Below, piece by piece: positions 1 through 64,000 of a stretch of 64,000 nt of DNA. The notes below the pieces were generated by a model. It saw nothing but the letters and a program-made list of their open reading frames with translations. It had not been told where the DNA came from and did no database searches. This stretch comes from an uncultured Alphaproteobacteria bacterium (lineage in GTDB: Bacteria > Pseudomonadota > Alphaproteobacteria > HIMB59 > GCA-002718135): the NCBI GenBank assembly GCA_902592345.1, contig CACJEE010000002.1, positions 37,749 through 101,748 of the forward strand, given 5' to 3'. The first letter of the stretch is position 1, and every line of letters begins with the position of its first letter. A program made the translations under genes and the position numbers.

Positions 1-3367
<3,367 letters not shown>

Positions 3368-3370
3368 TAA

Positions 3371-4486
3371 TTAAACTCTCATAGGCATTAGAACGTATAT
3401 TAAATCAGGATTAGTTTTTTCCTTTGCAATGATAGGAGATGAATTATCCATAAACGATAATTGTATTTCATTTTCTTTAAGATTTTCTAGCATGTCCATT
3501 ATATATTTAGCATTAAAACCAATCTCAATTTCTTTACCTTCATAATCAGCTTCAATATCCTCTGTAGCACTGCTATTATCTTTATTGAATGTACTTAAGT
3601 TAACCAAATTTTTGAAAAGTTTAAATTTAATTACTGGAGATTTTTCATTAACAATTGTGCTTACTCTATCAACTGCAGAAAGGAGGTTTAATCTATTAAC
3701 AATTAAATTTTCATTATTATTTTTCGGAATCACTCTCTTATAATCTGGAAAAGTTCCATCTATAAGTTTCGATATTAAAATCAACTTACCTATATAAAAA
3801 ATTATTTTATTTGAATTAATTTCTATATGAATATCATCAGAGTTTTCTGATAAAAGTTTGTATAGCTCATTTATTGTTTTTTTTGGAATAATTACTCCGT
3901 TAATATCGTCAATTTTTGTGGAATTAGAAATTGAGAGTTTAGCTAACCTATGACCATCTGTTCCAACAAAAGTTAACATACTTTTATCATTTTCATTATT
4001 AATACTAAAATACAAACCATTAAGAAAATATCTTGTCTCTTCATTTGAAATCGCAAATTTTGTTTTATCTATCAAATTAAATATATTCTCTGCTTTAGTT
4101 GTTAATTTATTTCCCTCAATTTTAGATTCTATTAATGGAAAATCTTCCTTTGGCAAACATGCTAGAGAAAACTTAGAAACTCCTGACCTTAAGGTTAATA
4201 TTTTTCCATCATTTGAAATAATTTCTATTTTACTTTGATCATGAAGTTTTTTTATTATATCATATATTAACTGCGCATTAATTGTTGTTGCCCCTTCCTC
4301 AATTACCTCACAATTGATATTTTCTTTTATTGAAATATCCATATCGGTTGAAGACATTGTTAACTCATTATTTTTAGCTTCTATTAGAATATTAGATAGA
4401 ATAGGTAATGCATTTTTTCTATCAACAATACTTTGCAAATGGGTAAGTGATCTAAAAATAGTTTTTTTTTCAATTACAAACTTCAT
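3371..4486 (-). CDS. dnaN: DNA polymerase III beta sliding clamp
   Basis: 371 aa ORF directly downstream of dnaA. Three-domain clamp length, C-terminal ...YVLMPMRV. Confidence 0.93.
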   Translation of the reverse strand: MKFVIEKKTIFRSLTHLQSIVDRKNALPILSNILIEAKNNELTMSSTDMDISIKENINCEVIEEGATTINAQLIYDIIKKLHDQSKIEIISNDGKILTLRSGVSKFSLACLPKEDFPLIESKIEGNKLTTKAENIFNLIDKTKFAISNEETRYFLNGLYFSINNENDKSMLTFVGTDGHRLAKLSISNSTKIDDINGVIIPKKTINELYKLLSENSDDIHIEINSNKIIFYIGKLILISKLIDGTFPDYKRVIPKNNNENLIVNRLNLLSAVDRVSTIVNEKSPVIKFKLFKNLVNLSTFNKDNSSATEDIEADYEGKEIEIGFNAKYIMDMLENLKENEIQLSFMDNSSPIIAKEKTNPDLIYVLMPMRV

Positions 4487-4510
4487 TAAACAAATATAAA
4501 TAAATTTATA

Positions 4511-5905
4511 TTAAGAGTCTATAAGTCTTTTAAGAAGTTCAATATCTTCATTGAAACTTATATCTTGTAGTTTTAATTCTTCTATTTTTTTAACTGCATG
4601 CATTACTGTTGTATGATCTCTTCCACCAAATTTTCTACCAATTTCTGGTAAAGATCTGGAAGTAATTGATTTTGCTAAATACATTGCAATTTGTCTAGGT
4701 CTTGCTACTGAACGTGATCTTCTTGGAGAGTGCATATCAGTAATTCTAATATTATAATGTTCAGCAACTTTTTTTTGAATTTCTTCAATTGTAATTTTTT
4801 TATTTGAAGATTTTAGTAAATCTTGGAGAACCGTCTGAGCAGTTTCAATAGTAATTTCTGTACCTACTAATGTAGCATGAGCTACCAATCTATTGAGGGC
4901 GCCTTCCATTTCTCTAACATTCGAAATTATCCTGTGCGATAAAAATTCAAGTACTTTAGGAGGAATTTCAACTCCTCTTTTTTGAGCCTTTTCAATTAGT
5001 ATTCCAAGTCTGAGCTCATATGTTGTTGGATGTATATCTGCGACTAAACCACAGCCTAATCTTGATTTTAATCTATCTTGAACACCATCTAAATCAGAAG
5101 GTGATTTATCAGCAGAAATAACTATTTGTTTGTTTTGTTCTATTAATGCATTAAATGTATGGAAAAATTCCTCTTGTGTATTATCTTTACCACTTATAAA
5201 TTGCACATCATCTATCATTAAAACATCAATAGACCTGAATTGTTCTTTAAAAGCTGAAGTATCTTTATATCTTAAAGCACGCACAAACTGATACATAAAC
5301 TTTTCAGCAGATAAATAGATAACTTTTCTATCGGGTTGTTGTTGTTTAATTTTCCACCCGATGGCATGCATAAGATGAGTTTTTCCTAAACCAACTCCAC
5401 CATATAGAAAGAGAGGATTAAAAGAAACTTCATCTGCTTCTGCAACTCTCTCTGAAGCTGCAAAAGCTAATTCATTTGGCTTGCCAACTACAAAATTTTC
5501 AAATGTAAATCGTGGATCTAAGGGTGCGCCAAACTCATTAGGATATGATGAGTTTTGGCTTGTCCTAATATCCATCGATGATTTCCAGTGATTATCATTA
5601 CTTTTTACTGTTCTAGCAGTGCCTGGGACTATTCTCCCTCCAGTTGGTTTTACAACAAACTTAATAACATCTATTTTTTGAGAATAATTCTTTGATTCAA
5701 TTTTTATTTTATCAGAGTAATTATTTACTATCCAATCTCTTAAAAATTTAGTTGGTAAAGACAGTGTGATTGTATCATTATCAACCGATACATAGTTTAA
5801 ATGTTTCAACCAATTATTATATGCACTTTCTCCTACTGTTTTCTTTAAATCTTTTTTTAAAGAGGCCCATTTAGTTTCATTAAATTCTTCAGTTGGATTC
5901 TGCAT
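4511..5905 (-). CDS. dnaA: Chromosomal replication initiator DnaA
   Basis: AAA+ Walker A GGVGLGKTHLMHA, Walker B LMIDDVQF, C-terminal DNA-binding GGRDHTTVMHA. Confidence 0.97.
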   Translation of the reverse strand: MQNPTEEFNETKWASLKKDLKKTVGESAYNNWLKHLNYVSVDNDTITLSLPTKFLRDWIVNNYSDKIKIESKNYSQKIDVIKFVVKPTGGRIVPGTARTVKSNDNHWKSSMDIRTSQNSSYPNEFGAPLDPRFTFENFVVGKPNELAFAASERVAEADEVSFNPLFLYGGVGLGKTHLMHAIGWKIKQQQPDRKVIYLSAEKFMYQFVRALRYKDTSAFKEQFRSIDVLMIDDVQFISGKDNTQEEFFHTFNALIEQNKQIVISADKSPSDLDGVQDRLKSRLGCGLVADIHPTTYELRLGILIEKAQKRGVEIPPKVLEFLSHRIISNVREMEGALNRLVAHATLVGTEITIETAQTVLQDLLKSSNKKITIEEIQKKVAEHYNIRITDMHSPRRSRSVARPRQIAMYLAKSITSRSLPEIGRKFGGRDHTTVMHAVKKIEELKLQDISFNEDIELLKRLIDS

Positions 5906-6068
5906 TAGCCCCCTAATAGTAGTTGATTTTTTTTCAATAAATTTTACGTAAAAAAATCAAAGCCGTAAAACTATAACCGTAAATTATAATCACCAATTAT
6001 AATAAAGATAATCAATACTCTTTACGCATTTTAATCAAGAATAAAAGAGAAAAAATTAAAAAAAAAAA

Positions 6069-6329
6069 TTAATTTTTTTTGATTTGATTTGATAACGAGG
6101 ATAACTTTCGGGACATATATTGTTTTTTCAATATCCCTTTTTTAACGGCTTTAGCCATGATTGAGTTAATCACTTGCAGAGATTTAGTTGCTTCTTTGGA
6201 ATTATCAGCTTTTAGAGATTTGGTAAATTTATTTAGATTAGTTCTAATTTTACTTAAATATTGAGAATTAACAGTATTTTTAACTTTAGATTGAATTGAT
6301 CTTTTTCTAGCTGATTTATGATTAGCCAT
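6069..6329 (-). CDS. rpsT: 30S ribosomal protein S20
   Basis: 86 aa basic protein starting MANHKSARKR. rpsT-dnaA adjacency is typical of Alphaproteobacteria. Confidence 0.95.
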   Translation of the reverse strand: MANHKSARKRSIQSKVKNTVNSQYLSKIRTNLNKFTKSLKADNSKEATKSLQVINSIMAKAVKKGILKKQYMSRKLSSLSNQIKKN

Positions 6330-6378
6330 TAAAAAAGCCTATAAATTTTATAAATTTAAAGTCAACTTTAATATTAAA

Positions 6379-7188
6379 TCATTTTTGTATCTTAGGGCAA
6401 AAAAAAGTAGAACGCCCATACAATACTTCTTTTTTTATAACGAAACCTTTGATTCTCTGCCCTTCTCTTCCATATACTTTAAAATTATTTTGAAAATTGC
6501 CTAAAGTACCGTCTGGAGACACATAATCGCTAATAGATGAGCCCCCATGCTTAATTGCTTTTCTTAATATTTTTCTTATAGATTTAATAATTGTATCAAT
6601 ATGGTACTTTTTTAAACTATTTCCTTTTCTTAATGGAGATATTTTTGCATCAAACAATATTTCAGAGGCATAGATATTGCCAATACCTGATACTATATAT
6701 TGATTTAGTAAAAGTTGTTTTATCAAAACTTCTGATTTACAAAACTTATGGTACAAATATTCTGTTGAGAGATTTTTATCTAAGGCGTCAATGCCCAATT
6801 TTTTAATATATCTGATATTATTTATTTTATCTGACTCAACTATATCAATAAACCCAAATCTTCTAGGATCATTATAAATTAATTTAATATTATTAAATTT
6901 AAACACTAAATGATCATGATTTTTTATTGGTATATTAATTTTTATAATTTTTAATCTACCGGACATACCTAAATGAATAATTACACTCATAGAGTTGTTA
7001 AAATCTATAATCACATACTTAGCTATCCTCCTCAATTTTATAATTTTATAATTTATTATTTTTTTTAATTCCAAATGAGGTATTGAATACCTAAGTTTTT
7101 TTGAATGGATATCAAGATTAATGACTTTTTTATTTTTTAATATATTTAAGCTCTTAATAGTGGTTTCTACTTCAGGTAATTCAGGCAT
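6379..7188 (-). CDS. mutM: Formamidopyrimidine-DNA glycosylase (Fpg/MutM) with degenerate zinc finger
   Basis: Catalytic N-terminus MPELPEVE, H2TH region, C-terminal VYGREG...RSTFFCPKIQK that retains only 1 of the 4 usual zinc-finger Cys. Confidence 0.9.
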   Translation of the reverse strand: MPELPEVETTIKSLNILKNKKVINLDIHSKKLRYSIPHLELKKIINYKIIKLRRIAKYVIIDFNNSMSVIIHLGMSGRLKIIKINIPIKNHDHLVFKFNNIKLIYNDPRRFGFIDIVESDKINNIRYIKKLGIDALDKNLSTEYLYHKFCKSEVLIKQLLLNQYIVSGIGNIYASEILFDAKISPLRKGNSLKKYHIDTIIKSIRKILRKAIKHGGSSISDYVSPDGTLGNFQNNFKVYGREGQRIKGFVIKKEVLYGRSTFFCPKIQK

Positions 7189-7191
7189 AAA

Positions 7192-7920
7192 ATGAGTAAA
7201 ATATCAAATTTTGGTTATACAAAGGTCACAATTAAAGAAAAAACAAAATTAGTTCAAAAAGTTTTTTCAGATGTTGCTTTTAATTACGACTTAATGAATG
7301 ATGTAATGAGTTTTGGAGCTCATAGACTGTGGAAAAGTAAATTTATAGATATAGTTAATCCTACTTATAGTGATAAAATTATTGATGTTGGATCAGGTTC
7401 AGGAGACTTAGTTTTAGAAATTCAAAAGCGATATTTAAATGCAAAAATAGATATTGTTGATCTAAATAAAGAAATGCTTGAAGAAGGAAGAAAACGTATA
7501 AAAAAAGGTAATGTAAGTTTCTATAAACAAAATGCTGAAAGTTTAAGCTTTGCTAATAATAGCTATGACAAATATGTTGTTTCTTTTTGCTTAAGAAATA
7601 TATCAGATATTGACAAATCACTCAAAGAGGCTTTTAGGATATTAAAACCTGGTGGACAATATTATTGTCTGGAGTTTAGTAGACCAAATTCTTTTATTAT
7701 CTCAAATATTTATTCATATTATAAATCAAATCTAATTCCTGCTTTTGGAAAGATATTTTCTAATAATCGAGATGCTTATAATTATCTAAGTGAAAGTATT
7801 GATATGTTCCCAAGCCAAGAAGATCTTAAAGAAAAAATGGGTTATGCAGGTTTTAAATCAGTAAAATTTATAGACCTATTTGATGGAATTGTATCAATTC
7901 ACACAGGTTATAAATATTAG
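7192..7920 (+). CDS. ubiE: Ubiquinone/menaquinone biosynthesis C-methyltransferase
   Basis: UbiE signature VFSDVAFNYDLMNDVMSFGAHRLWK, SAM motif I VGSGSGD. Confidence 0.93.
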   Translation: MSKISNFGYTKVTIKEKTKLVQKVFSDVAFNYDLMNDVMSFGAHRLWKSKFIDIVNPTYSDKIIDVGSGSGDLVLEIQKRYLNAKIDIVDLNKEMLEEGRKRIKKGNVSFYKQNAESLSFANNSYDKYVVSFCLRNISDIDKSLKEAFRILKPGGQYYCLEFSRPNSFIISNIYSYYKSNLIPAFGKIFSNNRDAYNYLSESIDMFPSQEDLKEKMGYAGFKSVKFIDLFDGIVSIHTGYKY

Positions 7921-9098
7921 TGAAGATACTTTTTATTATTACAGGGTCAATTGCTGTATCAAAATGTTATGATATATTAAGTGCATTAAAAAAAAATAAA
8001 ATTGAAGTAAATTGTTTAATAACAAATAACGCAAAAAAATTACTAAATACTTTAAAAATAAAGAAAAATATTTCTGGTAAAATTTATACTGAAGCAAGTG
8101 AAAAAAAAGAAAAGATGCTTCACATTAATTTATCAAGAAAAAATGACTTAATAGTAGTGTGTCCTTCAACAGCTAATACAATAGCGAAATTTGCAAACGG
8201 CTATGGTGATAATTTAGCTTCAACAACTTTGCTAGCTGCAAATAAATCCATAATTTTTATTCCAGCTATGAATTCAATGATGTGGAATAATCCTTTAAAT
8301 AAAAAAAACGTCAAATATCTTAAATCGATAGGTGTAGATTTTATTGGACCTAAAATTGGGAGACTGAAATGCGGTGAATATGGAATGGGCAGAATAGAGG
8401 ATGTTAAAAATATTGTAAGTATGTTGATTTCTAGAGTGGAGACAAATAATCAGTTTATAAATAAAAAATGTCTTATAACTGCAGGACCCACTATAGAAGA
8501 TATCGATCCTGTAAGATATATCTCAAATTATTCCTCAGGAAAGCAAGGTTATGAAATTGCTAATCAACTAGCAAGAAAGGGTGCAGATGTAATTTTGATT
8601 TCAGGACCAACAAATATTCAACCTCCTTCGAATGTAAAAATAATCAAGGTTAGAACTGCGGATGAAATGCTGATTCAAACAAATAAATATAATAAAAAAA
8701 TAGATATTGCAGTATTTTGTGCTGCTGTAGCAGATTTTAAAATAAGAAAAATAAGTTCAAAAAAAACAAAAAAAGACAAATTAAAATCACTAAAATTAAT
8801 AAAAAATATTGATATTCTAAAAAAAATTTCAACTCAAAAAAAAAATAGGCCTAAATATATTGTAGGTTTTTCGGCTGAAACGGATAATAAAATATTAGCC
8901 AAAAGAAAACTAAAAGAAAAAAATTGTGATATGATAGTGTATAATAAAATAAGCAAAAAAAATAAAGTTTTTGGATTAGATGAAAATAAAATTTCTGTTT
9001 TGACAAAAAATAAAATTATAAATTATGCAAAATCTTCAAAATTCAAATGTGCTACTTTAATTATAGATTCTATTTATAATGAAATAAAAAATAAATGA
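7920..9098 (+). CDS. coaBC: Bifunctional phosphopantothenoylcysteine decarboxylase / synthetase
   Basis: N-terminal flavoprotein domain (ITGSIAVSK, PAMNSMMW) and C-terminal DFP domain (ITAGPTIEDIDPVRYISNYSSGK). GTG start overlaps the ubiE stop by 1 nt. Confidence 0.9.
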   Translation: MKILFIITGSIAVSKCYDILSALKKNKIEVNCLITNNAKKLLNTLKIKKNISGKIYTEASEKKEKMLHINLSRKNDLIVVCPSTANTIAKFANGYGDNLASTTLLAANKSIIFIPAMNSMMWNNPLNKKNVKYLKSIGVDFIGPKIGRLKCGEYGMGRIEDVKNIVSMLISRVETNNQFINKKCLITAGPTIEDIDPVRYISNYSSGKQGYEIANQLARKGADVILISGPTNIQPPSNVKIIKVRTADEMLIQTNKYNKKIDIAVFCAAVADFKIRKISSKKTKKDKLKSLKLIKNIDILKKISTQKKNRPKYIVGFSAETDNKILAKRKLKEKNCDMIVYNKISKKNKVFGLDENKISVLTKNKIINYAKSSKFKCATLIIDSIYNEIKNK

Positions 9099-9838
9099 CT
9101 TACTCAGACTTAGAATATGAATTATTTTCTAGACAGTTTATTTTAAAAAATTTTAATGAAGAAAATATATTAAAATTACATAACTCTAAAATAGTGATAG
9201 TTGGACTTGGGGGAATAGCTTGCCCTCTAGCACAATATTTAGTTTCATCTGGTGTGAAAAATTTAACTTTTTTTGATGGTGATATGATTGAAAAAAGCAA
9301 CTTAGGTAGACAAATATTATATACTTTAGAAGATCTAGGGAAATATAAAACTTTAGTTGCAAAAGATAAACTATTAAAAACAAATCCACATTGCAATATA
9401 ACTGCCTACCCAGAATATTTAAGACAAGAAAATTTAAATTTATTATTAAGCGCAGACATAATAATAGATACAACTGATGATTGGCATACTTCAAAATTAA
9501 TTAACAAATTTTGTTTACAGAACTCGTTAAAATATATTTTTTCATCAGCAATTAATTATAATATTCAAATATGTCTTTTTGATAATAAAAAAAATCACGT
9601 TTGTTTAAATTGTTTGTTTCCAAACGAAGAAGATGCAGATTTACCAAGATGTGATACTGTTGGAATTTCTAGTATTTGTGCTGGTATTGCTGGATTAGTA
9701 ACGGCTCAAAAAACATTAAATACTTTATTAAATACTATAGATGAAAATAATATCTTAACATTAATTAATACTTCAGATTTCACTATAAGTAATATTATCA
9801 TAAAAAATAATGTTAATTGTGTGTTAAATAATAGTTAA
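9095..9838 (+). CDS. ThiF/MoeB/HesA-family E1-like adenylyltransferase
   Basis: FSRQ motif, nucleotide-binding [16 protein letters not shown], Cys pairs CLNC and PRCD. 4-nt overlap with coaBC. Confidence 0.8.
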
Positions 9839-9879
9839 CTTATAATGTATTATCATTTAAGACCTTACTTATTATCACT

Positions 9880-10389
9880 ATGAAACAAAATTCCTTTTCT
9901 TATGAGCAACTAATCGATTGTGCAAATGGAGATTTATTTGGAAAGGGTAATGCGCAACTACCATCCCCACCTATGCTAATGTTTGATAGAATTACAAATA
10001 TTAATGAAACAGGTGGTTTATTTAAAAAAGGTGAGATTGTTGCTGAATTAGACATTAGACCTGATCTTTGGTTTTTTGAATGTCACTTCAAGAAAGATCC
10101 TGTAATGCCTGGATGTCTAGGTTTAGATGCAATGTGGCAATTGGTTGGTTTTTATCTTGGATGGTTAGAACAACCAGGTAAAGGTAGGGCTCTTGGTGTT
10201 GGTGAGGTAAAATTTACAGGGCAAGTTTTAGATACAATAAAAAAAGTAACTTACCATATTTCTCTTAAAAGATTAATTCTTAGAAAATTAATTTTAGGAG
10301 TAGCTGATGGCATTCTTAAAGCAGATGGTGAGCCCATATATGAAGCTAAAGATATGAAAGTTGGGCTTTTTCAATCTGATAATAAATAA
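9880..10389 (+). CDS. fabA: 3-hydroxydecanoyl-ACP dehydratase/isomerase
   Basis: [31 protein letters not shown] active-site region, 169 aa. Confidence 0.93.
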
Positions 10390-10391
10390 TA

Positions 10392-11612
10392 ATGAAAAGA
10401 GTTGTTATAACAGGCCTAGGTATTGTCTCATGTATTGGTAATGATGCAGAAACTGTAACTAATAATTTAAAAAACTTAAATTCTGGTATTTCTTCTGCCC
10501 CCGAATATGAAGAGTTTTCATTTAGAAGTCTCGTACATGGTAAGCCAAATATAAATTTAGAAGAAAATATTGATCGTCGTCTTTTGCGTTTTATGGGTGA
10601 TGGTGCAGCATTTAATTATATAGCAATGAAAAATGCAATTGAAGATTCTGGATTAGAAGAGAAAGATGTATCCAATGAAATGACAGGTATAATTGTTGGG
10701 TCTGGAGGTCCATCAACTATGAATTTATATAAAGCATCTGAGTTGGGAAAAAATAGCGGCTCTAAGAAAGTTGGGCCTTTTATGGTGCCAAGAAGTATGT
10801 CTAGCACAAATTCTGCAACTCTAGCTACTCCATTCAAAATCAAAGGGGTAAATTATTCAATTACCTCTGCTTGTTCAACAAGCTCCCATTGCATTGGAAA
10901 TGCATATGAACTCATTCAAATGGGTAAACAAAATATAGTATTTGCGGGAGGTGGAGAAGAGTTACATTGGACTTTATCGATACTTTTTGATGCAATGGGT
11001 GCTCTTTCATCAAAGTATAATGATAATCCATCAGTGGCTTCTAGAGCATATGATTCTGAAAGAGATGGTTTTGTAATTTCTGGTGGTGGTGGAACATTGG
11101 TACTTGAGGAGCTTGACCATGCAAAAGCAAGAGGTGCTAAAATATATGCTGAAATTACAGGATATGGTGCTACTTCTGATGGATACGATATGGTGCAACC
11201 ATCTGGAGAAGGTGCTGAAAGATGCATGAAAATGGCAATAAAAAATATCAGAGGTAAGGTGGATTATATAAATTCACATGGCACGAGTACCACAATAGGA
11301 GACTTAAAAGAATTGGAAGCAATAAAAAAAGTATTTGGTAATAATATACCAAAAATTAGTTCAACTAAATCATTAACTGGACACTCCTTAGGAGCAACAG
11401 GTGTTCATGAAGCAATATATTCTCTTTTGATGATGAATAATAATTTTCTAAGTGGTTCGGCAAATATAAATTCATTAGATGATAAAGCAAAAGATCACAA
11501 TATTATTTTAAAAACTGAACAAAATGATAAAATTGAAAATATACTTTCAAATAGCTTTGGTTTTGGGGGTACAAATGCAACACTGTTAATGTCTCGATAT
11601 AATAATGATTAA
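10392..11612 (+). CDS. fabB: 3-oxoacyl-ACP synthase I
   Basis: KAS fold with [13 protein letters not shown] and GHSLGATG motifs. Directly follows fabA. Confidence 0.9.
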
Positions 11613-12375
11613 AGGTAAAAAAGGTCTCATTATTGGTATCGCTAATGATCATTCAATTGCTTGGGGTATTGCTAAACAATTACATGCAAATGGTGCTGAA
11701 CTAGCTATTACCTATCAAAATGATACATTGTTAAAAAGAGTTAAACCTCTAGCAGATAAAGTGAATTCAAATATTTTGATTGAATGCGATGTAAATAACG
11801 AAAATAATTTACAAAATACAGTCAATCAAATTAATAAAGGATTTGGTAAAATCGATTTCATTATTCATGCTGTCGCTTATTCTGATAAAAATGAATTAAA
11901 TGGTCGGTATCTAGATACTTCTAAAGATAATTTTATTAATAGCTTATCTATATCTTGCTATTCCTTTACAAGAATTGCAAAATTATTCCAACCCATAATA
12001 AATAATGGAGGAAGCTTAGTCACATTAAGTTTTCATGGAGCAAATAAAGTTATGCCAAATTATAATGTGATGGGAGTAGCTAAGGCAGCTCTTGAAGCAA
12101 GTGTTAAATATTTAAGTGTTGATTTAGGCGATCAAAATGTAAGAGTTAATGCAATTTCTGCAGGACCAATGAGAACACTTGCTGGAGCAGCAATTGCTAA
12201 TGCAAGAGATGTTTTTAATTATACAAGTAAGAATTCTTCCTTAAAAAGAAATGTAAATCTAGAAGAATTAGGTAATTCAGCACTTTATTTAGTTAGTGAT
12301 TTATCTTCAGCGATAACTGGGGAGATTCATTATGTTGATTGCGGTTTTAATATTGTTGGAATGCCAAAAAATTAA
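11605..12375 (+). CDS. fabI: Enoyl-ACP reductase (NADH)
   Basis: 256 aa SDR-like, [14 protein letters not shown]-terminus, [11 protein letters not shown]. Overlaps the fabB end. Confidence 0.9.
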
Positions 12376-13118
12376 AAATATTCACTAGGATCATCAACAA
12401 ATATACTAGTAACATTATTGCTCCATAAGTTTTGAGCTTGTGATTCTGTAATGTTATTATTAGAATACACTGTTACTTGAATATTATTTTCAATAAATTG
12501 GTTGATCATAGAGTTATTAAAACAATTTAAGTTAATACCACAACTAAAAAAATTATATTTTTTACAAATATCAATAGTTTCGTTGATATTAACTTTATTA
12601 AAATCATCATTTAAAAAACCACATAGTAAATGTGGTGCACTGTCTTTTAAACTTACACAACTTAAAAGATCAAAGCTTGAAAAATAAATCTTATCGTTTG
12701 AGGTTTGTTGAACTTCTTGTAATACTTTTTTTACGTTTAATTCTTCATAGTTTTTATTTGGTTTAAGTTCAATATTTAAATATTTTTGTTTTTTTTTAAC
12801 TAAATCTAAAATACTCCTTAAACTTGGAACTTTAATTTCTGTTTTTGATTTATAAAAATAATAACCAGCATCAAGTTTATTTATTTCATCAAATGTATAA
12901 TCACAGACTAATCCAAATCCATCTGTGGTTCTATCTAAAGTATCATCGTGGAGTAATAGAGGGATGCAATCCTTACTAATTTTTACATCTATTTCAACAC
13001 ACTCTAGACCAAGGTCAAAAGCTGTTAAAATTGACTCAAAAGTATTTTCGGGTTTTAAGTCTTTTACCCCTCTATGACCAATTAGTTTTGGTAGAAGAAA
13101 GTTACTATTCAGCCTCAA
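12372..13118 (-). CDS. Glycerophosphodiester phosphodiesterase (cytoplasmic, UgpQ-like)
   Basis: GDPD motifs [36 protein letters not shown]. No signal peptide. Confidence 0.85.
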
Positions 13119-15189
13119 CTTCTTTCATTGAAAGCTTAACTTTTCCTCTGCCATCTACGTCAAGAACTTTTACTTTGACAATATCGCCTTCATTTATGAC
13201 ATCACTTACTTTCTCGACTCTTTCATTTTTTAGTTGACTAATATGAACTAAACCATCTTTTGAGCCCATGAAATTTACAAATGCACCAAAATCCATGAGT
13301 TTTACAACCTTACCTTCATAGATCTTTCCAATTTCAGGCTCTTCTACAATGCCTTTGATCCATTCTATAGCATCAGTACCAGATTTTGCATCTACAGCAG
13401 CAACACTTACTAGACCTTCATCATCAATTTCAATTTTAGCACCAGTAGTTTCACTAATTTCTCTTATTACTGCGCCACCTTTACCAATTACTTCTCGTAT
13501 TTTATCTTTGTGTACATGAAACGTAGTAATTGTTGGGGCATATTCAGAAATTTTTTCTTCGGGTTCTTCAATTGCTTTTGCCATTTCACCTAAAATATGA
13601 ATTCTGCCTTCTTTGGCTTGCTCAAGAGCTTCTTTCATAATAGCCGATGTAATGCTGGTAATTTTAATATCCATTTGCAAAGACGTTATCCCGTCTTTTG
13701 TTCCAGCAACTTTGAAATCCATGTCACCTAAATGATCTTCATCACCAAGAATATCTGACAAAACAACGTAATCATCATTTTCTTTGATTAAGCCCATAGC
13801 AATACCAGCAATTGGTTTTTCAATTGGGACACCAGCATCCATTAATGACATAGAAGTTCCACAAACTGTAGCCATAGAACTTGAGCCATTAGATTCTGTT
13901 ATCTCAGATACAACTCTGTAAGTGTATGGAAATTTGTCGTTAGATGGCAACATTGGATGAATTGCTCTCCATGCTAATTTACCATGACCAACCTCTCTTC
14001 TGCTTGTTGAACCAACTCTTCCAACCTCTCCAACTGAATATGGAGGAAAATTATAATGAAGCATAAAATTTTCTTTATATTCACCCTCTATAGCATCAAT
14101 TCTTTGTTCATCCATTCCTGTCCCAAGAGTTGTAACTACCAAGGCTTGTGTTTCTCCTCTAGTAAACAATGCTGATCCATGTGTACGACTCAATACACCA
14201 GTTTCACACACAATAGGTCTTACTGTCTTAGTATCACGTCCATCTATTCGGGTTCCTGTTTTAAGAAGCTCGCCTCTAACAATATCCTTTTCAACTGACT
14301 TAATAGCATCTGACACAATTACAGCCGTAAGTGTTTCACTTACATATTTTTCTTCAATTTCACTCTTAATATCTTTTAATTTTTCTACACGTTTTTGTTT
14401 TTCTGTTACTTGATAAGCTTCACTAAACTTGCTTGCATATTCATCAGAAATTAATTTAGGAAAATTAGCAATATCACTATCTTTTTCTGGAATATCCCAT
14501 GGTTCTTTTGCGGCCTTTTTAGCTAGTGATATTATTGCATCAATAACTGGTAAGTACGACTCCTGACCTAGAACTACAGCTTCTAGCATTTTTTCTTCAC
14601 TTAATTGGTGCGCTTCAGATTCAACCATAAGAACCCCATTTTTAGTCCCAGCAACAACTAAATCTAATTTTGAATTTTTTATTTCTTGAATTGTTGGATT
14701 AACGACAAGTTTATCATCTACTAAACCTATTTTTGTAGCCCCTAATGGGCCCATAAATGGTAGACCAGATAATGTTACCGCTGCACTAGTAGCTATTAAT
14801 GCAACAATATCCGAATCATTTTCTTGATCATGTGATAATACTGTACAGGTAACCTGAGTTTCATTTTTAAAATCTTTGTGAAATAATGGTCTAATTGGTC
14901 TATCAATTAATCTGCAAATCAATGTTTCTTTTTCTGTTGGCCTTGCTTCTCTTTTAAAAAAACCACCTGGAATTTTACCTACTGAATAAAATTTTTCCTG
15001 GTAGTTTACTGTTAATGGAAAAAAATCCATATCAGGTTTTACTTGCTTAGCTGCAACAACATTTGTCATTACAGTTGTTCCACCATAAGTAACAACAACT
15101 GATGCATCAGCTTGTCTTGCGATTTTTCCAGTTTCAATTGTTAGGGTTTTGCCTGCCCATTCTAATTCTACTTTTTTTACTTCAAACAT
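13105..15189 (-). CDS. pnp: Polynucleotide phosphorylase
   Basis: 694 aa with two RNase PH domains plus KH and S1 domains. rpsO lies upstream. Confidence 0.97.
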
Positions 15190-15218
15190 CTTTTTTCTCT
15201 TTTCTTTTTCAACTTAAA

Positions 15219-15491
15219 CTAACCTCTAATATTTAGTTCTTTTATTAATTTCATATATTTTTCATTATCTTTTTTAGAAAGATAAAATAATAATTTTTTT
15301 CTGTTATTTACTAAAGCAACAAGTCCTCTTTTCGAATGATTGTCATGTTTATGATTCTTAAAATGCTCTATCAAATTGTTTATTCTTTCAGTTAAAACTG
15401 CAATTTGAACCTCTGTCGAACCTGTATCTTTATCGTTAATGGAAAATTTACTAATTAAATCTTTTTTAACTTCTTTTTTTATCGACATCAT
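15219..15491 (-). CDS. rpsO: 30S ribosomal protein S15
   Basis: 90 aa, [35 protein letters not shown]. Confidence 0.95.
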
Positions 15492-15496
15492 AACTC

Positions 15497-16405
15497 CTAT
15501 GTTAAAACTTTATTTGGTTGAAACAAATCTCCACTTAATTTGCCAAAGGAAATAATATTTCCCTTATTTGATAAAAAAACTAATTCTTTTTTATCTGAAT
15601 TTAATGGTTTTTTTATTAATTTATTCTTATTAATAAAAATTGATTTACCTAAGGAAAGATCATTTAGATCATCCCTTTCTTCAACTTCATAAGCCAAGAT
15701 GTCGTCCAGCATAGATATTGAAGAGTGGATAAAATTAAATTCGAACTCGCTTTGCCCTATTTTTAGAAGATCGTCCAGCAAAATTGTTGAATTTTCTGTA
15801 AAATTACCAACTTTAGTCCTTTTAAGCTCAATTACATGACCATATGTCATTAATTGATGAGCTATATCTCTTGCAAGACTTCTTACATAAAAACCTTTGC
15901 CACACTCAATTGAAAAGTTTGATGTATTATTACTTGAGTTAAGATGAAAGATTGATTTTAAATATACTTTTTTTGAATTTAATGAAAAGTTTTTTTTTGC
16001 ACGTAAAATAGCATAAGCTCTTCTTCCATTTACTTTTGTAGCAGAGGCCTTTGGAGGCACTTGATCTATATAGCCTAAAAATAAATTAATTATTTTATTT
16101 ATTTCATCAACATTTGGAATTTTATTACTAACATTTACTACCTCACCCTCTGAGTCATCAGTTGTTGTCTGCACTCCCCATTTTAATTTAAAATTATATT
16201 TTTTTGAATTAGCGCTAACAAATGGAATTAATTTGGTAGTCTTATTAATAGCAATTGGCAATATACCTTCGGCATTAGGATCCAATGTGCCAGCATGTCC
16301 TATTTTTTTAATATTAAATTTTTTTTTAATTTTATATATTGTTGAAAAAGAACTTATTCCAACTGGTTTATATATATTTAACCAACCTTGTTTTTTTTCA
16401 TCCAT
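15497..16405 (-). CDS. truB: tRNA pseudouridine-55 synthase
   Basis: GHAGTLDP catalytic motif. Conserved rbfA-truB-rpsO-pnp order. Confidence 0.92.
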
Positions 16406-16778
16406 CTAAATCTCTAGAAACATTTTTATTTAAAAGTAATTTTTCAATCTTCTCAGCCTCATCAAAAGAATCATCTAAATAAAAATTTATTTTTGGTGTA
16501 AATTTAGAGTTTAATTTTGCTCTAGATAAGAATTTCTGAAAAATGTACTTCTGCTCATTCAATGCCTTAACTATTTTTATCTTATTTTCTCCACCTAATG
16601 GCATTAAATAAATATTTGCAATTCTAAGATCTTTACTCATTTTTACATATGAAATTGTAATAGAGGTAGTTTCAAAATTAAAATTATAAAAATCTTCAAC
16701 TAATAGGCACTCACTAATTAAAGACCTAATTAATTCACTAAATCTCATTTGCCTTTGTGAAGACATTTGATTACTCAT
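16398..16778 (-). CDS. rbfA: Ribosome-binding factor A
   Basis: 126 aa between infB and truB, with RbfA-like KH fold sequence. Confidence 0.85.
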   Translation of the reverse strand: MSNQMSSQRQMRFSELIRSLISECLLVEDFYNFNFETTSITISYVKMSKDLRIANIYLMPLGGENKIKIVKALNEQKYIFQKFLSRAKLNSKFTPKINFYLDDSFDEAEKIEKLLLNKNVSRDLDG

Positions 16779-16793
16779 ATATAAATTTATACT

Positions 16794-19025
16794 TTACAAT
16801 TTTCTTTCTGTTTTGATTTCTTGATAGGTTTCAATAATATCACCAATTTTAATATCAGAATAATTTTCAATCATAAGCCCGCATTCAAATCCGCTTTTAA
16901 CTTCTTTTACTTCTTCCTTAAATCTTTTCAAACTAGCTAAACCGCCTGTATGAATTACAACATTATCTCTTAATAATCTAATTTGTGAATTTCTTGAAAC
17001 AATTCCATCCTTAACCATACATCCAGCAATGTTTCCAATTTTTGAAATACTAAAGATTTCTCTAATTTCAACATTACCGGTAATTTTTTCTGAAATGTCT
17101 GGCGTAAGAAGCCCTGATAATAAATTTTTAACATCATCTATCAACTCATATATTATTGAATAATATTTCATATCAACACCATCTCGTTTTGCAGCATCTC
17201 TTGCATGAGGTAATGCTCTAACATTAAATCCAATAATGAATCCTTTACTTGAATTAGCGAGAGCTACATCACTCTCAGTAATTGCCCCTACACCTTTATG
17301 AACAACAGTAACTTCAACCTCGCTAGTTGATAATTTTATTACAGAACTCTCAATTGCTTCTGCAGATCCCTGCACATCAGCTTTTATAATAATTGGCAAA
17401 GATGATGCCTTACCTTGGTTAATTTGCTCAAACATTTCTTCTACGTTTGATTTTACTACTTTATTTTTTTTAATTTGTAGTTTTTTAAAACGATATTCAG
17501 CTATTTTTCTAGCTATAGCTTCACTTTCAACAACAATAAAATCATCCCCTGCTAGGGGGTTAGAATCAAATCCTAAAACCTCAACTGGTGTAGAAGGTAG
17601 AGCTTCTTTAATATTTTTTCCATTATCATCTACAAGAGCTTTTACTTTGCCCCATTCAGATCCAGATACAAATATATCACTTACCTTTAAGGTTCCTTTT
17701 TGAACTAGTACAGTAGCTACAGAACCTCGTCCTTTTTCTAATTTAGACTCTATTATTGAGCCTCTAGCTGCTCTGTTAGGGTTGGCTTTTAAATTTAAAA
17801 TATCAGCTTGTAGAAGAATTGCTTCTTTAAGTTTATCTAAATTAGTTTTTTTAATAGCAGAAACCTCAACATCTAAAACATCTCCACTTAGCTTTTCTAC
17901 AACTATTTCTTGAGTTAATAAATCCTGCCTAACTTTTTGAACATCTATATTAGGTAAATCAATTTTATTTATTGCAACAATTATAGGAACATTTGCTGCT
18001 TTAGCATGTGCAATTGACTCAATTGTTTGAGGTTTCAGACTATCATCAGCTGCCACCACTAGAATAACAATATCAGTTGTTTTAGCACCTCTTGCTCTCA
18101 TATTGGAAAATGCTGCATGTCCAGGTGTATCTATAAAAGTAATTTTTTTATCTTTTTCTCCAATTTGATATGCTCCAATATGTTGTGTTATTCCTCCTGA
18201 TTCTCCAGCAACTACATTTGAACTTCTAAAAGCATCTAATATACTTGTTTTTCCATGATCAACATGTCCCATAATAGTAACAACTGGAGCTCTAGAAACT
18301 AAGCTTTCTTCTGGATCCTTAAAATCTTCTATATCTTTTAATAAATCATCATCTTTAACTCTAAATGATTTATGACCTAACTCTGAAACTACCAGTTCTG
18401 CGGTATCAGCATCTAAAGATTGTGCAGCGTTTGCCATTACTCCCATTTTCATTAAAGATTTTACAACATCAGCAGTTTTTTCTGCCATTCTATTGGCTAG
18501 CTCTTGTACTGTGATTATTTCTGGAATAAAAACTTCTCTTGATATTTTATTACTATCATTTTGCTCCTTAGATTGAAGTTTTTCTTTTTCTCTGGCTCTT
18601 TTAATTTTGGCTAAGCTAGGAAATCTATCGTATTCCTGCTCTTCTTGTTCAAGAATTTTTTTTGCATCAATTTTACTAAAATCATTATCATTAGGTTTTA
18701 GGGTTGATTTTTTTGGTTGTTGTTTTTTTTGTTCAGGATTTTTTTTATTTTTATTTTCAAAAGTTTTATTTTTATTTACTGGAGTAAAATTTGTATTTAT
18801 TTGATTTGGAGAAGATCTAAAAGAAGAAGATCCTCTATAATTAGATTGTGATGTTGAAGAACTTTTTTGTTGATTGTTTTTATTTCTAAATACAATTTGA
18901 ATTGTTTTTTTATTTCCTGCAGATTTAGGTTTTTCTCCACTAGGGCCCAAGTTCTTCCTAATTTGCATTCTTCCAGTAGAAGATAATTTTAATGGCTTGT
19001 TTTTGTTGTCTTTACTTTTATCCAA
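16794..19025 (-). CDS. infB: Translation initiation factor IF-2
   Basis: GTPase motifs GHVDHGKTS, DTPGH, NKID. K/N/Q/S-rich low-complexity N-terminus. Confidence 0.97.
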   Translation of the reverse strand: MDKSKDNKNKPLKLSSTGRMQIRKNLGPSGEKPKSAGNKKTIQIVFRNKNNQQKSSSTSQSNYRGSSSFRSSPNQINTNFTPVNKNKTFENKNKKNPEQKKQQPKKSTLKPNDNDFSKIDAKKILEQEEQEYDRFPSLAKIKRAREKEKLQSKEQNDSNKISREVFIPEIITVQELANRMAEKTADVVKSLMKMGVMANAAQSLDADTAELVVSELGHKSFRVKDDDLLKDIEDFKDPEESLVSRAPVVTIMGHVDHGKTSILDAFRSSNVVAGESGGITQHIGAYQIGEKDKKITFIDTPGHAAFSNMRARGAKTTDIVILVVAADDSLKPQTIESIAHAKAANVPIIVAINKIDLPNIDVQKVRQDLLTQEIVVEKLSGDVLDVEVSAIKKTNLDKLKEAILLQADILNLKANPNRAARGSIIESKLEKGRGSVATVLVQKGTLKVSDIFVSGSEWGKVKALVDDNGKNIKEALPSTPVEVLGFDSNPLAGDDFIVVESEAIARKIAEYRFKKLQIKKNKVVKSNVEEMFEQINQGKASSLPIIIKADVQGSAEAIESSVIKLSTSEVEVTVVHKGVGAITESDVALANSSKGFIIGFNVRALPHARDAAKRDGVDMKYYSIIYELIDDVKNLLSGLLTPDISEKITGNVEIREIFSISKIGNIAGCMVKDGIVSRNSQIRLLRDNVVIHTGGLASLKRFKEEVKEVKSGFECGLMIENYSDIKIGDIIETYQEIKTERKL

Positions 19026-19047
19026 TTTAAACTCTTATTTATTTATA

Positions 19048-20568
19048 TTAATCAAACCAGTTCTTACGGGCTTCCATAATCATTTTATTTGCTAACTCCT
19101 CTTCAACATCAAGTGATTTGAATATCCCCTCTTCTTTATCAATAAGTTCAAATGTTGCTAGTTCTGCAAAATCATTTAATGTTAAAATATCTTCCTTAGC
19201 TAATATAGCAAGCATGGGAATAGTCATTCCTTCAATATTTTTTAGCGTTTCATCTTTTATTTTTTCGTTAACCAGCTCTATATTATTTTCCTCTAATTCT
19301 TTAAGATAATTTTTAGATCTTGAAATAATTTCACTTGCTAGGTCAGTATCAAATCCTTCAATTTTTTCAAGATTTTCGAGATTTTCTGTAGCTATTGAGT
19401 TTACTGATACATAGCCTTCTGTCACTAACAGTTGAGCTATTACATCTTCAACATCTAAAACTTCTGACAACATGCTGCTTTTATCTTTGAATTCTTGCTG
19501 TCTTCTCTCGGATTCCTCTTCTTCTGTTAGAATATCAATTTCTAAATTTGTTAAACTAGATGCAAGTTTAACATTTTGTCCTTTTCTTCCAATTGCCAAA
19601 CTTAATTGCTCATCAGGAATAACAACTTCAACTTTGTTTTTTTCTTCATACAGAAAGATTTTGCTAACTTCAGCTGGAGCAAGAGCATTTGCTAAAAATG
19701 TTGCTTGATTTTCTGACCAGGTAACAATGTCAATTTTTTCACCCTGTAACTCATTTACAACAGCCTGAACTCTTGATCCTCTCATTCCCACACAAGCACC
19801 AACTGGATCTATTGTTGAATCTTCTGTGTAGATACTTATTTTTGCTCTAGAGCCAGGATCTCTTGCTACACTCTTTACTTTAATAACTCCCTCATAGATT
19901 TCGGGAACTTCTTGAGTAAATAATTTTGCAACAAACTGCGGATGGGTCCTTGATAGAAAAACTTGGTAACCTTTTAGGTCATTCTTAACTTCATATATAT
20001 AAGCTCTAACCCTATCACCATTTTTAAATGTTTCTCTCGGAATTAGTTCTTCTCTTTTTATTATTGCTTCACTTTTCCCCAAATCAACAATTAAATTTCC
20101 AAATTCTATTCTCTTTACAATTCCAATAGCTACTTCACCAATCTTATCTTTATATTCCTCATATTGTTTTGATTTATCAGCTTCTCTAACTTTTTGAATA
20201 ATTACTCCTTTTGCATTTTGAGCTGCAACACGCCCTAAATCAATAGGTGGGAGATCTTTAGTTATAAACTCACCAATAGAAACATCAGATTTAATCTTTT
20301 GAGCATCGATAAGTAAAATCTCTTTAGCTTGTTCATCTGAATAATTCTCAACTACTGTAAGAAATGATTTTAAATTTATGTCTCCTGTATTACGATCAAT
20401 ATGTACCCTTATGTCTCTTTCATTACCATACTTTACGCGGGCAGATTTTTCTAATGCTTGTTCCATTGCTGAGTAAACTGACTCTTGATCTATATTTTTT
20501 TCTTGAGCAACATTATTTGCTACTTGAAGCATTTCTTCTCTAATTACTTTAATTTTTTGTTTTGCCAT
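19048..20568 (-). CDS. nusA: Transcription termination/antitermination factor NusA
   Basis: S1 and KH domains plus acidic C-terminal repeats. Start moved to MAKQKIKVIREE (ATG at 20568) because the 11-codon extension in the ORF track runs through a terminator hairpin. Confidence 0.93.
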   Translation of the reverse strand: MAKQKIKVIREEMLQVANNVAQEKNIDQESVYSAMEQALEKSARVKYGNERDIRVHIDRNTGDINLKSFLTVVENYSDEQAKEILLIDAQKIKSDVSIGEFITKDLPPIDLGRVAAQNAKGVIIQKVREADKSKQYEEYKDKIGEVAIGIVKRIEFGNLIVDLGKSEAIIKREELIPRETFKNGDRVRAYIYEVKNDLKGYQVFLSRTHPQFVAKLFTQEVPEIYEGVIKVKSVARDPGSRAKISIYTEDSTIDPVGACVGMRGSRVQAVVNELQGEKIDIVTWSENQATFLANALAPAEVSKIFLYEEKNKVEVVIPDEQLSLAIGRKGQNVKLASSLTNLEIDILTEEEESERRQQEFKDKSSMLSEVLDVEDVIAQLLVTEGYVSVNSIATENLENLEKIEGFDTDLASEIISRSKNYLKELEENNIELVNEKIKDETLKNIEGMTIPMLAILAKEDILTLNDFAELATFELIDKEEGIFKSLDVEEELANKMIMEARKNWFD

Positions 20569-20578
20569 AATATTTACC

Positions 20579-20602
20579 AAAAAAAAGGCGGGAAATCCCA
20601 CC
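20579..20602 (-). terminator. Intrinsic terminator/attenuator hairpin immediately upstream of nusA
   Basis: Minus strand reads GGTGGG-ATTT-CCCGCC followed by T8. It is about 10 nt before the nusA ATG and downstream of the trmB stop. Confidence 0.65.
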
Positions 20603-20655
20603 TCTTAAACGTTAACTTTTTTAACCCTATAGTCAAAATTAAGTAAAACTCAAGC

Positions 20656-21297
20656 TTATAATTTCTTTAACTTTACATAAAATGGTTTGAGTCCATTTTC
20701 TAAGGCTTTTTTATAATATTTGGTCTCAGGTAATATTTCTGAATCATATTCCCACTCAGATTTACTTTGATTCACCCATAAAAAATCTGCCTTTACTTCA
20801 TATATTGTTCTGAGAATGTGAGAAATATATGATTTTGAGTCAGAAGCTATATTTATTGTTGCTCCATATTTAAGATATGTTTTTATTTTATCAAAAAAAT
20901 ATTTATCAATTAATCTTCTTTTAAAATGTTTTTTCTTTGGCCATGGATCTGGATACAATATCCAAACCTCAGAAAGTGAATTTTTGCTACAGTACTCATC
21001 AATCATTTGATGAACATTGCCCTGATAAATATATATATTATCTAATTGTTCTCTTTGTGCTTTTTTAAATAGACTATTCAGTCCATCAATATATTTTTCA
21101 CAAGATATAACTATTTTATTTTTATCCTTTTTTGCTATTTTAATTGTACTTTCTCCAAAGCCTGAACCAATATCTAAAATATTGTATTTTGTATGGTCAA
21201 TGTTGATTAATTTTATTTTTAAAAAGGAATAATTATCTTTATTTTTTTTTCTACCTTTTGTTCTTCCGTATAATCTATAAGTTGTATTATTTATCAT
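20656..21297 (-). CDS. trmB: tRNA (guanine-N7)-methyltransferase
   Basis: DIGSGFGES SAM motif, YPDPWPKKKHFKRRL. Confidence 0.9.
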   Translation of the reverse strand: MINNTTYRLYGRTKGRKKNKDNYSFLKIKLINIDHTKYNILDIGSGFGESTIKIAKKDKNKIVISCEKYIDGLNSLFKKAQREQLDNIYIYQGNVHQMIDEYCSKNSLSEVWILYPDPWPKKKHFKRRLIDKYFFDKIKTYLKYGATINIASDSKSYISHILRTIYEVKADFLWVNQSKSEWEYDSEILPETKYYKKALENGLKPFYVKLKKL

Positions 21298-22744
21298 ACC
21301 TATAATTATACTTAAAAAAAATAAAATTAAAAAAAATAATAAATATTAAATAAAATATTAAAATATTATGAATGACACCAAAATATATTGTATCTTTGAT
21401 TTCTATTAAATGTTTAAAGCTATTTTTTGTATTAAGCTTAGTAAAATTTAATAGTGTACCATTATTATCGATAATAGCGGATATACCATTATTTGATACT
21501 CTTAATAAATATTTGTTTGAAATCAACGCACGCATTCTTGCATGATAAAAATGTTGATAGGGACCTAATGTATTCCCAAACCAAGAATCATTTGTAATAT
21601 TTATAAGTATATTAATTTCCTTTTCATTAATTTTTCTTAAAATTTTGTTAAAAATTATCTCATAACAAATAACAGGCAAAATGTTAACTTGATCACTAGA
21701 TTTAATAATTCTTTCCTTAGTTCCTGGTGTGTAATCAACATTTCCAGAAATATTCTCCAGAAATTTTAAATATGCACGAAATGGAAGAAATTCACCAAAT
21801 GGAACGAGTATTTGTTTATCAAAAATTTGTACATTATCTTGTTCTAAAAATAAAAAAGAGTTGTAAAATTTATTTTTATCTATTTTTGTAGCTCCAATTA
21901 TTACTTTTGTATTGTCTTTTATATGTTTCAAAATCTCAATTGAATTGATATCTGATATTAAGTATGGGTAATTATTTTCAGCAAAAATTATATATTCTGC
22001 ATTTGAATTTTTAATTTTATTAATAATATCTGTGTGTATTGAATTCTTATCGAATTTATTAATAGGTGAAAAAATTTGAAATATTTCTAAGCTAATTTCT
22101 TTATTTTGCTTTACGTTATTAAAGTTAAAATTAAAAAATAAAAAAATAAAAACCAACAAAAAAGGTAGATGAATAATAGTTAAATATTTTTTTATATTTT
22201 TACAGTTTTGGGAGTAGATAAGTACAAAAGGTAAAATATATATTAATATAATAAAATAACTTGCAATATATGTTCCAAAATATTTTAAAAAATAAAAACC
22301 TACTAAATTATTGGATAAAATAAGTGAATAAGTTATCCAGGGAAAACCATATAATATATTTGCAATAAAAAACTCTATTAACAAAAATATAAAAGGTGTG
22401 AAAATTATTAATAAATAAATTTTGTTAAAATATTTATAAATGGTAAATCCTAAACCAAAAAATATTGATAAAATAATAGGAAGTATTAAGCCTATCATTG
22501 AGAAATTCTTAGTTTCTTCATTCATTAAAAACGGATTTTGAATCCAGAACAATAAAACTAATAAAAAACCTAAACCATAAAAAAATCCTACAGAAAAATA
22601 ATAAAATAGATTTTGCTTAATAGAAATTTTACTCAATAAATTAATTAAATAAGGAAATATAACAAATCCTAAAGGCATCATAAAAAAAGGAGGGAATAAT
22701 AATGCGGATAAGACTCCTAAGATAAAAAATTTGAATAAAATCAA
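21287..22744 (-). CDS. lnt: Apolipoprotein N-acyltransferase
   Basis: Polytopic N-terminal membrane domain plus C-terminal CN-hydrolase domain (ICYEIIF). Conserved corC-lnt neighbourhood. Confidence 0.88.
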   Translation of the reverse strand: MILFKFFILGVLSALLFPPFFMMPLGFVIFPYLINLLSKISIKQNLFYYFSVGFFYGLGFLLVLLFWIQNPFLMNEETKNFSMIGLILPIILSIFFGLGFTIYKYFNKIYLLIIFTPFIFLLIEFFIANILYGFPWITYSLILSNNLVGFYFLKYFGTYIASYFIILIYILPFVLIYSQNCKNIKKYLTIIHLPFLLVFIFLFFNFNFNNVKQNKEISLEIFQIFSPINKFDKNSIHTDIINKIKNSNAEYIIFAENNYPYLISDINSIEILKHIKDNTKVIIGATKIDKNKFYNSFLFLEQDNVQIFDKQILVPFGEFLPFRAYLKFLENISGNVDYTPGTKERIIKSSDQVNILPVICYEIIFNKILRKINEKEINILINITNDSWFGNTLGPYQHFYHARMRALISNKYLLRVSNNGISAIIDNNGTLLNFTKLNTKNSFKHLIEIKDTIYFGVIHNILIFYLIFIIFFNFIFFKYNYRYDK

Positions 22745-23595
22745 TTAAGTATTTTTCTAATTTGTACAGTTATAATTTTTCTTTCATTTGCTTTTAAAAC
22801 TTTTATGTTAACAATGTTATCAATATTAAACTCTTCATTGGCTTTAGGTATTCTATTAATCTTTGAAAAAACTAAACCTCCAACAGTTTCTACTTCATCT
22901 TCATCAGCAAAATCTAAATTTATTTTAAAATATTTTTCTAAATCTTCAACCCTATACGATGCATGTACTTCAATCCTATGTTTCTCTTTTTTAATAATTT
23001 CTTCATCTATATCTTCTGCATCATGCTCATCTTCAATTTCTCCAACTATTTCTTCAACCAAATCTTCAATTGTAACTAAGCCATCAACTCCACCAATACC
23101 ATCAACTACAAGTGCAATATGAATTCTTGATGTTCTCATTCTTTTTAAAAGTTCTAAAATAGGAGATTTTGGAGCTACATATAAAACCTCACGAAGTATA
23201 GTTTTTAAGCTGAAGTCATTTTTATTTATTTTAATAAAGTCTTTAACATGAAAAAAACCAATAATATTATCAAGATTGTTTTCGTAAACTGGAAGTCTGG
23301 AGTGTGACTCCTCTTTGATAATATCAAAAATTTGATTATAATCTTTTTTATTATCAACTGAAATAATCTCACCTCTTGGAACCATAACATCTTCCACACT
23401 TGTATTTTCAAGTTGTAGAATGTTTTTGATCAAATTTTTTTCATTATTATCATCACTGCTATTTAATTTATCATCATCACTAACTTCATTAGCAATTAAA
23501 TTTAAAATTTCTTCTTTAGAAGAGTCATTATTTAATAATTTTCTTATTAACCAACTTTTCCAAATACTAAGTTTTTCTTTATTATCTTGATTCAT
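22741..23595 (-). CDS. corC: CBS-pair / CorC_HlyC domain protein (CorC/YbeX family)
   Basis: Two CBS repeats plus a C-terminal transporter-associated domain. Conserved phoH-ybeY-corC-lnt cluster. Confidence 0.85.
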   Translation of the reverse strand: MNQDNKEKLSIWKSWLIRKLLNNDSSKEEILNLIANEVSDDDKLNSSDDNNEKNLIKNILQLENTSVEDVMVPRGEIISVDNKKDYNQIFDIIKEESHSRLPVYENNLDNIIGFFHVKDFIKINKNDFSLKTILREVLYVAPKSPILELLKRMRTSRIHIALVVDGIGGVDGLVTIEDLVEEIVGEIEDEHDAEDIDEEIIKKEKHRIEVHASYRVEDLEKYFKINLDFADEDEVETVGGLVFSKINRIPKANEEFNIDNIVNIKVLKANERKIITVQIRKILN

Positions 23596-24074
23596 ATCAA
23601 ATAAGGATTTTCTATATCCAAATACATTAAAATTTTTTCTTCTAGTTTTTTCATCTTTAGAAACTCAGATTTTTTTTTATGATCATATCCATTAACATGC
23701 AAAAAACAATGAATTATTAGATGCGTTATATGATCATAAAAATTTACTAGATTTTTTTTTGCATCTTTTGTTATGGTTTCTGCTGCAAAAAATATATCAC
23801 AATAAGTTTCATTTTCATTTTTATTATTTTTTATACAATTTACAAAAGTTAACACATCTGTAGTTTTATTCTTTTTTCTATATGCTTTATTAATATTTTT
23901 AATTTTTTTATCATCTACAAAAATTAAATTTAAAATATAAGTGTTATTTTTTTTAAAATCTAATTCATTAATTTTAATTATACTTTTAACAATTTCTTTT
24001 ATTTTTAACATTCTTTTTGACCAATGGTTTGATTTACAAAAATAATTAGTTTGAATTTTTATCTTCATATGCAT
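23592..24074 (-). CDS. ybeY: Endoribonuclease YbeY
   Basis: Zinc motif HLIIHCFLHVNGYDH. The start is uncertain because it overlaps the phoH end. Confidence 0.88.
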   Translation of the reverse strand: MHMKIKIQTNYFCKSNHWSKRMLKIKEIVKSIIKINELDFKKNNTYILNLIFVDDKKIKNINKAYRKKNKTTDVLTFVNCIKNNKNENETYCDIFFAAETITKDAKKNLVNFYDHITHLIIHCFLHVNGYDHKKKSEFLKMKKLEEKILMYLDIENPYLI

Positions 24075-24999
24075 TAATGATTTTTCTTACGACTTCGTGT
24101 CTGATAACATCTCTTTGATCTAATTCAATAAAACCTATATCATCAATATTTTTAAGTTTTATTGAAGCTTCTATTAAACCTGATTCATTTTTTGATATTA
24201 AATCAATTTGAGTATTGTCTCCAACAACAACCATTTTACTATTTTTGCCAAGTCTTGTAAGGAACATTTTCATTTGAATTTTAGTAGTATTTTGTGCTTC
24301 ATCCAAGATAATGTAACAGTCTTCTAAGGTTCTTCCGCGCATAAAAGCTATTGGGGCAATTTCTATTGTATTGTTTGCTATTTTTTTTTCCACTTGATCA
24401 TAGGGCATCATTTCATAAAGAGCATCATAAATTGGCCTTAGAAAAGGATCAACTTTCTCCTTCAAGTCTCCTGGTAAAAAACCAAGTTTTTCTCCTGCTT
24501 CTACAGCTGGCCTTGATAAAATAATTTTTTTTACAAGTCCTTGTTGCAGTGACGCAACTGCTTTGGCCACTGCTAGAAAAGTCTTACCTGTACCGGCTGG
24601 ACCATAAGCAAAAACAATATCTTTTGAATTAAGCAATTGAAAATAATTTTTTTGATTTTGAGAACGAGGCATTATTTTTCTTTTTTTTGTTTGAAAGAAA
24701 AGATTCATATTTTCCTCTGGATCTATTTCTAATATTTTCATACTTCTAGTTTCCATAATTTTATCTTCATCAATATAAAGACCTTTTTTTGCTTGTTCAA
24801 ATAATAATAAAATTTCTTCTCTTGTATCTTTAATAGATGATTTCGTTCCAATAATTTTTATTTTATTACCTCTATATTTAATTTGTACATTGTTAATTTT
24901 TTCTAATATTTGAATATTTTTATCATTTACTCCAAAAAGATTTGGAAGATAATTATTATCACTTAACTCAATATCTAAAGAATAATTTAAATCACTCAA
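24046..24999 (-). CDS. phoH: PhoH-like ATPase (YbeZ)
   Basis: Walker A GPAGTGKTFLA, Walker B ILDEAQN. Confidence 0.92.
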   Translation of the reverse strand: MSDLNYSLDIELSDNNYLPNLFGVNDKNIQILEKINNVQIKYRGNKIKIIGTKSSIKDTREEILLLFEQAKKGLYIDEDKIMETRSMKILEIDPEENMNLFFQTKKRKIMPRSQNQKNYFQLLNSKDIVFAYGPAGTGKTFLAVAKAVASLQQGLVKKIILSRPAVEAGEKLGFLPGDLKEKVDPFLRPIYDALYEMMPYDQVEKKIANNTIEIAPIAFMRGRTLEDCYIILDEAQNTTKIQMKMFLTRLGKNSKMVVVGDNTQIDLISKNESGLIEASIKLKNIDDIGFIELDQRDVIRHEVVRKIINAYEDKNSN

Positions 25000-26303
25000 A
25001 TTGAACTCTCTAAGGCAAAATCAGTAGAATTTAATATTTTTACATTCTTAATTGTATTAATTAGATTATTGTCACTTTTAGCAAAAACACTCTGATTATA
25101 TATCGATCTACCAATATACTGATTTTGATGTCTCCCTTTTTTTTCAAATAATATTTCCATGTTTGTTCCTATAAAAGACTTATTATAATTTTTTTGTTGT
25201 TCTTTCAAAAGTGATTGTAATGCACTTAATCTTGCTTTTTTATCTGCTAGTGTGACATTATCTTTTTTTTGTGCAGGAGTACCAGGCCTTTGACTGTACA
25301 TAAAAGAATAGGCAATGACAAACTCAACATCATTTACAAATTTCATCGTCTCTTCAAAATCTTTATCTGTTTCATTTGGATACCCTACAATAAAATCAGA
25401 TGAAAGAGCTATATCAGATCGTTCCTCCCTAAGCTTCTCAACAATCTTTCTATAAAAATCAACTGTATGTTTTCTATTCATATCTTTTAAAACTTTATCT
25501 GAACCTGATTGTATAGGAAGATGTAAAAAAGGCATTAGTTTCGTATTTGTTTTATGAGTTTCAATAAGTGAATCAGTCATATCTATAGGATGCGAAGTCA
25601 TGTATCTAATTCTTGAGAGTTTTTCAATTTCACTCACTTTATTAACTAAATATGCTAAATCTTTTGATTTACCATCTTCACCTATCCCATGATATGCATT
25701 TACATTTTGACCTAAAAAAATAATTTCTTTTACACCTTGATTTACATATTTTTCAATTTCAATTAAAATATCACTTACTGGTCGAGAAAATTCTGGCCCT
25801 CTAGTGTAAGGAACAACACAAAATGAGCAGAACTTATCACACCCTTCTTGAATTGAAACAAATTCTGAAACCCCTCCTGAGGAATTGTATAATAAATTTT
25901 TAAATTTCTCATTTTGAGTAAATTCATCACTTACAATACGATCACTTGTATCTAACATGTCTGGCAAGTTATGGTATGATTGAGGCCCAACAACAAAATC
26001 AACTGATGGCGCTCTTTTTTTTATTTCTTTTCCTTCTGCTTGGGCTACACACCCTGCAACAACTAATTTAAAATTATCTTTCGATTCGTTTTTTTTTATT
26101 TTATTTATTCTACCAATATCTGAATAAACTTTTTCAGCAGCTTTCTCTCTAATATGACAAGTATTCAAGACAACCAAATTAGCATCTTTAGGATCTTCTG
26201 CTATTTCATATTCTTTGTTTCTAAATAAATCTAAAATTCTATTAGAATCATAAACATTCATTTGACAGCCATAAGACTTAATATAAATTTTATTTTTTTT
26301 CAT
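24996..26303 (-). CDS. miaB: tRNA-2-methylthio-N6-dimethylallyladenosine synthase
   Basis: N-terminal GCQMN, radical-SAM CDKFCSFC, C-terminal TRAM domain. Confidence 0.93.
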   Translation of the reverse strand: MKKNKIYIKSYGCQMNVYDSNRILDLFRNKEYEIAEDPKDANLVVLNTCHIREKAAEKVYSDIGRINKIKKNESKDNFKLVVAGCVAQAEGKEIKKRAPSVDFVVGPQSYHNLPDMLDTSDRIVSDEFTQNEKFKNLLYNSSGGVSEFVSIQEGCDKFCSFCVVPYTRGPEFSRPVSDILIEIEKYVNQGVKEIIFLGQNVNAYHGIGEDGKSKDLAYLVNKVSEIEKLSRIRYMTSHPIDMTDSLIETHKTNTKLMPFLHLPIQSGSDKVLKDMNRKHTVDFYRKIVEKLREERSDIALSSDFIVGYPNETDKDFEETMKFVNDVEFVIAYSFMYSQRPGTPAQKKDNVTLADKKARLSALQSLLKEQQKNYNKSFIGTNMEILFEKKGRHQNQYIGRSIYNQSVFAKSDNNLINTIKNVKILNSTDFALESSI

Positions 26304-26305
26304 TC

Positions 26306-26776
26306 CTAATAAGTTTTGCTCATTGCAAAAGCATCAATTTTCTTATTATTGATAAGAAAATAATTTTTTCTTGTATAAATAGTTTTAAATTTCATTCTTG
26401 TATAAAATGCAATTCCTTCTGAATTATTTTTTGAAACTTCTAGATAAATTTTTTTCAAATGACTGTTATTTTCTTTAATTTTACTTATTAGTTGTGTGCC
26501 TAAACCTTTTTTTCGAAAATGCTTACTAACATATATTAGTAATATCTCATATTCTGCTATTTTTTCAATATTAAATAAATTCCCTATTATAAAAGAAATT
26601 AGAGTTTCATTGTAAAATGCTCCAAATGATAGGTTTGTATCTTTGTTAAATTGATTAATAATCTGATTTGAAGACCATCCCATATTTAAAAAATTTTCAT
26701 AGTTTTTTCCTTCATTGAAAATAAGATTATTAAAATGATTACTATCGTTATTAGTTAGTTGTTGATAATTTATCAA
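26306..26776 (-). CDS. rimI: GNAT acetyltransferase, RimI-like
   Basis: GNAT motif A RKKGLGTQL. Downstream of tsaB, as is usual for rimI. Confidence 0.7.
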   Translation of the reverse strand: MINYQQLTNNDSNHFNNLIFNEGKNYENFLNMGWSSNQIINQFNKDTNLSFGAFYNETLISFIIGNLFNIEKIAEYEILLIYVSKHFRKKGLGTQLISKIKENNSHLKKIYLEVSKNNSEGIAFYTRMKFKTIYTRKNYFLINNKKIDAFAMSKTY

Positions 26777-27378
26777 TTGAGTATGCTATTATTTGAAATG
26801 TAAATAGGTTTAATAATTAAGTTTTTATTAAATTCCAATTTCTCCAAGTTTTCTAATACATGCATTTTAATTGAAAACATTTTAGACTTAATTTTGTTAT
26901 CTGTAAATTTAGGTAAGCCAAGATTATAAAAAATATAAGAAATTAATTCAGGAATTACAAAGTTTTGGTTCTCAATCTTTACATTAATATATTCTGAATT
27001 TTTTTGGTATAAGAAAAATTTTTGGTTATTTGAAGACTCGAAATATATTCCTATTTGCTTATTATTATCAGATAGATACTTATAAATAGTTTTAGTAGAT
27101 ATAACGGCGACTGGCAAATCCATTGACTGACTTAAACCTGCTATAAAAGATGCTCCAACTCTTAATGCAGTATATGAGCCAGGGCCTATAGTAATAATTA
27201 ATTTTTTTAATTTTTTTGACAGATTATAATCATTATCTATCTGCAGGTATGTGGGAATTAGTAAGTCACTGAGTTTTTGATCAGTTTTATTTGTTATTTT
27301 AATGGAATCTATAATTTTTTTATCATTAATTAAGTGAAATTCTGATATTGGTGAAGCTACATCTAAAAAAAGGAACAT
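26773..27378 (-). CDS. tsaB: tRNA t6A biosynthesis protein TsaB
   Basis: GPGSYTALRVGASFIAGL motif, 201 aa. Confidence 0.85.
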   Translation of the reverse strand: MFLFLDVASPISEFHLINDKKIIDSIKITNKTDQKLSDLLIPTYLQIDNDYNLSKKLKKLIITIGPGSYTALRVGASFIAGLSQSMDLPVAVISTKTIYKYLSDNNKQIGIYFESSNNQKFFLYQKNSEYINVKIENQNFVIPELISYIFYNLGLPKFTDNKIKSKMFSIKMHVLENLEKLEFNKNLIIKPIYISNNSILN

Positions 27379-27381
27379 CGA

Positions 27382-28395
27382 ATGTTTATTTTAAAAATAT
27401 TATTTATTTTTTTTATATCTTTAAACATATCTTCTTCCTATGCAAGTAACATTAAAAATTCAGCAGTTGTGTTTATGTATCATAAATTTGGAGTTTCTAA
27501 ATATCCTTCTACTAGTGTTACAATAGATCAATTCGATGCCCACTTAAAAGAATTTTCAAAAAAAAAATATTCGATAAAGTCGGTTGAATTTATAATGGAT
27601 ACAATAATTAATGATGGTAATCTTCCTGATAATACTATTGGAATTAGTGTAGATGATGCAGATAGATCATTTTATGAAGTAGGTTGGCCTAAATTAAAAG
27701 ATAGAGGTTTTCCTGTTACACTTTTTGTTAATACATCAACAATTCATGAAAATAATAAAAATTACTTAAATTGGAATCAAATTAGAGAACTTAGAGATGA
27801 GGGGGTATCAATAGGTGCTCACTCTCATAGTCATTATCATATGTCTGATTTATCGATTGATGAAGTACGAAATGAAATAGAAATTTCAAATAATATTTTC
27901 CTTAATGAGTTAGGTGATATACCTCCTCTTTTTGCTTTTCCTTATGGTGAAGCAAATGAAGAAATTATAAATTTGTTAAAAGAATATAAATATAAGGTTG
28001 CTTTTGGTCAGCACTCTGGTGTTATAAACGAAACATCAAATCTATATTATTTACCTAGATTTTCTCTCAATCAAAGATATGGGGAAATTGATCGTGTAAA
28101 ATTTGCAGCTAATGCAAAAGGATTGGGTATTTATGATTTTATACCAACTGATCCTAGTATTAAAGATAATCCACCTTTCATTGGTTTTTCATTACTTGAT
28201 GAAAAATTAGCTCCTTCTCTTGATTGTTTTATTTTTGACAGTAAGGGTCAAGTGGAAAAGGAAATATTCAAATTTAATGAAAGAATAGAAATTAGGCTCC
28301 AAAGAAAATTAACCAAAGGTCGATCAAGAGTAAATTGTACAGCTAAAGGTAAAGATGGTTTCTGGCGCTGGTTTGGACACCAGTTTTATTTATGA
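27382..28395 (+). CDS. Secreted polysaccharide deacetylase (NodB homology)
   Basis: Signal peptide, ISVDDADRSF, GAHSHSHYH. Confidence 0.8.
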   Translation: MFILKILFIFFISLNISSSYASNIKNSAVVFMYHKFGVSKYPSTSVTIDQFDAHLKEFSKKKYSIKSVEFIMDTIINDGNLPDNTIGISVDDADRSFYEVGWPKLKDRGFPVTLFVNTSTIHENNKNYLNWNQIRELRDEGVSIGAHSHSHYHMSDLSIDEVRNEIEISNNIFLNELGDIPPLFAFPYGEANEEIINLLKEYKYKVAFGQHSGVINETSNLYYLPRFSLNQRYGEIDRVKFAANAKGLGIYDFIPTDPSIKDNPPFIGFSLLDEKLAPSLDCFIFDSKGQVEKEIFKFNERIEIRLQRKLTKGRSRVNCTAKGKDGFWRWFGHQFYL

Positions 28396-29403
28396 GTTAT
28401 TTATTGAGTAATTAAACGAATCAAATTTATTAAACTGATTAGCATCAATTATTGAATTAATTGTTTTAATATAATTTACATCAGCAGCATATGAGTCGAG
28501 TTCTTCAATCAATAACTTTAAATTACTAAAGTTATTTTTCTCTCTCATAATCTTTCTCACTTCCCTGAAATCTTTATAAGCATAGTGAGAATTAAGGTTA
28601 TTAAAGTATGATTGAACACTTTTATTTACTGAGTCAAATGATTTAACTAGATGTTTTTCTCCCTCTTCTCTTAAAAGAGGGACAACTCCATCAGAAAAAT
28701 CATAGGTATATTCTCCAAATAGAGCATTAAATTCTCTTGCAAATCTAGAGGTTCCCCAACCACTTTCATTTGCAGCTTGAGCAAGTACGATAGAATTTGG
28801 AATAACATCAACGCGGTATAACAATTCATTTACTAAATCATATTTGTGCCTATCATTAGTTTTTATTCTATATTTTTTTGAAATTTTGTATAAAAAATCC
28901 AAGTCAGCTTTTGATAAAGTATTATTATTATCCAAAAAAATTTTCATATTTTCTAACTTAGATCTTTCTAATAAAATATTTTGATTTTCATATGAAATTA
29001 AAGGAAGTAGAGTTTTTACAAAATCTTTTTTAGATTTAGAAAGATAATCTAAATCAATTTCATTTATATTGAGGTTTGCAATGTTAAAATTTGGCTTTTC
29101 ATTTATAAATTCTATTATATTTGGATTTATTGGCTTCTTTTTTATAGAAACTATAAATTTGTTTTTTAAGTTAATATTATTTTTTTCATCAAAAATTTTC
29201 TTTTGTGAATATAACCTATTAACTGTGTATGAATCATAAGTACTGCAGTAATTTAAAACATAGTCATCAAGTATTGATTTAACTTCGTATACAATATTTA
29301 TTTTTTCACCTTTATTATTATTCTCAAAAGCAATAGATGTTATTGATATTATTAAGAGTAAACAGCCACTTATAGTGCTTAAACCTAAAAGCTTATGCAT
29401 CAA
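28390..29403 (-). CDS. Glucosaminidase-domain protein (Bax/FlgJ-like muramidase)
   Basis: N-terminal TM/signal, LAQAANESGWGTSRFAREFNALFG glucosaminidase motif. Confidence 0.75.
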   Translation of the reverse strand: MMHKLLGLSTISGCLLLIISITSIAFENNNKGEKINIVYEVKSILDDYVLNYCSTYDSYTVNRLYSQKKIFDEKNNINLKNKFIVSIKKKPINPNIIEFINEKPNFNIANLNINEIDLDYLSKSKKDFVKTLLPLISYENQNILLERSKLENMKIFLDNNNTLSKADLDFLYKISKKYRIKTNDRHKYDLVNELLYRVDVIPNSIVLAQAANESGWGTSRFAREFNALFGEYTYDFSDGVVPLLREEGEKHLVKSFDSVNKSVQSYFNNLNSHYAYKDFREVRKIMREKNNFSNLKLLIEELDSYAADVNYIKTINSIIDANQFNKFDSFNYSINNS

Positions 29404-29959
29404 CTGGCCTTACTTCTTGAACTTCAGGAATATAATGCTTTAACATATTTTCTATTCCCATTTTAAGAGTAGCAGTCGAACTAGGACACCCTGAGCATGC
29501 TCCTTGCATTTTTAAATATACTACACCATCTGCGAAATCATCATAAATAATGTCTCCTCCATCCATAGCTACAGCTGGTCGGACTCTTGTATCAAGAAGC
29601 TCCTTTATTTGCTTAACAATGTCAGAGTCATCCTCATTTGTTTGAAGACTTTTTTTCGCTTCTTTCTCGTCTTCTTTTTCAACTGTTTTATCTTCAGAGT
29701 TAAAGTGATCAATAATACCTCCTAAGACAGTAGGTTTCATAACCTGCCACTCGTATGCATCACTTTTGGTTATTGTGATGAAATCACTACCAAAAAATAC
29801 TCCTGAAACCCCTTCTATTGCAAACAATCTTCTTGCAAATGGAGAATCCCCAGCTTCATCAATATTTTGATAAAAGGCTGTTCCTTCTTCCATAACCACT
29901 TTCCCAGGTAAAAATTTGAGAGTTTGGGGGTTTGGTGTTTGTTCAGTTTGTATAAACAT
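29393..29959 (-). CDS. Nfu/NifU-like Fe-S cluster scaffold/carrier
   Basis: Nfu_N start MFIQTEQTPNPQTLKFLPG plus C-terminal NifU CxxC (GACSGCPSS). Confidence 0.85.
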   Translation of the reverse strand: MFIQTEQTPNPQTLKFLPGKVVMEEGTAFYQNIDEAGDSPFARRLFAIEGVSGVFFGSDFITITKSDAYEWQVMKPTVLGGIIDHFNSEDKTVEKEDEKEAKKSLQTNEDDSDIVKQIKELLDTRVRPAVAMDGGDIIYDDFADGVVYLKMQGACSGCPSSTATLKMGIENMLKHYIPEVQEVRPVDA

Positions 29960-30030
29960 ATTGTCCTTATATAGTTATTAATATGACTTTCGTATGAAAA
30001 TTGATTAAAAAAATTCAAAAATTTGGGATA

Positions 30031-31041
30031 TTATTGGCTAAAAAAGCCAATTATTTCATAAATTTTTGATAATACTGGATTTGCAATGTTAATAGCGCGA
30101 TCTTTACCGTTACTAATTATTGTGTCTAAATATTTCTCATCTTTCATTAACTTATTCATCTCCAAAGAAATAGGGGATAATTTAGAGGATGCAAGTTCTC
30201 CTAAATCTTTTTTAAATTGAGAAAATTCTTTTCCTGCATAATTATCAACTACATCTTTTACATCTAAATCATTTAAAGCAGCATAAATAGTTAAAAGGTT
30301 AATAGCCTCAGGTCTTTTTTTAGCTTCTTCTATATTTTCAGGCAAAGGTAGTGGATCTGTTTTTGCTTTTTTTATTTTTTTTACAATCTCCTCTTCACTA
30401 TCAGATAACATAATTCTAGAATAATCTGATGGATCTGATTTACTCATTTTTTTTAAACCATCACGTAAACTCATTACTCTAGTTGCTTCACCTAAAATGA
30501 GAGGTTCAGGGATAGGAAATATATCTGTGTTAAAATCACTATTAAATTTTTGTGCAATGTCTCTTGTTAATTCTAAGTGCTGTTTTTGATCTTCACCGAC
30601 AGGAACATGTGTAGCTAAATATATTAAAATATCTGCTGCCATTAAGGTTGGGTAAGAAAATAATCCCACCGATACATTTTCACTATTCTTACCAGCTTTA
30701 TCTTTAAATTGTGTCATGCGGTTAAGCCATCCCATACGTGCAACACAATTAAAGATCCATGCTAATTGTGCGTGTTGTGGAACTTGCGACTGTACAAATA
30801 ATGTATTTTTTTCTGGATCAATACCAGAGGCAATAAATGCTGCTGCTACCTCTCTTGTTTTTTGTTTCAATAGTTTTGGATCTTGCCAAACTGTAATAGC
30901 ATGTAGGTCAACAACACAGAAAAAACATTCAAATTCTTTTTGAAGAGATACAAAGTTTTTAATTGCACCCAGATAATTGCCTAGATGCAAATCACCGGAA
31001 GGTTGAACACCTGATAAAATTCTTTTGGTAACTTTGTCCAT
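30031..31041 (-). CDS. trpS: Tryptophan-tRNA ligase
   Basis: Class I motifs GDLHLGNY and KMSKS, 336 aa. Confidence 0.95.
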
Positions 31042-31042
31042 A

Positions 31043-32590
31043 TTATTTTTTCAAATAGTTTTTAATATCAGTAATTGTTATGATTTTTAATATAAATATT
31101 ATTATCCCATAAATTACTGCAGTGATAATAATAGTAAGCACCAAATAGAATATATTATTTAGAATATCCACTGAATATAATTGAGCAAAAAAGAAAATTT
31201 CTAAATACCGGATAGTAAAAACAAGTATAATTAAGGATAGTAGTAATTTGAGTATATTGGTTAAAAAATGACCATCCAAATCTATGCTTTGTCTACCGAT
31301 CAGTATAATAAAAAGTAAAAGAGCGTTTACCCAAGCACTAATGGCTGTTGCCAAGGCTATTCCCATCTCTCTCATTGTGCTTATTAATGCAAGGGATAAA
31401 ACAATATTGGTAATCACACTGATGATTGAAATATACAAGGGAGTTTTTGTATCTTCTCTCGCAAAAAAACAAACAATCAAAACTTTAATCAGTACATATG
31501 CTGGAAGACCAAGAGCAAAATATCCAAGAACATTAGAGGTATAAAGAGTATCTTCTTTGGTAAAGGCACCCCTCTCAAATAAGATATGAACAATAGGTAA
31601 GGATAAAATATATAAACCAATAGCGGATGGGATAGATATTAATAATGCAAATTCCAAAGATCTATTTTGTAATTTCTTTGTCATCTCATTATTATCTGAC
31701 TTAATAGCTTTTGATAAACCCGGTAATAAAACTATACCAAGGGCAATACCAAATATTGCCAAAGGTAATTGATTCAAACGATCTGCATAATACAAATGAC
31801 TTATTGCTCCAATAGGAAGAAAAGAGGCAATGATTGTTCCGATAATAATATTTAATTGGATAACTCCGGACCCAATAACTCCTGGAATAAATAATCTAAA
31901 AAATTTTCGTAACCTCTCATTCAACTCTGGAAATTTTAATTTAGGTTTATAAAAAGATAAAGTTGATCGGTACAAAAATAAAAACTGTCCAATTCCTCCT
32001 ATTAAAACACCGATCGACAGAGCATGACCAGCAGAACTTACATACGGTGTAATAATATAAAGAGAGAGAATAAAACTGATATTTAAAATAGCAGGAGCAA
32101 AAGCACCTGCAGCAAATCGTTCATGCACATTGAGGATTGAAGTAAAGTGTGCAGCTAAGGAAATAAAAATTAAATATGGAAAAATTATTTTCCCAAAATA
32201 GACAGCTAAATCAAAAGCTTCACTATTTATAGGAAAACCTGGTGCCAGTATTTGTATAATATAGGGCATCCCAAAAAAGAAAATGATAGTTAAACCCACC
32301 GTAACAAAAAGTAATAATGACATGGTGTTCTCCACAAAATCCGCTGCTTCATGATCATCTTTAGAATCAATCACAATGCCTGAGAAAACAGGGACTAGTG
32401 CAGCGCTATAAGCACCTTCTGCCAAAACACGCCGAAAGAAATTAGGAATACGAAAAGCTACAAAGAACGCATCTGCTGTTACGGTCGATCCAAGAAAACG
32501 TGCAATTAATATGTCACGAACAAAGCCTAAAATCCTACTAAGGAGCGTATAAAAACTAACAGTAAAAAATGACCTAAAGAGTGACTGCAT
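31043..32590 (-). CDS. murJ: Lipid II flippase MurJ (MviN)
   Basis: 515 aa polytopic protein, N-terminal [19 protein letters not shown]. Confidence 0.9.
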
Positions 32591-32735
32591 TATCTAATTT
32601 TATATTGTGATGAGTGATTTGTATAAATTTTATTTGTGTCCCAATTTAGTTGAAAAGCACTAAATCTATTGTTTTTTTATAATCTCATTCAAATATATCC
32701 TTGAAAATATAGATTTGATTAGTATTAAGAATGTT

Positions 32736-32819
32736 ATGAAAAATGAAAATCCTAACCCACCTAAGTGTGGCTGTAGCTGTAGCTGTTGTTGTACTTGTGA
32801 AGGTGGAGGGTGTTGTTAG
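32736..32819 (+). CDS. Candidate 27-aa cysteine-rich microprotein (metallothionein-like): MKNENPNPPKCGCSCSCCCTCEGGGCC
   Basis: ATG..TAG ORF translated by hand, below the ORF-track cutoff. 9 Cys, all TGT. G+C-rich patch inside an AT-rich spacer. The stop codon lies inside a hairpin. No strong SD. Confidence 0.4.
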   Translation: MKNENPNPPKCGCSCSCCCTCEGGGCC

Positions 32820-32841
32820 ATTAACACCCTAAAGTTCCACC
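32802..32841. terminator. Two-tier hairpin shared by the convergent micro-ORF and znuA
   Basis: GGTGGA-GGGTGTT-(8 nt loop)-AACACCC-taaagt-TCCACC. A T-rich tail is present on the + strand only. Confidence 0.5.
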
Positions 32842-32859
32842 TTCTTAAATTATTTAATA

Positions 32860-34029
32860 TTAACAACCTTTAAGTTCATTACCTAAATTACTTATCAATT
32901 TAAAGTAAAGATCTTTATCAGAATTAATATTTGCTCCAAGAGGATCAAAGACACCCGTTTTGATATTAGTGTCCTCTGCAATTGTTGAAATAATCTTTGG
33001 ATTAAATTGAGGTTCAGAGAAAATACAATTAATTCCCCTGTCTTTAATTACATCCTGAATTTCATCAATTTGTTTAGCCCCAGGTAAAACATCAGTATTT
33101 AATGTTAACGCTCCTGCTGCCCTGACACCAAAACGCTCTTCAAAATATTGATACGCATCATGGAACACAACAAATTTTGCGTCCTTATTAATATCTTTAC
33201 TGACATCTTTAATCAGTTGATCAAGTGCAATAATTGTTGCCTCAGCATTAGCTTCATATTTATCCTTATTCGCGGGATCTAAATCACCTAATTCGTGAGC
33301 AATTTCGTGAACCATTTCTTTGGCATTACTTGGATCTAACCATATGTGAGCATCAAACTCTCCATGGTTATGGCCTTCATGTCCAGCATGATCATCGTGA
33401 TCGTCGTGGTCGTCATGGTCTGCGTGATCATCGTGATCATCGTGATCTTCATCATGGTCTTCATCGTGATCATCATGGTCGTCGTGATCATCGTGATCGT
33501 CGTGATCGTCGTGATCATCATGGTCATCATGGTCATCATGATCGTCGTGATCTTCATCATGGTCATCGTGATCGTCGTGGTCGTCATGGTCATCATGGTC
33601 ATCATGGTCATCACCATGGTCATCGTGATCGTCATGATCATCATGGTCACCATAGATACTTTCTTCTCTAAATTTTAACTTTTCAATGCTGTCAACTTCC
33701 ATAAACTCAACAACTTCAGCATTTTTAACAATGGACTCAAGAGGTCTTTCCATAAAAGTTTCAATGCCTTCACCAACCCAAAATATAATATCAGCTTCTT
33801 CAAGAAGTTTTGCATGAGAAGGTTTTAACGTAAAGCTATGTGGAGATGTACTGCCTTCAATTATTAATGACGGTTCACCAACACCATCCATAACATTCGC
33901 AATTAATGAATGTAGAGGTTTTATAGTGGTAACAACTTTTATTTCTGCTCGTACAGGCGCTGTAGCAATAAGCAAAAAAGAGAAAATTGTTACTTTTAAT
34001 AAGTTTAGTAGATAATTATTCTGTTTCAT
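32860..34029 (-). CDS. znuA: Zinc ABC transporter substrate-binding protein ZnuA with giant His/Asp loop
   Basis: Cluster A-I SBP. Signal peptide MKQNNYLLNLLKVTIFSFLLIATAPVRA. Start set at ATG 34029, because the longer track ORF would cover the Zur box. Confidence 0.9.
   Translation of the reverse strand: MKQNNYLLNLLKVTIFSFLLIATAPVRAEIKVVTTIKPLHSLIANVMDGVGEPSLIIEGSTSPHSFTLKPSHAKLLEEADIIFWVGEGIETFMERPLESIVKNAEVVEFMEVDSIEKLKFREESIYGDHDDHDDHDDHGDDHDDHDDHDDHDDHDDHDEDHDDHDDHDDHDDHDDHDDHDDHDDHDDHDEDHDEDHDDHDDHADHDDHDDHDDHAGHEGHNHGEFDAHIWLDPSNAKEMVHEIAHELGDLDPANKDKYEANAEATIIALDQLIKDVSKDINKDAKFVVFHDAYQYFEERFGVRAAGALTLNTDVLPGAKQIDEIQDVIKDRGINCIFSEPQFNPKIISTIAEDTNIKTGVFDPLGANINSDKDLYFKLISNLGNELKGC
33358..33650 (-). 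repeat. Coding low-complexity repeat: ~100 residues of (D-D-H)n in ZnuA
   Basis: Imperfect 9-bp periodic gat/gac-cat/cac DNA. Translation GDHDDHDDHDDHGDDHDDH...DDHAGHEGHNHGE. Confidence 0.9.
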
Positions 34030-34068
34030 ATTATTTCTTTTCAGATATAGGTTTGTTAAATTAAAAAG

Positions 34069-34083
34069 TGTTATAATATAACA
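34069..34083. promoter_or_regulatory. Zur box in the znuA | znuC divergent promoter
   Basis: Perfect 7-1-7 palindrome TGTTATA-A-TATAACA. It matches the core of the proteobacterial Zur consensus (ATGTTATAnTATAACAT) as recalled. Confidence 0.75.
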
Positions 34084-34103
34084 TATCAAATTGTAAACAG
34101 AAA

Positions 34104-34844
34104 ATGGATCAAAATAAATTACTAGTTAAATTAGAAAATGCAGGTGTCTATAGGTCTTCTAAATGGCTTGTAAGAGGTATTTCTCTTGAAATAAATCAAG
34201 GTCAAATTGTAACGCTTATTGGACCCAATGGTTCTGGAAAAACAACTACAGCCAAAATGATTTTAAATATTTTGAATACAGATGAAGGTCTTGTGAAAGG
34301 AAATGCCAATAAGATGGCATACGTTCCTCAGAAAATTAATATTGATTGGACGATGCCTCTGCGTGTCATTGATTTTATGAAAATCACAAGCAGCCTTAAT
34401 AATACTCAGATCACTGAGTCCTTAGTTATGACAGGCGTAGATAAATTACTTTATAATCAAATCCATAGTTTGTCAGGTGGTGAATTTCAACGTGTGTTAA
34501 TTGCAAGAGCGATAGCAAAAAAACCAGATCTATTAGTATTAGATGAACCTGTTCAGGGAGTTGATTTTAATGGGGAGATAGCCCTCTATAATCTTATCAA
34601 AGAAATTTCTGTTAACTTAAATTGTGGTATCTTATTAATTTCGCATGATATGCATTTTGTCATGTCTACTACCGATCACGTTATCTGTTTAAATGGACAT
34701 ATATGTTGTTCTGGATCACCAAGCAATGTTGTAAAAAATCCAGAGTATATAAAATTATTTGGTGAACATAACTCAGAGACCTTATCTTATTATCAACATC
34801 AACACGATCATTCACACAATCATGATGGAAGTATATCTAAATAA
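34104..34844 (+). CDS. znuC: Zinc ABC transporter ATP-binding protein
   Basis: Walker A GPNGSGKTT, LSGGEFQR, LVLDEP. His-rich C-terminal tail YYQHQHDHSHNHD. Confidence 0.9.
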   Translation: MDQNKLLVKLENAGVYRSSKWLVRGISLEINQGQIVTLIGPNGSGKTTTAKMILNILNTDEGLVKGNANKMAYVPQKINIDWTMPLRVIDFMKITSSLNNTQITESLVMTGVDKLLYNQIHSLSGGEFQRVLIARAIAKKPDLLVLDEPVQGVDFNGEIALYNLIKEISVNLNCGILLISHDMHFVMSTTDHVICLNGHICCSGSPSNVVKNPEYIKLFGEHNSETLSYYQHQHDHSHNHDGSISK

Positions 34845-35647
34845 TGTTTGATGATTTTTTTATTCGCGCATTAATTGCAGGTATAGGCATTGCTATTGTA
34901 ACTGGCCCTCTTGGATGTCTAGTGATATGGCGAAGGCTCTCATATTTCGGCGATACTTTATCACACTCAGCCTTACTCGGTGTGACATTAGCTTATGCTT
35001 TTAGTATTAATATATCTCTATCAGTATTTATCATATCTGGAACAGTGGCATTACTTCTACTCAGTTTACAAAAAAGAACAAAGTTAGCGGGAGACTCATT
35101 ACTTGGGCTTCTTGCGCATTCAACTCTAGCGATAGGTCTTGTATTAATTGGTTTTCTATCCTCTATTCGTTTTGATTTAATGGGATTATTATTTGGAGAT
35201 ATATTGGCCGTCACTGTTGAAGATATTTTTATTGTTTGGTTTGGTGGATTAATCATTTTAGGAATATTATTTTACATTTGGAAATCAATATTTGCCGCGA
35301 CTGTTAATTATGATTTAGCAGCTGCTGAGGGAATGAAGCCGGATCTATCTAATTTTATTTTTACTCTACTTCTTGCTGGTGTAATTGCTATTTCGATAAA
35401 AATGATTGGGGCCTTACTTATAACAGGCTTACTTTTAATACCTGCTGCTACGGCAAGAAGCTTAAGCAGTAATCCACGTCAAATGGTTATACTATCAATT
35501 TTAGTAGGAATTATCTCAGTAATATTGGGTTTATTTAGTTCGTTAGAGCTTAATACAGCCTCAGGTCCATCAATCATTGTTGCCGCATTAGTGTTATTTA
35601 TTCTTTCATTAATATCATTTAAAAGAAGCGGCGCATTGCAAAAATGA
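34844..35647 (+). CDS. znuB: Zinc ABC transporter permease
   Basis: 267 aa ABC-3 family permease. 1-nt overlap with znuC. Confidence 0.9.
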   Translation: MFDDFFIRALIAGIGIAIVTGPLGCLVIWRRLSYFGDTLSHSALLGVTLAYAFSINISLSVFIISGTVALLLLSLQKRTKLAGDSLLGLLAHSTLAIGLVLIGFLSSIRFDLMGLLFGDILAVTVEDIFIVWFGGLIILGILFYIWKSIFAATVNYDLAAAEGMKPDLSNFIFTLLLAGVIAISIKMIGALLITGLLLIPAATARSLSSNPRQMVILSILVGIISVILGLFSSLELNTASGPSIIVAALVLFILSLISFKRSGALQK

Positions 35648-35670
35648 AAACAATTTGATATCTAAATAGT

Positions 35671-36069
35671 ATGGCTCTTTCAGCAGAAAAATTAACAAAC
35701 AACCAACAAACGGTTCTAGATTTATTAGAAAAATCAAAAGAACCATTAAAAGCATATGCCATTCTTTATGATACACAAAAAAAAGGAATTAAAGCGCCAC
35801 TTCAAGTCTACAGAGCTTTAGATAAGCTCATTGAAATTGGTAAGGTTCATAAAATAGAGAGTAGAAATTCCTATATGGCTTGTGAGCATAAAAATTGTAA
35901 CTCATCGACATCTACATCTTTTTTAATTTGTGAAACATGTGATCAGGTGAGTGAATTAAAACAAAAGAATTTACCTTCCTATTTTGCAAAACAAAGCGAG
36001 CAGGCTGATTTTAAATACGCAAAACATAATTTAGAAATTTATGGTACTTGTAAAGATTGTACTAAATAG
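35671..36069 (+). CDS. zur: Fur-family zinc uptake regulator
   Basis: 132 aa winged-helix N-terminus, Cys pairs CEHKNC, CETC and CKDC. Follows znuCB. Confidence 0.8.
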   Translation: MALSAEKLTNNQQTVLDLLEKSKEPLKAYAILYDTQKKGIKAPLQVYRALDKLIEIGKVHKIESRNSYMACEHKNCNSSTSTSFLICETCDQVSELKQKNLPSYFAKQSEQADFKYAKHNLEIYGTCKDCTK

Positions 36070-36148
36070 ATAAAAAAATTATAAATAATAATAATATTTG
36101 TTCTAGCCGAATCGATTTTTGAAACTTAATTGGTTGGCAAATATTAAA

Positions 36149-37108
36149 ATGGATTTAACTTTAGTTTATACTGTAATTGGTTTTAGTCTTGCCGCCTATT
36201 CAGTTGTGGCAAATGACTCTGTTCAAACTCTTGGTACTTTTATGGCTTCCAATCAACGCTTCAAATGGTATTGGTTGGCAACTGCTGCTTCTGCAGTTTT
36301 AGCTTTCACATTAATTTATGGATGGAATGTTAATGATGGTGATATTACTTTTGGACGTTTAAATAAAATCCCTTATCAAACAATCCAATGGTATCACGCT
36401 GGCGCTCCTTTAATACTTGTTATACTTACAAGAGTAGGAATTCCTGTCTCTACAACCTTTCTCGTACTATCTGCTTTCGCCTCTACGGTTGTTCTTGAAA
36501 AAGTTTTGATGAAATCAGTTGTTGGTTATGGTTTAGCAGCTATGGTTGCTTATCTTGTATGGATATGTGTAAGTTATTTTATTAATGAAAAATTTGATAA
36601 GGTAAATGAGAAGCACCGCAGAGCTTGGGTAATCGGACAATGGTGTACAACTGGATTTCTGTGGTACACATGGCTTAGTCACGATGTTGCCAACATTGCT
36701 GTATTTCTTCCACGTCAGTTGCCTGTCAATTTATTAATCCTATGTATTGTTTTATTAAGTGTTCTTCTTTTTTATATTTTTTGGGATCGAGGAGGACGTA
36801 TTCAAAAGATTGTCTATTCGAAAACAGGTACGCGGTACACCAGGTCTGCAACTATTATTGATTTTATTTATGCAATAATACTCCTCTACTTCAAACAATA
36901 TAATGACATTCCAATGTCAACTACTTGGGTCTTCGTCGGTTTATTATGTGGTAGAGAGTTAGCAATAGCTACAATGAATAAAGAATATAAACTTCGGTAT
37001 GTTTTCCCTTTAATTGGAAAAGATTTTTTAAAAATGATTTTTGGATTATCTGTTTCTGTTGGAATTGTTCTATCCATTCATTATATTTTTATTCCAAACG
37101 GATTTTAA
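36149..37108 (+). CDS. Divergent PiT/PHO4-like membrane transporter
   Basis: Polytopic, with two degenerate PiT signature repeats (VANDSVQTLGTF and SHDVANIAVF). ATG 36149 preferred over the TTG at 36119 used in the track. Confidence 0.5.
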   Translation: MDLTLVYTVIGFSLAAYSVVANDSVQTLGTFMASNQRFKWYWLATAASAVLAFTLIYGWNVNDGDITFGRLNKIPYQTIQWYHAGAPLILVILTRVGIPVSTTFLVLSAFASTVVLEKVLMKSVVGYGLAAMVAYLVWICVSYFINEKFDKVNEKHRRAWVIGQWCTTGFLWYTWLSHDVANIAVFLPRQLPVNLLILCIVLLSVLLFYIFWDRGGRIQKIVYSKTGTRYTRSATIIDFIYAIILLYFKQYNDIPMSTTWVFVGLLCGRELAIATMNKEYKLRYVFPLIGKDFLKMIFGLSVSVGIVLSIHYIFIPNGF

Positions 37109-37115
37109 AGAATAC

Positions 37116-37601
37116 CTACTTTTTCTTTTGTAATTCCTTTTTTAATTTAGGCCAATCATCATCACTTAGAATATAGCCAACACATTTTTTAGAACCACAT
37201 TTACAAATATGTTCTTCAAAATCACTATCAAATGGGTAGCCATAATTATAGGTTAATTCTGTATATTTTTTTATTCTCTTTATTGAGGATATCCAAATTT
37301 CATTATTTGTTATTTCAACCTCACAATTTGGATCACACGAATGATTAATGAATCGAGCATAATTACGAGCAACACCTCCATCAATGTCATATTTTTTATT
37401 TAATTCAAAAACATAAACCATGCCGTTTTTTTTATTTTTTTGTGCTTTTTTAATTTGTTTATCTGCTCTTTTATCACCTTCTTTTTTTGTTACCTTATCA
37501 CCAATATATTGAATAACTTGTTCAGCTTTTTTTATATCACGGTTCGCAAATAGCCCTGAACCGTGTAGTGATGATTTTTTTTTATACCATGATTTTTTCA
37601 T
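37116..37601 (-). CDS. SET-domain protein (putative lysine methyltransferase)
   Basis: GSGLFA, FINHSCDPNC, ELTYNY and post-SET CKCGSKKC. Confidence 0.85.
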   Translation of the reverse strand: MKKSWYKKKSSLHGSGLFANRDIKKAEQVIQYIGDKVTKKEGDKRADKQIKKAQKNKKNGMVYVFELNKKYDIDGGVARNYARFINHSCDPNCEVEITNNEIWISSIKRIKKYTELTYNYGYPFDSDFEEHICKCGSKKCVGYILSDDDWPKLKKELQKKK

Positions 37602-37650
37602 AGGGATTTCTTAAATAGATTTAATGTTAATACAAGTATTAATAATTAAA

Positions 37651-37884
37651 CTAAGCAATAAGAAAATAGTTATAATAACCAATTGCAAACAACGGTAACT
37701 GTAATCCAAAATTAGTTAATAATGCCTTATCCTTTGTAATATATCCAGCAACAGACCAACCAATAGCGCCAAGACCATGACTAAAAATATTTAATGGATA
37801 ATAATTTAAATTTGTCAGTAAAATTCCAAACAAAATTAAACCTGTGCTTAACCATTTTAATTGATTTAATGAAATAATATTCAT
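37651..37884 (-). CDS. Small (77 aa) three-TM membrane protein, unknown function
   Basis: Three hydrophobic segments. 49 nt upstream of the SET gene on the same strand. Confidence 0.5.
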   Translation of the reverse strand: MNIISLNQLKWLSTGLILFGILLTNLNYYPLNIFSHGLGAIGWSVAGYITKDKALLTNFGLQLPLFAIGYYNYFLIA

Positions 37885-37955
37885 TTTTTCTCCCTATAAT
37901 TAATTATAAAATTTTAAATTTTATATATAGCAAAATTTTAAAAAACTATGAATTT

Positions 37956-37972
37956 GTAACAAAATTGCAACA
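37956..37972 (+). promoter_or_regulatory. Candidate Pho-box-like direct repeat upstream of DUF47-pit
   Basis: GTAACA-N5-GCAACA, hexamers at 11-bp phasing, about 40 bp upstream of the start at 38011. Confidence 0.3.
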
Positions 37973-38010
37973 TTGCTTTATTTTTTATTTAAAAGTTCTA
38001 TAAGCGCCCG

Positions 38011-38673
38011 ATGTTTGGATTAAAAAGTAGCTCTTTATTTAGTGATACAAAAAAACTTGAGCGAGAAATTGATGGGTTTGTTGATATTCTCTCGGAGGTT
38101 GGCTTAGTATTTAAAAATATTGTTCCAACTTATCTTAGCCATTCTGCGAACGGTAAATTTGATGAAATGGTTGAAAAAGTTAAAGAAATGGAGAGTAAAG
38201 CAGATAAAATTACCAAAGAAGTGGAACACACCTTATATGAGGAAACACTCATCCCTGATGCACGAAGTGATGTGTTACGTCTTCTCGAGCATATGGATGA
38301 ATTAATTGGTATGTACCAAGGGAATTGTTATCACTTCTCTATTCAAAAACCAAATTTTCCAAAAGAGTTTCATCAAGATCTTATCGAATTAACAGAAACA
38401 GTTGTTAATTGTGTAGAAGCTTTATGCTTAACAGTACGTTCGTTTTTCCGTGATATTAAAAGTGTGCGTGATAACGGACATAAAGTTACCTTTTATGAAA
38501 AAGAATCAGATATAAAATTTAGTGCCTTAGCACGAAGAATTTTTGATTCCGAACTTCCTTTAGATCAAAAAATGCATCTTCGATATTTTGTTGAAAAAAT
38601 TGATCGTATTTGTGATCAAGCAGAAGATATTGCTGATGAAGTTCAGATCTATGCAATTAAACGATCCGTTTAA
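38011..38673 (+). CDS. DUF47 / PhoU-like Pit accessory protein
   Basis: 220 aa helical protein of the type paired with PiT transporters. 6 nt upstream of the pit gene. Confidence 0.8.
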   Translation: MFGLKSSSLFSDTKKLEREIDGFVDILSEVGLVFKNIVPTYLSHSANGKFDEMVEKVKEMESKADKITKEVEHTLYEETLIPDARSDVLRLLEHMDELIGMYQGNCYHFSIQKPNFPKEFHQDLIELTETVVNCVEALCLTVRSFFRDIKSVRDNGHKVTFYEKESDIKFSALARRIFDSELPLDQKMHLRYFVEKIDRICDQAEDIADEVQIYAIKRSV

Positions 38674-38679
38674 TAACTA

Positions 38680-39732
38680 ATGGATATCTCCATCATTATT
38701 TTTCTCTTAGGTGGATTATTTCTTGGGTGGTCTTTGGGGGCAAATGATGCGGCAAATGTTTTTGGAACAGCAGTTGGAACACGAATGGTGCAATTTAAAA
38801 CTGCTGCTATTGTGTGTAGTATTTTTATTATACTCGGTGCTATCATTAGCGGGGCTGGAACAACTGAAACTTTAGGTAAGTTAGGTTCCATCAATGCGCT
38901 GCCTGGTGCTTTTGCTGCTTGTGTTGCTGCAGGAATATCTGTGTACATCATGACAAAAGCTGGTTTACCTGTATCCACAACTCAAGCTATTGTTGGTGCT
39001 ATTGTTGGATGGAATTTATACACGGGATCAGCAACTAATATAAAAGTTCTCATTACAATTTTAGGAACGTGGGTATTATGTCCAGTCATTGCAGGACTAA
39101 TCGCCATGGGCTTTTTTACCCTAACAAAAAATTTTATTTTAAAGAGAAAATTACATATTCTAAGACTAGATGCATATACACGAACAGCTCTTTTATTAGC
39201 AGGTGCTTTTGGTGCATACAGTTTAGGGGCGAACAATATTGCTAATGTGATGGGTGTATTTGTTCCTATATCACCGTTTACAGATATTTCCATTTCTAGT
39301 TTTTTTGTTTTTAGCTCGAAGGAGCAATTATTTTTACTTGGGGGATTAGCTATTGCGGTTGGAGTTTTTACCTATTCTAAAAAAGTTATGTTCACTGTGG
39401 GTAATGATTTATTAAAGATGTCACCTGTTGCCGCTTTTATTGTTGTTATTTCGCACTCTATAGTTTTATTTTTATTTGCCTCTCAGGGTATTAGTAATTT
39501 TTTGCAGTCAATTAATTTACCTTCTATTCCCTTGGTTCCCGTTTCAAGCTCACAGGCTGTTGTCGGTGCTGTGATTGGAATTGGTCTATTAAAAGGAGGA
39601 AAAGAAGTGCAGTGGTCTATAGCAGGGAAAATTACAATTGGTTGGTTTATACTGCCAATTATTGCAGCACTAATTTCGATTTTTTTACTGTTTATTCTTA
39701 AAAATATTTTTAACTTAAGTGTTTTTATTTAA
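38680..39732 (+). CDS. pit: Inorganic phosphate transporter, PiT family
   Basis: Canonical GANDAANVFGTAVGT and GANNIANVMG repeats, 350 aa polytopic. Confidence 0.9.
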   Translation: MDISIIIFLLGGLFLGWSLGANDAANVFGTAVGTRMVQFKTAAIVCSIFIILGAIISGAGTTETLGKLGSINALPGAFAACVAAGISVYIMTKAGLPVSTTQAIVGAIVGWNLYTGSATNIKVLITILGTWVLCPVIAGLIAMGFFTLTKNFILKRKLHILRLDAYTRTALLLAGAFGAYSLGANNIANVMGVFVPISPFTDISISSFFVFSSKEQLFLLGGLAIAVGVFTYSKKVMFTVGNDLLKMSPVAAFIVVISHSIVLFLFASQGISNFLQSINLPSIPLVPVSSSQAVVGAVIGIGLLKGGKEVQWSIAGKITIGWFILPIIAALISIFLLFILKNIFNLSVFI

Positions 39733-40252
39733 TTCTATTATAATTTAAAATAAATTTTTCCTGTTCCTCTGTTTCAATTGCACCTTTTCTTTTTGCTCTA
39801 ACTATTTCTATTGCTTTTTTATTATCTTCACCAAATTCAATCAATAGAATGGCGGCGATGGTTCCTGAGCGTCCTTTTCCACCCATACAATGAATAACTA
39901 TATTTTTTCCCTCTATTAAATCATTTTTTAATAATACTTTTGTTGTTTCCCATTTTTCATTAAATTGACGGTCGGGCGCTTTTAAATCTTCAATAGGCAT
40001 ATGTGTCCATTTTAAATTTTTAGCGTATATAGAACGAACAAAATTTTTTTTATCACACAGTTTTTCAAATTCTGAATCTTCAACTAAGCTTAAAATAGTA
40101 TTGCAGCCTAGATTATTAAAGTTATTTAAATCTTCTAAAAAAATACTTTCACTATAAGTAACTTCTGTTCCTTTTCTTCCAGGAAAACATGTAAGAAAAA
40201 TTTTTCCCTTAACATCTCTTGGTTGCACAAAGTCATACGCCAATTTATCCAT
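39725..40252 (-). CDS. Cys-based (dual-specificity/PTP-like) phosphatase
   Basis: HCX5R(S/T) loop VIHCMGGKGRSGT. 8-nt convergent overlap with pit. Confidence 0.75.
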   Translation of the reverse strand: MDKLAYDFVQPRDVKGKIFLTCFPGRKGTEVTYSESIFLEDLNNFNNLGCNTILSLVEDSEFEKLCDKKNFVRSIYAKNLKWTHMPIEDLKAPDRQFNEKWETTKVLLKNDLIEGKNIVIHCMGGKGRSGTIAAILLIEFGEDNKKAIEIVRAKRKGAIETEEQEKFILNYNRIK

Positions 40253-40272
40253 AATAGTATTTTGTATTAATA

Positions 40273-41976
40273 TTATTTAGTATCAAGAATATTGTATCGC
40301 CACGCTTGTGTTTTACGCAATACTTTTTTTGTAATAATTGTATGGGTAAGCCTCACAGCAACAGAAACATAAACTATTAACATCGCCATTGCAGCAGCTT
40401 TAGCGACTTCTCCCTGTTCATCTAAATGAATAGCAGACACAGATGCAAGAGTAGTATCATAGGAATAAAGGAAGATTACCCCGGACACGGTAGTCATCGC
40501 ATTAACAAATAAATAAATAGAAACATCAAAAATAGGTGGCAGACAAACAGGTAGGGTTACACGCCAAAACATTTTATAAATCGGAATTTTTAAAGACAAA
40601 GAAACAGATTCAAATTCTTTATCCATTTGCTTTAAAGCAGTAATCGCTGTCAAATGAGAGACTGTATAGAAATGAACAATTGTGTTTACAACCAAGATAA
40701 TCATTGTTGCATAAATAAAATTTAGAGGATTATCTTTTGCGTTAAAGAAAAATATATAAGCTAATCCTAATACCAACCCTGGTACAGCCATTGGCATAAG
40801 TGCAAAAAATTGAACTGTATTTCTATATCCTTCATTAATTCTTAATTTTTCAATTAAGTAGGAGCCAACAAAAATAATAATGGTGCCAAAAATTGCTGTA
40901 TAAAATGACAATTCAACTGAATTATAAAAAGAATCCCAGCCAAGTCCTGCTACTTGGAAGTCATAATTTTTTAACGTAAAATTTAAGTTATAAGGCCAAT
41001 ATTTAACTATTGCTCCAAATTGTGCCATCCCTATCATTAATATGATGATTAATGCTAAGGCTGAACAGAATCCAAGCATGATCATATCAACCTTGAAGTG
41101 TTTCTTCGGTTTGAAAACAACTGATCTAGCCGTGAGTAAAGAGATTTGTTTTTTTCTTGAATAACGATCAATAAAAAAAGCTATCATTGCAGGAACTAAT
41201 AGTACCATAGAGATGACTGCGCCCATTTGAAAATTTTGCATCCCAACAACTTCTTTATAAATATCAGTTGCTAAAACATTATAGTTTCCTCCTATAACTT
41301 TAGGAACACCAAAGTCGGTAAACACTTGAGTAAAAATGACAAAGGCCGTACTAATGATTCCGTATCTTGCCCCCGGAATAGTGATGGTAAAAAATGCTCT
41401 AAGCTTAGATGTTTTTAAAACATCTGCCGCTTCATACAAACGTGAATCAGATAATGATAAAGAAGTTGTCAAAATAATAAGTGCATGAGGAAAAGTCCAA
41501 TAGACAGAAGCCATAATGATACCAATAGGTCCATAAATTGATTTTCCTAACAACACTTCTTTTAAAACACCTTGGTTACCAAACCAATACACAAGAGCTA
41601 TCGCAGCAAGAATGGATGGACTTAATAAAGGAATTAAAGCTACTAATTTAAAAAAACCTTTAAAAGGCATGCAGGTTCTTGTTAGGGCATAAGAAAATAA
41701 AAATGCCAAGACAACAACAATTACAGTGGAACAGATAGCGACAAATAAACTATTATAAAGTGATTGAAATAATGCGGGTTCTTGAAGATACAAGTTATAG
41801 TTTGTAAGACCAATGAATTCACCATCTTTATTTTGTAAACTTTTTGAAATTAAAGCCCCTAGAGGTAAAACTAAAAATAATAAAAAAAGAATAATATAGG
41901 AAATGAGCATAAATAGCCCAACTCGATCACTTGAATCTTTACCTCTACGTATATCTGCAAATTTGAATAAACTCAT
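40273..41976 (-). CDS. Fused two-domain ABC permease, Fe(III)/2-aminoethylphosphonate type
   Basis: 567 aa, about 12 TM, two BPD-type halves. Operon with the ATPase. Confidence 0.8.
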   Translation of the reverse strand: MSLFKFADIRRGKDSSDRVGLFMLISYIILFLLFLVLPLGALISKSLQNKDGEFIGLTNYNLYLQEPALFQSLYNSLFVAICSTVIVVVLAFLFSYALTRTCMPFKGFFKLVALIPLLSPSILAAIALVYWFGNQGVLKEVLLGKSIYGPIGIIMASVYWTFPHALIILTTSLSLSDSRLYEAADVLKTSKLRAFFTITIPGARYGIISTAFVIFTQVFTDFGVPKVIGGNYNVLATDIYKEVVGMQNFQMGAVISMVLLVPAMIAFFIDRYSRKKQISLLTARSVVFKPKKHFKVDMIMLGFCSALALIIILMIGMAQFGAIVKYWPYNLNFTLKNYDFQVAGLGWDSFYNSVELSFYTAIFGTIIIFVGSYLIEKLRINEGYRNTVQFFALMPMAVPGLVLGLAYIFFFNAKDNPLNFIYATMIILVVNTIVHFYTVSHLTAITALKQMDKEFESVSLSLKIPIYKMFWRVTLPVCLPPIFDVSIYLFVNAMTTVSGVIFLYSYDTTLASVSAIHLDEQGEVAKAAAMAMLIVYVSVAVRLTHTIITKKVLRKTQAWRYNILDTK

Positions 41977-41984
41977 ATACCTAA

Positions 41985-43058
41985 TTATGTTGAATAAATA
42001 CGAGCATCTTCTCTAGAAAAATATAGATTCATTTCTTTATTCAAATCTAATTCAATTTTTCTTGCAGTAGCACTTGGGACATCAACAATAATTAATTCAT
42101 CTGTAATATTAATTGCTTCAAAATACACTCGTTGAAAAGATCCTAAAAACTCAACTTCTTTAATTGTTCCTGGAATCATATTGTCATCCTGATTGCTTTG
42201 CTTAAACTGAATGTCCTCAGGTCTAATTGCTAATTGAACAGAATCATTTGCTTTAAAATTTCCTATCTCACAATTTATCTCTATTTGATTACATTTTACT
42301 TTGTTTGAACTATTAATAATCGCAGGGATAAAATTCATACTGCCAATAAAAGAAGCTATAAAAGGAGAATTTGCTTTTGTATAAATTTCACTTGGTGTTC
42401 CTGATTGAATTATTTCCCCATCTTTCATTACGAAGATTCTATCCGCCATTGTTTGTGCTTCTTCTTGATCATGGGTAACCATAATAGTTGTTACACCAAG
42501 CTTTCTTTGCAAATCTCGTATTTGTTTTCTTAAAAAAACCCTAACCTTTGCATCCAAGGCAGATAAAGGTTCATCTAATAATAACAATCCTGGAGAGGTT
42601 GCTAAAGCTCTAGCTAAGGCGACACGTTGTTGCTCACCACCAGATAGCTGACTTGGATATTTTAATGCATGTTCAGTTAAATTAACTAAACTTAATAATT
42701 CATCTACTCTTTTTTTTATATCTGCTTTTTTCCATTTATTATTTATCAAACCATAAGATATATTTGAAAAGACAGACAGATTTGGAAACAAGGCATAAGA
42801 CTGAAAGACGATTCCAAAATCTCTATTTGATGGAGGCTCATTTGATATATTAATATTTTTTTGAATAACAGATCCTGTACTTTGAGTTTCTAATCCGGCT
42901 ATACATCTTAGTAAAGTTGTTTTGCCACAACCTGAAGGACCAAGAAAGCAAACAAATTCACCTTCTTGAATATTTATATCAATATTTTTTATTGCTTCAA
43001 AATTTCCGAATGATTTTGATAAATCTTTAACTTCAAGATATGTGTTATTATTCTGCAT
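41985..43058 (-). CDS. ABC transporter ATP-binding protein (PotA/FbpC/PhnT-like)
   Basis: GPSGCGKTT, LSGGEQQR, LLLDEP, C-terminal TOBE-like domain. Confidence 0.9.
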   Translation of the reverse strand: MQNNNTYLEVKDLSKSFGNFEAIKNIDINIQEGEFVCFLGPSGCGKTTLLRCIAGLETQSTGSVIQKNINISNEPPSNRDFGIVFQSYALFPNLSVFSNISYGLINNKWKKADIKKRVDELLSLVNLTEHALKYPSQLSGGEQQRVALARALATSPGLLLLDEPLSALDAKVRVFLRKQIRDLQRKLGVTTIMVTHDQEEAQTMADRIFVMKDGEIIQSGTPSEIYTKANSPFIASFIGSMNFIPAIINSSNKVKCNQIEINCEIGNFKANDSVQLAIRPEDIQFKQSNQDDNMIPGTIKEVEFLGSFQRVYFEAINITDELIIVDVPSATARKIELDLNKEMNLYFSREDARIYST

Positions 43059-43139
43059 AAAATCAAATAAAGTTTAAGTAAATTTATCATAGTTATAACT
43101 TGTTATACGCAAAATTATATTGAAATTTACTAATAACTG

Positions 43140-43167
43140 TTAACAAATTTTTAATATATGCTTAACA
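43140..43167 (+). promoter_or_regulatory. Candidate Pho box: three hexamers at 11-bp phasing, followed by TTGACA
   Basis: TTAACA-N5-TTAATA-N5-TTAACA, then TTGACA at 43171-43176, in the divergent spacer of the AEP-type transporter. Confidence 0.35.
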
Positions 43168-43220
43168 TGATTGACATATTTATAATTAATAAATGTAAAA
43201 TTTTAACGGGAGGTAATTAT

Positions 43221-44264
43221 ATGTTCTTAATTAAAAAAACATTTAAAACGTTAAGTACTGTTTTAATTTTTTTATCTTTATCAACATTTAGTCAGTTATC
43301 AAATGCTGGTGAGCTATTGGTTTACTCAAGTACTGATGCAGATAATTTAAAACATTACATGGATGAATTTCAAAAACAACATCCTGATATTAAAGTAAAT
43401 GTTGTGCGTGAATCAACAGGTACAATGGCTGCTAAAATGATGGCAGAAAAAGATAATCCTCAAGCAGACTTTTTATTTGAAATGGCAGCTACTGTTGCTC
43501 TCAATATGGAAGCAGAAGGTATGTTTGTAGAATATACGCCAAAGGGAATGGATGCGATTGATCAACGATATGTTGATAACACTGATCCTGTTACCTGGGT
43601 TGGAAACTATGGTTGGGCTGGTTGCATTTGTTGGAATAGAATAGAAGCAGAAAAACATGGTCTACCAAAACCTACAAGTTGGGCTGAGTTAACAAATCCA
43701 ATTTATAAAGGTCACATTTCTATGCCTAATCCTGCATCATCTGGTACAGGCTTTTTGGATGCCTCTAGTTGGATTCAAATATGGGGTGAAGATAAAGCAT
43801 GGGAATACATGGATGCTCTTCATGAAAATATAGGTGTATATACTCACTCTGGTTCTAAGCCTTGTAAACAAGCTGGTTCAGGTGAATTTGCCATTGGTAT
43901 TTCTTGGCCAGGTAGAGCGATTAAAGTTATCAAAGCTGGTGCACCAATTGATATGATCATACCTGATGAAGGAATAGGTTGGGAAATGCAAGTGGTAGCA
44001 ATAATGGAAGGCACAGATAATCTGGAAGATGCTAAAACATTAATGGATTGGACTTTAGGTGATGGTATGAAATTGTTTGGCGAAAGACAATCAATTATTG
44101 CTGACCCATCAAAAGTAACGAAAGATCCAGAACTGCCAGATTTTTATGATGAAGTACAAGCTAAGTTAATTAATAATGACTTTGTTTGGGCTGCTGCAAA
44201 TAAAGATCGTATCGTTGCTGAATGGAAAAAAAGATACGACGGAAAAACTGAGCCGAAAAGTTAA
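43221..44264 (+). CDS. Periplasmic substrate-binding protein, 2-aminoethylphosphonate/Fe(III) family
   Basis: Start moved to ATG 43221, preceded by GGGAGG, which gives signal peptide MFLIKKTFKTLSTVLIFLSLSTFSQLSNA. Also LVYSSTDAD and NPASSGTGF motifs. Confidence 0.8.
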   Translation: MFLIKKTFKTLSTVLIFLSLSTFSQLSNAGELLVYSSTDADNLKHYMDEFQKQHPDIKVNVVRESTGTMAAKMMAEKDNPQADFLFEMAATVALNMEAEGMFVEYTPKGMDAIDQRYVDNTDPVTWVGNYGWAGCICWNRIEAEKHGLPKPTSWAELTNPIYKGHISMPNPASSGTGFLDASSWIQIWGEDKAWEYMDALHENIGVYTHSGSKPCKQAGSGEFAIGISWPGRAIKVIKAGAPIDMIIPDEGIGWEMQVVAIMEGTDNLEDAKTLMDWTLGDGMKLFGERQSIIADPSKVTKDPELPDFYDEVQAKLINNDFVWAAANKDRIVAEWKKRYDGKTEPKS

Positions 44265-44287
44265 TTTTCTATTTAAATTATAATTAT

Positions 44288-44314
44288 GGGGATGTTTACA
44301 TCCCCATTTTTTTT
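44288..44314 (+). terminator. Rho-independent terminator after the SBP gene
   Basis: GGGGATG-TTTA-CATCCCC followed by A+T8. Confidence 0.8.
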
Positions 44315-44317
44315 ACA

Positions 44318-45160
44318 ATGAGTGAAACTGGAATTTTTTTACTAATCCTTTTTGCAGCATTACTTCATGCTAGTTGGAATATAATAATTAAATCAATTAC
44401 GGACTCTCAAGTAGCAATGTCCTGGAAAATGCTAATTCAAAGCATAGTATTCTTTCCCATTTTATTTTTTGTGCCTATTCCTGAAGGTATAACCTGGTTT
44501 TATTTAATTTTATCGCTTCTATTACATAGTACTTATTTTTTAATTTTAGGAAGCATGTATAATAAAGGAGATATAACTATAATTTATCCTGTCTTTAGAG
44601 GTTTTGCGCCTGTTTTTGTTACAATCTTATCAGTTATTTTTTTACAAGATTATATAAGCATAAAAGGTTTCATTGGAATAAGCATTGTTGTTTTTGGATT
44701 ACTTTTATTAACAAGGGAAAATTATAAAAATAAATTAAATATCAAACTTCTAATTATTTCTTTATTTGTATCCATTATAATTGCCCTCTATACTTTTACA
44801 GATGGAGCAGGAGTAAGAAGTTCTGCTAATGCATTTAGTTTTATTGTATGGAATTTTTTTTTAGGTGGCTGGCTTACTATTAGTTACGTTTATTTAACAA
44901 ACAAAAGTGGTTTATTTAAATTAAAATTAAACCAATTTGTACTAATAACAATTGCTTCTGTTATGTCTTTTACTGCTTATGGTATAATTATATGGAGTAT
45001 GAATCATCAACCAATTGCTTACGTATCTTCTATTAGAGAGTCTAGTATAATTATGGCGTCATTAATTAGTTTTATATTCCTGGGTGAAAAAATTAGGAAA
45101 ATTAGACTAATCTCAGCAGTAATATTTTTCGTTGGTGTTTATTTTATATTTAATTCTTAA
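44318..45160 (+). CDS. EamA/DMT-family transporter (paralog 1)
   Basis: 280 aa, 10 TM. Collinear with the partial ORF at 63164 (PIAYVSSIRESSII). Confidence 0.8.
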   Translation: MSETGIFLLILFAALLHASWNIIIKSITDSQVAMSWKMLIQSIVFFPILFFVPIPEGITWFYLILSLLLHSTYFLILGSMYNKGDITIIYPVFRGFAPVFVTILSVIFLQDYISIKGFIGISIVVFGLLLLTRENYKNKLNIKLLIISLFVSIIIALYTFTDGAGVRSSANAFSFIVWNFFLGGWLTISYVYLTNKSGLFKLKLNQFVLITIASVMSFTAYGIIIWSMNHQPIAYVSSIRESSIIMASLISFIFLGEKIRKIRLISAVIFFVGVYFIFNS

Positions 45161-45169
45161 ATTATTTTA

Positions 45170-45727
45170 CTAAGAATTTGCTTGGAACGAATTTTCTACA
45201 TACTTTCGAAAATGCTCAACTGAAGGTGTTTTTTTATTTAATATTTTTGCCTGATCATCAAGGCGTCTCATTTCCACCGCTTCTTTCATTTGTGGTTTAT
45301 TAATAAATTCTTCCGCTTCTTGTTTAGAAAAAATACCACCTTGCACTTTTAAAGATATTTTTGATGCTCCTGATAATTCATCATAATATCCGTCTTCAAC
45401 TGCTGCAAGATATCGCTTTGATGCAACGTGTGCTCTAATCGGGAGTGTTACCTCTTCCCCAAAATATTTTGATAAGTAATCCGCTCCTAAATCTTCATGA
45501 ACACCATCTTTTCCTTGGTGAATGGGATCATTATCTTCATATAAAAGATGACCAATATCATGAAGCAAAGCTGCTGTTATAAAAGCATCTGATTTACCAT
45601 GTTGCTCTGCTAATTCCGCGCATTGAAGGGCGTGCTCTAATTGTGTTACAGCCTCATTGCCGTATTGAATATCGGAACCTTTTTTTTCTAATAATTCAAG
45701 TAAGTAGTTAACAATGTTATCTGACAT
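45170..45727 (-). CDS. phnZ: HD-domain diiron oxygenase, PhnZ-like
   Basis: 185 aa. YGNEAVTQLEHALQCA...LLHDIGH...HVASKRYL closely parallels the PhnZ sequence as recalled (YIGEAINQLEHSLQCA...LLHDLGH...HVAAKRYL). Confidence 0.72.
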   Translation of the reverse strand: MSDNIVNYLLELLEKKGSDIQYGNEAVTQLEHALQCAELAEQHGKSDAFITAALLHDIGHLLYEDNDPIHQGKDGVHEDLGADYLSKYFGEEVTLPIRAHVASKRYLAAVEDGYYDELSGASKISLKVQGGIFSKQEAEEFINKPQMKEAVEMRRLDDQAKILNKKTPSVEHFRKYVENSFQANS

Positions 45728-45886
45728 AAAATATAATCTAAATTATAAAAATATTCATGTCTATAAAAAACCTTTTAAACCTTCAGCTTTCTAAAATATA
45801 TTTTTAAGATATATTGGACATTAATTTTTATATAATAGTTTTTTGTTGACCATTAGCAATTATACTTATTAAACATAAATATTAAA

Positions 45887-46651
45887 ATGAAATTAAAAAA
45901 TAAAAATGTAATTATTACAGGTGGTGCTTCGGGGATAGGAAAAGCAACTGCAGAATTATTTTGTAATGAAGGCGCAAAAGTTGCGATCATGGATATTAAT
46001 AAAGCTGAGGGAGAAAAGACAGTTAGTCAAATTAATTCAAATAATGAAAAGGCATTTTTCTTTCACACTGATTTAAGAAAATCTAGTGAAGTCAAAAAAT
46101 CAATTAATCAAATTTTAGATTTATTTGGAACACTCAATATTTTGTTTAACCATGCAGGAACAATAATAGTTAAGCCACTTCATGAATCTTCTGAAGAAGA
46201 TTATGATTATTTGATGGATATTAACGTTAGATCAGCCTTTCTTGTTTGCAATGAAGTAATTCCCTCAATGTTAAAAAATAAAGGGGGAAATATAATTATT
46301 ACTTCATCAATTGGAGGAGAAAAAGGCTTTGCTTTAGAATCCTTATACTGCATGACGAAGGGGGCTGTTTTACAATTAGCTAGATCAATTGCTGTTGAAT
46401 ATAGAGATCAGGGAATTAGATGTAATGCAATCTGTCCAGGATTTGTTAAAACTAATCACGGATTGAGAGAAATAAAAGAATTAGATGAGCAAGGACAAAA
46501 TTGGGATGAAAAAGATTTGCATTCTGTTCAGGGAAGAATATGTAAACCAGAAGAGATTGCTTCTGCGGTTTTATACTTAGCGTCTGATGATTCTAGTTTT
46601 GTTAATGGAACTGCTTTGTATGTTGATAATGGTTGGTATGCTAAAGGATAA
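45887..46651 (+). CDS. Classical short-chain dehydrogenase/reductase
   Basis: TGGASGIGKA, NHAG, S...YCMTK. 3 nt upstream of the ABC ATPase. Confidence 0.9.
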   Translation: MKLKNKNVIITGGASGIGKATAELFCNEGAKVAIMDINKAEGEKTVSQINSNNEKAFFFHTDLRKSSEVKKSINQILDLFGTLNILFNHAGTIIVKPLHESSEEDYDYLMDINVRSAFLVCNEVIPSMLKNKGGNIIITSSIGGEKGFALESLYCMTKGAVLQLARSIAVEYRDQGIRCNAICPGFVKTNHGLREIKELDEQGQNWDEKDLHSVQGRICKPEEIASAVLYLASDDSSFVNGTALYVDNGWYAKG

Positions 46652-46654
46652 CAA

Positions 46655-47665
46655 ATGAGTCTCTCACCTAAACTTATTTGTAAAAATGTTTGGAAATTAT
46701 ATGGAGATAATCCAAAAGAATTTTTAAAAAGTCACAATAATAATCCTGATAAAGAAATAATAAAAAAAAGTGGTTACATTCAAGCAATTCGAAATGCCTC
46801 ATTAGAAGTTTATGAAAATGAAATTCTAGTAATAATGGGTCTAAGTGGTTCAGGAAAATCTACTTTGGTTAGATGTATGTCAAGATTAGTTGATCCTACA
46901 ATAGGAGAAATTTTTTTTGAAAATATTGATATGGGAAAGTTATCAAAAAATGAATTAATAGAAATTAGAAGACATAAAATGGGTATGGTGTTCCAACACT
47001 TTGCACTTTTTCCTCACCGAACTGTTATAGAAAATATTGCTTTTCCTTTAGAAGTTCAAGGGATCAAAAGAAAAGAAAGAGAAAAGTCTGCTTTAGAAAT
47101 AATTGATCTAGTAGGATTACAAGGAAGAGAGAATTATTTTCCAAAAGAACTTTCGGGAGGTCAACAACAAAGAGTTGGTATAGGTCGTTCATTAGCTGTT
47201 AAACCAGAGTTATGGTTTTTAGATGAACCATTTTCTGCCTTAGACCCACTAATAAGGAAAGAGATGCAAAATGAGTTTTTAAAAATTCAAAACTCACTTA
47301 AAAAAACTATTATTTTTATAACTCATGATTTTGATGAAGCGATTAAATTAGCAGATAGAATCATTATTATGAATGAAGGAAGAATAGTGCAAATTGGAAG
47401 CCCTGAAGATTTAATTATGAAGCCTGCAGATGATTATGTAAAAGAATTTACTGAAGACCTTCCAAGAGAGAGGTTGTTATCTGTAAAAAGTATAATGGAC
47501 ACTAAAAAAGAGCCTAATAATTCTTCAACAGTTTATGAGGATGAAAAAATATTTTCAATTCTTGAAAAAGTTCTCTCTGAGGGTTCTGTTTCAGTTCTTG
47601 ATAAATCAAATAATATTATTGGCTCACTTAATAAAGAAACAGTCTCAAAATTTATTAATAATTAA
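46655..47665 (+). CDS. proV: Glycine betaine/quaternary-amine type ABC ATPase
   Basis: GLSGSGKST, LSGGQQQR, WFLDEP. Short CBS-like C-terminus. Confidence 0.85.
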   Translation: MSLSPKLICKNVWKLYGDNPKEFLKSHNNNPDKEIIKKSGYIQAIRNASLEVYENEILVIMGLSGSGKSTLVRCMSRLVDPTIGEIFFENIDMGKLSKNELIEIRRHKMGMVFQHFALFPHRTVIENIAFPLEVQGIKRKEREKSALEIIDLVGLQGRENYFPKELSGGQQQRVGIGRSLAVKPELWFLDEPFSALDPLIRKEMQNEFLKIQNSLKKTIIFITHDFDEAIKLADRIIIMNEGRIVQIGSPEDLIMKPADDYVKEFTEDLPRERLLSVKSIMDTKKEPNNSSTVYEDEKIFSILEKVLSEGSVSVLDKSNNIIGSLNKETVSKFINN

Positions 47666-47727
47666 ATATTATATAAATAATCTTTATACTTTTATAAAAA
47701 AATCTAAGAGCTATTGTGCGTTTTTAG

Positions 47728-47753
47728 TAGTTTTATTTAATAGTTTTATTTAA
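47728..47753. repeat. Perfect tandem duplication of 13 bp (tagttttatttaa x2)
   Basis: Read directly in the 119-bp proV-proX spacer. Confidence 0.9.
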
Positions 47754-47784
47754 TATTTTGTAAAATTTATTACTGGGAGGTACA

Positions 47785-48732
47785 ATGAAAATTCTTAAAA
47801 ATAAATTTAATATATTATTAAGTTTTATTTTTATTCTATTTGCACAAAATATATATGCAGTAGAATCAAAAGATCCAATTAAGCTAACTTTGCATGATTG
47901 GACAGGTCAATTGATTACAACTAATATTATGGCTGAAGTTCTTAAGGAAGCAGGCTACAATATAGAACTTGTTCCGGCAGATTATATTGCACAATTTGCA
48001 GGTCTTCAGACAGGCGATCTTCATGTAGCAATGGAAATGTGGGAAACAACTGGTCGTGATGCAATCGATGAGTATACTGCTGACGGAAGAGTAGTCAATG
48101 TAGGTAGTACAGGAATGGATGCAATAGAAGAATGGTGGTATCCTTCTTACATGAAAGAAAAATGTCCTGGACTTCCAAATTGGGAAGCTCTTAATGATTG
48201 TGCAGAAGCTTTTTCTACACCTGAAACATCTCCAAAAGGAAGATATTTGGGTGGACCAGTAACTTGGGGTGGTTATGATGATGAACGTGTTGAAGCGCTT
48301 GAGTTAGATTGGGAAGTAATTCATGCAGGAACCGATGGTGCTCTTTTTGGTGAATTAGAGTCTGCTTATCAGAGAAAAGCTCCAATAATGTTATGGGTTT
48401 ATGCTCCTCATTGGGCTCCATCAAAGTATGATGGAGAATTTGTAGAATTTCCACCATACACGACTGAGTGTTATACAGATCCGTCTTGGGGTATAAATAA
48501 AAATGCTGCTTATGATTGTGGTAAACCGAGAGGTCCTATTTGGAAAGTTGCTTCAAGCATGCTTAAAGATAAATGGCCAGGTGCTTACGATGCAGTAGAA
48601 GCATTTACACTTGATAGTAATGAAATGGGAAATCTGGTTGCAGCTGTTGATCTTGATGGCAATACTGTAGAAGCTGTTGTCGCAGAATGGATGGCTAACA
48701 ATAAAGATAGATGGGGTACTTGGATAAAATAA
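47785..48732 (+). CDS. proX: Glycine betaine-type (OpuAC/ProX family) substrate-binding protein
   Basis: Signal peptide. LTLHDWTGQLITTNIMAEVLKEAGY and EMWETTG. Trp-rich. Confidence 0.85.
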   Translation: MKILKNKFNILLSFIFILFAQNIYAVESKDPIKLTLHDWTGQLITTNIMAEVLKEAGYNIELVPADYIAQFAGLQTGDLHVAMEMWETTGRDAIDEYTADGRVVNVGSTGMDAIEEWWYPSYMKEKCPGLPNWEALNDCAEAFSTPETSPKGRYLGGPVTWGGYDDERVEALELDWEVIHAGTDGALFGELESAYQRKAPIMLWVYAPHWAPSKYDGEFVEFPPYTTECYTDPSWGINKNAAYDCGKPRGPIWKVASSMLKDKWPGAYDAVEAFTLDSNEMGNLVAAVDLDGNTVEAVVAEWMANNKDRWGTWIK

Positions 48733-48753
48733 CCCTTTAATCTTAATTTTTTA

Positions 48754-48781
48754 GGGGGATTTATATCCCCCTTCTTATTTT
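48754..48781 (+). terminator. Intra-operon hairpin/terminator between proX and proW
   Basis: GGGGGAT-TTAT-ATCCCCC followed by TTCTTATTTT. Confidence 0.75.
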
Positions 48782-48786
48782 ACAAT

Positions 48787-50775
48787 ATGCAGAAAAAAAA
48801 ATTATCAAACAAAATTATTTTTATTTCTCTAACTGTCTTAACTTTTTTTTTGTATTGGTATGGCAAAGAAATAGCAAACTACTTAGATAGTAAATGGCTA
48901 GTAAAGTATCCAAAGCATTATTCATTTCCTTTTGCAATTTATACTTCAACATTTGTTAAATGGTTAATTAATGATGCTAATTTTTGGCTATTTACTTTTA
49001 ATGATCTTACTCGTTTCTTTGCTTGGATTATAGAACAGCCTTACAATATAGTTTTAGCTATATTTTCTAAAGGAATATTAAAAGGACAAGGTCAAGATGC
49101 GATCCAAATCATGGAACCATTAAGTTGGATTTCAGTTGTTGGTATTTTTTTTACCCTTGCGCTTTATACAAGAGATAAGTTTTTAATAATACTTGTTGTT
49201 CTATCAATAGTTTATTTGGCTGTATTTGATCAATGGCAAAGTTCAATGATTACATTATCTTCAATAATTATTGCTGTACCAATTGGAGTTGTTCTAGGAA
49301 TATTATTAGGAATATTATCCTACAAGTCGAAAATTTTAGAAAAAATTATAACTCCAATATTAGACCTAATGCAAACAGTCCCGGTCTTTGCTTACTTAGT
49401 TCCCATACTTGTAATGTTTGGTTTTGGGCCAGTTTCTGCATTAATTGCAACCATAATATATGCAATGCCACCAATGGTGAGAACTACCCTTTTAGCACTT
49501 AACAGTATTGATCCACAATTAAAAGAGAGTGGGCTCATGTCTGGTTGCACAGAAAGACAATTAATGTGGAAGGTTCTGATTCCAGTATCTAAACCAACTT
49601 TACTTATAGGCGTCAATCAAGTGATTATGCTATCACTTAATATGGTTATCATAGCTTCTATGATAGGCGCAGGGGGATTAGGTTACGACGTATTGGCCTC
49701 TCTTAGAAGATTAGATATTGGAGGAGGTATAGAGTCAGGTATAGCTATCGTAGTTATAGCAATAGCTTTAGATCGCTTGAGTCAATCATTTGCAAACTTA
49801 CCCACTCTCTCAAAAAAAACACAGAAAACTTTTTTTACTAAATATAAAAAAATAATTTTCTTAATTTTTTATATAATTGGAATTTATATATTAGGTAATT
49901 TTTTTACTTTTTTTAAATTATTCCCTGAAGAGTTAATGATTAATACTTCATTATTTTGGGAAGAACTAGTTAAATATATAAATATAAATTATTTTGATAA
50001 TCTAGAGAGTTTCAAAATAACTCTATTAACTTTTTTCATGCTTCCAATAAAAAAATTCTTTTTAGGAATTCCCTGGCCATGGTTTATTTTTATTATTACA
50101 ATTATTGGATGGTATTTTGGAAAGACTAAATTAGCATTACTTTGTTTAATGATGTCAATTTTTATAGTGACAACTGGTCTTTGGGAAAAAGCGATGATTA
50201 CACTTTATTTATGTGGTTCAAGTGTAATAATAGCATCTATTATAGGAATTCCTCTAGGGATATGGGCAGGCTTAAGCAGCAGGGCAAATAAAATATTAAC
50301 TGCTTTTATTGATACTCTTCAAACTTTACCAAGTTTTGTTTACTTGATACCTGTTGTAATGCTATTTCGTGTAGGTGACTTTACAGCAATGATTGCTGTT
50401 ATACTTTATGCACTTGCTCCTGCTGTTAGATATACAGCTCATGGAGTAAAAAATATTAATAATCAAATTGTGGAGGCAGCGTTAATAAGTGGATGTTCTC
50501 AAAGACAGTTATTATTTAAAATTAGATTACCTTTAGCCTTGCCAGAAATTTTACTAGGTATTAACCAAACTATAATGCTTGCTTTATCTATGTTAGTTAT
50601 TACTGCATTAGTTGGAACTAGAGATCTTGGTCAAGAAGTTTACATAGGTTTAACTAAAGCAGATATAGGAAGAGGTTTGGTTGCCGGACTATGTGTAGCT
50701 TTTATATCTATAATTGCAGATAGAATAATTAAAGCTGGAAGCAATAATCTTAAAAATAAATATGGAATCAAATAA
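48787..50775 (+). CDS. proW: Fused tandem-duplicated betaine-type ABC permease
   Basis: 662 aa. Two homologous halves, each with DxxQTxPxFVYLxP and an EAA-like loop (SGCTERQLMWKV / SGCSQRQLLFKI). Confidence 0.85.
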   Translation: MQKKKLSNKIIFISLTVLTFFLYWYGKEIANYLDSKWLVKYPKHYSFPFAIYTSTFVKWLINDANFWLFTFNDLTRFFAWIIEQPYNIVLAIFSKGILKGQGQDAIQIMEPLSWISVVGIFFTLALYTRDKFLIILVVLSIVYLAVFDQWQSSMITLSSIIIAVPIGVVLGILLGILSYKSKILEKIITPILDLMQTVPVFAYLVPILVMFGFGPVSALIATIIYAMPPMVRTTLLALNSIDPQLKESGLMSGCTERQLMWKVLIPVSKPTLLIGVNQVIMLSLNMVIIASMIGAGGLGYDVLASLRRLDIGGGIESGIAIVVIAIALDRLSQSFANLPTLSKKTQKTFFTKYKKIIFLIFYIIGIYILGNFFTFFKLFPEELMINTSLFWEELVKYININYFDNLESFKITLLTFFMLPIKKFFLGIPWPWFIFIITIIGWYFGKTKLALLCLMMSIFIVTTGLWEKAMITLYLCGSSVIIASIIGIPLGIWAGLSSRANKILTAFIDTLQTLPSFVYLIPVVMLFRVGDFTAMIAVILYALAPAVRYTAHGVKNINNQIVEAALISGCSQRQLLFKIRLPLALPEILLGINQTIMLALSMLVITALVGTRDLGQEVYIGLTKADIGRGLVAGLCVAFISIIADRIIKAGSNNLKNKYGIK

Positions 50776-50796
50776 ATATTACTTTATTTGATCAAT

Positions 50797-51894
50797 ATGG
50801 ATAAAAAGTTATTAACTCCCGGACCTCTTACTACTTCACTGAGCACTAAAGAGGCAATGCTTCATGATTGGGGATCACGTGATCAAAAATTCATCGATCT
50901 AAATCAATCTATTCGTGACTCATTAATTAAGTTAATTGATGGGGAAGGCAATTATCAATGTGTGCCTATGCAAGGAAGTGGAACATTTGCTGTTGAATCG
51001 ATGATTAGTTCACTAACACCAAAAGATGCTAACATTTTAATTTTAATTAATGGTGCTTACGGTCAACGAATGAAAAAAATGTGTGCGTACTTAAATAGAA
51101 ATATGATTGACTATGAAGTAGCTGAACATGAGCCTCATAATATGAGTAAATTAGAAGAGATTATTGATGCTAATAAGCAGCTTACTCACGTTTTTGCTGT
51201 TTATTGTGAAACTACATCAGGAATCCTAAACCCTATCAATGATATTGCTGATTTAGTTAAGAAAAAAAACTTATCTTTATTTATAGATGCGATGAGTGCC
51301 TTTGGTGCTCTTCCTCTTAGTAGTAAAGATATTACTTTTGATGCTGTTGCAGCTTCATCTAATAAATGTTTAGAGGGCGTTCCTGGTGTTGGATTTATTT
51401 TAATGAAAAATAATGTGATTGAAAAAGCAAAAGGGAACTGTCATTCATTAAGTTTGGATTTGTATGATCAATGGACAGCAATGGAGCAAAATAAACAATG
51501 GCGCTTTACACCACCTACACATGTATTAGCCGCATTCAATCAAGCAATTACTGAACATCAAAATGAAGGTGGAATTGAAGGGCGACACAAAAGATATAAA
51601 AATAATTGTAAAATCATATGTGATGGAATGAAAGAGATTGGCTTTGAACAACTCTTACCTGATGAGTTGCAAGCACCAATTATCATAACTTTTAAACAAC
51701 CAAGTGATCCAAACTTTAATTTTCAAAAATTTTACAATGCTCTTAGTGATAAAGATTTTCTAATTTATCCTGGAAAATTAACTGTCGCTGATACTTTTCG
51801 TATTGGATGTATTGGTAATTTAAATGAACAAGATATGAGAGATACACTTACAGCTGTTAAAGAGGTAATCAACGATTTAAAGATAAGTTTATGA
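50797..51894 (+). CDS. phnW: 2-aminoethylphosphonate-pyruvate transaminase
   Basis: Class V aminotransferase with PhnW-like N-terminus KLLTPGPLTTSLSTKEAMLHDWGSRD. ATG 50797 preferred over TTG 50788. Confidence 0.87.
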   Translation: MDKKLLTPGPLTTSLSTKEAMLHDWGSRDQKFIDLNQSIRDSLIKLIDGEGNYQCVPMQGSGTFAVESMISSLTPKDANILILINGAYGQRMKKMCAYLNRNMIDYEVAEHEPHNMSKLEEIIDANKQLTHVFAVYCETTSGILNPINDIADLVKKKNLSLFIDAMSAFGALPLSSKDITFDAVAASSNKCLEGVPGVGFILMKNNVIEKAKGNCHSLSLDLYDQWTAMEQNKQWRFTPPTHVLAAFNQAITEHQNEGGIEGRHKRYKNNCKIICDGMKEIGFEQLLPDELQAPIIITFKQPSDPNFNFQKFYNALSDKDFLIYPGKLTVADTFRIGCIGNLNEQDMRDTLTAVKEVINDLKISL

Positions 51895-52529
51895 GTAGTT
51901 CAGATGCGGTTGAAATTCCTTTAATTAAAGCTACCAATGAAGCACTTAAAGGGTATGGGTATTTAATCGACTCATATGAAAATAATGATATTGAAATTGT
52001 CACTTGGCCCAAACAGGGTTGGCGTGAAATTGATGAAGGTACAGGCAATGAAGGTGGGAGTACAGAGGGATCTTTCGATGCTTGGTGGGAAGGAAGTACA
52101 CTGTTCGGACAAAATAATGCTGTTCAACATAACAGCGACTATGAAGTAGACGGAAAATACATACTTGGTCATTCCTTACCCCCTGATAGTGAAGCTACAA
52201 CAAAATACATACCGCCAAAAAATATTTATATTTGGCATGTTAATTATCATCCTGATGGTGGACAGCTTTTTTATCCATCAACAAAAAGTCCTTTTATTTC
52301 ACCTTTAGCCTTACCAGGAGATGATGTGCAAGTTGGTGATTTTAAAGCTTTTTATTTTGATGGTTCGCAAGGGTTATACATTCATCCTAACATATGGCAT
52401 GAAGGAGTTTTCCCAATCGAAGAAAAATGCTCTTTTCAGGGTCGGCAAGGCAAAGTGCATGCAAGAGTGAGTATTGATTTACAAAAAGAATTTAAGAAAT
52501 ATATTTTTTTTAAAACTTCTTTAAAATAA
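51891..52529 (+). CDS. Cupin-fold protein, ureidoglycolate lyase (AllA)-like
   Basis: HPDGGQLFYP and NIWHEG motifs resemble the AllA family. ATGA overlap with the phnW stop. Confidence 0.55.
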   Translation: MSSSDAVEIPLIKATNEALKGYGYLIDSYENNDIEIVTWPKQGWREIDEGTGNEGGSTEGSFDAWWEGSTLFGQNNAVQHNSDYEVDGKYILGHSLPPDSEATTKYIPPKNIYIWHVNYHPDGGQLFYPSTKSPFISPLALPGDDVQVGDFKAFYFDGSQGLYIHPNIWHEGVFPIEEKCSFQGRQGKVHARVSIDLQKEFKKYIFFKTSLK

Positions 52530-52533
52530 ATAT

Positions 52534-53640
52534 TTATTTTTTTTCAATAACAAAAATTTCATTATTAAAATAAAGACCTTTGTTTTTAGTAACTATTTTT
52601 TGTACAACATCTTCGTAATTTTTAGATTTTTCCACTTTCATCACTTTATCATCATCTATTTGATTAACATAAATAGATGCATTCCAAGCTGAAAATATTA
52701 AAGAGGTTGCTATGCTCCCACTTAGTTCATTGGGTAAAGCTCTAAGCTTACATTTAATAATCTTTTTATCTTTAAAATTTAATTTAGCTAATAAATTTTT
52801 ATCTAAATTTTTTTTCAAATAGTGAATTATAGAATTGCTTAATGAAGGAAATGGATTTTCTTTTGGCCAGATTTTTTTTATAATTTTATTAGCTGGATCA
52901 TTCCCTGAGGCGTGAATAGTTAATAATTTCCCTTTAGGTTTTAGAGCATCAATCATAGGGCGTATGACATATTTTACTTTTTTTTCTGCTGAAATTCTTG
53001 ATCTATAAGGTTGTGAAGCAATTATTAGATCAAATTTATTTGCACCATTATTTATTCTGGGAATTAATTCATGCACATTAAATTCTTGATCTTCTCTATA
53101 TATAATCATTACTGATGGCTCTTTATAAGTTGGATTGCCATTTTTTTTATTAATTTCAATATTCCATTTTTTTTCTAAAAAAGAATTTTGACTTCTTAAT
53201 TGTTCTGCAAAATCAAGTGAGGTATCTCCTTTAAGCTTAACAACATGCCAATTAATCTTCTTCTGTTTTGTGGGATTATTAGATTTTAGATTTGCTGCTT
53301 CTGCATAATGCAGGTTTGATATAACAAATACTGTATTTTTGTGTTCAACAAATCTATCTGGTAATTTTTCTAAACCAAGTCTTACATCCTCTATACTAAT
53401 TTCCTTTGTAGAAACAAAAAGAGGTATATTTGGTTTTGCTTCATGACATTGTCTCATTACATTCATTAATAATGATCCGTCACCCATGCCTGCATCAAAT
53501 ATTTTAATGCCAGGTTTTGTTGGTTTAATTTTATTTATGTGAGGACGAATGAAATCAGCAATCTGATTTTTTTCATTAGTTGTTGTAACAAACAGCAAAT
53601 ATTTTTGCCTGTTATCATAAAATCTAAAATTTTTTTTCAT
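52534..53640 (-). CDS. Class I SAM-dependent methyltransferase-like protein, unknown substrate
   Basis: Motif I IFDAGMGDGS and an acidic post-I region. Last gene of the 55838->52534 operon. Confidence 0.6.
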   Translation of the reverse strand: MKKNFRFYDNRQKYLLFVTTTNEKNQIADFIRPHINKIKPTKPGIKIFDAGMGDGSLLMNVMRQCHEAKPNIPLFVSTKEISIEDVRLGLEKLPDRFVEHKNTVFVISNLHYAEAANLKSNNPTKQKKINWHVVKLKGDTSLDFAEQLRSQNSFLEKKWNIEINKKNGNPTYKEPSVMIIYREDQEFNVHELIPRINNGANKFDLIIASQPYRSRISAEKKVKYVIRPMIDALKPKGKLLTIHASGNDPANKIIKKIWPKENPFPSLSNSIIHYLKKNLDKNLLAKLNFKDKKIIKCKLRALPNELSGSIATSLIFSAWNASIYVNQIDDDKVMKVEKSKNYEDVVQKIVTKNKGLYFNNEIFVIEKK

Positions 53641-53641
53641 T

Positions 53642-54754
53642 CTAAAACAATCCCATTAGTTTAGCAGACGAGATAAAAGCATCTTTATTCCCAATAAAAT
53701 TTTTACCTCTTTCACCTAAGAAAGCATCATCTACAATATTATTCCACTCTTGAACAGGAACTTTTATTTCATTTAAGTTTAATGGAACTTCCAAAGAGCG
53801 CATAAATTCACTTAATTTTAAAGATGAATTTTCTAAATTATCATTAAAGATTAATTGTAATCTTTCTTCAGCAATTTTATCTATTCCAATCATGCTTCTA
53901 GTAACAATCGGAAGGGTAAATGAACAAGCAATACCATGTTGAATACCATAATTTAGAGTAATTGGATAAGACAAGTTATGAGCAATAGCAGTTTTAGTAT
54001 TTGAAAATGCTAATCCTGCATGCACACATGCACGCGCAATATTAGCACGTAATTCAATATTTTTTAAATCTTTTGCTAGTAATGGTAAATTTTCTAAAAC
54101 CAATTTTGATGCTTGAATTGCATGTGATGCTGAAACTGGATTAGCGTTAACATTCCATATACTCTCCATCGAGTGTGACAATGCATCTAAACCAGTTGAA
54201 ATTGTAAGACCAAGAGGTTTGTCAATCATAATTGACGGATCAATAATTGCTTTTTCTGCGTAAAGTGTTTTATGTGCTAAAGAAAGTTTGTTATTTTTTT
54301 CTTTATCCCAGATTGTAGCCCAACAAGTAAGTTCACTAGACGTGCCAGATGTCGTAGGAACAGCAATAATTTTAATAGGATTTTCAACTTTCGGATTTTT
54401 TTTATTTCTTACAAAATCAGTTAAGTATTCCTGTTTATCTCTAAAAGCAGCAATGGCTTTTGCTGTATCCGTTACAGAACCTCCACCAATAGCTAAAATA
54501 TAATCAACAGTTTTATCAATTGAGGCAAATTTATTTTGAAGTTCTAATATATCTTTATAGTCTGGGTTAGGTTGAACATCTGTCATAATAGACAGTGGTG
54601 GATTAGAGGAAGAACTCAATTCATCACTATATTTTTTAAAAATTTCTTCTGGGTGAGTAATAATTATATAGGATTTATTTTTAAGTGCTGAATGTACTTC
54701 TTTAAATTTATTTTCACCAAATATAATCTCTACCGGATTATAGTAACTCCACAT
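53642..54754 (-). CDS. Iron-containing alcohol dehydrogenase, phosphonate-associated type (putative phosphonoacetaldehyde reductase / 2-HEP dehydrogenase)
   Basis: MWSYYNPVEIIFG start, GGGSVTD, Fe-ADH His cluster (LSHSMES, AHNLSYP). Confidence 0.78.
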   Translation of the reverse strand: MWSYYNPVEIIFGENKFKEVHSALKNKSYIIITHPEEIFKKYSDELSSSSNPPLSIMTDVQPNPDYKDILELQNKFASIDKTVDYILAIGGGSVTDTAKAIAAFRDKQEYLTDFVRNKKNPKVENPIKIIAVPTTSGTSSELTCWATIWDKEKNNKLSLAHKTLYAEKAIIDPSIMIDKPLGLTISTGLDALSHSMESIWNVNANPVSASHAIQASKLVLENLPLLAKDLKNIELRANIARACVHAGLAFSNTKTAIAHNLSYPITLNYGIQHGIACSFTLPIVTRSMIGIDKIAEERLQLIFNDNLENSSLKLSEFMRSLEVPLNLNEIKVPVQEWNNIVDDAFLGERGKNFIGNKDAFISSAKLMGLF

Positions 54755-54758
54755 TTTG

Positions 54759-55838
54759 TTAAATTGATTTTGCAGCTTTTGACAAAATTGTCATTTTTTC
54801 AATTGCTTGCTCTCTTGTAAAGAATCCTAAACCACAATCTGGGGCAGCAATTAAACGATGCTCATCAATATGTTCTAAAGAGTCTTTCATTCGAGTTCTC
54901 ACTTCCTCTACAGACTCCATTCTGCTTTTAGCAATATCAATAAATCCAAAAATAACTTTTGTTTTTTTAAATTTTTCTAAAAGATTTAAATCATTATGTC
55001 TGTGAGAGTCTTCTAGAGATACTTCATCAATAGTAGAGTCATCAACTAAAGTAGCAATTCTATCATATGCATCTAAGTCTGCTTTTTTATATCCTTCAGA
55101 GTCAAGACAGTTTGGATAACCACAACAGATGTGACAAACCCTTTGCACATCTTTAGGGATTCCGTGCATCATTCTCTCTAAGTTCTCCATGCCATATGTA
55201 TTAGCTTCTTCTGGTTTTCTTGCAAAAACCGGTTCATCAATTTGAATATATTTACAACCAGCATCAACGAGTGCTTTTATTTCTTCGTTTAGAGCTAATG
55301 CTAAATCAAAACCCAGTTTTTTAAGATCATCATAATAGTTGTTTGCAATTGAGTCGGTTATTGTCATAGGACCAGGAAGAGTAATCTTTACCGGATTTTT
55401 AGTAAATTGTTGAGCGCTTTTCCAGTCTAATGGCATGCGTATCTCTTTACTTGAAACTGGACCAATTATTGTTGGAACACTTGCTTCAAAAGCTCCTTGT
55501 CTTACTGACTTATGAGTTACTTCTTCAAAGCTTATATTATTTAGAAAACGACATTGGTGAAAAACATAACTTTCTCTTCTTACTTCCCCATCTGTTGGTA
55601 TATCAATACCGGCATTAACTTGATCTATTATAACTTCTTTAATTGCATCTAAAAATAAGTTTTCTACATCATCACCAGCTTTCTCTATTGCTTTTTCGTA
55701 GGCACCAGGTGACCAATTTGCCAATAATCCTTTAGCAGCTTTTTTTTCTTCTTCAGATTTAGTACCTAAAAACCAATCATTAATAGGAGTATTTTTTGGT
55801 TTTGGATAAGCGCCGATGGTAGTTGTAATTAGAGGCAT
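54759..55838 (-). CDS. Core MetE-like (cobalamin-independent methionine synthase C-terminal domain) zinc methyltransferase
   Basis: 359 aa single (beta/alpha)8 domain. Zinc-ligand pattern CHICC ... LED ... PDCGL is intact. Confidence 0.78.
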   Translation of the reverse strand: MPLITTTIGAYPKPKNTPINDWFLGTKSEEEKKAAKGLLANWSPGAYEKAIEKAGDDVENLFLDAIKEVIIDQVNAGIDIPTDGEVRRESYVFHQCRFLNNISFEEVTHKSVRQGAFEASVPTIIGPVSSKEIRMPLDWKSAQQFTKNPVKITLPGPMTITDSIANNYYDDLKKLGFDLALALNEEIKALVDAGCKYIQIDEPVFARKPEEANTYGMENLERMMHGIPKDVQRVCHICCGYPNCLDSEGYKKADLDAYDRIATLVDDSTIDEVSLEDSHRHNDLNLLEKFKKTKVIFGFIDIAKSRMESVEEVRTRMKDSLEHIDEHRLIAAPDCGLGFFTREQAIEKMTILSKAAKSI

Positions 55839-55862
55839 AATATATTCTCCGTTGATTCTTAC

Positions 55863-55893
55863 AAATAAAACAGCGGCTTTTATAAAGCCGCTG
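55863..55893 (-). terminator. Strong hairpin + U-tract between the SBP gene and the MetE-like gene
   Basis: Minus strand: CAGCGGCTTT-ATA-AAAGCCGCTG followed by TTTTATTT. Confidence 0.8.
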
Positions 55894-55924
55894 CAATAAA
55901 ATGTTAATAATTAATCAATCTTTT

Positions 55925-57178
55925 TTATAAAAGATCGTTTATTTCTTCCATCATCTCTTCTTGAAGATCGCCCATATCATCAGCACTACCAGTAGCAATT
56001 TCCTCAGTGTAATCATAGATTACTTGAGTGATTGCTAGTCCGTTTTCACCAGGATATGCAAACCAATCTGCTAAGAGTGGAAGTTGATCAACTGCAGTAA
56101 GTTTATTTGGATTTGCACTATAGAAATCACCTAATAAATCATTAGCTGCTTTGTTTGGTGGAACATAACCAGTAGTTTCAGCAACTAATGCTGCGCCAAT
56201 ACCTGAAGTAATAAACTTCAAGAATGTCCAAGCCGCGTCTACTCTTGCAGGATCATCAGATGTAGAAGTTAGCATTGCTGCATTTCCACCTGCTGGTAAT
56301 CTTGCTGGAGTTCCATTATTTACACCTGCCATTCCAGGGAATGGAGCTGTCTTAAGGACGAAATCTGCTTTTGCTGCATTTACTGAACCTAAACTTGAAG
56401 TTGACCAGAACATCATACCAATAGTGCCTGCATTAAATGCAGCTTGACCATCAGCAATTGAATAGTTAGGCATATTACATCCGCTCATAATATCATGCAT
56501 TTGTTGTAAAGTTGCTAAACCAGCATCTCCGCCTAAGTTAACTTTTCCATCTTCAACAATTTTAACATTTTGAGTATGCATTAATGCTTGGTGGAACCAG
56601 TTACCTGTAATGTTCCAACCGAAATATAAAGTTCCACTTCCAGCTGCTTCTAATTTTCCACAAGCATCAATAACTTCATCCCAGTTAGTTGGAATGCTAT
56701 CTATGCCTGCTGCAGCTAATAAATCCATGTTATAGTATCCTACAGGAGTTGATACAGAAAATGGTAAACCATAAACCTCTCCTCCAAATGTTGAAAGACT
56801 TAACATTGCAGAATGGTAACCGTCTTTTTCAAAATCAGCTTCTTTTGCAATGAATGGTTCTAAAGATTTTGCAATACCTTTATCTACTAGAGGAGCTTGT
56901 CTGTTAAGACCCTGCATTGTAACATCAGGTAGATTACCAGAAGTTGCTTCTCTTAAAATTGTAGCAGTTGCATCTTCATAGTTTTCGTAAGTTGCTCTAA
57001 ACTTTACTTGAATATCTGGATGTGCTTTTTCAAACTCTGGCATAATAGCTTGATAAGTAACATCAAATAAACCTGAGTAAGGATAAGCTACTTCTATTTC
57101 TATAGACTTCGCTGAATTAACTGAACCATAAAAACCAAAAGCTAATATGGCTGCTAATCCTGTAATTAATTTTTTCAT
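55925..57178 (-). CDS. Family-1 (CUT1, UgpB/sugar-type) ABC substrate-binding protein
   Basis: Signal peptide MKKLITGLAAILAFGFYGSVNSA, 417 aa, strong GGAGG RBS. Confidence 0.8.
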   Translation of the reverse strand: MKKLITGLAAILAFGFYGSVNSAKSIEIEVAYPYSGLFDVTYQAIMPEFEKAHPDIQVKFRATYENYEDATATILREATSGNLPDVTMQGLNRQAPLVDKGIAKSLEPFIAKEADFEKDGYHSAMLSLSTFGGEVYGLPFSVSTPVGYYNMDLLAAAGIDSIPTNWDEVIDACGKLEAAGSGTLYFGWNITGNWFHQALMHTQNVKIVEDGKVNLGGDAGLATLQQMHDIMSGCNMPNYSIADGQAAFNAGTIGMMFWSTSSLGSVNAAKADFVLKTAPFPGMAGVNNGTPARLPAGGNAAMLTSTSDDPARVDAAWTFLKFITSGIGAALVAETTGYVPPNKAANDLLGDFYSANPNKLTAVDQLPLLADWFAYPGENGLAITQVIYDYTEEIATGSADDMGDLQEEMMEEINDLL

Positions 57179-57318
57179 CTAATCCTCCCAATTATATTTA
57201 AAAATTGTAGTTTTTTTAACATGAAGATAAAAATCAATTACTATTTATTTCCAATAATTTTTAAAAAAAATGTATTTTTTCCACAGAATGATAAATTCTT
57301 ATATAAAAACTAAGGTTT

Positions 57319-58758
57319 TTACCAAGGTAGGGAGAAAGTCTTCACATTAGTAAAGCTCTTCATCGCCTCAATAACACCCTCTTTGTATCCCAATCCCGAG
57401 TCTTTAATTCCCCCAAAAGGAGACATTTCAATTCTATATCCAGGTACTTCCCAAATATTGACAGTTCCAACATTTAAGTTTTGAATATATTTTTTTGCTC
57501 TCATAAAATTATTAGTGCACACGCCTGAAGATAATCCAAAAGCAGTTGAATTTGAGATCTTGATGACAGATTCATCATCATTGGGAACGCGTATAATTGG
57601 AATAACAGGTCCAAAAGTTTCTTCCAATACTAATTCACTTTTAGGATCAACATTATCAATTACTATAGGAGGCAATAACGCCCCTTTTCTTCCAGGATGA
57701 TATAAAATTTTCGCACCATCTGCTTCTGCCATAGAAACTCTTTTATCAAATAGTTCAGCTGCTTGAGCATTAACAACGGTACCTAAATCAGTTTCCATGC
57801 TCATTGGATCTCCAAACTTAATTTTTTTAGCTCTTTCCAAAGCCATTTCAACAAACTGATCAGCAATTTTTTCTTGAACAAGAATTCTTTTAACTGCAGT
57901 ACAGCGTTGTCCTGAATTTTTTGTTGCACCAGTTACTGCTAATTCAACAGCTTTCTTTAAATCATCTGAATCTAAATCATTTAAAACAATTAGGGGATCA
58001 TTTCCGCCAAGTTCAAGAACAGTTCTTTTGTATCCTGCCTGTTCAGCAATTAGTTTTCCAACACCAACACTTCCCGTAAAAGTAATAAGATCAATATTGG
58101 GATTTTTTATCATTTCTGAACCGATATCTTGTGGCCATCCTGTAACAACAGAAAACATTTCTGGTGGTAGACCAGCTTCATACAAAACATCCGCAAGAAC
58201 CATTGCTGTTAATGGAGTTAACTCTGTCTGTTTGCAAACTGTACAATTATTCGTTGCAATAGAAGGTGCAATTTTGTGAGCCACCATATTTAAAGGGTGA
58301 TTAAATGGTGTTATTGCCGAAATAGCTGTTAATGGTTCTCTTATTGTAAATATCTTTCTAGCTTTACCGTGTGGAGTTAAATCACATGAAAAAATTTCTC
58401 CATCATCATATATACACAATTGTGCTGTTAAAGAAAAAACATCAAATGCTCTGCCGACTTCATACAATGAGTCTTGTTTTGAAATTCCAAGTTCTAAGGT
58501 AATAATATCAGAAATCTCTTCTTTTCTCTTTACAAGTACTTCAGCTGCAGTTTGAAGTATTTTTTGTCTTTCATATCGTGTAAGCTTTGATTGATAATTT
58601 GCTGCAATTTCAAGGGCCTGTCTTGCATGTTCAGCATTTCCTGCAGGAACCGTACCAATGACTTCACCCGTAAAAGGATACTCAACATCAATTGTTTTTT
58701 CAAAAGTTACTTTTTTGCCAGCAATTCGCATAGCTTCATTAATCATTTTCTTTTCCAT
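57319..58758 (-). CDS. phnY: Aldehyde dehydrogenase, phosphonoacetaldehyde dehydrogenase-like
   Basis: ALDH motifs ELGGNDP and catalytic Cys in GQRCTA. TAATG overlap with phnA. Confidence 0.8.
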
Positions 58759-59999
58759 TACAGAGCTCCATTAATTGCATAGTAGAATGCATCATAATTA
58801 TATAACTGTTTTTCATTATTGTAATTTTGTATTTTTAGATTTGATATAAAAGGCACTTCTCGCTCATGCAAACCACCATGAGAACGTAAAGGTTCATTTA
58901 ATCCAGAAAGATTATGTTTATCTTCCGATGATCCAATGGTCATAAATTCTGAGGACATACATATTATATCACCCATTCGATCAGGTGGTAGATTGTATGT
59001 ATTGCAACCTTCGTCTTTGGTTAACACTACCTCTATATCCTTAATTTCTTTAATTGATTTTATAACGTCATTAACTTTAGTTTTATCTTCAAGATAAATT
59101 GTTGCAAATGAACCTAATGATCCATGATGAACAACATAAGGATCAGTTATTGGTAAAATAACTTTTACTACATTTGGTTCAAATTTTTTATCCAGATAGT
59201 CTTGTAAAAAAATTGCATTGGGTGAACCATCGTCTTTTGATTTAGGTTTCATACCATGATCAGCCGTAATAATTATTGATACATCACCCTTATTTAAAAG
59301 GCCAATATATTTATCAAACATAGCATAAAACTTATTAGCCACTTCATTTCCTGGTGCATACTTATGTTGAATATAATCTGTTGTAGATAAGTACATTATA
59401 TTTGGTTTAAATTCCTCAAGTAGTTTTACTCCAGCTGCCATGACAAATTCGGAAAGACCTTGAGAGTATACTTCCGGTACAGGCATTCCTAACCATTCAT
59501 TAACATTATCAATACCATTATGTTCTTTTGTTGCCTGATCAGATTTTTCCGCCGAAAAACATATTGCTCGATTATCATCAAATCCTAAACCATTTCCCAA
59601 AAGAGTTCTAAGTTTATCTTTTGCAGTAACAAGAGCAATCTTTGATCCAGAATTATAAAATTTTTCAAATATTGTTGGCGCACGCATATATTTTGGATCA
59701 TTCATCATTACTTCTTCCCCTGTTTCAGGAGTGTAAAAGAAATTACCACATATGCCGTGAACAGAGCTAGGTTGCCCTGTTACAATTGATATATTATTTG
59801 GATTTGTAAAACTTGGGATAGCACTATGAACAAGTAAACTTTGTCCATTAGAAATTAATGCATCAATATTAGGTGTAAGATTTAGTTTTGATGCCTCTTC
59901 AAGATACTCTTTTTGGCTTCCATCAAGACAAATAACTATAGCTGTCTTAGAAAATGTGCTTGGATATTCTCTGTTATTAATTACTAAATTTTCAGACAC
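58758..59999 (-). CDS. phnA: Phosphonoacetate hydrolase
   Basis: Alkaline-phosphatase superfamily. Long collinear identity to Pseudomonas PhnA as recalled: [59 protein letters not shown]. Confidence 0.92.
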
Positions 60000-60152
60000 A
60001 ATGATTAATATATAATTTAAAAATTGAATTTATAGTTATATGTTCCTTAAACTCAATAATAATTTATGTTTTTGTTCATAAAATTTAGATAAAAATGAAA
60101 TAAATTTATTTTAAAAAATCATAAAATTTAATACAAAGTATATATAAAAAAA

Positions 60153-60160
60153 GGGGGGGG
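60153..60160 (+). promoter_or_regulatory. G8 homopolymer forming the Shine-Dalgarno region of the CUT1 ATPase gene
   Basis: aaGGGGGGGGtcaaATG, 4 nt before the start at 60165. Confidence 0.85.
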
Positions 60161-60164
60161 TCAA

Positions 60165-61298
60165 ATGGGCACAATATCACTTAAAAATATTTCAAAATCA
60201 TTTGGATCTACCCAGGTATTAAAAGATCTAAACGTAGATATAATAGAAGGTGAATTTTTAACATTAGTTGGTCCATCTGGTTGTGGCAAATCTACCTTAC
60301 TTCGAATTATAGCAGGTCTTGAGCAACAAACTTCTGGTGATGTTTTAATTGATAATAAAAATGTAAACAGAATTAGAGCTAGTGAAAGAGACCTAGCAAT
60401 GGTGTTTCAGTCTTATGCTCTGTATCCTCATCTCACAGTAAGAAGAAATTTAGAAACCCCTCTTAGACTTAGAGATTATAGTACATTTGAAAGATTACCT
60501 TTAATTGGAAATTTGTCTCCAAATAAGAAACAAAAAACAGAATCTATAAATCAATTAGTCAGTAAAACTTCTGAGACACTTAAAATCTCTGAGCTACTTG
60601 ATAGAAAGCCAGGTCAACTATCTGGTGGTCAAAGACAGAGAGTAGCTCTTGGTAGAGCAATGGTGAGAGAGCCTGTTGCATTTTTGATGGATGAGCCTCT
60701 GTCAAATTTAGATGCGGCACTTAGAGTTCATATGAGATCAGAGTTATCAGAGCTTCACAATTCTCTTAAAACTACATTTGTTTATGTAACACATGATCAA
60801 GCTGAAGCATTAACAATGTCTTCTCGTATGGCTGTTATGATTGATGGAAATTTATTACAGCTTGATACCCCTCAAGAGGTATATGATAACCCTTCATCGC
60901 TAAGTGTGGCTCAATTTGTAGGAAGTCCTAAAATTAATATTTTTAAAGGTTCATCAGATTCAAATGGAACTGTAAGCCTACTAAATCTCACCTTAAAAAG
61001 AAAAAGTTCAGAATCAAATCTAGAGCTAAATATTGGTATTAGACCTGAACATTTAGAAATTACAAATCAAAGTGATGAAAATACTTTTAGTGCAACAGTT
61101 TCTTATAGAGAGAATTTAGGGTCAGATATTTTCTTTCATGTAAATACAGAAGATGGAATGAATAGAATAATTGTTAGAGGTATACCGCAATTAACACATG
61201 AGATTTCTAGTGGTTCAAAAGTAAACATTAGAAGAGTTTCTAATAAAGCTTTATTATTTAATAAAGAAGGAAAAAGGGTTCAATTTAATAATGCATAA
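60165..61298 (+). CDS. CUT1 ABC ATPase (UgpC/MalK-like)
   Basis: GPSGCGKST, LSGGQRQR, FLMDEP, C-terminal TOBE-like domain. Confidence 0.88.
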   Translation: MGTISLKNISKSFGSTQVLKDLNVDIIEGEFLTLVGPSGCGKSTLLRIIAGLEQQTSGDVLIDNKNVNRIRASERDLAMVFQSYALYPHLTVRRNLETPLRLRDYSTFERLPLIGNLSPNKKQKTESINQLVSKTSETLKISELLDRKPGQLSGGQRQRVALGRAMVREPVAFLMDEPLSNLDAALRVHMRSELSELHNSLKTTFVYVTHDQAEALTMSSRMAVMIDGNLLQLDTPQEVYDNPSSLSVAQFVGSPKINIFKGSSDSNGTVSLLNLTLKRKSSESNLELNIGIRPEHLEITNQSDENTFSATVSYRENLGSDIFFHVNTEDGMNRIIVRGIPQLTHEISSGSKVNIRRVSNKALLFNKEGKRVQFNNA

Positions 61299-62247
61299 TT
61301 CTAAAGCACATATTTGGTTTATTGCGCCTGCAATAATATTAATGATTATTATATTAATTTTTCCTTTATTTCTTGCAGGTGGAATTTCTTTTACTGATTA
61401 TAATTTAGGTAATAAATCTCTTGAATGGATAGGACTTGAAAATTATGAAAAAATGTTTTCAAGAAAAACATATGTAAAAATGATTTGGGCTACGGCAACT
61501 TATGTAATTGTTGTAGTTCCTATCTCCGTTGTACTTGGTTTGTGTGCTGCTATGCTCTTAAATTCACTTAGGTTTGGAGCTGATATTTATAAAACAATTT
61601 TCTTTCTTCCTGTTATGGCGACTCTTCTTGCTATGGCCATTGCATGGGAATTCACTCTTCACCCAACACTTGGTATAGTAAATAGTTTTTTAGCTAATGG
61701 TTGCGGAGGTGTAAGAGAATTTATTCTTGGTTTTCATTGGTTACCATGGGTTGACTCACAACAAAGCTGGTATCACGTAGCATGTGCAAATAATATGGAT
61801 TTTCCTTATTGGCTGAAGCAAAAAAATACAGCAATTTGGACAATATGTTTTATAGGAATTTGGCAAGCATTTGGTTTTAATATGGTTTTATATTTAGCAG
61901 GCCTTACAGGTATACCTCGAGAATTATATCACGCAGCAGAAATGGATGGTGCTAAATCAACCTGGGAACAATTTAAACTTGTAACTTGGCCAATGCTTGG
62001 ACCCACAACTTTGTTTGTAGTAACAATTACAACAATTAGAACATTTCAAGTTTTTGATACAATTGAAATACTTACTAAGGGTGGCCCATCTAAAACTACC
62101 TACGTTATGATGTATGCAATTTTTGAAAAAGCTATCCAACAAAACTTAACGAGTATAGGAGCGGCTATTACTGTTGTCTTTATTGGTTTCATATTGATAT
62201 TAACTTTTTTCCAGAGATATATCATTGAGAAGAGGGTTCATTATTAA
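61291..62247 (+). CDS. CUT1 ABC permease (UgpA-like)
   Basis: 6 TM, EAA loop AAEMDGAKSTWEQFKLVTWPML. Confidence 0.82.
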   Translation: MHNSKAHIWFIAPAIILMIIILIFPLFLAGGISFTDYNLGNKSLEWIGLENYEKMFSRKTYVKMIWATATYVIVVVPISVVLGLCAAMLLNSLRFGADIYKTIFFLPVMATLLAMAIAWEFTLHPTLGIVNSFLANGCGGVREFILGFHWLPWVDSQQSWYHVACANNMDFPYWLKQKNTAIWTICFIGIWQAFGFNMVLYLAGLTGIPRELYHAAEMDGAKSTWEQFKLVTWPMLGPTTLFVVTITTIRTFQVFDTIEILTKGGPSKTTYVMMYAIFEKAIQQNLTSIGAAITVVFIGFILILTFFQRYIIEKRVHY

Positions 62248-63140
62248 TGCAAGCTAAACAATATATTGGTGAAAGTTGGAAACATGGCATTTTAATAATT
62301 GGAGCAATCCTTGTTTTACTTCCATTTTATATGATGGTTTCAATGTCACTAAAATCTCAACAAGAGATTCAATCAATTTCTGGAGGTTTAATAGGAGCGC
62401 AAGAAGTTCAAACATTTCCAGTTTGTGTCAAAACTGGTTATTCCGAAGAAACATGTACGACAAAGCCTTATATTTATAATTACTGGTTTGCTTTTGAAAA
62501 AGCCCCTATTCCTAGATACTTAATGAATGGAGTTATAGTAACTTTATCAATTTTTATAATTCAAGTTCTTGTCGCCTTACCTTGTGCTTATGCGCTTGCC
62601 AAACTTCGGTTTTATGGACGGGAATTTGTATTTTCTATGGTATTATTTTGTCTTCTAATACCAGTGCACGGCATTGCACTTCCTCTTTATGTAATGCTAG
62701 CCCAGGCCGGGCTCGTTGATACCTATTCCGCCTTAATACTCCCCTGGACAATATCTGTATTTGGCATTTTTCTGATGCGGCAATTTTTTATGACAGTTCC
62801 AGATGAATTAATTGACGCCGCCAGAATGGACGGCATGGGAGAATATTCTATAGTTTGGAAAGTAATGTTGCCAACTGCAATACCTGCCTTGCTTGCCTTT
62901 GCAATATTCTCAGTTGTAGCCCATTGGAATGATTATTTCTGGCCACGTATGGTTATAACTGGCAATAGAGATCTATTTACTCCGCCTCTTGGAATTAGAG
63001 AATTTAGAGGTGGAATAGATAGTGATGAATTTGGACCAATGATGGCATCAATTGTTACTGTCACAGTTCCTTTAATTGTTGCGTTCATAATTGCACAAAA
63101 AAGATTTATTGAAGGAATTACGCTAACAGGGATGAAGTAA
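62247..63140 (+). CDS. CUT1 ABC permease (UgpE-like)
   Basis: 6 TM, EAA loop AARMDGMGEYSIVWKVMLP. Confidence 0.82.
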   Translation: MQAKQYIGESWKHGILIIGAILVLLPFYMMVSMSLKSQQEIQSISGGLIGAQEVQTFPVCVKTGYSEETCTTKPYIYNYWFAFEKAPIPRYLMNGVIVTLSIFIIQVLVALPCAYALAKLRFYGREFVFSMVLFCLLIPVHGIALPLYVMLAQAGLVDTYSALILPWTISVFGIFLMRQFFMTVPDELIDAARMDGMGEYSIVWKVMLPTAIPALLAFAIFSVVAHWNDYFWPRMVITGNRDLFTPPLGIREFRGGIDSDEFGPMMASIVTVTVPLIVAFIIAQKRFIEGITLTGMK

Positions 63141-63163
63141 AATAGTTAAGTCATTCATATTGC

Positions 63164-64000
63164 ATGCCTGACTATTTTTTATTTTTACTTTTATTAATTG
63201 CAGCTTTATCTCATGCGCTCTGTCATAGTATTCTTAAATACAATAAAAATCCTCTAGGAATTTTAGGTATAACATCTATTTTTGAGATAATTATTTTTAC
63301 CCCTCTTGTATTAACAGTTCCTTTTCCAACACCTTATATTTGGATATTAATTATAACATCTGCTCTGCTACATGGTTTTTATAGATTGCTCGTTATCTTT
63401 TCATATAATTATGGGGACCTGTCTTTTATCTATCCTATCGCAAGAGGAAGCTCATCTTTATTGCTTGCAATAATAAGTTTAATTTATCTAACTGATAAAA
63501 TTTCTTTATGGGGATTTATTGCAATCATGATCGTATGTATGGGTTTATTTTTAATTTCTTACTCCGATAGATTAAAATTTAATTATTCTGCTTTTGGTTT
63601 AGGTGTTTTAACAGCTATTATGATAACGACTTATACGTTAGTTGATGGAATTGGTGTTAGACACTCCTCAAACCCCTACAGCTTTTTATATTGGATGCTT
63701 TTATTAAACGGTACTCCAGCACTTATTGCTTCTTTCTTTTTTAAAAATAATGGTCTTCGAATAGTAAATAAAAATCTGGTTTTAACAGGGGTTGCTTTTG
63801 GCATTCTTGCTCCGTTAGCCTATGGATTAGCTGTTTGGTGTATGCAATTTTTGCCAATTGCCTACGTCTCTTCGATACGGGAAATCAGCATCATATTTGC
63901 CGCTCTGATTGGTTTAATTCTATTGAAGGAAAAAACAGCTTCTAAAAGAATAATACCCTCGATATTTGTGGTTATAGGAATATCCATTCTCTACTTTCAA
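63164..64000 (+). CDS. EamA/DMT-family transporter (paralog 2, 3' end cut by window)
   Basis: Hand-translated ATG at 63164: MPDYFLFLLLLIAALSHALCHSILK... open for 279 codons to the window end. Collinear with 44318..45160. Confidence 0.75.
   Translation, partial: MPDYFLFLLLLIAALSHALCHSILKYNKNPLGILGITSIFEIIIFTPLVLTVPFPTPYIWILIITSALLHGFYRLLVIFSYNYGDLSFIYPIARGSSSLLLAIISLIYLTDKISLWGFIAIMIVCMGLFLISYSDRLKFNYSAFGLGVLTAIMITTYTLVDGIGVRHSSNPYSFLYWMLLLNGTPALIASFFFKNNGLRIVNKNLVLTGVAFGILAPLAYGLAVWCMQFLPIAYVSSIREISIIFAALIGLILLKEKTASKRIIPSIFVVIGISILYFQ

What the first reader, a model, noticed from the sequence alone, without database searches (positions are those of the whole stretch)
51891..52529. AllA-like cupin translationally coupled to PhnW
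The 212-aa ORF overlaps the phnW stop by ATGA. It carries HP..GQ.F.P and .WH... motifs reminiscent of ureidoglycolate lyase-type cupins. It is too short to be an MpnS/HepD-type bicupin. Known PhnW partners are PhnX or PhnY/PhnA; a cupin lyase-like partner is not part of any described AEP route. Candidate roles are C-N lyase or isomerase chemistry on a substituted aminophosphonate (N-carbamoyl or N-acyl, or alpha-hydroxy) that feeds or drains the transaminase. This would be analogous to the accessory Pbf enzymes that widen AEP-pathway substrate range.
Basis: inference. Interest (0 to 1): 0.65.

Follow-up and report, generated by a model that had tools for sequence, protein, structure and literature searches.

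The report
DsyD-like cupin in phosphonate-catabolism clusters
A small barrel-shaped enzyme gene fused back-to-back with the aminophosphonate transaminase gene phnW in abundant ocean bacteria (SAR11) is not the purine enzyme it is auto-annotated as, but an unstudied, recurring add-on to phosphonate-degrading gene clusters whose nearest studied relative is an oxygen-using decarboxylase.

Summary
ORF 51891-52529 (212 aa) is real, overlaps a bona fide phnW by ATGA, and carries the stated motifs.

It has the AllA fold but is not a ureidoglycolate lyase. It scores 21-34 bits against AllA equivalog cutoffs of 160-315. AllA's E-R-H-P-L motif reads N-Y-H-P-D here. It has a ~45-residue insertion, and no purine-catabolism gene was recognised in the neighbourhoods annotated.

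Its closest characterised relative is DsyD, the DMSHB decarboxylase domain of DsyGD (hhalign 98.7%, full length, shared signature residues).

In the SAR11-type clade, 59 of 60 loci have phnW directly upstream (gap -17 to +11 nt). Elsewhere the same family sits in other aminophosphonate modules: PhnX-like-cupin-PbfD, PbfD-PhnX-cupin, TIGR03329-PhnW-cupin, and PhnZ/cupin-phosphodiesterase-ceramidase. Many members are unlinked, including 40 of 43 soil and peat loci. The active-site residues are invariant in linked and unlinked copies.

I read it as an undescribed, optional "Pbf-type" accessory enzyme of aminophosphonate catabolism. My best guess at the chemistry (about 0.25) is metal/O2-dependent oxidation of an alpha-hydroxy aminophosphonate such as HAEP. 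A non-redox carbinolamine lyase and an AEP hydroxylase remain live rivals.

The parts
51891..52529 (+). DsyD-like / AllA-fold single-domain cupin (212 aa). Putative metal site H120, Q125, H170, with N118 and D122 nearby. Subfamily-specific invariant residues are W39, R45, N75, Q186, H190 and E200.
51891..51894 (+). ATGA stop/start overlap between phnW and the cupin (translational coupling).
   Evidence: The gap ranges from -17 to +11 nt in the 60 loci where phnW lies directly upstream (59 SAR11-clade loci plus betaproteobacterium L079), and the -4 overlap recurs in L079.
50788..51894 (+). phnW, 2-aminoethylphosphonate:pyruvate transaminase (368 aa).
   Evidence: NF010006, TIGR02326 and TIGR03301 all above their cutoffs.
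45170..45727 (-). PhnZ-family HD-domain phosphonate oxygenase (185 aa), divergent from the SDR...phnW-cupin gene string.
   Evidence: TIGR03276 206.9 bits, just under the 214.6 cutoff. Present in 53 of 59 SAR11-clade loci.
45887..46651 (+). SDR oxidoreductase, first gene of the plus-strand string. Present only in the island variants that carry the ProVXW-type transporter.
46655..50775 (+). ProV / ProX / fused ProW-type ABC importer (betaine/quaternary-amine type) immediately upstream of phnW.
   Evidence: translations. One search shows the same module in L011 and L012.
52534..53640 (-). 368-aa class-I SAM methyltransferase-fold protein (closest to histamine N-methyltransferase), convergent with the cupin. 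The stop codons lie 4 nt apart.
53642..54754 (-). PhpC/PsrA-type Fe-alcohol dehydrogenase, a candidate 2-hydroxyethylphosphonate dehydrogenase.
   Evidence: TIGR03405 365.7 bits, below the 423.7 cutoff; PMC13576164.
57319..58758 (-). phnY, phosphonoacetaldehyde dehydrogenase.
   Evidence: TIGR03250 792 bits against a cutoff of 635.65.
58758..59999 (-). phnA, phosphonoacetate hydrolase.
   Evidence: TIGR02335 468 bits against a cutoff of 407.55.

Best explanation
SHOWN.
- The ORF is a real, transcribed gene encoding a single-domain cupin with the AllA fold.
- It belongs to a distinct, widespread subfamily of about 210-230 aa, found in bacteria of many phyla and also in a scallop, a brachiopod and protists.
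- The closest characterised relative of this subfamily is DsyD, the DMSHB decarboxylase domain of the DMSP-synthesis enzyme DsyGD. It is not ureidoglycolate lyase.
- In SAR11-type genomes it is the distal gene of a phnW-cupin pair with overlapping or nearly abutting stop and start codons. The pair lies in a phosphorus-scavenging island with a PhnZ-like HD oxygenase, PhnY/PhnA, a PhpC-type dehydrogenase and three ABC importers.
- In unrelated lineages the same family is embedded in other aminophosphonate-catabolic modules.

INFERRED.
- It is an optional, recurrent ("Pbf-type") accessory enzyme of aminophosphonate catabolism.
- It binds a divalent metal through H120, Q125 and H170, the residues it shares with both AllA and DsyD. 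N118 and D122 replace AllA's Glu and Leu, as they also do in DsyD.

MOST LIKELY CHEMISTRY (speculative, about 0.25). By analogy with DsyD (R-CH(OH)-COO- + O2 -> R-COO- + CO2 + H2O), the enzyme chelates an alpha-hydroxy-acid-type aminophosphonate through its hydroxyl and an acid oxygen and oxidises it with O2.
- The most context-consistent substrate is 1-hydroxy-2-aminoethylphosphonate (HAEP), or a form of it that PhnZ, PbfA and PhnW do not take, such as the S-enantiomer or N-methylated HAEP.
- The product would be glycine (or a derivative) plus phosphate.
- The enzyme would be self-sufficient. That would explain why it occurs with PhnW, PbfD/PhnX or PhnZ modules, and also alone.

Sub-confidences: real gene 0.97; not AllA 0.9; DsyD-like 0.85; aminophosphonate accessory role in this island 0.7; the specific oxidative alpha-hydroxy-phosphonate chemistry about 0.25.
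For: Identity.
- PF04115 is matched only partially, and the NCBIfam AllA equivalogs score 21-34 bits against cutoffs of 160-315.
- Sequence hits in the PDB are AllA only, and only over the core.
- The AF2 model (pLDDT 90.8) matches AllA structures with target-normalised TM-scores of 0.63-0.73, and nothing else is close.
- hhalign of the family profile against G. sunshinyii DsyD gives probability 98.7%, E = 2.6e-16, over 177 columns. This spans the full length, including the N-terminal insertion that AllA lacks. BLASTP of the window protein against DsyGD gives E = 3e-13.
- DsyD shares W39-P40, G52, N75, N118, H120, an acidic residue at 122, Q125, W169-H170, Q186 and E200, whereas AllA has E-R-H-P-L...W-H-H.
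- DsyGD converts DMSHB to DMSP in plain buffer (PMC11306096).

Context.
- phnW lies directly upstream in 59 of 60 SAR11-clade loci, with a gap of -17 to +11 nt. A PhnZ-like HD gene is present in 53 of 59.
- The betaproteobacterium L079 has PhnW-cupin with an ATGA overlap, together with HD, PhnY and PhnA.
- Other architectures are PhnW-cupin-PhnX (L065), cupin-PhnX (L063) and TIGR03329-PhnW-cupin (L008, L014, L062).
- PhnX-like(TIGR03351)-cupin-PbfD(TIGR03364) occurs in L082 and L091, with an HD gene nearby in L091.
- PbfD-PhnX-cupin occurs in L107.
- In Thalassomonas the cupin is divergent from TonB-PhnX-TIGR03329-GntR.
- In Chitinophagales a PhnZ gene (TIGR03276, above cutoff) is divergent from cupin-phosphodiesterase-ceramidase.
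- Phn-linked members are scattered across the family tree.
- All key residues are invariant in 16 linked and 34 unlinked members, and no column discriminates the two sets.
- A metatranscriptome contig spans the phnW/cupin junction.
- No other oxygenase candidate was found among the genes annotated in the SAR11 island. The conserved 368-aa neighbour is a methyltransferase fold.
Against: - No activity has been measured for any member of this subfamily.
- The isolated DsyD domain and two single-domain algal homologues were inactive on DMSHB (PMC11306096).
- I could not obtain model coordinates, so the metal site is inferred from motif alignment only.
- Co-occurrence with PhnZ in most SAR11 loci makes a PhnZ-like outcome look redundant unless the substrates differ.
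- The oxidative-HAEP reading does not explain the very tight translational coupling to PhnW in particular.
- Many family members are not phn-linked: 40 of 43 soil and peat loci, Paraburkholderia megaplasmids, and several GTDB genomes.
- The conserved residues shared with DsyD would most conservatively bind an alpha-hydroxy-carboxylate rather than an alpha-hydroxy-phosphonate.
- H190 is Asp in DsyD.
Confidence: 0.35

Rival explanations
1. A non-redox, AllA-type metal-assisted lyase that breaks a carbinol(amine) adduct, R-CH(OH)-NHR' -> R-CHO + H2NR'. It would speed release of phosphonoacetaldehyde (and other aldehydes) from the imine or carbinolamine products of amine-oxidising or deaminating enzymes. 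Alternatively it would cleave a stable N-substituted alpha-hydroxy compound, which is essentially the first reader's C-N lyase idea.
For: - AllA is a Ni-dependent carbinolamide lyase (PMC3793230), and the AllA/DUF4867/KdgF group is proposed to share R-CH(OH)-X cleavage (PMC11968277).
- The most general neighbour theme is amine-to-aldehyde enzymes. These are PhnW; PbfD/TIGR03329 in the same operon; flavin amine oxidases upstream in L104, L106 and L112 and near a eukaryotic copy; and Rieske oxygenases directly upstream in L123 and L124 and nearby in L146.
- The His, Gln and His shared with AllA are retained.
- This reading would explain why the gene is optional: it would accelerate a step that also happens spontaneously.
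Against: - Transaminases do not release free imines, so the tightest partner (PhnW) is not explained.
- The PhnZ-only context in Chitinophagales produces no aldehyde.
- The subfamily is closer to DsyD than to AllA over its full length.
- Amine oxidase or Rieske homologues were found near only 18 of the ~175 cupin-bearing loci, and no chance expectation was computed.
Confidence: 0.2
2. An Fe(II)/O2-dependent AEP C1-hydroxylase, functionally analogous to PhnY*, that makes (R)-HAEP for the neighbouring PhnZ-like HD oxygenase.
For: - An HD gene is present in 53 of 59 SAR11-clade loci and is directly divergent from the cupin in Chitinophagales. One is also present near the PhnX-like-cupin-PbfD operon and in L079 and L123.
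- No PhyH/TauD hydroxylase was seen in the SAR11 island, and the conserved unknown neighbour is a methyltransferase.
- The sequence contains an H120-x-D122...H170 pattern.
- There is an O2-dependent precedent in the family, DsyD.
Against: - The cupin also occurs with PhnW/PhnY/PhnA or PhnX and no HD gene in the locus (L012, L014, L062, L065-L067), and in many orphan contexts.
- PhnZ-family genes commonly lack any adjacent hydroxylase, for example inside C-P lyase operons or alone with SusC/D, so a missing partner is not required.
- Hydroxylating an unactivated C-H needs a co-reductant, and there is no evidence for a 2OG site.
- The fold search found no 2OG oxygenases.
Confidence: 0.12
3. A DsyD-type oxidative decarboxylase acting on an alpha-hydroxy-CARBOXYLATE. 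One version takes a phosphonate-bearing substrate: phosphonolactate -> phosphonoacetate + CO2, which feeds PhnA. The other takes a non-phosphonate alpha-hydroxy acid, in which case the gene merely travels with the phn island.
For: - The metal and acid-binding signature is shared with DsyD.
- PhnA-PhnY-PhnW-cupin forms a single gene string in L066 and L067.
- Many family members are unlinked to phn genes.
- The extra basic invariant residues (R45, K/R185, H190, where DsyD has Q/R, T/R and D) could bind a distal phosphonate.
Against: - PhnX-type clusters carrying the cupin showed no PhnA within the sequence held, some of it on short contigs (L063, L065, L082/L091, L087, L107).
- A pure hitch-hiker would not be expected to turn up in five or more different phosphonate architectures across phyla, or to keep a -17 to +11 nt junction with phnW in 59 loci.
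Confidence: 0.15
4. A bona fide ureidoglycolate lyase (AllA) serving purine/allantoin nitrogen recovery.
For: PF04115 is hit above its gathering score, the fold is AllA-like, and public sources name homologues 'ureidoglycolate lyase'.
Against: - All eight NCBIfam AllA models score 21-34 bits against cutoffs of 160-315.
- Only the core aligns.
- E-R-H-P-L is replaced by N-Y-H-P-D, and W-H-H by W-H-E/Q.
- There is an insertion of about 45 aa.
- No allantoin or purine gene was recognised in the neighbourhoods annotated.
Confidence: 0.02

Closest known systems
DsyD, the C-terminal PF04115 domain of DsyGD (DMSHB decarboxylase of DMSP biosynthesis; Gynuella sunshinyii and Oscillatoriales; PMC11306096)
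   Same: The profile aligns over the full length, including the N-terminal insertion (98.7%, E = 2.6e-16). The signature N-x-H-x-[D/E]-x-G-Q ... W-H ... Q ... E is shared, as are W-P, G52 and N75. The fold family is the same.
   Different: - The window protein stands alone rather than being fused to a DsyG methyltransferase, and the neighbouring methyltransferase is unrelated to DsyG.
- H190 is Asp in DsyD, and R45 and K/R185 are more basic here.
- Identity is only about 25% (34% over the C-terminal core).
- The genomic context is phosphonate catabolism, not DMSP synthesis.
- Single-domain algal homologues lacked DMSHB decarboxylase activity.
AllA / DAL3 ureidoglycolate lyase (EC 4.3.2.3; PDB 1XSQ, 1YQC, 2BDR)
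   Same: Same cupin fold (target-normalised TM-score 0.63-0.73). Shared H-P-x-G-x-Q-x-F-x-P and W-H core motifs, which are probably metal ligands. Same Pfam family.
   Different: - The window protein has 212 aa against about 160-170, with an insertion of about 45 aa.
- E-R...L is replaced by N-Y...D.
- Equivalog cutoffs are missed by a factor of 5-10.
- There are no purine-catabolic neighbours.
- There are additional invariant residues: R45, Q186, H190 and E200.
Pbf accessory enzymes of AEP catabolism (PbfA lyase, PbfB/C/D FAD oxidoreductases, PbfF racemase, PbfG dehydrogenase; Peracchi laboratory)
   Same: The genomic behaviour is the same: recurrent but optional, found in more than one type of AEP cluster, and spread across phyla. 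It often sits in the same operon as PbfD or PhnW.
   Different: The protein family is unrelated (a cupin). No substrate or activity is known. The Pbf papers I searched do not mention it. Unlike the Pbf enzymes, it is also frequent outside phosphonate clusters and in eukaryotes.
PhnZ / TmpB HD-domain di-iron oxygenases
   Same: If the favoured chemistry is right, the net reaction would be the same (alpha-hydroxy-aminophosphonate + O2 -> amino acid + Pi). The two are frequently neighbours.
   Different: The fold and metal centre are completely different: a mononuclear cupin against a di-iron HD domain. Co-occurrence argues for distinct substrates.
DUF4867 (SqvB/SftX) cupins of sulfoglycolysis (PDB 9GYY)
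   Same: It is a distant structural relative (Foldseek E = 6e-3). It poses the same puzzle: a metal-binding AllA-like cupin that recurs in catabolic clusters for an anionic C-X (sulfonate or phosphonate) compound where every main step already has an enzyme.
   Different: There is no detectable sequence similarity. DUF4867 has an E-x-H-x3-E...H metal site, and its pathway is different.

Membership tests
AllA ureidoglycolate lyase (EC 4.3.2.3) | Scores above the curated equivalog cutoffs of the NCBIfam AllA models | tested here: not met
   Eight models score 21-34 bits against cutoffs of 160-315.
AllA ureidoglycolate lyase (EC 4.3.2.3) | PF04115 domain / AllA cupin fold | tested here: met
   PF04115 42.8 bits (gathering score 23), but only profile positions 73-139 of 162 are matched. 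Foldseek top hits are 2bdr, 1xsq and 1yqc, with target-normalised TM-scores of 0.63-0.73.
AllA ureidoglycolate lyase (EC 4.3.2.3) | Core motif E-R-H-P-x-G-x-Q ... W-H-H and a length of about 160-170 aa without insertion | tested here: not met
   The motif is N-Y-H-P-D-G-G-Q ... W-H-E/Q. The protein has 212 aa, and residues ~30-105 have no AllA counterpart in the alignments.
AllA ureidoglycolate lyase (EC 4.3.2.3) | Gene neighbourhood of allantoin/purine catabolism | tested here: not met
   No allantoinase, allantoicase or related families appeared in the neighbourhoods that were annotated. Only a subset of the ~175 loci was annotated, and one search listed just the top 25 of 82 families.
AllA ureidoglycolate lyase (EC 4.3.2.3) | Ni-dependent release of urea from (S)-ureidoglycolate | not testable with these tools
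   Requires an enzyme assay (the defining biochemistry is in PMC3793230).
DsyD (DMSHB decarboxylase domain of DsyGD) | Full-length homology to the DsyD domain | tested here: met
   hhalign probability 98.7%, E = 2.6e-16, 177 columns, family profile 36-226 against DsyD 19-201. BLASTP E = 3e-13.
DsyD (DMSHB decarboxylase domain of DsyGD) | Signature residues conserved among the three active DsyGD enzymes | tested here: inconclusive
   N118, H120, acidic 122, Q125, W169, H170, Q186, E200, W39 and N75 are shared. H190 is Asp in DsyD, and positions 45 and 185 differ.
DsyD (DMSHB decarboxylase domain of DsyGD) | Fusion to, or partnership with, a DsyG MTHB S-methyltransferase | tested here: not met
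   The window protein stands alone. The adjacent 368-aa methyltransferase matches DsyG only at SAM motif I (probability 10.6%).
DsyD (DMSHB decarboxylase domain of DsyGD) | DMSHB -> DMSP + CO2 activity | not testable with these tools
   Requires an assay. Single-domain algal homologues were inactive (PMC11306096).
Pbf-type accessory enzymes of AEP catabolism (operational class) | Recurrent but non-obligatory presence inside AEP-degradation clusters of more than one type and in several phyla | tested here: met
   Found with PhnW-PhnY-PhnA(-PhnZ), PhnW-PhnX, PbfD/TIGR03329-PhnX(-like) and PhnZ-phosphodiesterase-ceramidase contexts, in Alpha-, Beta- and Gammaproteobacteria, Bacteroidota and a MAG labelled Cyanobacteria.
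Pbf-type accessory enzymes of AEP catabolism (operational class) | Demonstrated conversion of an AEP-related phosphonate into a pathway intermediate | not testable with these tools
   Requires biochemistry.
PhnY* (Fe/2OG AEP hydroxylase) | PhyH/TauD-type double-stranded beta-helix 2OG oxygenase | tested here: not met
   No PF05721 or PF02668 hit, and no 2OG oxygenase among the fold-search hits. The H-x-D...H pattern is present only as a sequence string.
MpnS/HepD 2-HEP dioxygenases | Bicupin of roughly 440 aa acting on 2-hydroxyethylphosphonate (size from my own knowledge) | tested here: not met
   The model is a single barrel of 212 aa, and neither enzyme appears among the fold hits.

The most novel reading that the evidence does not exclude
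The subfamily is a new class of carbon-phosphorus bond-cleaving enzyme. It would be a stand-alone mononuclear-metal cupin that uses O2 to convert an alpha-hydroxy-aminophosphonate into an amino acid plus phosphate. Candidate substrates are HAEP forms that PhnZ and PbfA do not take, such as S-HAEP or N-methyl-HAEP. This is the phosphonate counterpart of DsyD's oxidative decarboxylation. It would be widespread in SAR11 and other bacteria and also present in marine invertebrates and protists.
Probability: 0.15. Interest if true: 0.9.

Novelty: new variant of a known kind. Interest (0 to 1): 0.6.

Why it matters
Phosphonates are a major phosphorus source in phosphate-poor oceans, and SAR11 is the most abundant heterotroph there. 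The hydrolytic and oxidative AEP pathways are regarded as enzymatically complete, apart from accessory "Pbf" enzymes that have been found one at a time by genomic context. This gene has the same signature: it is recurrent, optional and spread across phyla. It is co-translated with phnW in 59 of the 60 SAR11-type loci examined that had enough upstream sequence, and I found no description of it. Public sources that name its homologues call them "ureidoglycolate lyase" (or "hypothetical protein"), which could lead pathway reconstructions to infer purine catabolism wrongly.

The link to DsyD gives a concrete and testable mechanistic lead, namely O2-dependent oxidation of an alpha-hydroxy acid. It also ties together two poorly understood branches of PF04115. 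If the enzyme acts on HAEP-type compounds, it would address the open question of how bacteria with PhnZ-type clusters deal with phosphonates that PhnZ and PhnW do not accept. If it cleaves the C-P bond, it would add a new C-P-cleaving enzyme class.

Tried and rejected
- **Bona fide AllA.** Rejected on equivalog scores, motif changes, the insertion and the lack of purine neighbours.
- **The 368-aa conserved neighbour as the missing hydroxylase for PhnZ.** Rejected. It has a class-I methyltransferase fold, closest to histamine N-methyltransferase.
- **A DsyG-DsyD-like methyltransferase + cupin module**, prompted by methyltransferase genes convergent with the cupin in SAR11 and in Arenicellales L070. 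Rejected. Only the generic SAM motif matches DsyG.
- **"PhnZ needs a partner, so the cupin is it."** Weakened. PhnZ-family genes on plasmids sit in C-P lyase operons or alone, and only one of the four inspected was next to a TauD-type gene.
- **Specificity-determining positions between phn-linked and unlinked cupins.** None found.
- **A conserved alternative neighbour in the soil and peat clade.** Only weak, heterogeneous recurrences were found: molybdopterin oxidoreductase, amine oxidase, Rieske, PEP carboxylase and SDR.
- **Plasmid collection.** Only seven Paraburkholderia megaplasmids carry the family. The one region inspected (H4) had no phn genes.
- **Promoter/terminator scan.** Uninformative in this AT-rich DNA: 38 promoter-like sites against about 47 expected.
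- **Rfam.** No RNA families in the window.
- **First genome scan with the 30-sequence alignment.** Failed for lack of a conserved stretch and was repeated with a closer set.
- **Metal-site geometry.** Could not be inspected, because model coordinates are not exposed.
- **PbfA/TauD check.** The aggregate Pfam scan lists only the top 25 of 82 families, so absence is not proven. One locus (L066) has a PhyH-family gene nearby.


Full report
**Observation.** The ORF finder lists 51891..52529 (+), ATG start, 212 aa, directly after 50788..51894 (+). The sequence ...GTTTATGAGTAGT... shows the upstream TGA stop overlapping the ATG, which is the ATGA overlap. The upstream gene is a genuine PhnW: NF010006 520.7 bits against a cutoff of 296, and TIGR02326 478.7 against 400.8. 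PF04115 is hit at 42.8 bits (gathering score 23), but only over residues 117-183, corresponding to profile positions 73-139 of 162. The gene is real. It has 4,896 homologues, 30 invariant columns across 77 sequences at 39-89% identity to the window protein, and an AF2 model with pLDDT 90.8 and pTM 0.89. Contigs from marine metatranscriptomes cover both genes, and one (51658-51930, depth 17) spans the junction.

**Setting.** The window is a Pelagibacterales (SAR11) genome fragment. The best matches are GORG single-cell genomes, and named relatives are Pelagibacteraceae or Candidatus Pelagibacter. The cupin lies in a phosphorus-scavenging island downstream of PhoU/PHO4. The island contains:
- a PhnZ-family HD oxygenase at 45170-45727 (-) (TIGR03276 206.9 bits against a cutoff of 214.6);
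- an SDR;
- a ProVXW-type ABC importer;
- phnW and the cupin;
- a convergent 368-aa protein;
- a PhpC/PsrA-type Fe-alcohol dehydrogenase, a type recently shown to oxidise 2-hydroxyethylphosphonate (PMC13576164);
- a MetE-like protein and a solute-binding protein;
- PhnY and PhnA, both above their equivalog cutoffs.

Two further ABC systems flank the island.

**What the protein is not.** All eight NCBIfam AllA models score 21-34 bits against cutoffs of 160-315. Sequence searches of the PDB find only AllA, and only over the core (E about 4e-7 for the single sequence; E = 4e-14 for the family profile over profile positions 107-189). Those alignments show AllA's E-R-H-P-L-G-T-Q replaced by N-Y-H-P-D-G-G-Q, and W-H-H replaced by W-H-E/Q. 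The protein also carries about 45 extra residues containing the invariant W39, R45, G52 and F62. The fold is nonetheless AllA-like (Foldseek E 1e-8 to 1e-6, target-normalised TM-score 0.63-0.73). The next hits are the unknown 3D0J and then DUF4867. None of the neighbourhoods I annotated contains allantoin or purine genes. AllA's defining biochemistry is Ni-dependent urea release, encoded in purine clusters (PMC3793230).

**What it is closest to.** The only paper in the library that mentions PF04115 describes DsyGD. Its C-terminal PF04115 domain, DsyD, converts the alpha-hydroxy acid DMSHB to DMSP. Using the DsyGD sequences from that paper's supplement, the family profile aligns to DsyD over essentially its whole length: hhalign probability 98.7%, E = 2.6e-16, 177 columns, including the N-terminal insertion. 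BLASTP of the window protein against DsyGD gives E = 3e-13. DsyD shares almost the entire subfamily signature: W39-P40, G52, N75, N118, H120, an acidic residue at 122, Q125, W169-H170, Q186 and E200. Only H190 (Asp in DsyD) and the basic positions 45 and 185 differ. The protein is therefore DsyD-like rather than AllA-like. DsyGD made DMSP from DMSHB in plain buffer. The isolated DsyD domain and two single-domain algal homologues were inactive on DMSHB. That DMSHB to DMSP is a four-electron, O2-consuming oxidative decarboxylation is established pathway knowledge plus my own stoichiometry.

**Linkage to phosphonate genes.**
- A scan of GTDB species genomes found at least 584 genomes with a relative, and the top 80 loci were kept.
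- In the SAR11-type clade (59-96% identity), 59 of 60 loci with at least 1.2 kb of upstream sequence have phnW directly upstream on the same strand.
- Over the 60 loci with phnW directly upstream (those 59 plus L079), the gap between the phnW stop and the cupin ATG runs from -17 to +11 nt, with a mode of +7.
- The single exception, a Njordibacter gammaproteobacterium, nests inside the SAR11 clade in a neighbour-joining tree. It looks like a transfer that lost its context.
- A PhnZ-like HD gene is present in 53 of 59 of these loci.

Outside that clade the same family appears in other aminophosphonate modules:
- a betaproteobacterium with AepX-type transporter-PhnW-cupin (again an ATGA overlap), plus HD, PhnY and PhnA;
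- Arenicellales with PhnW and PhnY;
- PhnW-cupin-PhnX and cupin-PhnX;
- TIGR03329-PhnW-cupin;
- PhnX-like(TIGR03351)-cupin-PbfD(TIGR03364, 466 bits against 285), with intergenic gaps of 12-15 nt;
- PbfD-PhnX-cupin;
- Thalassomonas TonB receptor-PhnX (314.8 bits against 220)-TIGR03329 (641.7 against 632.8)-GntR, divergent from the cupin;
- Chitinophagales PhnZ (TIGR03276 230.9 bits against 214.6), divergent from cupin-alkaline-phosphatase-superfamily protein-ceramidase, in a locus with a TonB receptor, a secreted phosphodiesterase and PhoD.

TIGR03364 corresponds to PbfD, the N-methyl-AEP/AEP oxidase (PMC10590968).

**Limits of the linkage.**
- Many members are unlinked. These include about half of the non-SAR11 GTDB loci, Paraburkholderia megaplasmids, and 40 of 43 soil and peat metagenome loci with at least 4 kb of flank.
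- Their neighbours are heterogeneous. The only faint theme is amine-oxidising enzymes (flavin amine oxidases, Rieske oxygenases, DAO-type oxidases), seen in 18 loci overall.
- Homologues also occur in a scallop, in Lingula, in a nucleariid protist, and in a gene-dense eukaryote-like contig.
- Phn-linked members are scattered over the whole tree.
- Every key residue is invariant in 16 linked and 34 unlinked sequences, and no column discriminates the two sets. The family therefore looks isofunctional.

**Mechanistic reasoning.** These points are shown: the fold, the DsyD relationship, the conserved residues and the contexts. These points are inferred:
- H120, Q125 and H170 are shared with AllA and DsyD. 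They occupy the positions of cupin metal ligands, by analogy with the E-x-H-x3-E...H Fe site of the distant relative DUF4867 (PMC11968277). I take them to bind a divalent metal.
- Replacing AllA's Glu by Asn leaves a neutral 2-His/Gln set. From my memory, this resembles the 2-His-1-Gln Fe site of MpnS. Such a site leaves room for a bidentate substrate plus O2.
- DsyD's substrate is an alpha-hydroxy acid carrying an onium group. The context-appropriate analogue is an alpha-hydroxy aminophosphonate, that is HAEP or its derivatives. HAEP is the PhnZ substrate and is known in bacterial sphingophosphonolipids (PMC8154272). The S-enantiomer is thought to be environmentally relevant and is not a PbfA substrate (PMC12366243).
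- The DsyD-type reaction transposed to a phosphonate gives a carboxylate plus phosphate.

A self-sufficient enzyme of this kind would fit every context, including orphan copies. Its co-occurrence with PhnZ would reflect different substrate forms. I give this specific chemistry about 0.25.

The rivals are as follows:
- A non-redox AllA-type carbinolamine lyase acting after amine oxidation or deamination (0.2). It fits the PbfD, amine-oxidase and Rieske neighbours, but not PhnW or the PhnZ-only context.
- An AEP 1-hydroxylase feeding PhnZ (0.12). It fits the HD adjacency, and the 368-aa neighbour is a methyltransferase rather than an oxygenase. However, the cupin occurs without HD, and PhnZ often lacks any partner.
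- A DsyD-type decarboxylase of an alpha-hydroxy-carboxylate such as phosphonolactate, or of a non-phosphonate substrate (0.15).
- True AllA (0.02).

**Comparison and novelty.**
- The gene behaves like the Pbf accessory enzymes: recurrent, optional and spread across phyla. It belongs to an unrelated fold. It is absent from the four Parma-group phosphonate-cluster papers I searched (three Pbf papers and the 2026 HEP-dehydrogenase paper) and from the marine phosphonate survey.
- Library searches combining cupin or ureidoglycolate lyase with AEP, PhnZ or phosphonoacetaldehyde returned nothing.
- I rate it a new variant of a known kind: a new accessory-enzyme family for a known pathway, and a new branch of the DsyD/AllA cupins.
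- Interest is 0.6. It is a well-supported and directly testable lead in globally abundant bacteria, but the chemistry is unresolved and most of the wider family is not phn-linked.
- The most novel reading not excluded is a new cupin-type, O2-dependent C-P-cleaving enzyme (probability about 0.15).

Noticed in passing
window 52534-53640 (-): A 368-aa protein with no Pfam family, conserved in nearly all SAR11 versions of the island, folds as a class-I SAM methyltransferase. The closest structure is histamine N-methyltransferase, and it also matches the pantaphos methyltransferase HvrF. The role of a small-molecule methyltransferase in a catabolic phosphonate island is unexplained. Its stop codon lies 4 nt from the cupin's stop codon on the opposite strand.
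   Followed up: partly
window 46655-50775 (+) and 54759-57178 (-): A ProV/ProX/fused-ProW betaine-type ABC importer lies directly upstream of phnW. A MetE-like (Meth_synt_2-only) protein and a solute-binding protein lie next to the PhpC-type dehydrogenase. These modules are variable between SAR11 genomes. They hint at uptake and demethylation of N-methylated or quaternary aminophosphonates.
   Followed up: no
window 40273-44264 and 60165-63140: Two more ABC importers flank the island. One is a fused permease + ATPase + Fe3+/AEP-type binding protein, and the other is an ATPase with two permeases. That makes three transport systems within about 23 kb of phosphonate genes.
   Followed up: no
L089/L090/L099 (Chitinophagales metagenome contigs), about 3.9-9.3 kb of the locus: The operon cupin - alkaline-phosphatase-superfamily protein (298 aa) - alkaline ceramidase is divergent from a PhnZ gene, in a locus with a TonB receptor, a T9SS-secreted phosphodiesterase and PhoD. 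It looks like a sphingophosphonolipid-scavenging locus that lacks phnW.
   Followed up: partly
L070 (Arenicellales) and L088: In two unrelated genomes the cupin lies near peptidase C26/GATase genes, a HAD hydrolase, an aldehyde dehydrogenase and a DAO-GCV_T oxidase (plus an Fe-ADH in L088). A glutamine-synthetase-like gene appears in the pooled scan that included L070. In L070 these sit together with PhnW and PhnY. The set resembles a Puu-type gamma-glutamylation pathway, possibly acting on an aminophosphonate.
   Followed up: no
P0237 (representative-library protein, 418 aa): A natural fusion of this cupin family (residues ~156-261) with a C-terminal glyoxalase/VOC domain.
   Followed up: no
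P0287, P0348, P0309; L092/L093: Family members are encoded in a scallop (Mizuhopecten), a brachiopod (Lingula), the protist Nk52, and a gene-dense eukaryote-like contig with TBP, HMG-box and XPG neighbours and an amine oxidase-cytochrome b5 gene two genes away. From my own knowledge, several of these organism groups are known to make phosphonolipids.
   Followed up: partly
L059 (Candidatus Njordibacter, complete genome): A cupin 72% identical to the window protein nests inside the SAR11 clade. It sits between a polysaccharide lyase and Sel1-repeat and asparaginase II genes, with no phn genes within 10 kb. This is probably a horizontal transfer from SAR11.
   Followed up: partly
L095, L096 (Nostoc and Variovorax plasmids): PhnZ-family HD oxygenase genes are embedded inside C-P lyase (phnG-M) operons. 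In Nostoc the operon also contains a FosA-like glutathione transferase and a GNAT gene.
   Followed up: no
GC-rich loci among L099-L178: A ~320-aa ORF antisense to the cupin recurs in 14 GC-rich loci. It is an artefact of long open antisense frames, not a gene.
   Followed up: yes

Follow-up and report, generated by a model that had tools for sequence, protein, structure and literature searches.

One question raised by three closely packed genes in a SAR11 (Pelagibacter) phosphonate island is what a methionine synthase-like protein, an alcohol dehydrogenase and a methyltransferase contribute to the use of phosphonates, and whether the three belong together. In the window of 64,000 nucleotides that we analysed, all three lie on the minus strand and encode, in order of transcription, a single-domain zinc core-MetE family protein of 359 aa (MetE-like; 54759..55838), a predicted PhpC-type iron-family alcohol dehydrogenase of 370 aa (ADH; 53642..54754) and, as the last gene of the operon, a 368-aa protein of class I SAM-methyltransferase fold (MTase; 52534..53640). 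The original prediction, made from the DNA letters and their translations, had reported genes for three such proteins, lying 4 nt and 1 nt apart, and no PEP mutase. These observations hold: MetE-like and ADH genes are separated by 4 nt (TAA-CAAA-ATG) and ADH and MTase genes by 1 nt (TAG-A-ATG), the descriptions of all three proteins agree with Pfam and NCBIfam, their motifs and the MTase fold, the PEP mutase motif EDKx5NS is absent from all six frames of the window, and Pfam scans of its ORFs contain no PEP-mutase family among the 25 commonest of the 61 matched families listed. Each gene of the trio has hundreds to thousands of homologues, and the arrangement as such was found again in 56 SAR11 single-cell genomes.

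The minus-strand operon opens with the gene for the phosphonoacetate hydrolase PhnA (58758..59999; TIGR02335, 468 bits, cutoff 408), followed on the same strand by those for the phosphonoacetaldehyde dehydrogenase PhnY (57319..58758; TIGR03250, 792 bits, cutoff 636) and a CUT1-family UgpB-like periplasmic solute-binding protein of 417 aa (SBP; 55925..57178; PF13416/PF01547). The SBP matches the UgpB model at E 3.8e-17, far under its cutoff, and its PDB matches are distant sugar and G3P binders only. A terminator-like minus-strand hairpin between the SBP and MetE-like genes (55870..55894; 11-bp stem, 6 GC, T-run) probably damps transcription past the highly expressed SBP gene. Read depth over the SBP gene is 10-30 times that over the downstream genes in four marine metatranscriptomes, contig depth being a poor measure of expression; the downstream genes are also detected in marine metatranscriptomes, and one metatranscriptome contig spans the gap between SBP and MetE-like genes. 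Divergently oriented on the plus strand, genes for a UgpC/UgpA/UgpE-like ABC ATPase and two permeases (60165..63140; Pfam ABC_tran + TOBE_2, BPD_transp_1) belong with the minus-strand SBP. Likewise on the plus strand, and converging on the trio, are genes for the AEP-pyruvate transaminase PhnW (NF010006, 521 bits, cutoff 296) and a 212-aa cupin-like protein (PF04115, E 5.7e-11), together occupying 50788..52529; this pair, conserved across SAR11 loci, is a second feeder into phosphonoacetaldehyde. The window also has genes for an ABC importer of OpuA type and an HD oxygenase resembling TmpB/PhnZ.

The ADH is an iron-family enzyme by Pfam (PF00465 + PF25137), with the motifs GGGS at 90, DxxxH at 190 and Hx13H at 245. 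Its best curated model, TIGR03405 for phosphonate-associated Fe-ADHs, is matched over the full length with 365.7 bits, under the cutoff of 423.7, while the second-best family reaches 160 bits and the GbsB model 126 bits. The company expected of a PhpC-type gene is phnX or phnY-phnA, without PEP mutase; this one lies on the same strand as, and downstream of, phnY and phnA, whose products both score above cutoff, and a PepM motif is absent. Whereas this gene content is observed, the activity we infer from family and context: the ADH is probably a PhpC-type 2-hydroxyethylphosphonate (HEP) dehydrogenase, converting HEP to phosphonoacetaldehyde. The proposal that it channels HEP into the PhnY/PhnA route fits a PhpC/TIGR03405-type ADH encoded downstream of a true PhnY and a true PhnA. 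A study of 2026 has characterised HEP dehydrogenases of the PhpC type that are encoded in phnY-phnA clusters (Piazza et al., Protein Sci 2026, PMC13576164), and the earlier statement that none of this was a described pathway has been overtaken for the ADH; MetE-like and MTase are uncharacterised. As in those HEP catabolic clusters, which combine a PhpC-type or PbfG-type HEP dehydrogenase with PhnY-PhnA, a phosphonate-associated pf00465 ADH is here encoded with phnY, phnA and transporter genes and PEP mutase is absent, and two SAR11 loci have the exact order PhnA-PhnY-ADH. The present island differs in the adjacent phnW, in an ADH under the TIGR03405 cutoff, and in the presence of MetE-like, Ugp-like importer and MTase genes, none of which is mentioned in the main text of PMC13576164.

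The MetE-like protein consists of a single Meth_synt_2 domain (PF01717, E 1.2e-33) and carries the zinc-site motifs CHICCGY (235-241), SLEDSHRH (274-281) and PDCGLG (333-338). Across 20 orthologues the zinc ligands His236, Cys238, Glu276 and Cys335 do not vary, and the homocysteine contacts of MetE and MesD are kept (DGE 83-85, IDEP 200-203, Tyr241). The HMM comparison suggested at the outset confirmed the zinc MetE-like barrel, but every curated methionine-synthase cutoff was missed: the best NCBIfam score was 199 bits against a required 392 (NF006589), and the archaeal models PRK04326, PRK00957, PRK01207 and PRK08575 also remained under cutoff. A two-domain MetE is rejected given the length of 359 aa and a TIGR01371 score of 86 bits where the cutoff is 930; such enzymes have the same catalytic C-terminal barrel and zinc site, but the N-terminal folate-binding domain is lacking here, a Meth_synt_1 match extending over 69 residues at E 0.0024 only. 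The closest solved structure is that of MesD (3RPD; 160 bits, 34% identity), which shares the single Meth_synt_2 domain, the zinc site of His, Cys, Glu and Cys, the conserved Glu and Asp that contact homocysteine and, in HxCxGY, the Tyr specific to MesD. Membership of the MesD family, for which the threshold is 390 bits to ACIAD3523 with an adjacent MesX (Price et al. 2021, PMC7857596), is nevertheless rejected on that score of 160 bits (to 3RPD and not to ACIAD3523 itself), the shortfall on NF006589 and the lack of DUF1852 among scanned neighbours; the partner in this clade is an ABC importer instead of MesX, and the carboxylate-binding Ser is replaced by Ala in most members. For the corrinoid-dependent core synthases MesA, MesB and MesC, archaeal or Dehalococcoides families with corrinoid-protein genes as neighbours, the comparison was made through the four archaeal models named above. 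No corrinoid protein is encoded in the island, and neither a corrinoid protein nor a MesX-like (DUF1852) partner occurs among the neighbours scanned. The BHMT/homocysteine S-methyltransferase family (PF02574) was rejected as well, having no match in any trio protein by Pfam or NCBIfam. By these comparisons the MetE-like protein is a member of an uncharacterised core-MetE clade, and probably a homocysteine S-alkyl/methyltransferase.

The MTase has no match in Pfam or NCBIfam. It contains a motif I (DAGMGDG, 49-55) and KEIS at 79-82, and the PDB matches found by Foldseek for its AlphaFold2 model (pLDDT 75.8) are class I SAM methyltransferases only, many with probability 1.0, headed by histamine N-MT, SABATH MTs, CFA synthase and BioC. 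By modelled fold and motif I it is a predicted class I SAM-dependent methyltransferase, a class marked by a Rossmann-like seven-strand fold, a glycine-rich motif I and an acidic residue following strand 2. Histamine N-MT, SABATH and BioC share these two features with it, but at TM-scores of only 0.4-0.6, identities of 8-14% and without a family-level match. The family comprises 802 clusters at 50% identity, and among ten sampled clusters all those named are called 'hypothetical'.

How firmly the three genes are bound to one another can be judged from 80 SAR11 loci, 7 of which have too little upstream sequence. The order PhnA-PhnY-SBP-MetE-like-ADH-MTase is found in 56/80, PhnA-PhnY-MTase in 10/80 and PhnA-PhnY-ADH-MTase in 2/80 (L016, L061), while in 5/80 the MTase follows metY without phosphonate genes. 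The synteny proposed as a check thus bears out a trio kept in most loci but not an obligate one, since its pieces also occur separately, as MTase alone or ADH with MTase. MTase and MetE-like are not obligate partners, because phnA-phnY operons can carry the MTase gene without the MetE-like gene. Nor is the MTase phosphonate-specific, because it recurs beside MetY, including the metY loci of other SAR11, and, in other phyla, beside core-MetE paralogues: core-MetE-like genes lie within 10 kb of it in 22 of 80 non-SAR11 loci, among them an operon that reads PaaK-like / core-MetE / divergent Meth_synt_2 / MTase. Such recurring neighbours place the MTase with the homocysteine/methionine/SAM cycle and not with phosphonates as such. 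A Metallophos phosphodiesterase homologue adjoins the MTase gene in 66 of the 80 SAR11 loci. The genes of the trio are not indivisible, but belong to three separable modules.

The module of the MetE-like gene is defined by its importer. A Ugp-like importer (UgpC) accompanies 53/56 SAR11 trio loci but none of the 12 loci that lack a MetE-like gene, whereas the tie to a betaine-type importer that had been proposed is not supported, an Opu-type SBP being present in 1/56 trio loci and no non-SAR11 locus having an Opu-type importer; it is the Ugp-like ABC importer that is conserved as the partner. The order UgpC-UgpA-UgpE-SBP-MetE-like persists beyond SAR11, in Gammaproteobacteria, Thiotrichales, SAR324, Hyphomicrobiaceae, Methyloligellaceae and Chromatiales (importer genes colinear with SBP and MetE-like in L086-L091, L094, L096, L098, L133, L164 and L166), with SBP homologues 60-65% identical to the SAR11 protein adjoining the MetE-like genes. 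In at least five lineages the MetE-like gene forms the 3' end of such ABC-importer operons near phosphorus-scavenging genes, the pairing recurring in Gammaproteobacteria, SAR324 and Hyphomicrobiales beside PhoU/PHO4, PhnA and phosphodiesterases. Nearby genes include PhoU_div-PHO4 (L087, L164, L151, L092), true PhnA (518 bits in L087, 564 bits in L144), PhnC/PhnE (L087), an AEP-type ABC (L088, L091) and PhnW (L151). In Hyphomicrobiales the MetE-like gene is bordered by genes for Metallophos and NPP phosphodiesterases, a Metallophos enzyme being encoded between SBP and MetE-like genes, and a BADH-like aldehyde dehydrogenase stands beside the module in L087, L089, L092, L093 and L094.

A non-orthologous replacement of the SAR11 ADH is also found in this module, namely a PbfG-type Zn-ADH, of a HEP dehydrogenase type unrelated to PhpC, whose gene precedes MetE-like by 42 nt in L165 (TIGR03366, 295 bits) and also lies near the module in L087 (TIGR03366, 289 bits) and L091 (76% identical, tblastn); the three loci are gammaproteobacterial, and the gene is directly upstream of MetE-like in one. 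On the phosphonate-associated model these proteins reach about 290 bits, compared with about 110 bits for the next family. Both the ADH and the PbfG-like proteins fall under their family cutoffs, and their substrate may be an analogue of HEP and not HEP itself. Elsewhere the context changes: no phosphorus genes or importer were found near the MetE-like orthologues of Magnetovibrio (L081, L097), and a subgroup about 52% identical sits among agmatinase, PotD-type ABC and MMSDH genes. Because this subgroup has another gene context, the donor likely differs between subgroups.

We tentatively explain the island by three modules, a PhpC-type ADH, an importer-linked MetE-like homocysteine alkyl/methyltransferase and a SAM-cycle MTase, and rate the chance that this explanation is correct somewhat below even. 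The trio lies at the 3' end of a minus-strand gene string for phosphonate scavenging, phnA-phnY-SBP followed by MetE-like-ADH-MTase, within a SAR11 flexible island. The ADH would convert HEP to phosphonoacetaldehyde, PhnY would oxidise this to phosphonoacetate and PhnA would release acetate and phosphate. The MetE-like enzyme, teamed with the Ugp-like ABC importer, would activate homocysteine on zinc and, by our best inference, transfer to it a methyl or small alkyl group supplied directly by an organophosphorus solute that the importer brings in, probably an HEP-type compound in methylated or esterified form, yielding methionine and a product that would enter the ADH/PhnY/PhnA route. The MTase, co-transcribed as the last gene, would act as a SAM-dependent small-molecule methyltransferase. 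We know of no natural methylated HEP derivative able to serve as the donor. The proposed chemistry resembles that of SAR11 BHMT, in which homocysteine, activated on zinc, accepts a methyl group directly from a small solute taken up by the cell and becomes methionine, but BHMT is of an unrelated family (PF02574) and has another gene context. A more general claim, which we regard as doubtful, is that the clade constitutes a new class of solute:homocysteine S-methyltransferases wired to ABC importers, that one subgroup, present in SAR11 and in several further marine lineages, uncaps an imported organophosphonate or phosphonate ester by removing a methyl group, and that the MTase family is its SAM-cycle partner.

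The MetE-like protein could instead be a plain cobalamin- and folate-independent methionine synthase with an intracellular donor, an island passenger sustaining methionine and SAM, perhaps induced by phosphate stress, with no direct role in phosphonate use. Its retained zinc ligands and homocysteine residues are compatible with such a role, as are the housekeeping contexts of some orthologues (L081) and the report that SAR11 lack MetE, MetH and MtgBCDE (PMC12478193). We nevertheless consider it unlikely, given the repeated position at the end of importer operons beside phosphorus-scavenging genes, the lack of a corrinoid or MesX-like partner among scanned neighbours, the failure to reach any curated methionine-synthase cutoff, and the finding that a core-MetE homologue of Phaeobacter did not rescue methionine auxotrophy (PMC12478193).

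The same importer evidence weighs on the model originally put forward, in which N-methylated AEP gives up its methyl groups to homocysteine in the manner of BHMT, through the MetE-like enzyme and possibly also the MTase, after uptake by a betaine-type importer, and AEP passes to PhnW. In BHMT-type chemistry a quaternary amine is an acceptable methyl donor to a zinc thiolate, and secondary and tertiary amines are poor ones. Quaternary N-trimethyl-AEP would accordingly be suitable, and PhnW, the OpuA-type importer and the TmpB/PhnZ-like oxygenase are all encoded in the window. However, the conserved partner is a CUT1 Ugp-like importer and the Opu-type is rare among trio loci, the amines left after the first demethylation would donate poorly in an island without an amine oxidase, and the association of MetE-like genes with HEP-type ADHs of two unrelated families is left unexplained, so that we hold this model improbable. 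Taken as a whole, the original interpretation is partly supported, its MetE-like part being new and testable.

We see an equally slim prospect for a glycerophosphodiester/choline route, in which a glycerophosphocholine-like diester enters by the Ugp-like importer, a phosphodiesterase frees the phosphorus moiety, the ADH together with an aldehyde dehydrogenase turns the alcohol head group into a betaine by oxidation, and MetE-like acts as a BHMT analogue. The phosphodiesterases flanking MetE-like in Hyphomicrobiales, with a homologue in most SAR11 islands, and the BADH-like aldehyde dehydrogenases in five loci would suit it, as would the inclusion of the choline dehydrogenase GbsB among type III Fe-ADHs; but both the SAR11 ADH (366 bits on the phosphonate-type model, 126 on GbsB) and the Zn-ADHs score far higher as phosphonate-associated enzymes, the adjacent aldehyde dehydrogenase in SAR11 is a true PhnY, and BHMT is already reported there (PMC12478193). 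Finally, it is highly improbable that MetE-like, without methyl transfer, adds a zinc-activated thiol to an electrophilic (epoxide or vinyl) phosphonate to give a beta-hydroxy thioether for oxidation by the ADH: epoxyalkane:coenzyme M transferase, a single-domain MetE homologue with dehydrogenases next in its pathway, is a precedent, and an ADH gene directly follows MetE-like in SAR11 and one precedes it in L165, but the island lacks a thioether-cleaving enzyme and we know of no marine epoxy- or vinylphosphonate-type substrate.

SAR11 are the sea's most abundant heterotrophs, and to our knowledge the core-MetE homologues of aerobic marine bacteria have at present no assigned function. The ADH alone would bring SAR11 into the range of the recently reported route of HEP catabolism. 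The MetE-like gene, present in the phosphonate island of 56/80 SAR11 loci with an SBP well represented in marine metatranscriptomes, could mean an overlooked methionine route or, alternatively, a new preparatory step giving PhnY/PhnA access to a pool of dissolved organic phosphorus, and together with the MTase could connect phosphonate use with methionine synthesis. The importer-linked clade offers a concrete handle on core-MetE function in the form of an SBP that can be screened for ligands and an enzyme that can be assayed. If the proposed solute:homocysteine transfer were true, phosphorus scavenging would be coupled directly to the making of methionine in organisms considered to have BHMT as their sole methionine synthase.

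The three genes, all on the minus strand and arranged head to tail, are spaced by 4 nt and then 1 nt and encode, first, a 359-aa, single-domain Meth_synt_2 (MetE-like) protein (54759-55838), second, a 370-aa iron alcohol dehydrogenase (ADH; 53642-54754) and third, a 368-aa protein resembling class I SAM methyltransferases (MTase; 52534-53640). Upstream on the same strand are a CUT1/UgpB-like binding protein (SBP; 55925-57178), PhnY (792 bits, cutoff 636) and PhnA (468 bits, cutoff 408), with UgpC-, UgpA- and UgpE-like genes divergent from PhnA, and PhnW and a 212-aa cupin (51891-52529, plus strand) converge on the trio. More distal island genes encode a 2-aminoethylphosphonate (AEP)-type ABC importer, a phosphatase, PHO4 and PhoU_div; the remainder of the window, which has a low GC content (~30%) and its nearest relatives among SAR11/Pelagibacterales single-cell genomes, is occupied by housekeeping genes (dnaA, dnaN, recF, nusA, infB and others). 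The presence of recF, dnaN and dnaA (2279-5905, minus strand) puts the window beside the chromosomal origin of replication; the start of the phosphorus island is about 30 kb away. All six frames of the window lack a PEP-mutase signature, and a biosynthetic cluster was rejected because neither PEP mutase nor any other biosynthetic hallmark was found by motif scan or among the Pfam matches listed. The original prediction, partly supported as a whole, had thus correctly described three tightly packed genes of a non-biosynthetic cluster, comprising a MetE-like protein with an intact zinc site, a phosphonate-associated iron ADH and a class I SAM-methyltransferase-like protein.

Other features of the island vary in their conservation. 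The PhoU_div-PHO4 pair stands between genes for a SET-domain protein and a dual-specificity (PTP-type) phosphatase (37116-37601 and 39725-40252, both minus strand), the latter keeping its position in the SAR11 loci. An OpuA-type (betaine-type) ABC importer together with an SDR (45887-50775, plus strand) lies between PhnW and a divergently oriented PhnZ/TmpB-like HD oxygenase (45170-45727, minus strand; TIGR03276, 207 bits, cutoff 215); this importer-SDR insertion occurs only in the window and L067 among the SAR11 loci examined, and looks like a separate, rare addition to the island. No PhnY*/TmpA-type 2-oxoglutarate dioxygenase is visible in the window alongside the HD oxygenase, and the cupin, which gives a weak ureidoglycolate-lyase match and is invariably found 3' of PhnW in SAR11 loci, might supply the missing hydroxylation step.

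The ADH is most similar to the phosphonate-associated family TIGR03405, which it matches over its full length with 365.7 bits, the next family scoring 160 bits. PhpC-type pf00465 enzymes of degradative clusters, which typically contain phnY-phnA or phnX and no PEP mutase, convert 2-hydroxyethylphosphonate (HEP) to phosphonoacetaldehyde, a reaction also performed by PbfG of the unrelated pf00107 class (Piazza et al. 2026, PMC13576164). As judged by family and context, the SAR11 enzyme fits the description of a PhpC-type HEP dehydrogenase; its score is under the family cutoff of 423.7, so that a related hydroxyalkylphosphonate could be its substrate. The predicted channelling of HEP to PhnY and PhnA is accordingly well placed, but not its characterisation as undescribed, since the pathway was published in 2026 (PMC13576164).

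The MetE-like protein belongs to PF01717 (E 1.2e-33) and retains both the zinc ligands (HxC in CHICCGY 235-241, Glu in SLEDSHRH 274-281 and Cys in PDCGLG 333-338) and the homocysteine contacts defined in MetE and MesD (Glu85, Asp201 and Tyr241). The comparison with methionine-synthase profiles that had been proposed places it with the core-MetE type, yet below the curated cutoff of every NCBIfam methionine-synthase model (at best 199 bits against 392). Its closest solved structure is the Shewanella MesD 3RPD (160 bits, 34% identity), whereas a score of 390 bits or more to ACIAD3523 was the threshold for MesD itself, which requires MesX (Price et al., PMC7857596). Among the neighbours scanned here there is no MesX and no corrinoid protein, and the MetE-like protein lacks a folate domain. 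The clade also differs from MesD in having extra invariant basic residues beside the active-site motifs (EVRRE, FARKP, SHRHND and an Arg after PDCGLGxxx), which, on sequence grounds, would suit an anionic donor. Orthologues of 50-70% identity are widespread, with relatives in at least 583 genomes. SAR11 bacteria are reported to lack MetE, MetH and MtgBCDE, and the same authors regard it as unsettled what core-MetE homologues do in aerobic marine bacteria (Mausz et al. 2025, PMC12478193); our literature search found no report of a MetE-like gene within phosphonate clusters. That the protein is simply an ordinary methionine synthase carried along with the island, as its intact motifs might allow, is unlikely given these profile scores and the gene linkage described below.

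Among 80 SAR11 loci, all chosen as carriers of the MTase, the order PhnA-PhnY-SBP-MetE-like-ADH-MTase is found in 56, PhnA-PhnY-MTase in ten and PhnA-PhnY-ADH-MTase in two; five carry the MTase with phosphonate genes absent within 10 kb, and seven have too little upstream sequence to be classified. The trio is no fixed unit: the ADH is able to stand alone with PhnY-PhnA, and the MTase is the constant terminal gene. The phosphonate-free loci contain the MTase alone and not the whole trio, ending a metY/alpha-beta-hydrolase/MTase string (metY encoding O-acetylhomoserine sulfhydrylase) between rplM-rpsI and ctaA, so that the MTase also stands in a methionine-related context. The metY/alpha-beta-hydrolase pair is 95-99% identical between SAR11 genomes (L073-L080, e.g. 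L074 7846-11110), while the flanking rplM, rpsI, argC and hom are only 63-73% identical, which suggests that SAR11 genomes have recently exchanged the cassette among themselves. In 53 of the 56 complete loci the MetE-like gene co-occurs with a UgpC-like ATPase, which is absent from all 12 loci having PhnY but no MetE-like gene; the betaine-type importer of the window recurs in just one other trio locus. The MetE-like gene therefore travels with the Ugp-like importer, and the proposed tie to the betaine-type importer is not supported. The demethylation of N-methylated AEP by the MetE-like protein and the MTase, with that importer as feeder, is consequently improbable, the co-occurrence of 1/56 being compounded by poor donor chemistry once the first methyl group is gone.

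The linkage extends well beyond SAR11. A colinear UgpC-UgpA-UgpE-SBP-MetE-like string, 57-69% identical to the window proteins and often accompanied by a divergent LysR regulator, occurs in several Gammaproteobacteria MAGs, Thiotrichales, Chromatiales, SAR324, Hyphomicrobiaceae and Methyloligellaceae. Phosphorus genes recur as neighbours: PhoU_div-PHO4 (L087, L164, L092 and the Nitrospira locus L151), true PhnA (L087, L144), PhnC/PhnE (L087), an AEP-type importer (L088, L091) and PhnW (L151). The MetE-like gene of L165 is preceded, at a distance of 42 nt, by a gene for a Zn-ADH that best matches the phosphonate-catabolism-associated TIGR03366 (PbfG class; 295 bits, next family 114 bits); an enzyme of this class also stands beside PhnA in L087 and is found in L091. 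The module is thus adjoined by two unrelated classes of HEP dehydrogenase, the strongest sign that it is part of HEP-type catabolism. Since L087 encodes a separate PhnCDE-type importer, the Ugp-like system appears to take up something other than free HEP. In Hyphomicrobiales a Metallophos phosphodiesterase is inserted between the SBP and MetE-like genes, followed in L096 by an NPP-family enzyme, and a homologous (30-34% identity) 262-aa calcineurin-like metallophosphoesterase lies between MTase and cupin in 66 of the 80 SAR11 loci (e.g. L012 11112-11900, minus strand). These enzymes point to an ester as the imported form; the window has none between 52529 and 52534, the MTase and cupin stop codons being 4 nt apart. 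Other neighbourhoods differ. A TRAP transporter occurs in one Hyphomicrobiales locus, where a PhpC-type ADH and a PhnD-type ABC system are encoded 6 kb away, and a subgroup of ~52% identity occupies an agmatinase-like/PotD-type ABC/MetE-like/MMSDH operon (L159 4140-13086; also L154), the last gene encoding a CoA-acylating methylmalonate-semialdehyde dehydrogenase, which suggests that the clade handles differing imported solutes by lineage. A Magnetovibrio orthologue has housekeeping neighbours only; a 2-KPCC-like system was rejected there, the glutathione reductase and SSADH being housekeeping enzymes.

With gene content, conserved importer linkage, phosphorus context and intact zinc and homocysteine motifs demonstrated, we tentatively favour, at somewhat under an even chance, a composite explanation in which importer-linked alkylation of homocysteine by the MetE-like enzyme feeds the ADH/PhnY/PhnA route. 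The zinc would activate homocysteine and, because a methyl-carrier partner is lacking, a methyl or small alkyl group would be taken straight from the solute delivered by the importer, the de-alkylated product then passing into the ADH/PhnY/PhnA route. Candidate donors are a hydroxyethylphosphonate carrying a methyl ester or some other cap, and a phosphonate of the onium type; methylphosphonate was rejected on chemistry, its C-P carbon having no usable leaving group. A route from glycerophosphocholine or choline to betaine, in which the MetE-like enzyme would stand in for BHMT as its analogue, seems quite doubtful in view of the phosphonate-type scores in both ADH classes and the presence of a true PhnY, and thiol addition resembling that of epoxyalkane:CoM transferase is very improbable indeed.

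A strong terminator-like hairpin at 55870-55894 stands between the SBP and MetE-like genes. Marine metatranscriptomes contain transcripts of the MetE-like, MTase, PhnY and PhnA genes, and one contig spans the SBP-MetE-like gap. In four such datasets the SBP belongs to the region's more strongly represented genes, with 10-30 times the depth of its neighbours (word depth up to several hundred against 0-35), these being assembler depths that show presence only. Scans at gathering thresholds, and at E up to 1 in intergenic regions, gave no relevant riboswitch or known RNA element for SAM or methionine control in the window, L074, L098, L179 or L165, and promoter-like sites were no more numerous than in shuffled sequence. 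An IMES-2 RNA motif (162.9 bits; L074 1497-1637, plus strand) in a SAR11 locus is unrelated to the trio.

The MTase has no Pfam or NCBIfam match; its motif I is DAGMGDG, and its AlphaFold2 model (pLDDT 75.8) resembles, among the Foldseek matches listed, class I SAM methyltransferases only (histamine N-MT, SABATH, cyclopropane-fatty-acid synthase, BioC). The phosphonate O-methyltransferase DhpI has no entry among the top 50 matches, and we claim no specific similarity to it; an ArsM-type arsenite methyltransferase was rejected since the family as a whole does not conserve the cysteines. This family comprises 802 clusters at 50% identity, any name borne by the ten sampled being 'hypothetical', and no fewer than 578 genomes encode it, from Gamma-, Beta- and Alphaproteobacteria and Actinomycetota. 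A genome search with a six-sequence alignment of distant homologues as query placed a single-domain Meth_synt_2 gene within 10 kb in 22 of 80 such loci, and metY near the family gene in six. Woeseiaceae and a gammaproteobacterial MAG share the order core-MetE/divergent Meth_synt_2/MTase (L213 6274-11182; L196 7026-11113), with a glyoxalase-family gene between the first two in L196 and a PaaK-like adenylating enzyme directly upstream of core-MetE in L213; L179 (262-5325) arranges the MTase, the two Meth_synt_2 genes and an adjacent PaaK-like gene differently. A 42%-identical MTase homologue is found in Methyloligellaceae just upstream of a LysR-Ugp-SBP-Metallophos-MetE-like cluster. The association of the MTase family with MetE-like proteins thus recurs and is genuine, yet is not phosphonate-specific, and the core-MetE/divergent Meth_synt_2/MTase cluster is an undescribed system that may offer a clue to the role of the family. 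The ADH/PhnY/PhnA core adds a member to a pathway already known from recent work; no description exists so far of the importer-linked MetE-like clade or of the MTase family and, should the favoured explanation hold, methionine would be a useful by-product for a sulfur-auxotrophic cell.
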